A DNA stretch of 26,478 nt from assembly GCA_016195585.1 (NCBI GenBank), contig JACPZJ010000178.1:1-26478 (forward strand). The letters are read 5' to 3'. The translations under genes were made by a program, and so were the position numbers. Each line of letters opens with the position of its first letter. The first letter of the stretch is position 1. This document shows, in pieces, positions 1 through 26,478 of this stretch. Under the pieces are notes generated by a model, which worked only from the letters and a program-made list of their open reading frames with translations, had not been told where the DNA came from and searched no databases. Origin of the DNA: Nitrospirota bacterium. Lineage in GTDB: Bacteria; Nitrospirota; CAKKRA01; 9FT-COMBO-42-15.

Positions 1-35
1 CATTAATTAACTAACGACTTAATACTTACGACTGT

Positions 36-854
36 CTATTTTATATGACAGGTTGTGCACAATGCGCTGGCAGCATTAGACTTTCTTAAGAATGTTGCAT
101 AATCCCTGCCATTTGGCGCAAGCTGGTTGGCAGGCGTGCCAAATTCCGCTGTTGTTCCATGCGGGTTGTGGCAAGATGCGCACTCTACCATGAATACTCC
201 GCCTGTTGGATATAACTTTACCTCATTATCATCTGCCCTGGTGTTAGCGGTCTCCTCAAACCATAAAGCAGTTGAGGAAGAACCACCCGGTATATTAAAT
301 TGTGGGTCAAGTGTTGTTCCGCCATAATTTGCATATCTTATTGATATTGGATGGTCGTCAGAAAGGTTCTGTGTAAGGTTTGTTATCCATCTATTCCCTG
401 CCCCTTCTGGCATTGTGTTGTCAGTAGGAGAGTTTGGGAGACCATTAAATGTCCAGCCCTGGCTTGTTGGTGTGGTGCTAAAATTGCCGGAGCCTGGTGC
501 ATTCCTTATTGCATCTAATGCAATTGTGCCATCATGGCAGGATAGACAAGCTAAAGAAATACCGCCAGGCTGACCTGTTGGTGCATCCATGGTTGTGCTG
601 GTATATGGTGTATAAGTACCTGCTGTTGCCAATGCCCTGTTCCAGAGGGGTGCATCTGTTGTACCACCGTGAGGCGTATGGCAAAATACGCAGACTTCTG
701 AGGTTCCACTGGTATAAACATCTGCATATGGTGTGCTCTCTGCTACCTCAACATGGCTGGAGCTCAGATTGTGCCTGCTCATTGTAATCATTGCATAGGC
801 AGATGATGCATAGAGCATGCTGAAAAGCACTGTTAATAATAAAAACCTTCTCAT
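36..854 (-). CDS. omcE: OmcE-family tetraheme c-type cytochrome (nanowire-type), Sec signal peptide
   Basis: Four CxxCH (CVFCH, CLSCH, CASCH, CTTCH). Motif order matches G. sulfurreducens OmcE as I recall it: RHNLSS..EVCVFCHTPH..PLWNR..ISLACLSCHDG..NLSDDHPI..ECASCHxxH..FLR..SALCxxCH. Start moved from 902 to ATG 854 because AGGAGGAG (861-868) precedes it and a signal peptide follows (MRRFLLLTVLFSMLYASSAYA). The symbol denotes family, not proven orthology. Confidence 0.85.
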   Translation of the reverse strand: MRRFLLLTVLFSMLYASSAYAMITMSRHNLSSSHVEVAESTPYADVYTSGTSEVCVFCHTPHGGTTDAPLWNRALATAGTYTPYTSTTMDAPTGQPGGISLACLSCHDGTIALDAIRNAPGSGNFSTTPTSQGWTFNGLPNSPTDNTMPEGAGNRWITNLTQNLSDDHPISIRYANYGGTTLDPQFNIPGGSSSTALWFEETANTRADDNEVKLYPTGGVFMVECASCHNPHGTTAEFGTPANQLAPNGRDYATFLRKSNAASALCTTCHIK

Positions 855-951
855 AATCTTCTCCTCCTTACTTTCCTTTAAAATTTGTTTTATATTCCCC
901 AATCCTTAAATTAGTCTCTTTCTTCGTATTACAATCTTACTGAATTATACT

Positions 952-967
952 TGCAATTTTTATACCT
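952..967 (-). promoter_or_regulatory. Putative sigma54 (-24/-12) promoter of the tetraheme gene
   Basis: Minus strand AGGTATAAAAATTGCA has GG and GC at the exact sigma54 spacing, with an IHF-like site and two 18-bp motifs upstream. Confidence 0.55.
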
Positions 968-982
968 TGTTACATATATCTC

Positions 983-995
983 TAACTGCTTGTTT
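983..995 (-). promoter_or_regulatory. IHF-like binding site
   Basis: AAACAAGCAGTTA, 1 mismatch to WATCAANNNNTTR, about 48 bp upstream of the inferred sigma54 start. Confidence 0.45.
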
Positions 996-1037
996 TTACT
1001 ACATAAGATTTCCTTTCACCACCTCCCTCTTTATATT

Positions 1038-1055
1038 TGTTACCATTTGGTAGCC
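1038..1055. promoter_or_regulatory. 18-bp palindromic motif, copy 1 (candidate enhancer/operator)
   Basis: TGTTACCATTTGGTAGCC, 15/18 identical to the copy at 4500. Confidence 0.55.
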
Positions 1056-1133
1056 ATATATAGCGCCATTTATATTACTTATCTAATTGAAAATATTAAA
1101 AATTCCTTTTCTCTCGCCATCAAAAACCCCACC

Positions 1134-1151
1134 TGCTACTATTTAGTAGCA
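1134..1151. promoter_or_regulatory. 18-bp palindromic motif, copy 2
   Basis: TGCTACT-ATTT-AGTAGCA has perfect 7-bp arms and is 14/18 identical to copy 1. Confidence 0.5.
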
Positions 1152-1186
1152 AGCTACTTCTCTCCACCTAAAAATCCTTTTCCATT

Positions 1187-1254
1187 CGTCATTCCGTGCT
1201 TGACACGGAATCCATTTTTTTATCTTCTGGATTCCTGCCTTCGCAGAAATGACA
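1187..1254. repeat. CGTC-type REP-like inverted dimer
   Basis: CGTCATTCCGTGCTTGACACGGAATCCA..TGGATTCCTGCCTTCGCAGAAATGACA: two internal hairpins and GTCATT/AATGAC terminal inverted repeats. Confidence 0.75.
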
Positions 1255-1322
1255 TTTTATTTCATTTGTGCGGTGACTTATCAGCATGAATGTTTCATTT
1301 ACCATCTACCCTACCCATACGC

Positions 1323-2381
1323 TCAATTCTTCCCTGCTGCCTTTACCTTTTGTGCATTATATTTTTCACCCATATACTGATATATATTTATCCGCCTGTT
1401 ATACTGGTCTGCCACATATATCTTATCATCCTCGTCTATAAACATCCCTGCAGGAAGCCACAGCTCCCCTGCCTTATTTCCCATATTTGCAAAAAACAGG
1501 AGGATTCTCCCTTCCTGATCAAATATCTGGATATTATTAAAGGCCGCATCAACCACATATATATGGCCTTCGCTGTCTAATGCTATGCCTTTTGGCTTTG
1601 AAAACTGGCCGTATGATGTACCCACCTCGCCAAACTTCTTTATGAACTTCCCGTCTGCATCAAATATCTGCACGCGAAAGTTCATTGTATCCATTATATA
1701 TACCTTATCATCTTTTTTATCAATAAAAATATTGGTCGGATAATTGAACTCGCCATCATTTGTTCCCCTTTTGCCTATTTCAAAGAGCTTATCGCCTTTA
1801 GCATTAAATACAAAAATCTTATTGAGCTTTGTGTCTACCACATAAAGCCTGTCAAGCTTTTCATTTAATGCTATACCAACAGGCTGCTCTAAATCCCCCT
1901 TTTTGCCGATTCCAAGAATGAATTTTGTGTCTTTATCGTATACAACAACCCTGTTCTGCACCGTGTCTGTTACAAATATCCTGCCTGTGCTGTCTGTTGT
2001 TATGCCTGCTGGTTTTGTTAATACCCCGCTTCCCTCGTTTCCAAGTATGACAAACTTGTTTGCAACATAATCAAAGATAAGAACCTTACCTAATCCTGTG
2101 TCTGCTACATATACCCTGCCGTCTTTATCTACATGGATGCCATAAGGTTTTCTTAGACCCTCAATCACATCCGCGCCAAGCACTGCTGTCTTTAGTGTTT
2201 TGCCAATACTTTCCTTCTCTATATCCCTGGAGGTTGAGAGTGTGCCTATATATCTTATTTTTGGTTCATCCGGCGGCAGAGGCCAGACTAATTCTCCCTC
2301 TGTCTTTATTCCAGCACAACCGCTTACGAGCAATAAAGATATTGCTGTTATTAAATTTTTATAAATCCCTCCTTGATACAT
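1323..2381 (-). CDS. NHL-repeat six-bladed beta-propeller lipoprotein
   Basis: Six NHL repeats (KPYGIHVD, KPAGITTD, QPVGIALN, YPTNIFID, KPKGIALD, LPAGMFID), lipobox LVSG-C and N-terminal WPLPPDEPKIRYIG motif. Start is uncertain (see findings); first in-frame ATG given. Confidence 0.9.
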   Translation of the reverse strand: MYQGGIYKNLITAISLLLVSGCAGIKTEGELVWPLPPDEPKIRYIGTLSTSRDIEKESIGKTLKTAVLGADVIEGLRKPYGIHVDKDGRVYVADTGLGKVLIFDYVANKFVILGNEGSGVLTKPAGITTDSTGRIFVTDTVQNRVVVYDKDTKFILGIGKKGDLEQPVGIALNEKLDRLYVVDTKLNKIFVFNAKGDKLFEIGKRGTNDGEFNYPTNIFIDKKDDKVYIMDTMNFRVQIFDADGKFIKKFGEVGTSYGQFSKPKGIALDSEGHIYVVDAAFNNIQIFDQEGRILLFFANMGNKAGELWLPAGMFIDEDDKIYVADQYNRRINIYQYMGEKYNAQKVKAAGKN

Positions 2382-2446
2382 TTTATGAATTATATTATAA
2401 CTAAAACCATCTTGCAACTTAAATCTCAAGACTTACGCATGCCCTT

Positions 2447-3310
2447 TTATTTTATATGGCATGTAGTGCATAATGCGCTGCTGCTATTAGATTTCCTTAA
2501 AAATGTCGGATACAGATTTACACCATCAGATGAAAGCGTTCCGTGCGGATTATGGCACGATGCGCATTGTACTTTATATCCGCTTGCGCCATCGCTATAA
2601 AGTTTTATCTCATTATCATCAGCCCTGTTTGCCATTCCTCCTGTTTCAAACCACGCAACCCTTCCATTGCTGTTTGTTGGTTGATTAAACATTGGATCCT
2701 GTGCAGGTGTTGGATAGTTCATTGAAATAGGGTGCTGGTTGCTTAGGTTCTGAGTAAAAGCTGCAACTTCATATGCAGGCGCAATACCGCTACCTTGAAA
2801 ATGGCAAAGTAGACAACTACCAGTCGCAGATGTTGTCTGCCCTGATTGAGCTAAGCCAAAGTGATTACCTGCTGTATTAGGACCCCAATCAGTAGAGCCA
2901 CCTGGCGTATAGTAGCCTGAGCCTGGCTTATTTATAATAGAGTCTACTGCTATTGTTCCATCATGGCATGATAGACATGCCAATGATATGCCATCTGGCT
3001 GTCCTACGATTGTATCCATTGTAGTGCTTGAATAAGGGGTGTAATTTCCTGTTGCAGGCAATGTCCTGTTCCATAGCGGGGCGTTTGTGGCAGCGCCATG
3101 GGGTGTATGGCAGTACACACAAACTTCACCATAATCATTATACAAAGTGCCTTTTACACCGAGCATTAAGGCATTAGCATATGGCACCATAAGATTGTGC
3201 CGTGTATCCGTAATACCACCTCTATTTGTAACTGGAGCTGATATTGCCTGAGATGCTAATAGACCAATTGATGCGAAGCTTATTGATATTGCAAGTAAAA
3301 ACCTTTTCAT
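2447..3310 (-). CDS. OmcE-like pentaheme c-type cytochrome
   Basis: Five CxxCH (CVYCH, CLSCH, CLLCH, CASCH, CTTCH), the same OmcE scaffold motifs, a signal peptide and SD GGAGG. Confidence 0.9.
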   Translation of the reverse strand: MKRFLLAISISFASIGLLASQAISAPVTNRGGITDTRHNLMVPYANALMLGVKGTLYNDYGEVCVYCHTPHGAATNAPLWNRTLPATGNYTPYSSTTMDTIVGQPDGISLACLSCHDGTIAVDSIINKPGSGYYTPGGSTDWGPNTAGNHFGLAQSGQTTSATGSCLLCHFQGSGIAPAYEVAAFTQNLSNQHPISMNYPTPAQDPMFNQPTNSNGRVAWFETGGMANRADDNEIKLYSDGASGYKVQCASCHNPHGTLSSDGVNLYPTFLRKSNSSSALCTTCHIK

Positions 3311-3468
3311 GTTCTATCCCTCCGTAAGCGATAATTTTTACCTACACATCCCCTACTTTTACTGCTTGTCTATATTATTTTTCTGGCACAACAAATATCA
3401 CATTTTTTTAAGCATGTCAAGTAATAAATTTAATTTATTAATATTGTTATAAAAATTTATTATATGCC

Positions 3469-4260
3469 TTATTTAATATGACAAGTCATGCAAAGTGCGC
3501 TGTCCTTCTTGGATGTCCTTAAAAACGGGTCTCTTCCCTCTAAATTCTGCTCATCAGGGTTGTGCGGGTCATGGCATGAAGCGCACTGAACCTTGCCGCT
3601 AAATAATCTTATTCCATTTGGAAATATGCCTGTCCCTGGCGGTATATTGAACTTCGGGTCCTGGAATACTGTTGGATAGCTCATTGAAACAGGATGGTCA
3701 TCTGATAGATTTTTTGTAAGATACTTAATTGTTGCATCATGCGCGCCATATAATCCTGCAAGCTCGCCTTGAGGGGTATGGCACTTGCCGCAGCTATCAC
3801 CTGATGTCTCAGTGCTCATCCTGTAATGAACGCCTGTATCCACCCATCCTGTATTAGGCGTATTAATAATTGAATCCACAGCAACTGTGCCGTCATGGCA
3901 GGAAAGACATGCAAGGGAAACGCCGTCAGGCGCGCTTGGCATGCTTACATCAATAGTTGTGCTTCTGTACATGCTGTAGCCAGAAGCGCTTGGTAGTGCG
4001 TGATTCCATAGTGGAGCTACATCACTTGAGCCATGAGGTGTATGGCAGTACACGCATACCTCGCCGTAATCATTATAAGTTACGCCATTCATTGCGCCAA
4101 CACCGCCCTTTGCAATTGCCCTCTGGCTAAGATACGATAAATCATGCTTGGAACGAAGGATTGTGCCGCTTTGTCCTGGTATTGCCTTGAAGATCAGGTA
4201 TATTGCTAAGAATAAGAGGATGTAGAATATTATATTCTCAATGAAGCTTAGGTACTTCAT
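3469..4260 (-). CDS. OmcE-like pentaheme c-type cytochrome with hydrophobic N-terminal signal/anchor
   Basis: Five CxxCH (CVYCH, CLSCH, CGKCH, CASCH, CMTCH) plus KHDLS and NLSDDHP. ATG 4260 follows GGAGAGG; ATG 4290 is the alternative start. Confidence 0.88.
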   Translation of the reverse strand: MKYLSFIENIIFYILLFLAIYLIFKAIPGQSGTILRSKHDLSYLSQRAIAKGGVGAMNGVTYNDYGEVCVYCHTPHGSSDVAPLWNHALPSASGYSMYRSTTIDVSMPSAPDGVSLACLSCHDGTVAVDSIINTPNTGWVDTGVHYRMSTETSGDSCGKCHTPQGELAGLYGAHDATIKYLTKNLSDDHPVSMSYPTVFQDPKFNIPPGTGIFPNGIRLFSGKVQCASCHDPHNPDEQNLEGRDPFLRTSKKDSALCMTCHIK

Positions 4261-4299
4261 TACGAGATACCTCTCCCCCCTGTAATTCATAACACAGTT

Positions 4300-4327
4300 A
4301 TTATAGTATTTATTTCTGCCATGTCAA
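4300..4327 (-). promoter_or_regulatory. sigma70-type promoter
   Basis: TTGACA-16nt-TATAAT, both hexamers perfect consensus. Confidence 0.7.
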
Positions 4328-4355
4328 GGATGAAAAATCTTTAATAATTATTAAT

Positions 4356-4371
4356 AGCAAATACTATGCCA
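4356..4371 (-). promoter_or_regulatory. sigma54 promoter of the OmcE-like cluster
   Basis: TGGCATAGTATTTGCT closely matches TGGCAC-N5-TTGCW. Confidence 0.75.
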
Positions 4372-4422
4372 TTGCAAATAAGAAATATTATAAAAACCAT
4401 TTTTACCTTGAATAGATTAAAA

Positions 4423-4435
4423 AATCAATGAGTTA
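4423..4435 (+). promoter_or_regulatory. IHF binding site
   Basis: AATCAATGAGTTA is a perfect WATCAANNNNTTR match in AT-rich DNA. Confidence 0.55.
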
Positions 4436-4499
4436 TATCTCTTTAAATAGTCATAATAGTGTTACCTTCAAAGAATCTTCTAATTTATAGACACAGAAT

Positions 4500-4517
4500 T
4501 GTAACCATCTGGTAGCA
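4500..4517. promoter_or_regulatory. 18-bp palindromic motif, copy 3
   Basis: TGTAACCATCTGGTAGCA, 17/18 identical to the copy at 8424. Confidence 0.65.
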
Positions 4518-4570
4518 GTCCATCTCTTGCATCCTTCTGTAGTAAAACCTTTACAAACTTATCTTAAAAA

Positions 4571-4586
4571 TGAACATTTTTGTTCA
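4571..4586. promoter_or_regulatory. Palindrome TGAACA-N4-TGTTCA, candidate second regulator site
   Basis: Perfect 6-bp arms flanked by A tracts, upstream of the plus-strand sigma54 promoter. Single copy. Confidence 0.35.
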
Positions 4587-4607
4587 AAAAAACAATCTAA
4601 AAAATAG

Positions 4608-4620
4608 CAAGTAATTGAAA
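4608..4620 (-). promoter_or_regulatory. IHF-like binding site
   Basis: TTTCAATTACTTG has 1 mismatch to consensus and lies about 50 bp upstream of the inferred plus-strand sigma54 start. Confidence 0.45.
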
Positions 4621-4637
4621 AATAAAGGCATTGCTTT

Positions 4638-4653
4638 TGGTATAGATATTGCT
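4638..4653 (+). promoter_or_regulatory. sigma54 promoter of the RCC1-repeat gene
   Basis: TGGTATAGATATTGCT has correct GG/GC spacing and TTGCT at -12. Confidence 0.65.
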
Positions 4654-4681
4654 TATCTCAATATTGCATATCTCAATATTG
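4646..4681 (+). repeat. 15-bp tandem repeat (about 2.4 copies)
   Basis: ATATTGCTTATCTCA ATATTGCATATCTCA ATATTG. Confidence 0.8.
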
Positions 4682-4782
4682 TTACATAGCATTATTCCAT
4701 TAATCACTACTACAGAATTACAGAAACAGTATAAGTGTTGTAATTAAATCAGCCTATTGAAAAACTCTAAAATAATCATAAG

Positions 4783-4864
4783 TGTCATTCTCGCATGTTT
4801 TAGCGGGAATCCAGTTCTTGTAAATTCAATAAGTTCTTGATTCCGCATCAAGTGCGGAATGACA
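4783..4864. repeat. CGTC-type REP-like inverted dimer
   Basis: TGTCATTCTCGCATGTTTTAGCGGGAATCCA..GATTCCGCATCAAGTGCGGAATGACA has the same architecture as 1187-1254. Confidence 0.75.
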
Positions 4865-4905
4865 ATAATAAAACAGCAACATAATAACACAAGGAGGGAC
4901 GCATT

Positions 4906-6069
4906 ATGAAAAGCAAAGGATTGTTAGGGATGTTGTTTTCTTTTTTTGTTGCGGTAACCATTATTTTTGCACCAGCAGCACATGCAATTGTATTAAGCGG
5001 CATTCCATACGCTTGGGGACAAGGCAGCTATGGTCAGATCGGTGATGGAACGTCATTCAACAGGTACACACCTGTTCAAGTTAGTGGACTAACAGGAGTA
5101 ATAGCTATTAAAGGGGGAGGGTTTCACACAGTTGCCCTAAAGAATGACGGTAATGTCTGGACATGGGGAGCAAATTGGTGGGGACAGCTTGGTGATGGAA
5201 CAACGACCGATAGATATACCCCTGTTCAGGTTAGTGGGCTAACAGGTATAATAGCCATTGCAGGGGGAGGTGAACATACCATTGTCTTAAAGAATGATGG
5301 TACGATCTGGGGATGGGGACGAAATCAGTTTGGCGAGCTCGGCGATGGAACAACAACCAATAGAGCCACCCCTGTTCAGGTTAGTGGACTAACAGGTATA
5401 ATAGCCATTGCAGGGGGATATTGGCATACCATCGCCCTTAGAAATGATGGTACAGTTTGGGTATGGGGACGGAATCAGTTTGGCGAAATTGGTGATGGAA
5501 CTTTCAATAATATTAGGCCTACCCCTGTTCAGGTTAGTGGGCTAACAGGTGTGGTAGCCATTGCAGGGGGAGGCGTACATACCATTGTCCTTAAAAATGA
5601 CGGCACAGTCTGGGCATGGGGGAATAATGAGTTTGGCCAACTTGGTAATGGAACAATATCATATTATAACCCAACTCCTGTTCAGGTCAGTGGGCTTGTA
5701 GGCGTAACTGCTATTGCTGGTGGTGAAGGTTATCATACAATTGCCTTAAGAAATGATGGAACAGTTTGGGCTTGGGGTAAAAATGACTATGGTCAGCTTG
5801 GTGATGGAACAACGACCCATAGAAATATCCCTATCCATGTCAGTGGACTTACAAGCATAGAAGCTATTGCTGGTGGGGGAAATCATACTATTGCTTTAAA
5901 GAATGACGGAACTGTCTGGGCATGGGGACAGAATAATGACTGGGGCCAGCTTGGAGACGGAACAGTGGTCAATAGATATACTCCTGTTCAGGTTAGCGGG
6001 CTTACAGGAGTAGTAGCTATTGACGCTGGTTTTTATCATACTCTCGCTATTAAACACCCGTGCCCTTAG
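4906..6069 (+). CDS. Secreted RCC1/BLIP-II-like seven-bladed beta-propeller
   Basis: Seven 50-52 aa repeats (WxWGxNxxGQLGDG..[17 protein letters not shown].HT..LKNDG), signal peptide ending AAHA, SD AAGGAGG. Confidence 0.93.
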
Positions 6070-6095
6070 ATAAGAGCCTCTATCATTGCCTTCCG

Positions 6096-6129
6096 TTGGT
6101 AGGGGCGTAATATATTACGCCCCTACCAA
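6096..6129. repeat. GTAG-type REP, perfect 34-bp palindrome (possible terminator)
   Basis: TTGGTAGGGGCGTAATA|TATTACGCCCCTACCAA. Confidence 0.8.
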
Positions 6130-6224
6130 ATATCATCTTTTAATTAATCGATCATTGTATAAAAAGTCTTCAACCTGCCCTGTTTATATTTAACGATTAA
6201 ATAAATCAATTAACAAAAATAATA

Positions 6225-6254
6225 TTGACAATGTAAGCTCTTTTTCAGTAATAT
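6225..6254 (+). promoter_or_regulatory. sigma70-type promoter
   Basis: TTGACA-18nt-TAATAT upstream of SD AGGAGG and ATG 6298. Confidence 0.55.
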
Positions 6255-6297
6255 TAATGAAATTTAATATTATTTGTAACAGGAGGAAGAAAATTTA

Positions 6298-7437
6298 ATG
6301 AAAAGAAATCTGGTAATTGTTCTTATTGCCATTGGTGTGGCTGCAGGTATCGGCATCGGGCTGTATGTTGGTAAAGAAGGAGAAAAGGTCTCTAAGGGGG
6401 CAATAAAGGACGTTCAGCAGTTTGGTGTCGGGCCGACAAGAAATGTAAAGGCGCTTTTGGCAGAAGACCCTGTCCTATATGTTGGGACATCGCAGGGCAT
6501 TGTAAGATACAATACGCAGGATGGACAGCATATGGTGTTTGATAATAAAAACTCAGGGCTCGTCAGCAACGGGATTTTTTATCTAACAAAGATTGATAAC
6601 AAGCTGTGGGTTGGCACATACGGCGGCGGCCTGTCTATCTTTGATGGCGAAAAATGGAAAACCTATAACATTCCTCAGGGACTGGCTGATGCCTTTGTGT
6701 ACGGCGCTGCCAAGGCGCCTAATGGCGATATCTGGATTGCCACATGGTCGGGCGCAAATCAGATTATTGGCGGTAAACTTGACGATCCAAAGGCATGGAA
6801 AACATATACGGTAAAGAATACTAATGGCGGCCTTCCCAATGACTGGGTTTATAGTGTTATTGTTGATCCCAAAGGAAATGTCTGGTTTGGCACAGAAGGC
6901 GGCCTTGCCTTTTATGACGGCTCTAAATGGAAGAATTGGAATCATAAAGACGGATTAGGCGCCCCTTATGAAAAGGTGAAGGACACACTGACAAAGGATA
7001 CAGACCCCGCCACACTTTCCAAACACCACGCAAGACAAAAGGTAGAAATGGGGCTGGAGAAGATGCAGGCGCCTTATAATCCCAACTATATTGTCTCCAT
7101 GCTGCTGGATTCAAAGGGACGGATCTGGTGCGGCACATGGGGAGGCGGACTCTCTGTTTTTGAAAATGGCAAATTTAAAACATATACCACAAGCGAGGGT
7201 TTAATTGGAAACTATGTCCCGATGCTTAAAGAAGGGCCTGACGGAGCTATCTGGATAGGCCAGAATAAAGGCCTTTCCAAATTAAAAGAAGGGATGTTTG
7301 GGAGCAAGTTTATTAATTACACGAAAGAAGGCGGCCTTTACGGCGATATTGTTTTCTCAATGGCTTTTATGCAAAATGGTTCAGTTTGGGTAGGAAGCTT
7401 TGGCGGCGCAAGCAATTTCACTAAAGGAATAAAGTAG
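6298..7437 (+). CDS. Stand-alone Reg_prop-type (two-component regulator propeller) beta-propeller with N-terminal membrane anchor
   Basis: Repeated DxxGxxWxGTxGG(L) units (KLWVGTYGGGL, NGDIWIATWSG, KGNVWFGTEGGL, KGRIWCGTWGGGL), hydrophobic N-terminus, no kinase domain. Confidence 0.8.
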   Translation: MKRNLVIVLIAIGVAAGIGIGLYVGKEGEKVSKGAIKDVQQFGVGPTRNVKALLAEDPVLYVGTSQGIVRYNTQDGQHMVFDNKNSGLVSNGIFYLTKIDNKLWVGTYGGGLSIFDGEKWKTYNIPQGLADAFVYGAAKAPNGDIWIATWSGANQIIGGKLDDPKAWKTYTVKNTNGGLPNDWVYSVIVDPKGNVWFGTEGGLAFYDGSKWKNWNHKDGLGAPYEKVKDTLTKDTDPATLSKHHARQKVEMGLEKMQAPYNPNYIVSMLLDSKGRIWCGTWGGGLSVFENGKFKTYTTSEGLIGNYVPMLKEGPDGAIWIGQNKGLSKLKEGMFGSKFINYTKEGGLYGDIVFSMAFMQNGSVWVGSFGGASNFTKGIK

Positions 7438-7439
7438 CT

Positions 7440-7466
7440 GTAAGGGCGAACGGTTGTTCGCCCTGC
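7440..7466. repeat. Degenerate GTAG-type REP between convergent genes
   Basis: GTAAGGGCGAAC-GGTT-GTTCGCCCTGC hairpin. Confidence 0.65.
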
Positions 7467-7467
7467 T

Positions 7468-15700: not shown

Positions 15701-15773
15701 CTGTGTATGCTGGATATACGCTGATTAAAAGTGTATAAACTGTTATGGCAAGAAATAATTTTACGCTTTTCAT
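12708..15773 (-). CDS. Large exported tetratricopeptide-repeat protein (BamD/CpoB-like repeats)
   Basis: Roughly two dozen TPR-like units of the type A.Y.IG..Y...Y..A...F...I..YP.S, plus a signal peptide. ATG 15773 follows AAGG. Confidence 0.9.
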   Translation of the reverse strand: MKSVKLFLAITVYTLLISVYPAYTEEGKVIVRLPEFIIFSEEQLQEPPVKRPEKAQPFKDMKGLKEDVQAPDSETAPDIEAKEKLKKKTPSERDTGWVYGNSVALLLVKITGEEPADEAVFKSGLYFFKNEDYKKAVDAFKKVIKKYPESELVSAAAYWIGESNYAMGRLKDAIDVYEEIISKYPNSDYWDYAQYSLGWLYVNEGDYKRAIQHFTKATQSPLMSLAYSAQFWVGDCLMRLKRYEDAIKIFQTLTYPTVSTKHLKEDIFFDGVEKLLAEKVTYRQFISRFPFPESLIINSAMYGLGVAGVGMEAHNVSFTKESIKGIKDITWGININTDRQYLEAALYRSALAYIALNKMDKAREEGRKLRGINPQTAFSDYIEMEVGIYYYKNRDKAAALKIFQDISKNTLQKEIVPVAEFMIGEILYKEGRLMEALASYEKAEKNDERPALGNAAAYKSSIILYQMKDYKRVLEKLMPVRNKRPLIKYKDDINYMIAESLTGAEKYDEALSHYQAIPNVSPLAEKVQYGRAWVYYKKGKWKEAAESFDVFLERYPKSPLREDVLFRLADSYLSMKDFKGYYNAYAQFLKEYPKSGLNTEIALQAGLSMYRVEKFEDAANIFKNIAAASPKSKEASEASFRLGWTYFRMNDYKKAISEFNSHIINYPESKFSAEALLKIGDSYYNMKEYPKALQYYNSIKSKHPNSLQLKDAEYGAILAHKQLGNSEAAMSGVEGFVKRNPKTAMSVTLQFQMAEELEAKKKMSEALLAYRKALAISEASEFADIALYRIGRILFDVKEFYNAITSFNQLLSQYPKSTYITDARYKIAEAYFLLGEYEKAIGKYKDFISLYSENPNTSEAMFKIAQSYEKSKRSDDAIRAYNEFIKKSPQHKMVPFAYLALGGHYYAKIDNRAAASAYQKAADLLDDDIAAEAQFRLAELALADGRADDAKIEFMKVYYLYPDIDKWASLAQLKTAEIYEKEKKAETAFALYQMIMDKAKNREDVKKASDAARDIGGTINR

Positions 15774-15780
15774 TTGAAAC

Positions 15781-15829
15781 CTTACTTTGAAATTTTCAAT
15801 TTTCAATTTGCAATTTTCAATTCTTACTT
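15781..15829. repeat. Heptamer microsatellite (AATTTTC)n flanked by 7-bp direct repeats
   Basis: CTTACTT-TGA-AATTTTC AATTTTC AATTTGC AATTTTC AATT-CTTACTT. Confidence 0.75.
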
Positions 15830-17089
15830 GCTACTTTTTGCCTTTAATATCCTTACCCTCTCCTCTGCAAAGGATTTTAATTCACCGTCACCAACTATCT
15901 CCAGAGCCTTTTGATATGCTGATAAGGCGTCATCCGTCATCTTCAGCCTCTCTTTATTCACCCCTATCTTAACATAGACAAGCGACAGCCATGAAGCATC
16001 CTGAATCCCGTAGCCGACTATCTTCTCAAAGGCACTTATAGCGCCCTTATAATTCTCCTTTGCTGCCTCTGATTCCCCCAGCCAATAGCTCGCCTCTGTC
16101 TTCATCTCCATAACCTCAGAGGCCTCTGCCTTTTCCAGATGGGGAATGGCCTTTGCGTATTCCTTTCTCTGATAGTATAATTTCCCCAGCTCAAGGTGCG
16201 CATCAATAGCTATTCTTTCGTTGGGATAGCCGGCAACTAATCTTTGAAATGTCTTTATGGCGTCATTATTTTTGGAGAATCTAAGATAAATATTCCCGCT
16301 CCTGTAAAGCGCCGCAGGGACCAGTTCACTCCTTGGATAAAGAGACGCAAGCTTGTTGAAAGTAAAAAGGGCAGACTTTAGATCATTGCTTCTGTATTCA
16401 CACCATGCAATCCCGTTCAATGCGTCATCTGATAATGCATGCCCTGAAGAGGATTCAAAGAATTTTTTGTAGTATCCCTTTGCCTCTCTATATCTCTCTA
16501 AATTAAATAGCGCCTCCCCTGCCCAGTAATAGGATTCGTTTTTAAATTTACTCTCAGGGAATCTCTCGGAAAACCTTATGAGTTCTTCAGCAGCCTCTTT
16601 ATGCATCCCCTGTTTTATATATGTCTCTGCAAGGGCAAATATTGCTGCATCTGCATTCTTGTCTATCTCCTTTAATGATGAAAGGCGCTGGAATATATCA
16701 ATTGCCTCTTTTTTATTATCTAATTTTAGATGAGTATCTCCAAGTTTTATAAGAACCAGTTGTGTCCTTGTGCTCTTGGGATATTTTTCAAGAAATCCTT
16801 TTAGCGCCTTTTCTGCCTGCTGGTAGTCCTTTGCCTGAAAATAGGAAACGCCAAGAAGGTGCATTGCCTCTTCTGCCTTATCGCTTTGCGGATATTCAGC
16901 AAGGAATCTGTTAAATGCCAGTATAGCAGCATCCCACAGCCTGTCTTCATAGGCGCCAATCCCGACGGTATAGAGTTTCTCTTCAGGGCTTAAGGATTTT
17001 CCATAGGCATTTGCACTTATTACTATCGCAAGAGTTAGGGAAACAATAACAGAAAGGAGACCCTTATTTGCTGCTGAAAATACCCCCAT
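15824..17089 (-). CDS. Exported TPR protein (BamD/CpoB-like repeats)
   Basis: About ten TPR-like repeats with YPxS turns; signal peptide ending ANAYG. Confidence 0.9.
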   Translation of the reverse strand: MGVFSAANKGLLSVIVSLTLAIVISANAYGKSLSPEEKLYTVGIGAYEDRLWDAAILAFNRFLAEYPQSDKAEEAMHLLGVSYFQAKDYQQAEKALKGFLEKYPKSTRTQLVLIKLGDTHLKLDNKKEAIDIFQRLSSLKEIDKNADAAIFALAETYIKQGMHKEAAEELIRFSERFPESKFKNESYYWAGEALFNLERYREAKGYYKKFFESSSGHALSDDALNGIAWCEYRSNDLKSALFTFNKLASLYPRSELVPAALYRSGNIYLRFSKNNDAIKTFQRLVAGYPNERIAIDAHLELGKLYYQRKEYAKAIPHLEKAEASEVMEMKTEASYWLGESEAAKENYKGAISAFEKIVGYGIQDASWLSLVYVKIGVNKERLKMTDDALSAYQKALEIVGDGELKSFAEERVRILKAKSSK

Positions 17090-17168
17090 TACTCAAACCC
17101 CATATACAATACATATACCCGAAACGCCCCCTCCCTGTCAAGGCAAGCTTCTATCGGTAATGCAAAAT

Positions 17169-17186
17169 TGTAACTGTCTGGTAACA
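17169..17186. promoter_or_regulatory. 18-bp palindromic motif, copy 5
   Basis: TGTAACTGTCTGGTAACA, 16/18 identical to 8424, upstream of the TPR-TPR-TonB genes. Confidence 0.55.
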
Positions 17187-17232
17187 AGTTAAAAACAATT
17201 TGAAAAATTACTCTATTACTTGTAGTTTTGTT

Positions 17233-19008
17233 TCATTGCTGAAATGGGGAAGGTAAAATAGGTGGCCTTTTGGATTTGCTTACAACCCTCTGCACTTCCA
17301 CCTGTGTTGTAAGGATTGATGGTGAAACAACAGAGACAGTCACCTCTCCTGATTCTGCCCCGCAAGTGCCATTAAAAACAGTTGCGTCATCGCCTGTGGC
17401 AATAACCTTTTCAAGGCTTACCAGCGGTGTGCCAACCAGCTCAACACCTCGCACAAGTTTTTCCTCTCCTGTTTTAACATCTATCGCATACACAAGAATA
17501 GGGGTTGCCTTAAATGCCTGAAAGTTTCCTCCCCTCTCACCGCGGGAGGCCTGAGTATTTGTCTCGCCTGCCCTTATACGCCTTATAATAAGCCCATAAG
17601 GCTTTCCCTGTTTTTTTGCCTCTTCTATAAGCATGGTCTTGAGTTTTTGCCATTGAAACTTTTTTTCGGAATCTACTATAAGATTAGCCATCCTTCCCAC
17701 TGCATGCCCAAAGGATGTTAATGTCCACGGGCCCTGGCTGCGGCCATGTCCATTAGATTGATTAAATCCATTAATGGGGGTTCTTGATAGCAGATAATTT
17801 TTAAGGATACCCCTTTCTACCAAAACAACCTTTTGAGCAGCAACACCTTCATCATCATATGCATAATATCCTGTCAGGGTTCTGCCATTAAGGCGATCCA
17901 TTGTTGGATCATCAATAATACTTAAAAACTCTGGTAAAATTCCTTCGTTAACCTTCCCTTTAAATGTTTGCCCTGACTCCGGCATCCTCTGGCGCTCGCC
18001 TTCAAGCCTGTGGCCAAGGGCCTCATGAAAGAATACCCCTGCCACATCCGGGCCAAGGATCGCAGGACCTGTATAGGGCTTGAATTCCTCTGCCTCACGG
18101 AGCTTTGTAAGTTCATCTGCAAGGGATTCTGCCTCTGCTATAAAATTCTTGGTGTCCTGAAGCTCTTTTGGGTCACGCACAAAAAAGTACCTGAAGCTGT
18201 CCACCTTAGCCCCGTCTACAGCCCTTGTCCATGCATGGATATCAACTGTATAAAAAACCTCTGATGTGCGGAGTATTGCTCCTTCAGTATTTACATAATA
18301 ATTAACTATAATATCAGCCCTCACTTCCATATACGGCTCCATTATCTCCTTTTTTGAGGCAAGGTGACTTGTAACCTTACGAACTATATCCTTCCACATC
18401 TCTTGATCAAAAGATATCTCCTTTATTGGACCCACAAAGACAATGGGGGCATGTCTTGAAAAATCATCCGGTTTTTGTTCTTTATCATTATCAACAGAGG
18501 TAGCCTGCAACACCTTCTTTTTCTGATAATCCCCTACTGCACCCTTGTATGCTGTATCGCTCATAAGCCATAGTGTTGCCCTTAATGAAGCCCCGTCACC
18601 TTCTATAGGAACCTGCGAAAGGTTCCAATCGCCTTCCCCGAGCATGTCTTCAATGCTCTCAGGGCTAAAGCGTGTGCTAAAAGGAAGGTTTGTATTGTCC
18701 AGTTTATAGTCGCCTACACGGACCTGAACGCCGGCGGTTCTATAGGGATGAAAATCGGGATGGATATGGGTAATTGCCCCATATTTCCCGGATACAGAGG
18801 CAGTTGCCCTCTCCTGTATCCAGAAACTTATAAAGTATGGCGTAGGCTGCTCAGGAAGTTTCAGACCCTCTTTTGCCCTCTTGATCTCAATCTGCATTGC
18901 CTTTAAAAGCGGATCATTTTCAGGTTTTAGCTGCTTATCTCCGCCTATACCTTCTGCAGGGATAAGAATAAAAAATATCCATAACAATATTACATAAATT
19001 ATCTTCAT
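17233..19008 (-). CDS. TldD-family metalloprotease with signal peptide
   Basis: GVFFHEALGHRLEG zinc motif, YDDEGV, SNGHGR, GRMANL and GTCGAESG; SD GAGGAG; hydrophobic N-terminus. Confidence 0.88.
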   Translation of the reverse strand: MKIIYVILLWIFFILIPAEGIGGDKQLKPENDPLLKAMQIEIKRAKEGLKLPEQPTPYFISFWIQERATASVSGKYGAITHIHPDFHPYRTAGVQVRVGDYKLDNTNLPFSTRFSPESIEDMLGEGDWNLSQVPIEGDGASLRATLWLMSDTAYKGAVGDYQKKKVLQATSVDNDKEQKPDDFSRHAPIVFVGPIKEISFDQEMWKDIVRKVTSHLASKKEIMEPYMEVRADIIVNYYVNTEGAILRTSEVFYTVDIHAWTRAVDGAKVDSFRYFFVRDPKELQDTKNFIAEAESLADELTKLREAEEFKPYTGPAILGPDVAGVFFHEALGHRLEGERQRMPESGQTFKGKVNEGILPEFLSIIDDPTMDRLNGRTLTGYYAYDDEGVAAQKVVLVERGILKNYLLSRTPINGFNQSNGHGRSQGPWTLTSFGHAVGRMANLIVDSEKKFQWQKLKTMLIEEAKKQGKPYGLIIRRIRAGETNTQASRGERGGNFQAFKATPILVYAIDVKTGEEKLVRGVELVGTPLVSLEKVIATGDDATVFNGTCGAESGEVTVSVVSPSILTTQVEVQRVVSKSKRPPILPSPFQQ

Positions 19009-19141
19009 ATTCTCTCCTCATTACTGTCTGTCAGAACTTTAAGCCAAGTTATCTGGAATACCCCAATTATATGGAGTTTTTCCATTCAAGTGGTTTTCCT
19101 GCCCAGTAATATACAGAACATATCTAATGTTAATTTTAGCA

Positions 19142-19181
19142 GAAAAAAGAAAAAAGGCAATGGAGGGGTTAAACTTCCATT
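19142..19181 (-). terminator. Possible intrinsic terminator of the moxR operon
   Basis: Minus strand AATGGAAG-TTTAACC-CCTCCATT followed by GCC and a U-rich run. Confidence 0.35.
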
Positions 19182-19221
19182 CTCTTTATCGTCCCATGCC
19201 ACCTAAAACTTAAGCCTTTGC

Positions 19222-21450
19222 CTATCTCTTCTTTTTGGGCGGGGCCTCTGCGAGTTTTAATATTGCTTCATAAGCCCTGTATGCCTCTACTGCCTCTTTC
19301 CTGCTTATGGGAACAGGACTGTACTTTGCCTGCTGGAATAAGAGGGTGATCTTGTCTATCTGATTAAAAAGGGTTTTAAATCTTGGCTTGAGGAGTTCCT
19401 TATATTCAGAAGGTGAATAATGGGCTGGCCTCGGCAGGCCATTTTTTGCAAAGACCCGCTCCATTTCCATATAGCAGCAAAATATAAATTCCTTTGGATC
19501 AGAATCCTTTATCCTCTGCATCCTCCACATTTTGATGTGCGGAGACATGATGTGGTATATCCAATAACTAATCAGAGATAATAATACCAGAAAAACAAAT
19601 ACCTTCCAGCCTTCTTCTGCAAACCAATACCACATATTTATTATTGCCTCTTTTATCGCCTCAATAAATTTATAAATGATGGCCAGCGCCTCCTTAAGAA
19701 ATGTAAGGATATTGCTTTGCTCAGGGGATATCTGAATAGCAGCCTCTATATACTTCTCAACATACTGAAAAATATCTATAAGCGCAAAGTATCTGCGATT
19801 ATCCTCTGGCAGAACAAACCCCGGCGTTGGCTCAAAGGATATCCATTCACCATCAATATATGCCTCAACCCAAGCATGGGCATCCAGCCCTCTAACCTCA
19901 AAGTAACCTGTAATCGGATTATATTGAGTGGCATTATATCCAGTAACAAGCCTTGATGGAATCCCTGATGACCTCAGCATAACAGACATGGAAGAGGCAA
20001 AAAGCTCGCAATGCCCCTCCTTCAGATTAAAAAGAAACTCCTCCACAGGATTCCCCTGCCATTCCCTGAATATGGTATCTAAGGTATATTGATAATTTAA
20101 CTTAAGATGTTGTTCAATAGCCTTTGCCTTCTGATAGTCGCCATGAATGCCTTCTGTGATTGAATAACTTAATTCCTTGATCCTCCCAGAAAGATCAAAT
20201 GGAAGCTGGCGGTATCTGTATACTTCATTCAAATACTCTTTGCCGCCGGAGGTATGGTCATCTTCTATTTCCTTCATTTCAGAGGTGATAGAATATATAG
20301 TCCCTTTCTTGAGATTCTGGGGAGCCCTGAGAGCGGAATTAACATCCCTTTCAATCACATTACCCGGAAACCATAAGGCGGCCGGCTTATATGCAGAAAA
20401 GATAATACTTGATATGTCCTTTTTAATTATATATGTCTGGGATATCCCTCTTTCCTGATAATCCTTTTTAAGGATAAACCTCCCCTTCGGAGAATAGAGC
20501 TTTTCTTTTTCAATGTCTGTCTCCACCCAATAGCGTCCGTCAAAAATGTCAAAGGCCTTCCCCCTTGTATAAATGGGCCGATCTGACTGCAGATAGAATA
20601 CGATCTCATTAGAAAGGAAAAAACTGCCCGGGGCGGCAATATCAAATCTTTTCTGGAAACCTTCATAATCTGCCTTATCATCATAGAGATAAATGCCACC
20701 TCTTTCTTCTCCCCTATCCCTTCTGGTTATCCCCGCAGGCCCCCGCTCTTTGCCCCTAACTGCGCCGCCCCTTGCCTCTTTCTCCCATTCTTCATTATTA
20801 TAAAACCAGCCCCCTCCGGATTGAAAGGCCTGAATCTTTGGTGATGGAAATCTTGGTACAATAAGATAGACAATGATAGAAAGGATAATTGTAACAACAG
20901 CTATTCCAACCCCTTTTACAGGCAGATTCATTCTTTTTACTAACATCTCTTTATCCCCGCCTTTTGCGTGAATCAGCCTTTCATCTATATGATCTGCCAT
21001 AAATGCAAACATGCCTGCAAAGACATAAAAAACAAGATAGAGTATAAAGGAGGTCTCTTTACTTATGCTTGAGGCATAAAGAATAAGTACAAGAGATACA
21101 AAGTAGGCAAAATATAGTTCCCTCCTGTTTGTAAGTGTAAAGTTTCTGCCTGCCTGCATAAATATAAGGAAGTTGAGGAATCCCTTTTCAGGGCCGGAGG
21201 AGAGAAAGCCGCCTATTAAAACAAGGAGTGATATTCCCATGAAGGCGGCGCTCGCTATTTTTATTATTATTCTTTTTTTCTTTCTATAATACCATCCGCA
21301 AATAAGCCCGATGCCATACAGGGTCGGCCAGAATATAATGTTAAAGGTAAAGAAAAATGCGGTTGCATTACTATTAGCCACTGAGAGGACGGCAACCACC
21401 AGAAGGAGATATGCGCCTATGTAAACAGCAGGATATTGTATCTGATTCAT
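19222..21450 (-). CDS. TgpA-like membrane transglutaminase-family protein (DUF3488 + transglutaminase core + DUF4129-like)
   Basis: Multiple N-terminal TM helices, GHCELFAS (Cys), AHAWVE (His), FEPTP, then a TM and a cytoplasmic tail. Confidence 0.9.
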   Translation of the reverse strand: MNQIQYPAVYIGAYLLLVVAVLSVANSNATAFFFTFNIIFWPTLYGIGLICGWYYRKKKRIIIKIASAAFMGISLLVLIGGFLSSGPEKGFLNFLIFMQAGRNFTLTNRRELYFAYFVSLVLILYASSISKETSFILYLVFYVFAGMFAFMADHIDERLIHAKGGDKEMLVKRMNLPVKGVGIAVVTIILSIIVYLIVPRFPSPKIQAFQSGGGWFYNNEEWEKEARGGAVRGKERGPAGITRRDRGEERGGIYLYDDKADYEGFQKRFDIAAPGSFFLSNEIVFYLQSDRPIYTRGKAFDIFDGRYWVETDIEKEKLYSPKGRFILKKDYQERGISQTYIIKKDISSIIFSAYKPAALWFPGNVIERDVNSALRAPQNLKKGTIYSITSEMKEIEDDHTSGGKEYLNEVYRYRQLPFDLSGRIKELSYSITEGIHGDYQKAKAIEQHLKLNYQYTLDTIFREWQGNPVEEFLFNLKEGHCELFASSMSVMLRSSGIPSRLVTGYNATQYNPITGYFEVRGLDAHAWVEAYIDGEWISFEPTPGFVLPEDNRRYFALIDIFQYVEKYIEAAIQISPEQSNILTFLKEALAIIYKFIEAIKEAIINMWYWFAEEGWKVFVFLVLLSLISYWIYHIMSPHIKMWRMQRIKDSDPKEFIFCCYMEMERVFAKNGLPRPAHYSPSEYKELLKPRFKTLFNQIDKITLLFQQAKYSPVPISRKEAVEAYRAYEAILKLAEAPPKKKR

Positions 21451-22682
21451 ATTCTAAAAATCTCCTGAAGATTATCACCCTTTGATACAAAATAGACCGG
21501 TATCCCTTCACCGATAAGTTCGTCAATAAGAGGATTTTGCCTCTCCATTGATTTCGCTTTATTATCCAAAAAGCTTTCCCTGTTCAGGAATATACATACA
21601 GGTCTCATCCTCTTTGCCTTTAACAGGCCGATGCTGTAAAGATATTTATCAGGCTCTCCACTTAGTTGAGAGAATATAAGAACCACTGCCCCGCCATCCC
21701 TTAAAAGCTCAGACGACTGATAGATGGCATCAGGATAAGCAATTCCTCCCTCTGCCTTCACCCTTGCGAGGGTCTCAAGCACTGCTGCCAGATGATTAAT
21801 CCCCCTTGAGGATGAAACAATATGCGGCCTTTCACCATAGCCTATAAGCTGAAAGCTGTGGCCCCTTTCCAAAACATATCTTGCAATTGAGGCAGCAATC
21901 TTTACTGCATATTCCAGTGTGGTCTCCTTTCCTGTCCCGATATCAGATTTTTTATGAAGGTCAATAATCAATGTCGCCTCTGTGGAGCTTCTTATCTCAA
22001 ATTCCTTTACAATCAGCTCGGAGTGCCTTGCAGTAGACAGCCAGTGGATGTGCCTCAGGCTGTCACCCTGCCTGTATTCCCTTGTCCCAAAAAACTCATC
22101 GCTCCCGCCGGCTATCATTACAGACTCCACGCCAACCATCGGAGTATTACTTGCCGCAATAAGCGGGAATCTCTCTATATCAAAAACCTGCGGATAGACC
22201 AGAAGGGTCTGAATCCCCTCTGGCAGGGGTTTTTCAATAGAGGATATGCCAAGCGGATATGAAGACCTGACAGTAAGCGGGCCGACGGTGTATTCACCGC
22301 GCTTATAACAGCTAAGCTTAAATGAGTATTTTCTGTTTTGTCTTTTAGGCAGCCTTGCAATAAATGTCATCGGGCTCCGGGAATCAGGCTCAGCAGCAGG
22401 AATGGAATCTACAACCTCAATCATATAGCGGCTCATCCAGCCCTTGTTTTGAACACAGACCTCTACATCCACCTCATCATCCTCAAAGGCTGTAGATGGA
22501 ATGCTTCGTGTTGCCAGAACATCTCTAAGGGAATATCTCGGCAGGATATGCGCAATTATAAGGGTTGCGGTCAGGAGCGCAAACATGACATAAAGGAGAT
22601 TGGCAGCCCTGTTCCATGCAATCAGAAAAAAGAGAATGACCAAAATGATGAGAACCGTCTGCTTGGTAAAAAATCTTTTCAT
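21447..22682 (-). CDS. DUF58 domain protein
   Basis: EFFGTREYRQGDSLRHIHWLSTAR..LIVKEFE and two N-terminal TMs. Confidence 0.9.
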   Translation of the reverse strand: MKRFFTKQTVLIILVILFFLIAWNRAANLLYVMFALLTATLIIAHILPRYSLRDVLATRSIPSTAFEDDEVDVEVCVQNKGWMSRYMIEVVDSIPAAEPDSRSPMTFIARLPKRQNRKYSFKLSCYKRGEYTVGPLTVRSSYPLGISSIEKPLPEGIQTLLVYPQVFDIERFPLIAASNTPMVGVESVMIAGGSDEFFGTREYRQGDSLRHIHWLSTARHSELIVKEFEIRSSTEATLIIDLHKKSDIGTGKETTLEYAVKIAASIARYVLERGHSFQLIGYGERPHIVSSSRGINHLAAVLETLARVKAEGGIAYPDAIYQSSELLRDGGAVVLIFSQLSGEPDKYLYSIGLLKAKRMRPVCIFLNRESFLDNKAKSMERQNPLIDELIGEGIPVYFVSKGDNLQEIFRI

Positions 22683-22683
22683 A

Positions 22684-23625
22684 TTATTTTTTTACAGGGG
22701 CAGGGATACTATTTAATATATCATCAAGGACAGTATCTTCATTTATGCCCCTTAATCTTGACTGGGGTTTCATTATGATACGATGGGCAAGCACGGGTTT
22801 TGTAACTAATTTAACAAAAGAGGGCTCAACATAATTTATGCCCTTTAAAAGGGCCATTGCCTGTGATGCCCTCATCAGGCAGAGCGACCCCCTCGGGCTT
22901 GCGCCGAGGAGGAGTTCGGGATGTTTACGTGTTGCATCTATGATCTTAACAATATACTGCATTATGGATTTATCAATATAAACCTGAGATACGGCATCCT
23001 GCATCGTCCCCAATGCATCCTCTGAAATAACAGGGGAGACCGAATGGATGGGGTGGTCTTTTATCTGCATCTCCATTACCCTGACCTCCTGATCATTAGA
23101 CGGGTATCCAATCTTGATTCGCATAAAAAAACGATCAAGCTGCGCCTCGGGTAAATGATATGTGCCTTGCAACTCAATTGGGTTCTGGGTAGCAATCACC
23201 ATAAACACCTTTGGCAGCAGATATGTTGTCCCATCAGCAGTAATCTGATGCTCTTCCATGGATTCAAGCAGGCTTGACTGCGTCCTTGGGGTAGTCCTGT
23301 TTATCTCATCAGCAAGAAGGATATTGGTAAATACAGGGCCTGGTCTAAATTCAAATTCGCTATTTTTCTGATTAAATATAGAGACCCCTGTGACATCAGA
23401 TGGGAGAAGGTCAGGCGTAAACTGGATCCTCTTAAAGCGAAGGGACATGGAGTTTGCCATAGACCTTGCAAGCATTGTCTTGCCGAGCCCCGGCACATCC
23501 TCTATCAGCAAATGCCCTCTACAGAGAAGGGTTATTATTGCCAGATCTATAACAGGCCTCTTGCCAACAATTACCTTCTCAATATTATTTGTAAGGATAA
23601 GCAGATTGTCCTGAAAATTGGCCAT
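22684..23625 (-). CDS. moxR: MoxR-family AAA+ ATPase
   Basis: EDVPGLGKT (Walker A), RIQFTPDLLPSD, LLADEINR (Walker B) and LPEAQLDRF. Confidence 0.95.
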   Translation of the reverse strand: MANFQDNLLILTNNIEKVIVGKRPVIDLAIITLLCRGHLLIEDVPGLGKTMLARSMANSMSLRFKRIQFTPDLLPSDVTGVSIFNQKNSEFEFRPGPVFTNILLADEINRTTPRTQSSLLESMEEHQITADGTTYLLPKVFMVIATQNPIELQGTYHLPEAQLDRFFMRIKIGYPSNDQEVRVMEMQIKDHPIHSVSPVISEDALGTMQDAVSQVYIDKSIMQYIVKIIDATRKHPELLLGASPRGSLCLMRASQAMALLKGINYVEPSFVKLVTKPVLAHRIIMKPQSRLRGINEDTVLDDILNSIPAPVKK

Positions 23626-23643
23626 AGGGTGTCCTGTAAACTA

Positions 23644-23672
23644 ATTCTAACAACCAATCACATCCTTGTCAA
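23644..23672 (-). promoter_or_regulatory. sigma70-type promoter of the moxR operon
   Basis: TTGACA-17nt-TAGAAT. Confidence 0.65.
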
Positions 23673-23701
23673 GATAACTAAGACGTCATCTATAATACTT
23701 A

Positions 23702-23730
23702 TTGACTGCTAAGATATTTTTGATTATTCT
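23702..23730 (+). promoter_or_regulatory. sigma70-type promoter of the DUF488-resB operon
   Basis: TTGACT-17nt-TATTCT. Confidence 0.55.
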
Positions 23731-23759
23731 AATGGTGCAGTTGCGACAATTGGGGGGTA

Positions 23760-24119
23760 ATGGTAATTCATATAAAAAGGGCCTATAACCCGCCGGCAAG
23801 AGAGGATGGTTTTCGGATACTGGTAGACCGCTTGTGGCCGCGCGGCATTGCTAAAGATACTGCAAAGATAGGCCTATGGCTTAAAGAGATAGCCCCAAGC
23901 AATGAACTGCGAAGGTGGTTTAACCATGACCTTAAAAAATGGGAGGGATTCAAAACGCGCTATTTTAAAGAGCTTGATAAGCTCTCCGATGCTGTGGGGC
24001 AATTAGTAAGTCTGGCAAAAGGAGGCACAATAACCCTTGTCTTTGGGGCAAGGGATGAGAATATGAATAACGCTGCTGCCCTGAAAAAATATCTTGAAAA
24101 GGGGTATTATAAGAAATAA
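23760..24119 (+). CDS. DUF488 family protein (YeaO-like)
   Basis: IKRAY..DGFRILVDRLWPRG..WLKEIAPSNELRRWFNHD. Confidence 0.92.
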   Translation: MVIHIKRAYNPPAREDGFRILVDRLWPRGIAKDTAKIGLWLKEIAPSNELRRWFNHDLKKWEGFKTRYFKELDKLSDAVGQLVSLAKGGTITLVFGARDENMNNAAALKKYLEKGYYKK

Positions 24120-25177
24120 TGAAGAATCTCTGGTATCTCCTTATCTCATTAAGATTAGGCATCTATCTTATTCTTGTCTTTGTGTTTGTGGCTCTAATAG
24201 GTTCATTTATCATGCAGGGGAATCCTCTGCTTGATGGGATAAATCAGGAGGTCTTATTTAAATGGTTATATGCCTATGGACTAACAAATATTAAGGCAAG
24301 CTGGTGGCTCTTTGCCCTGATATTAATTACATTCCTTCTCGGCATAAATACAGTCCTTTGCAATACAGACAGATTTTTTTCGCTTTTTGCCCTCAGAAAG
24401 CGGTTGAGAAAGAGGCTATGGATAGAGTTATCTTCTTATGCAATGCATCTCGGTTTTCTTATTGTTTTGGTCGGACATTTAATAAGCAGCACAACTGGAT
24501 TTAAGTCAAAGGGGAATATTGCATATCAGGGCGTCCCTCTTAAGGTTCCTTATATGGACTATTACATCAGACTTGATGATCTGAAGGTTGAATATTATCC
24601 CAATGGTTATCCTAAAGACTTTGAGAGCAAGCTGACTGTAATAGAAGATGGAAGGGATGTATTAAATAAAGCCGTAATGGTTAACCATCCGCTTTCACAT
24701 AAGGGCGCATATCTTTATCAGGTAGATTCAGGCGAGGCTGTGTCCGGTGCGAATCTTTTGATTGGCGGGGAAAAGGAAGGCAAGATATACTCACTGGGTT
24801 TTGATGAGAAAATAGCCCTCCCGGAGACAGGATATTCTTTGCAAATAGGAAGATTATTCCCTGATTTTGATACAACCTCTGATGGCGAGGCCTATTCAAG
24901 AAGCCCGCAATTCAATAATCCTGCGGTTGAACTCCTTTTATATAAGGATGATCAGTTAGTATCCAAAAGCTGGGCCTTTTACAGGGATTTTAAAAGGGAG
25001 CCCTTCAGCGGCACAAAGACAAGGGTATTTTTAGTTGGTTTTCCAGCCAAAAAATATGTTATACTTGATGTCCAGAAGGATGAGGGCGCCTTTATAGCTC
25101 TTGCAGGCTCTCTGATTTTTTTATCCTCATCATTAATCTATTTTACCTTAAAAAAATATAAATACAGGGAGGTTTAA
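24119..25177 (+). CDS. resB: ResB/Ccs1-like cytochrome c biogenesis protein (system II)
   Basis: SLRLGIYL..TM1, SWWLF..TM2, MHLGFLIVLVG (conserved His at TM3), periplasmic domain with F.S.L and VNHPL, C-terminal TM. TAATG overlap with DUF488. Confidence 0.8.
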   Translation: MKNLWYLLISLRLGIYLILVFVFVALIGSFIMQGNPLLDGINQEVLFKWLYAYGLTNIKASWWLFALILITFLLGINTVLCNTDRFFSLFALRKRLRKRLWIELSSYAMHLGFLIVLVGHLISSTTGFKSKGNIAYQGVPLKVPYMDYYIRLDDLKVEYYPNGYPKDFESKLTVIEDGRDVLNKAVMVNHPLSHKGAYLYQVDSGEAVSGANLLIGGEKEGKIYSLGFDEKIALPETGYSLQIGRLFPDFDTTSDGEAYSRSPQFNNPAVELLLYKDDQLVSKSWAFYRDFKREPFSGTKTRVFLVGFPAKKYVILDVQKDEGAFIALAGSLIFLSSSLIYFTLKKYKYREV

Positions 25178-25182
25178 GGGGT

Positions 25183-25836
25183 ATGAGATTTAAAGGATTT
25201 GTTTTACCATTTTTTCTGCTCTTTTCTCTGTTTGCAATACCGTTTTCTGCCCGTGCCGGAATTATCAGTGATGTGGAGACCATAACTAATGACCCTGCGG
25301 GGAAAGAGATAAAAACCATTAGAAAATATTTCTCCGATGGCAAGAATATCCGCTATGAAGAAGAGACGAAAGAGGGCAAGGTAATTGAGATACTGAATTA
25401 TGATACCAAAAAGAAATATGTTGTATATGATGCCCTAAAGGTGTACATCCTTCAGGATCTGACAAAGGAAGAGGACATGATAAAAGATGCCCTGAAAATG
25501 GAAGATACTGTTGATGAAAATAAAAAGACCAAAGATGCAAAAAAGGAGCAGACCGGGAAAAAGCCTGTGAAGACCGTAGAAAAGAAAAAAACAGGGGAAG
25601 AGGATTATGAAGGATATAAGTGCGCTATTTATGAGATAAAGATAACAATAGTGGGCAGGATGACGCAGAGCACAGTCTGGGTGGCAAAGGAACTGAATGA
25701 TCTGATTGTGAAGTCGGAAAATATTTCCTATCTCGGCATAAAGACCTCTATAATATATAAAAACATCAGGAAGGCAGATATTGAGCAGCCCCTCTTTCTT
25801 CCGCCAAAGGACTATAAGAGCATGAGCCCCTATTAA
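25183..25836 (+). CDS. Exported DUF4412-like protein
   Basis: Signal peptide ending SARA; GEEDYEGYKCAIYE..VWVAKEL..LFLPPKDYK pattern. Confidence 0.65.
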   Translation: MRFKGFVLPFFLLFSLFAIPFSARAGIISDVETITNDPAGKEIKTIRKYFSDGKNIRYEEETKEGKVIEILNYDTKKKYVVYDALKVYILQDLTKEEDMIKDALKMEDTVDENKKTKDAKKEQTGKKPVKTVEKKKTGEEDYEGYKCAIYEIKITIVGRMTQSTVWVAKELNDLIVKSENISYLGIKTSIIYKNIRKADIEQPLFLPPKDYKSMSPY

Positions 25837-25847
25837 AGGGATTTTTC

Positions 25848-26478
<631 letters not shown>

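Follow-up and report, generated by a model that had tools for sequence, protein, structure and literature searches.

In this study, a window of 26,478 nt (the whole of the DNA analysed: contig JACPZJ010000178.1 of assembly GCA_016195585.1, forward strand) was examined, and we consider it probable that it represents the promoter-proximal half of an OmcE/Uet/Occ-type extracellular electron-transfer cluster of a groundwater Nitrospirota, in which a secreted tetrahaem cytochrome would polymerise into filaments. The organism is a metagenome-assembled genome (MAG), and its nearest relatives are likewise groundwater Nitrospirota MAGs, in agreement with the preliminary description, which had judged from the DNA that it was unlikely to be a Geobacter. 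The cluster type, Nitrospirota homologues of OmcE and OmcE-like proteins with five haems are already published, so that the present locus is a real, modest variant; what is less usual is the occurrence of one tetrahaem and two anciently diverged pentahaem paralogs in a single cluster, which was seen only in this clade. The features concerned are as follows.

36 to 854, minus strand: paralog A, tetrahaem OmcE/UetA-type cytochrome, 272 aa, intact ORF
944 to 1154, minus strand: spacer between the NHL gene and A, with hairpin, palindrome and promoter
1323 to 2429, minus strand: NHL1, NHL-repeat six-bladed beta-propeller lipoprotein, between B and A
2447 to 3310, minus strand: paralog B, pentahaem OmcE-like cytochrome, 287 aa, intact ORF
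3469 to 4260, minus strand: paralog C, pentahaem OmcE-like cytochrome, 263 aa, intact ORF
4300 to 4516, minus strand: control region upstream of C, with sigma-70, sigma-54-like and palindrome elements
6298 to 10692, mixed strands: conserved flank of the island, its order matching that of relative L021
6298 to 7437, plus strand: Reg_prop propeller protein
7468 to 8375, minus strand: two monohaem class-I cytochromes c
8555 to 10692, plus strand: four cytochrome c7 trihaem genes

With reference to the three cytochromes, we observed that OmcE of G. sulfurreducens (7TFS) and its counterpart of D. soudanensis (9YUQ) were the only significant PDB matches for A, B and C, with single-sequence E values of 1e-16 to 1e-20, which bears out the earlier reading of three same-strand OmcE-type paralogs. 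The four distal-His contexts that had been noticed in all three also hold: SRHNL, CHTPH, DDHP and CHNPH in A, TRHNL, CHTPH, NQHP and CHNPH in B, and SKHDL, CHTPH, DDHP and CHDPH in C align at the same positions of 7TFS and 9YUQ, and they are invariant in 27 tetrahaem and 93 pentahaem relatives. Like OmcE, the proteins keep four CxxCH motifs and four distal His in unchanged order, carry a predicted Sec signal and are mostly coil; they differ in that identity is low (single-sequence E reaches only 1e-19 or 1e-20). Judged by these features, the three are bis-His multihaem cytochromes of the OmcE family that are predicted to be Sec-exported. Foldseek searches with AF2 monomer models, which were built with no haem and had mean pLDDT values of 56 and 41, found nothing (best E 9.7). 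Two other families were tried and rejected, namely the NrfH/CymA quinol dehydrogenases (TIGR03153, 18-28 bits against a cut-off of 134) and the MtrC/OmcA decahaem surface cytochromes (PF22113, 21.7-26 bits against a cut-off of 30, over short stretches around CxxCH).

Paralog A has its longest ORF at 36-902 with a TTG start at 902, and its likely start is the ATG at 854 behind AAGGAGG, followed by a Sec signal ending SSAYA|MITMSRH. Its four CxxCH (C55, C103, C225, C266) are accompanied by the distal His H28, H62, H168 and H232 and by one additional, non-conserved His, and all eight core His are invariant in the tetrahaem set of 27 relatives. The A-clade profile matched 7TFS over its full length (E 5.7e-39), from the arm with the N-terminal His to the C-terminal haem. 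This profile also matched loci of Gallionella, Thiobacillus and Noviherbaspirillum that have the uet gene order. A itself did not group within the main UetA-type tetrahaem clade. A holds the UetA/OmcE position, directly 3' of the NHL lipoprotein gene, with chaperone and barrel genes next in the relatives.

The OmcE scaffold claimed for all three genes in the preliminary description is right as regards the four-haem core, and it left unstated that B and C are pentahaem proteins. Each of the two has five CxxCH, and the added CxxCH with its own His is invariant in the 93 relatives, as are all ten core His. In B the fifth haem site comprises H150 and C166-x-x-C169-H170, within an insert that separates haem 2 from the QHP His (about nt 2753-2914); in C it comprises H145 and C157-G-K-C160-H161 (about nt 3721-3846). 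The pentahaem profile accordingly matched OmcE (E 5.7e-33) in two pieces on either side of the insert. B and C thus retain the entire four-haem OmcE core plus one bis-His haem in a variable loop, and because they keep the eight His positions together with a fifth CxxCH and distal His, they are regarded as variants and not as canonical OmcE members. The signal peptides of A and B are of the standard kind and have AxA-type sites (AISA|PV in B). C, whose longest ORF is 3469-4290 with a likely ATG start at 4260, in accordance with the end coordinate given in the preliminary description, has an atypical N-terminal hydrophobic segment, IIFYILLFLAIYLIFKAIPG, which makes its cleavage site uncertain; the segment is kept in its orthologues, and the more distant L012 orthologue has an ordinary signal peptide. 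C is the orthologue of the pentahaem gene found 5' of the NHL gene in other Nitrospirota. The three genes diverged long ago; pairwise identities are 54% (A-B) and 46% (A-C), and the paths between the paralogs measure about 1.5 substitutions per site.

The NHL lipoprotein gene that had been described between B and A is confirmed by NHL repeats (E 9e-31) and by a lipobox, LLLVSGC|AG, conserved in orthologues, which also place the likely start at ATG 2381. A conserved motif, VWPLPPDEPK, follows the lipid anchor, and in Noviherbaspirillum the lipoprotein encoded upstream of a UetA-type gene shares 42% identity with the protein (6e-86). In our survey of 80 species-level loci with 91 OmcE-like genes, a same-strand NHL gene lies no more than 700 bp away in 58 of the 91, so that the OmcE and NHL pairing, for which a synteny search had been proposed, is a recurrent one. 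The statement that omcE neighbours such a gene is likewise supported, as beta-propeller lipoprotein genes are included in the omcE clusters of Desulfuromonadia (PMC13712944). The conserved adjacency of the genes is consistent with a role of NHL1 as anchor or assembly platform.

Regulatory elements were found both in the NHL-to-A spacer and upstream of C. The former contains a terminator-like hairpin (1154-1131), the palindrome GCTACCAAATGGTAAC (1054-1039), of which degenerate copies occur in the corresponding spacer of L004, L006 and L023, and a sigma-70-like promoter, GTAACA-18-TATAAT (973-944). The latter contains a perfect sigma-70 consensus, TTGACA-16-TATAAT (4327-4300), a sigma-54-like TGGCAT-N5-TTGCT (4371-4356) and the palindrome GCTACCAGATGGTTAC (4516-4501), none of which varies when four genomes are aligned. 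The conserved flank holds the palindrome a third time, at 8425-8440, making three occurrences against 0.03 expected. From these predicted elements, A, B and C appear to be separately promoted, and the putative promoters of A and C have a palindromic candidate operator in common.

The end of the contig cuts the cluster directly after A; the preliminary description missed that the array is the leading part, cut short, of a type of cluster already known in the literature as omcE, uet and occ. Between 89 and 97% of the window's words are present in each of four independent groundwater runs, and the A-to-NHL join, though spanned by a 31-nt high-copy hairpin repeat, is supported by the identical gene order in four relatives. 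Where the cluster continues in relatives, orthologues are 66-94% identical and the order C-B-NHL1-A is kept. In close relatives A is followed on its 3' side by a Wzy_C/TPR gene, a SurA-like PPIase and a probable barrel protein of 612 aa (with signal peptide, C-terminal TRVF and porin-like Atlas features), and then by a second NHL gene, two undecahaem genes and a sigma-54 response regulator; L023 carries the PPIase, barrel, NHL2 and undecahaem genes. The predicted barrel has 607-620 aa in L006, L011, L012 and L023, with signal peptide, terminal Phe and porin-like Atlas features, and reads as two ORFs (288 and 278 aa) in L004. NHL2 of the relatives has a plain signal peptide and is no lipoprotein, and their undecahaem proteins of 870 and 888 aa each contain 11 CxxCH and one CxxxCH. 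A search of the assembly to which the window belongs (79% complete) brought up no gene for a barrel, a PPIase or an undecahaem, and that this organism has the full cluster is therefore inferred from the relatives.

Comparison with known systems places the locus among three published cluster types. The minimal omcE cluster, to which the gene set of the relatives corresponds, consists of OmcE, a large barrel, a pair of multihaem cytochromes and a pair of propeller lipoproteins, and Nitrospirota homologues of OmcE were already listed by Petersen et al. (mBio 2026; PMC13712944), who also proposed the OmcE-like proteins with five CxxCH as a possible new nanowire family (PMC13712944). The present cluster is alike in its adjoining beta-propeller lipoprotein gene and, in relatives, in its probable large barrel and two big multihaem cytochromes, whereas it has three family members, one tetrahaem and two pentahaem, and the relatives place the SurA-like PPIase and Wzy_C/TPR genes between subunit and barrel. 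The uet cluster, uetABCDEFGHIJ-ccsAB-nrfG-bat, is known from Ca. Tenderia electrophaga and some Gallionella (bioRxiv 10.1101/2022.05.06.490989; PMC10734462). The window contains tetrahaem, NHL, four c7 and ResB genes, with the cytochrome-maturation (ResB), TPR and MoxR/DUF58 genes nearby, and together with L023 it matches the uet parts list of tetrahaem, PPIase, large barrel, c7 trihaems, two NHL proteins, undecahaem and Ccs genes, a likeness judged by this list and by the loci with uet order and not by alignment to Tenderia proteins. Unlike uet, the c7 genes here lie on the opposite side and opposite strand, no cupredoxin gene was seen, and there are two undecahaems instead of one, plus the pentahaem paralogs. 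Among the papers searched, none names UetA and OmcE together. The occ cluster of Ca. Dechloromonas occultata, occA-S with the undecahaem OccP, occurs widely among subsurface bacteria, and its proteins were detected during Mn(III) reduction (bioRxiv 10.1101/695007); by description it is likewise cytochrome-rich and includes six-bladed NHL proteins as well as an undecahaem of about 900 aa that is extracellular, but has a 19-gene betaproteobacterial layout. Again, the secondary cytochrome cluster of Ca. Tenderia electrophaga combines a pentahaem, an NHL protein and trihaems, and this pentahaem-plus-NHL module recurs across the surveyed loci; there it stands apart from the tetrahaem cluster, whereas here two pentahaems are fused into the cluster. 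The common order in the survey is NHL-E4-PPIase-barrel-c7-NHL-NHL-undecahaem, tetrahaem and pentahaem genes occur together in 11 loci, and the shared parts list was found in Nitrospirota, Pseudomonadota, Nitrospinota, Acidobacteriota, Gemmatimonadota and other phyla.

In the mechanism that we favour, electrons would pass from periplasmic c7 trihaems to the large undecahaems and the barrel, encoded downstream in relatives, while A would be secreted and polymerise head-to-tail by analogy with the solved OmcE filaments, its N-terminal His being assumed to complete the terminal haem of the neighbouring subunit. The lipid-anchored NHL propeller would serve the cytochrome encoded beside it as a dedicated partner in the outer membrane, and B and C may be alternative or accessory surface cytochromes. 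AlphaFold3 models of five-haem proteins suggest a more exposed fifth haem (PMC13712944), as is probably the case here as well. Either uptake or disposal of electrons would be possible. It is unlikely, on the other hand, that A, B and C stay monomeric, at the surface or in the periplasm, and dock on the barrel and undecahaem complex as parts of a conduit, with no filament. The Uet and Occ papers do read the gene set as a porin-cytochrome complex with extracellular tetrahaem and undecahaem, the N-terminus of C is anchor-like and possibly uncleaved, and a His acting in trans cannot be separated by sequence from one folding back to its own haem. Nonetheless, cryo-EM showed filaments for each of the two OmcE-family members to which it was applied, similar bundles are seen in a third species (PMC13712944), and the tetrahaem profile extends over OmcE from the His arm to the last haem.

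A mixed or modular wire, with A as insulated shaft and small numbers of B and/or C built in at the tip, the base or branches, where their exposed fifth haem would contact minerals or partner cells, is regarded as quite improbable. The presumed donor His and acceptor haem are kept in A, B and C, the three genes share a single co-regulated locus, and a nanowire tip protein was asked for and none found in Desulfuromonadia operons (PMC13712944). However, in 20 of the 80 loci no tetrahaem gene lies within 10 kb of the paired pentahaem and NHL genes, which argues against an obligate mixed filament, and the paralogs are just 46-54% identical at the distances given above, so that shared interfaces are not evident; for the heteropolymer that the preliminary description had thought possible, nothing was found in support. 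That C should be a membrane-anchored, quinol-oxidising cytochrome of the NrfH/CymA kind instead of a secreted subunit is very improbable indeed: it has, as do its orthologues, a long hydrophobic N-terminus that lacks a clean AxA site, and there are weak NrfH matches, but these stay below the cut-off, the whole C domain aligns with OmcE, and the L012 orthologue is ordinary in its signal peptide.

By itself the window is a modest gain, being a further incomplete example from an uncultured organism. Structures of cytochrome nanowires come from only a handful of organisms, and the questions that they raise are how they start, end, branch and transfer electrons to solids. If the mixed filament were true, B and C would be the tip or anchor proteins that were sought in vain in the 2026 OmcE paper (PMC13712944). 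An OmcE-type four-haem protein beside five-haem derivatives, whose added haems are probably exposed, provides a natural test between separate, leaky wires and specialised subunits of one wire. Moreover, the omcE, uet and occ clusters have a common parts list around an OmcE-family cytochrome and an NHL lipoprotein, which is useful in annotating groundwater metal cycling.

With reference to the array at 36-4290 of the window, four uninterrupted open reading frames were observed, all intact and on the minus strand, which confirms the three same-strand OmcE-type paralogs (A, B and C) and the NHL-repeat lipoprotein gene (NHL1) reported in the preliminary description. These genes and the other features of the window discussed here are as follows.

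36-902, minus strand: paralog A; likeliest start ATG 854, eight bases behind AAGGAGG
1323-2429, minus strand: NHL1, between B and A; NHL repeats (E 9e-31), lipobox LLLVSGC followed by A
2447-3310, minus strand: paralog B; preceded by a GGAGGG site
3469-4290, minus strand: paralog C; likeliest start ATG 4260
4906-6069: secreted RCC1 protein with seven repeats, divergent from C
6298-7437: secreted Reg_prop 'two-component regulator propeller', 379 aa, a conserved neighbour of such clusters in Nitrospirota
17233-25177: genes for PmbA/TldD-like, TgpA-type transglutaminase, DUF58, MoxR AAA+ ATPase, DUF488 and ResB (cytochrome c maturation) proteins
1039-1054, 4501-4516 and 8425-8440: 16-bp palindrome GCTACCAnATGGTwAC, lying before A, before C and RCC1, and between the divergent monohaem c and c7 genes, respectively
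1184-1214 and about 4835-4865: hairpin repeat ATTCCGYRCTTGAYRCGGAAT

The public gene call for the contig agrees on 272 aa for paralog A (P0050), and the upstream ATG of C lies only ten bases from position 4300, the end of a perfect TTGACA-16-TATAAT. The window is one entire contig, with a GC content of about 42%, of a 1.7-Mb MAG that is 79% complete, and 35 bases separate the end of paralog A from the contig end.

Among all PDB sequences, the only significant matches of each of A, B and C were the OmcE filament of G. sulfurreducens (7TFS; E 3e-19, 8e-19 and 1e-20 for the three paralogs) and the OmcE bundle of D. soudanensis (9YUQ; E 1e-15 to 1e-17), the latter described by Petersen et al., mBio 2026 (PMC13712944). 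The blocks superposed in these alignments are the N-terminal K/RHxL, CVxCHTPH, PLWN, CLSCHDG, DHP, CxSCHxxH and the C-terminal LCxxCHxK. Paralog A carries four CxxCH motifs, and B and C carry five each. A tetrahaem profile (A and 26 relatives) matched OmcE end to end at 5.7e-39, and a pentahaem profile (B, C and 91 relatives) matched it at 5.7e-33 in two pieces, flanking about 60 positions which stand in for OmcE residues 124-139. Invariant histidines number eight in the tetrahaem alignment of 27 rows and ten in the pentahaem alignment of 93 rows, the latter being the five of the CxxCH motifs together with H38, H71, H150, H193 and H256 (B numbering), and the fifth haem site C166/C169/H170 is likewise invariant. 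It can thus be observed that B and C retain the core of OmcE in full, with a further bis-His haem placed in the variable loop. Five-CxxCH proteins of this kind have already been noticed, and on the basis of AlphaFold3 models they were suggested to have a more solvent-exposed extra haem and to form 'an uncharacterized nanowire family' (PMC13712944). Our own AF2 models, with a mean pLDDT of 56 for B (93-row alignment) and 41 for A (27 rows), are too low in confidence to inform on the fold, and their Foldseek matches against the PDB were only noise at E 9.7, which does not count against an OmcE fold. Readings of the paralogs as NrfH or as MtrC were rejected, with scores under the respective family cut-offs. 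The earlier interpretation as a whole stands in part, its OmcE homology included.

The three paralogs are old, with identities of 54% between A and B and 46% between A and C. A carefully built 58-row tree joins C, at support 97/95, to the pentahaem gene located ahead of the NHL gene in other Nitrospirota. On the other side, A, B, a clade of proteobacterial pentahaems and the main tetrahaem clade fall into a polytomy, and the well-supported branches require the haem number to have changed at least twice. A quick tree placed A next to B and suggested, without support, that A is a copy of B which recently lost a haem; constraining A to join the tetrahaem clade of Nitrospirota gave a tree better by 11.8 log-likelihood units (p-AU 0.69), so we make no claim that A is a pentahaem gene minus one haem. 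Recent gene conversion among the three was also rejected, as nucleotide identity in 20-codon windows runs at about 20-75%, and the longest exact words common to them are 11-17 nt. Separately, at 3847-3916, inside C around its CLSCHDG haem-2 motif, a variant carried by three of the four groundwater runs differs by 17 substitutions over 70 nt, the same contigs having only isolated substitutions elsewhere; this is a strain-level mosaic patch whose source is not A or B of the same genome.

Groundwater Nitrospirota MAGs, whose orthologues are 66-94% identical, proved to be the closest relatives, in line with the earlier expectation that the organism is unlikely to be a Geobacter. The gene order in these relatives is C, B, NHL1, A, a Wzy_C and TPR protein, a SurA-like PPIase, a 612-aa protein, a second NHL protein (NHL2) and large multihaem cytochromes. 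On the 312-kb contig of one relative there next come two proteins (870 and 888 aa) that each carry 11 CxxCH and one CxxxCH, and then a 318-aa protein, another propeller, a sigma-54-dependent response regulator and Fur. On the other flank, the Reg_prop propeller, two monohaem cytochromes c, four c7 trihaems, TonB_C and a long TPR protein are common to the window and the relative. By comparison with these relatives, the window array makes up the leading part of a bigger cluster of known type. The genes downstream of A in the relatives, the putative barrel among them, were not found in the window's own assembly (79% complete), where the search returned only a 25%-identical Wzy_C relative and TPR-repeat matches, and contigs from the source runs (Logan) extend 300-470 bp beyond the left end of the window. 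The 612-aa protein has a signal peptide, no Pfam match and a C-terminal end ...TRVF, and its likeness to porin families (0.92-0.93 by language-model features) is a lead only. The RCC1 gene is not conserved, an Xre/RES toxin-antitoxin pair occupying the same spot in the relative L021. Two further features lie at the following loci.

L006:4512-6362, L004:13260-14816 and L023:5162-7012 (relatives, at a position just outside the left end of the window): membrane protein of Wzy_C type (O-antigen-ligase/PglL-like), TPR repeats at its C-terminus, encoded immediately after the tetrahaem gene
Window 1323-2429, L006:9294-10370 (relative) and L081:8477-9610: NHL genes with a proline-rich or proline-containing motif just after the anchor or signal

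OmcE of G. sulfurreducens shows glycan-like densities, and for this reason we propose that the Wzy_C/TPR protein could glycosylate the secreted cytochrome. The lipobox of NHL1 is kept in orthologues as LLIISGC, LLLISGC and ILVAGC, and just past the signal or lipid anchor both NHL proteins share the proline-rich motif (ELVWPLPPDEPK, EIVWPPPPEDAK), with a weaker proline-containing counterpart, VFPAAPDQPR, in the Noviherbaspirillum NHL protein; a role of this motif in docking is possible.

Scanning GTDB representatives with a profile yielded at least 579 loci, of which the best 80, from species-level genomes, were kept and annotated by BLAST against proteins of the cluster. Among these best 80, a same-strand NHL gene lay within 700 bp of 38 of the 56 tetrahaem and 20 of the 35 pentahaem genes, and 11 of the genes lacking such a neighbour sit at locus ends. 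Both tetrahaem and pentahaem genes occurred at 11 of the 80 loci and pentahaem genes only at 20; the layout of one tetrahaem and two pentahaem genes occurred at none of them, and was encountered in the window and the genomes nearly related to it alone. The Wzy_C/TPR gene was matched by BLAST at a single one of the 80 (L080), on the opposite strand. The common order in Pseudomonadota within this set was NHL, tetrahaem, PPIase, a large protein with no Pfam match, c7 genes, NHL, NHL and undecahaem, as checked by Pfam in Noviherbaspirillum sp. ST 5-3, where the lipoprotein upstream of the tetrahaem gene is 42% identical to NHL1 (6e-86). No BLAST similarity was detected between the putative Nitrospirota barrel and the Noviherbaspirillum protein in the UetC position (E 0.11), and the two are equivalent only in cluster position. 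Reg_prop genes, often doubled, are also present in several gammaproteobacterial loci (L039, L046, L055, L069, L074 and L092), and Reg_prop is a third propeller class tied to the system. Two loci from MAGs labelled Thermoplasmata archaeon (L067) and Chitinophaga pinensis (L051) carry bacterial-type OmcE/NHL/undecahaem clusters, and the tetrahaem of the supposed archaeon has a Nitrospinota sequence as its sister (support 100/100). The loci may reflect mis-binning or a transfer of recent date, and these labels should be checked before use. Again, three loci (L088, L095 and L050) encode far larger proteins with 18-24 CxxCH that nonetheless match the OmcE-like family best and look like fused or repeated OmcE-type modules.

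Each of A, B and C has a promoter-like site of its own, and a terminator-like hairpin lies 3' of the NHL gene. Upstream of C we found a perfect sigma-70 consensus, a sigma-54-type TGGCAT-N5-TTGCT and the palindrome GCTACCAGATGGTTAC, all invariant in four genomes. Taken alone, the sigma-54 pattern shows no enrichment across the window (4 matches, 3.2 expected); the palindrome occurs at 3 sites against 0.03 expected, degenerate copies lie upstream of A in relatives, and it is a likely operator of one regulon. Together with the sigma-54 activator ending the relatives' cluster, this pattern points to one regulon in which the cytochrome genes are separately adjustable. The hairpin repeat looks like a REP/MITE-like element: its 31-mer at 1184-1214, through which the contig's A-to-NHL1 join passes, has a word depth of about 25 times its flanks in the source runs and breaks assembly graphs there.

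The system belongs to a known type, described in the literature under the names omcE, uet and occ. The minimal omcE cluster consists of OmcE, two multihaem cytochromes, two propeller lipoproteins and a large barrel, and OmcE homologues were reported in five phyla, Nitrospirota among them (PMC13712944). The uet cluster of Ca. Tenderia electrophaga, present in some Gallionella too, comprises tetrahaem UetA, PPIase UetB, the 28-strand barrel UetC, c7 trihaems UetDEG, NHL proteins UetHI and undecahaem UetJ, then ccsAB, a TPR gene and bat genes (bioRxiv 10.1101/2022.05.06.490989; PMC10734462), and occ of Ca. Dechloromonas occultata has ten cytochromes, six-bladed NHL proteins and undecahaem OccP (bioRxiv 10.1101/695007). 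Taken together, the window and its relatives fit all three parts lists, and the MoxR/DUF58 and ResB genes of the window recall the bat and ccs genes after the published uet cluster. In Tenderia and Gallionella, related clusters function in the uptake of electrons, and in Geobacter and Dechloromonas they function in metal reduction. The window's own assembly (79% complete) holds one haem-copper oxidase and no dsrA above cut-off, which is thin evidence on the direction of electron flow. Among the papers searched, none names UetA and OmcE together. Distinctive here are the three-paralog make-up, one tetrahaem with two anciently diverged pentahaems, and, in the relatives, the Wzy_C/TPR gene immediately after the tetrahaem gene.

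In summary, A, B and C are probably exported OmcE-family cytochromes with full bis-His ligand sets and a conserved lipoprotein partner, set within a conserved electron-transfer island. By analogy with the two solved OmcE wires, A would be the secreted filament-forming subunit, its N-terminal histidine presumably donated to the neighbouring subunit, as read from their head-to-tail geometry. B and C may act as alternative or accessory surface cytochromes whose extra haem is probably exposed, and the NHL lipoprotein would serve the adjacent cytochrome at the outer membrane.

What the first reader, a model, noticed from the sequence alone, without database searches (positions are those of the whole stretch)
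2447..4260. Pentaheme OmcE variants: a fifth heme plus its own His inserted into the variable loop
Seen: paralogs 2 and 3 carry an extra CxxCH (CLLCH, CGKCH) between heme motif 2 and the NLSxxHP motif, each preceded by a new His (NHF 16 aa before; VHY 12 aa before). Paralog 2 has exactly five non-motif His for five hemes, consistent with all-bis-His ligation. Inference: if the four-heme chain is retained, the fifth heme would be an off-axis, solvent-exposed branch point for electron entry, exit or cross-linking, analogous in concept to the exposed heme of OmcZ. I know of no characterised five-heme OmcE-fold filament.
Basis: partly seen in the sequence, partly recalled or inferred. Interest (0 to 1): 0.78.

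Follow-up and report, generated by a model that had tools for sequence, protein, structure and literature searches.

The report
Five-haem OmcE-family nanowire cytochrome paralogs
Two neighbouring genes in a groundwater Nitrospirota genome encode five-haem versions of OmcE, the four-haem protein that Geobacter polymerises into conductive filaments; this five-haem class is real, widespread and conserved, has already been noted and modelled in print, but has never been studied experimentally.

Summary
Observation confirmed. Window 2447-3310(-) and 3469-4260(-) each encode an OmcE homologue with five CxxCH motifs. The extra one (CLLCH, 2801-2815; CGKCH, 3778-3792) lies between haem motif 2 and the NLSxxHP histidine, and a new His sits 16 or 12 residues upstream.

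It is not a local oddity. In 130 five-haem homologues the extra CxxCH is invariant and the extra His is present in 128. Neither occurs in the 15 aligned four-haem relatives. A Tyr in motif 1 (CVYCH against CVFCH) co-varies with them.

Both AlphaFold2 models superpose on OmcE (7TFS; Z 13.2 and 13.1), and all eight OmcE haem ligands are kept.

About a third of the closest 50%-identity clusters are five-haem, as are 37 of the 80 best species loci, across several phyla.

Soares et al. noted pentahaem OmcE homologues in 2024. No experimental characterisation was found.

I could not measure the haem geometry because no coordinates were available. Polymerisation was not shown, since the dimer prediction gave no answer.

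This scan earlier noted a 4/4/5-haem OmcE array in a Syntrophales genome. Verdict: new member of a known, still uncharacterised kind.

The parts
2447..3310 (-). P0001: pentahaem OmcE-family cytochrome, 'long' CLxCH type, 287 aa, with a Sec signal peptide
   Evidence: 5 CxxCH; 7TFS E=7.9e-19; AF2 pLDDT 84.6; VIA Z 13.2 with 192 of 202 OmcE residues aligned
2801..2815 (-). Extra (third) haem-binding motif CLLCH of P0001 (C166-H170)
   Evidence: the column is Cys/Cys/His in 130 of 130 five-haem homologues and absent in 14-15 of 15 four-haem ones
2861..2863 (-). H150 of P0001, candidate distal ligand of the fifth haem
   Evidence: His in 128 of 130 five-haem homologues (one Met, one Arg) and in 0 of 15 four-haem ones
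3113..3115 (-). Y66 of P0001 (the Tyr of CVYCH), a residue that co-varies with the fifth haem
   Evidence: Tyr in 141 of 143 five-haem proteins against Phe in 101 of 122 four-haem proteins. N58, D59, Y60, V122 and I125 also separate the two classes
3197..3199 (-). H38 of P0001, the N-terminal His that corresponds to His31 at the N-terminus of the OmcE chain and is the presumed inter-subunit ligand
   Evidence: invariant in 145 of 145 sequences; aligns with the first modelled residues of the 7TFS chain. The inter-subunit role is inferred from PMC12954529 and PMC13712944
3469..4260 (-). P0002: pentahaem OmcE-family cytochrome, 'short' CGxCH type, 263 aa (an alternative start lies at 4290)
   Evidence: 5 CxxCH; AF2 pLDDT 81.7; VIA Z 13.1 with 179 of 202 OmcE residues aligned. 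The careful tree places it in the short five-haem group (98/88)
3778..3792 (-). Extra (third) haem-binding motif CGKCH of P0002 (C157-H161)
3826..3828 (-). H145 of P0002, candidate distal ligand of the fifth haem
1323..2429 (-). NHL-repeat beta-propeller lipoprotein, 17 bp downstream of P0001; a conserved partner gene of OmcE-family genes
   Evidence: NHL E=9e-31; lipobox LVSGC; a homologue lies next to the cytochrome gene in 65 of 80 species loci
36..854 (-). P0003: tetrahaem OmcE-family paralog (272 aa; 9 His) in the same array
   Evidence: 56% identical to P0001. The same gene order is found in relatives L084 and L086

Best explanation
P0001 and P0002 are secreted c-type cytochromes of the OmcE family. 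They belong to its widespread pentahaem subfamily and represent two different subtypes: long CLxCH and short CGxCH.

Each keeps the complete OmcE set of four CxxCH motifs and four distal His. That set includes the N-terminal His, which in OmcE is believed to complete a haem of the neighbouring subunit. The insulated four-haem chain and head-to-tail polymerisation are therefore probably retained.

A fast-evolving surface loop between haem motif 2 and the NLSxxHP histidine carries a fifth CxxCH and its own His. It most likely holds a fifth bis-His haem. This haem probably packs against the flank of the haem-1 motif and the helix after haem motif 2, beside the main chain rather than within it. 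Such a haem would give a lateral point for electron entry, exit or cross-talk, an OmcZ-like 'leaky' feature on an OmcE scaffold.

Shown here: homology, fold, conservation and co-variation of the ligand set, prevalence and gene context. Inferred: haem occupancy, lateral and exposed position, filament formation and physiological role.
For: Homology and fold. phmmer to OmcE 7TFS gives E=7.9e-19, and to the D. soudanensis OmcE bundle 9YUQ E=5.7e-16. Foldseek against the PDB finds only 7TFS (E=4e-9). VIA-align gives Z 13.2, rmsd 3.9 A, 192 of 202 residues for P0001, and Z 13.1, rmsd 3.1 A, 179 of 202 for P0002. Because nearly the whole OmcE core superposes as one body, a haem wedged between the existing ones is unlikely.

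Ligands. H38, H193, H256 and all four OmcE CxxCH motifs are invariant in 145 sequences, and H71 is kept in 144 of 145. The fifth CxxCH is present in 130 of 130 five-haem proteins and H150 in 128 of 130. Both are absent from the four-haem relatives. The commonest His count is exactly twice the haem number in both classes (66 of 134 five-haem proteins, 52 of 118 four-haem).

Pocket. The class-specific residues outside the loop are N58, D59, Y60 and Y66 (before and within haem motif 1) and V122 and I125 (after haem motif 2).

Periphery. Among close orthologues the loop is only 36% identical against 82-87% for the core, with only the ligands fixed. The loop is modelled at pLDDT 74-89.

Prevalence. 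46 of the 150 best 50%-identity cluster representatives have five motifs, and 37 of the 80 best species loci do.

Stand-alone use. The genome of Hydrogenophaga sp. MI9 holds the five-haem gene as its only family member.

Context. An NHL propeller gene is adjacent in 65 of 80 loci. In relatives L084 and L086 the cluster continues with a SurA-like chaperone, a porin-like 612-aa protein and a large multihaem cytochrome. This matches the omcE cluster described in PMC13712944.

Literature. AlphaFold3 models of five-haem OmcE-like proteins keep the insulated chain and place the extra haem in a more solvent-accessible spot (PMC13712944).
Against: No haem-containing model or coordinates could be obtained here. 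Fe-Fe distances, exposure and the in-line versus lateral question were therefore not tested directly.

The homodimer prediction with four haems gave no answer (score 0.02), which counts neither for nor against binding.

No RNA data exist for this organism, so expression is unknown.

No porin or secretion component is visible in the window, and the porin-like gene of relatives was not found in this 79%-complete genome.

The class-specific residues cluster near the haem-1 motif. If haem 1 lies at a subunit end (my assumption, not checked here), a position at or near the subunit interface is not excluded.
Confidence: 0.6

Rival explanations
1. The five-haem proteins are OmcE-fold cytochromes that do not polymerise. 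They would be soluble periplasmic or surface-attached monomers or small oligomers that relay electrons, perhaps docking on the NHL propeller. The fifth haem would simply add an electron-exchange site.
For: Polymerisation was not supported by the only test available, which gave no answer. No porin is visible in the window. Four c7-type and two class-I cytochromes nearby point to a periplasmic relay. In Hydrogenophaga sp. MI9 the neighbours are a PepSY_TM protein and an ABC permease rather than an obvious nanowire cluster.
Against: The N-terminal His is invariant in 145 of 145 sequences, and many members have exactly two His per haem. If that His acts across subunits as in OmcE, a monomer would leave one haem incompletely ligated. 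Nearly the full OmcE core is kept (Z 13). The NHL, porin-like and SurA-like context of relatives resembles omcE clusters.
Confidence: 0.22
2. The five-haem paralogs are minor subunits (tip, branch, adaptor or anchor) of a filament whose major subunit is the co-encoded four-haem paralog P0003. The exposed haem would sit where the wire meets minerals, cells or the cell-envelope conduit.
For: The order short-5, long-5, NHL, 4-haem is conserved in three Nitrospirota genomes. 12 of 37 species loci with a five-haem gene also carry a four-haem paralog within 8 kb, in several phyla. [quoted passage not shown]
Against: 25 of the 37 five-haem loci have no four-haem paralog within 8 kb. Hydrogenophaga sp. 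MI9 has the five-haem gene as its only family member, so the class can work alone. The ninth His of P0003, which would fit an anchor, is not conserved among its orthologues. No heteromer test was run.
Confidence: 0.12
3. The fifth haem lies in line. It would extend the conductive chain at the subunit junction to five haems per repeat, rather than branching from it.
For: The class-specific residues lie next to the haem-1 motif, which I assume to be at one end of the subunit's chain. The position was not measured here.
Against: The OmcE core and the N-terminal His are fully retained. Published AlphaFold3 models of the class keep the four-haem chain and place the extra haem outside it. The loop evolves quickly, like a surface element.
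Confidence: 0.05
4. The extra CxxCH is a chance or degenerate motif that binds no haem.
For: Haem occupancy has not been measured for any member.
Against: Only 0.011-0.016 motifs per protein are expected by chance. The motif is invariant in 130 of 130 homologues, its partner His is present in 128 of 130, and a Tyr co-varies with both. A ResB-like cytochrome c maturation gene is also in the window.
Confidence: 0.01

Closest known systems
OmcE tetrahaem nanowire of Geobacter sulfurreducens (PDB 7TFS) and the Desulfuromonas soudanensis OmcE bundle (PDB 9YUQ)
   Same: Clear sequence homology (E=7.9e-19 and 5.7e-16). Same fold (Z 13.2 and 13.1). Same four CxxCH motifs and four distal His, including the N-terminal one. 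Similar length. A beta-propeller lipoprotein gene lies next door.
   Different: A fifth CxxCH with its own His sits in the loop after haem motif 2. Tyr replaces Phe in motif 1. The organism is a groundwater Nitrospirota, not a Desulfuromonadia. Filament formation is not shown.
'5-heme OmcE-like proteins' described from PSI-BLAST and AlphaFold3 by Petersen et al., mBio 2026 (PMC13712944); pentahaem OmcE homologues also noted by Soares et al., BMC Genomics 2024 (PMC11492766)
   Same: Same definition: OmcE-like sequence, similar length, five CxxCH motifs, mostly uncultured bacteria of several phyla. Same proposed meaning: insulated chain kept, extra solvent-accessible haem, a blend of OmcE and OmcZ.
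   Different: Their accession list was not available to me, so I cannot say whether these two subtypes were among their models. Added here: the conserved distal His, the co-varying Tyr and other residues, three sequence groups, prevalence figures, co-occurrence with four-haem paralogs, and the NHL pairing.
OmcZ octahaem 'leaky' nanowire of G. sulfurreducens (PDB 8D9M)
   Same: Functional analogy only: one solvent-exposed haem per subunit branching off the main chain (PMC12954529).
   Different: No sequence or fold match was detected. OmcZ has eight haems, all ligated within one subunit, and so no inter-subunit His.
Pentahaem sPHC / ExtKL family and Thermochromatium tepidum cytochrome c552, related to the archaeal nanowire AvECN (PMC11976967)
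   Same: Five-haem proteins in which four haems superpose on a tetrahaem nanowire subunit and one is extra.
   Different: In that family the extra haem is number II of five; here it is number III. No member of that family, nor AvECN or PcECN, appeared in the structure searches. It is a different lineage.

Membership tests
OmcE family (nanowire tetrahaem cytochromes) | Significant sequence similarity to OmcE | tested here: met
   7tfs_A E=7.9e-19; 9yuq E=5.7e-16
OmcE family (nanowire tetrahaem cytochromes) | OmcE fold | tested here: met
   Z 13.2 (192 of 202 residues aligned, rmsd 3.9 A) and Z 13.1 (179 of 202, rmsd 3.1 A). The next-best PDB chain scores Z 3.4
OmcE family (nanowire tetrahaem cytochromes) | Four conserved CxxCH motifs plus four conserved distal His, including the N-terminal His | tested here: met
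   the motifs and H38, H193 and H256 are invariant in 145 sequences; H71 is kept in 144 of 145. PMC13712944 names these as the family's conserved features
OmcE family (nanowire tetrahaem cytochromes) | Four haems per subunit | tested here: not met
   five CxxCH motifs in both proteins. They are a pentahaem subfamily, not canonical OmcE
OmcE family (nanowire tetrahaem cytochromes) | Head-to-tail polymerisation into an extracellular filament | tested here: inconclusive
   the homodimer prediction gave no answer (score 0.02). There is no experimental handle
OmcE family (nanowire tetrahaem cytochromes) | Gene cluster with beta-propeller lipoproteins, further multihaem cytochromes and a large outer-membrane beta-barrel | tested here: inconclusive
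   An NHL lipoprotein is present and its pairing is conserved, and other cytochromes are present. No barrel lies in the window, whose contig ends 35 bp past P0003. Relatives have a porin-like 612-aa gene, which was not found in this 79%-complete genome
Five-haem OmcE-like class (Petersen et al. 2026) | OmcE-like sequence of similar length with five CxxCH motifs | tested here: met
Five-haem OmcE-like class (Petersen et al. 2026) | Four-haem chain retained, with the extra haem solvent-accessible beside it | not testable with these tools
   The tools return no model coordinates and accept at most four small molecules. Only indirect support exists: rigid-body core superposition, a fast-evolving loop and class-specific residues
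OmcZ family | Homology to OmcZ | tested here: not met
   no OmcZ hit by sequence or by fold
sPHC / ExtKL / T. tepidum c552 pentahaem family | Extra haem is motif II of five; fold related to AvECN | tested here: not met
   Here the extra motif is III of five. No such chain reached Z >= 2. The family description comes from PMC11976967

The most novel reading that the evidence does not exclude
The conserved array of short five-haem, long five-haem, NHL propeller and four-haem genes encodes a modular wire. An insulated four-haem OmcE filament would be combined with five-haem subunits that act as exposed tips, branch points or cell-proximal adaptors. This would be the 'tip protein with more solvent-exposed hemes' that Petersen et al. 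looked for and did not find in omcE operons. Alternatively, the five-haem proteins form a third, 'leaky OmcE-fold' class of nanowire of their own. That class would be used well outside metal reducers, for example by groundwater Nitrospirota and by lineages such as Gallionella, Sulfuritalea and Hydrogenophaga, possibly for electron uptake.
Probability: 0.2. Interest if true: 0.8.

Novelty: new member of a known kind. Interest (0 to 1): 0.42.

Why it matters
Cytochrome nanowires are known at atomic resolution from only a handful of organisms, and every OmcE-fold structure has four insulated haems. A five-haem OmcE-fold filament would combine an insulated core with a regularly spaced exposed haem. 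That bears on how wires exchange electrons sideways with minerals, shuttles, partner cells or each other.

This window does not discover the class, which was already flagged in 2024 and 2026. It does offer a compact natural test case: both five-haem subtypes and a four-haem paralog sit in one conserved array. The analysis also yields a sharper sequence signature for annotation: the extra CxxCH, its His, and CVYCH with an upstream Tyr.

Finally, it identifies a cultured isolate, Hydrogenophaga sp. MI9, that carries a five-haem gene as its only family member. The experiment could be done there.

Tried and rejected
1. Complex prediction on a P0001 homodimer. The run with four haems gave 'no answer' (score 0.02). 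I use it neither for nor against polymerisation.

2. Direct geometry (Fe-Fe distances, solvent exposure).

3. Gain versus loss of the fifth haem.
- The quick 131-row tree needed 10 state changes and placed P0001 beside four-haem P0003 (SH-aLRT 95).
- A tree holding P0001 together with the large five-haem clade had a higher likelihood (by 88.8 log units, p-AU 0.97), so the quick tree was a poor optimum.
- The careful 46-row tree gives three well-supported five-haem groups on an unresolved backbone.
- The direction and number of events remain open.

4. P0003 as a nine-His 'anchor' subunit. Its extra His (H34) is Gln in about half of the orthologues, so I rejected it as a conserved feature.

5. 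Expression. Only groundwater DNA runs hold the stretch, and there are no RNA runs.

6. The rest of the cluster in the same genome. The porin-like protein of relatives was not found, and only a weak Wzy/TPR match appeared elsewhere. The genome is 79% complete, so this does not show absence.

7. Literature. The OmcE structure paper (PMC9357133) is not held, and the supplement of PMC13712944 is not held. As a result, which His bridges subunits in OmcE, and which accessions Petersen et al. modelled, could not be checked.

8. Other pentahaem families (sPHC/ExtKL, T. tepidum c552) and OmcS or OmcZ as the closest relatives. I rejected these because no significant sequence or fold match was found.
Full report
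**What is in the sequence**

Three paralogous genes lie on the minus strand:
- P0003, 36-854, 272 aa, four CxxCH motifs.
- P0001, 2447-3310, 287 aa, five CxxCH motifs.
- P0002, 3469-4260, 263 aa, five CxxCH motifs.

P0001 is 56% identical to P0003 and 46% identical to P0002.

An NHL-repeat beta-propeller gene with a lipobox (1323-2429) starts 17 bp after P0001.

In both five-haem proteins the additional motif lies between haem motif 2 (CLSCH) and the NLSxxHP histidine. It is CLLCH at residues 166-170 (window 2801-2815) in P0001 and CGKCH at 157-161 (window 3778-3792) in P0002. A His precedes each: H150, 16 residues upstream, and H145, 12 residues upstream.

P0001 has ten His, five in motifs and five elsewhere. 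P0002 has twelve. A CxxCH arising by chance in proteins of this composition is expected 0.011-0.016 times per protein.

**What family it is**

- phmmer against all PDB chains finds OmcE of Geobacter sulfurreducens (7TFS, E=7.9e-19) and the Desulfuromonas soudanensis OmcE bundle (9YUQ, E=5.7e-16). Nothing else is significant.
- Pfam sees only generic multihaem models such as Paired_CXXCH_1.
- The P0001 AlphaFold2 model, built on a 145-sequence alignment (A2), has pLDDT 84.6 and pTM 0.82. The P0002 model, on a 113-sequence alignment (A3), has pLDDT 81.7 and pTM 0.76.
- Foldseek against the PDB returns only 7TFS (E=4e-9).
- The Foldseek-independent scan of 48,161 chains gives 7TFS Z 13.2 (192 of 202 residues, rmsd 3.9 A). 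The next chain is OmcS at Z 3.4.
- P0002 gives Z 13.1 against 7TFS (179 of 202 residues, rmsd 3.1 A).

Both alignments start at the first modelled residues of the OmcE chain. There OmcE has its N-terminal His (TKHDL), and the window proteins have TRHNL and SKHDL.

Both proteins are therefore OmcE-fold cytochromes with essentially the whole OmcE core retained, plus extra residues.

**Is the fifth haem site real?**

I aligned 130 five-haem and 15 four-haem homologues (A2). The results were:
- The four OmcE CxxCH motifs and the distal His H38, H193 and H256 are invariant. H71 is His in 144 of 145.
- The fifth CxxCH is present in 130 of 130 five-haem proteins.
- H150 is His in 128 of 130 five-haem proteins (one Met, one Arg) and in none of the 15 four-haem proteins.
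- The middle residue of haem motif 1 tracks the class. CVYCH occurs in 141 of 143 five-haem proteins and CVFCH in 101 of 122 four-haem proteins.

A mutual-information scan finds further class-specific positions outside the loop. N58, D59 and Y60 lie just before haem motif 1; Tyr60 occurs in 129 of 130 five-haem proteins, against mostly Thr in four-haem ones. V122 and I125 lie just after haem motif 2.

The commonest His count is exactly twice the number of motifs in both classes. This fits all-bis-His ligation with no spare His.

Among close orthologues of P0001 the loop (residues 133-185) is only 36% identical, against 82-87% for the core. Only the His and the CxxCH are fixed.

My reading, which is an inference: the loop is a surface element whose job is to hold a haem, and that haem packs against the flank of haem motif 1 and the helix after haem motif 2.

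**Where the fifth haem sits**

The structure tool returns no coordinates.

The indirect evidence favours a lateral, exposed position:
- Nearly the entire OmcE core superposes as one rigid body. That would be hard to achieve if a haem were wedged between existing chain haems.
- The loop evolves like a surface loop.

Published AlphaFold3 models of '5-heme OmcE-like proteins' report exactly this arrangement. [quoted passage not shown]

I could not verify that these two subtypes were among their models, because the supplement is not held. The class-specific residues sit next to haem motif 1, which I assume lies at one end of the subunit's chain. A position near the subunit junction is therefore not excluded.

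**How common it is, and its history**

- A profile of the three paralogs finds 4,804 proteins at E<=1e-3 and 379 at E<=1e-30 in the library of 50%-identity representatives.
- Of the best 150 representatives, 46 have five motifs in the same arrangement and 100 have four.
- In the 90%-identity collection, 99 of the 122 sequences tallied have five motifs. These 122 are the 120 listed hits plus the window's own proteins.
- Among one-genome-per-species contigs, 37 of the 80 best loci carry a five-haem gene.

Those 37 loci come from Nitrospirota, Nitrospinota, Acidobacteria, Firmicutes, and many Beta- and Gammaproteobacteria. The proteobacteria include Sulfuritalea, Aromatoleum, Thiobacillus, Gallionella, Rubrivivax, Chromatiales and the isolate Hydrogenophaga sp. 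MI9.

A careful tree of 46 sequences, built without the loop columns, shows three well-supported five-haem groups:
- a short CGxCH group that contains P0002 (support 98/88);
- a long CLxCH group, mostly proteobacterial (100/100);
- P0001 with its Nitrospirota orthologue (98/96), placed next to the four-haem P0003 group (89/88).

The backbone of that tree is unresolved. A constraint test does not reject joining P0001 to the other five-haem clades (p-AU 0.97).

The His, the CxxCH and the Tyr are positionally homologous in all three groups. I therefore regard the module as ancient, followed by losses or exchanges. 'Inserted into the loop' describes the structure, not a demonstrated evolutionary event.

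**Context**

The window also encodes:
- RCC1-type and Reg_prop beta-propellers;
- two class-I cytochromes;
- four c7-type cytochromes;
- TonB-like and very large TPR proteins;
- a ResB-like cytochrome maturation protein.

The contig ends 35 bp beyond P0003.

In two related Nitrospirota genomes the order short-5, long-5, NHL, 4-haem is conserved. It continues with a Wzy_C/TPR protein, a SurA-like chaperone, further unannotated genes, another propeller-sized gene (NHL-type in L086) and, in L084, a large multihaem cytochrome. Language-model features liken the 612-aa unannotated protein of L084 to beta-barrel porins; this is a lead only.

This resembles the omcE cluster of Desulfuromonadia, which comprises two multihaem cytochromes, two beta-propeller lipoproteins, OmcE and a large beta-barrel (PMC13712944).

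A close homologue of the NHL propeller lies directly beside the cytochrome gene in 65 of 80 species loci: 29 of 37 five-haem loci and 36 of 43 others. The pairing is thus a family-wide module.

Twelve of the 37 five-haem loci also carry a four-haem paralog within 8 kb. The Hydrogenophaga sp. MI9 genome, in contrast, has the five-haem gene as its only family member. The class can evidently function alone.

The DNA occurs only in groundwater metagenomes, and no RNA run holds it.

**Mechanism proposed**

- Shown: OmcE homology and fold; a complete OmcE ligand set; and a conserved, co-varying fifth CxxCH-plus-His module.
- Inferred with good confidence: five covalently bound, bis-His ligated haems.
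- Inferred with moderate confidence: head-to-tail polymerisation through the invariant N-terminal His. OmcE filaments have an interfacial haem ligated by His from two subunits (PMC12954529; PMC13712944).
- Inferred with moderate confidence: a lateral, exposed fifth haem that acts as an entry, exit or cross-link point.

The dimer prediction gave no answer and is not used as evidence.

The rivals are: a non-polymerising relay cytochrome; a minor tip, branch or anchor subunit of a four-haem filament; an in-line fifth haem; and a dead motif.

**Comparison with what is known, and novelty**

These proteins meet the sequence, fold and ligand criteria of the OmcE family. They fail the criterion of four haems per subunit. 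They fit the '5-heme OmcE-like' class defined in silico by Petersen et al. (2026) and mentioned by Soares et al. (2024, PMC11492766).

They are not related to OmcZ, with which they share a functional analogy only. They are also not related to the sPHC/ExtKL/c552 pentahaem family, where the extra haem is number II rather than III (PMC11976967).

The concept itself, however, is already published. This scan also noted a 4/4/5-haem OmcE array in a Syntrophales genome earlier.

My verdict is a new member of a known but experimentally uncharacterised kind, of moderate interest. The value lies in the sharpened sequence signature, the prevalence figures, the conserved three-paralog array and the pointer to a culturable carrier.

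Noticed in passing
window 1323-2429 (-); loci L004-L083: A close homologue of the NHL beta-propeller lipoprotein lies directly beside the OmcE-family gene in 65 of 80 species loci, both five-haem and four-haem and across phyla. It looks like an obligate partner, perhaps for assembly or docking, and its role is unstudied.
   Followed up: partly
window 4300-4327 (-): A perfect 12/12 sigma-70 consensus (TTGACA-16-TATAAT) lies just upstream of P0002. It overlaps the alternative start codon at 4290, which favours the ATG at 4260 as the true start. A terminator-like hairpin at 1131-1154 (-) lies between the NHL gene and P0003, so P0003 may be transcribed separately. These are consensus matches only.
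   Followed up: no
window 753-755 (-), H34 of P0003: The four-haem paralog has nine His for four haems, the count Petersen et al. proposed for a filament 'anchor' subunit. The extra His is Gln in about half of its orthologues, so it is not a conserved feature.
   Followed up: yes
L084 13286-20882; L086 13260-18803: In related Nitrospirota the array continues past the point where this contig ends. The next genes are a Wzy_C/TPR protein (O-antigen-ligase-like, possibly for filament glycosylation), a SurA-like chaperone, further unannotated genes and another propeller-sized gene (NHL-type in L086). L084 also has a 612-aa porin-like protein and a multihaem cytochrome of more than 870 aa. The porin-like gene was not found in this 79%-complete genome.
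   Followed up: partly
L084 7903-8793: One relative has an Xre-like antitoxin and RES toxin pair where this window has the RCC1-repeat propeller gene (4906-6069). The spot between the cytochrome sub-clusters is therefore variable.
   Followed up: no
L021, L027, L030, L031, L035, L037, L043, L048, L072: Larger cytochromes with 6 to 14 CxxCH motifs begin with the same OmcE-type opening (CVFCHTPH followed by CLSCH). They sit a few kb from the small OmcE-family genes. The OmcE N-terminal module appears to be fused to longer haem arrays.
   Followed up: no
L013 3993-11616 (Hydrogenophaga sp. MI9): In this isolate the sole five-haem gene and its NHL partner are flanked by a PepSY_TM membrane protein and a double BPD_transp_1 ABC permease. 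I read these families, from my own knowledge, as hinting at a link to iron handling rather than to a classical metal-respiration island.
   Followed up: no
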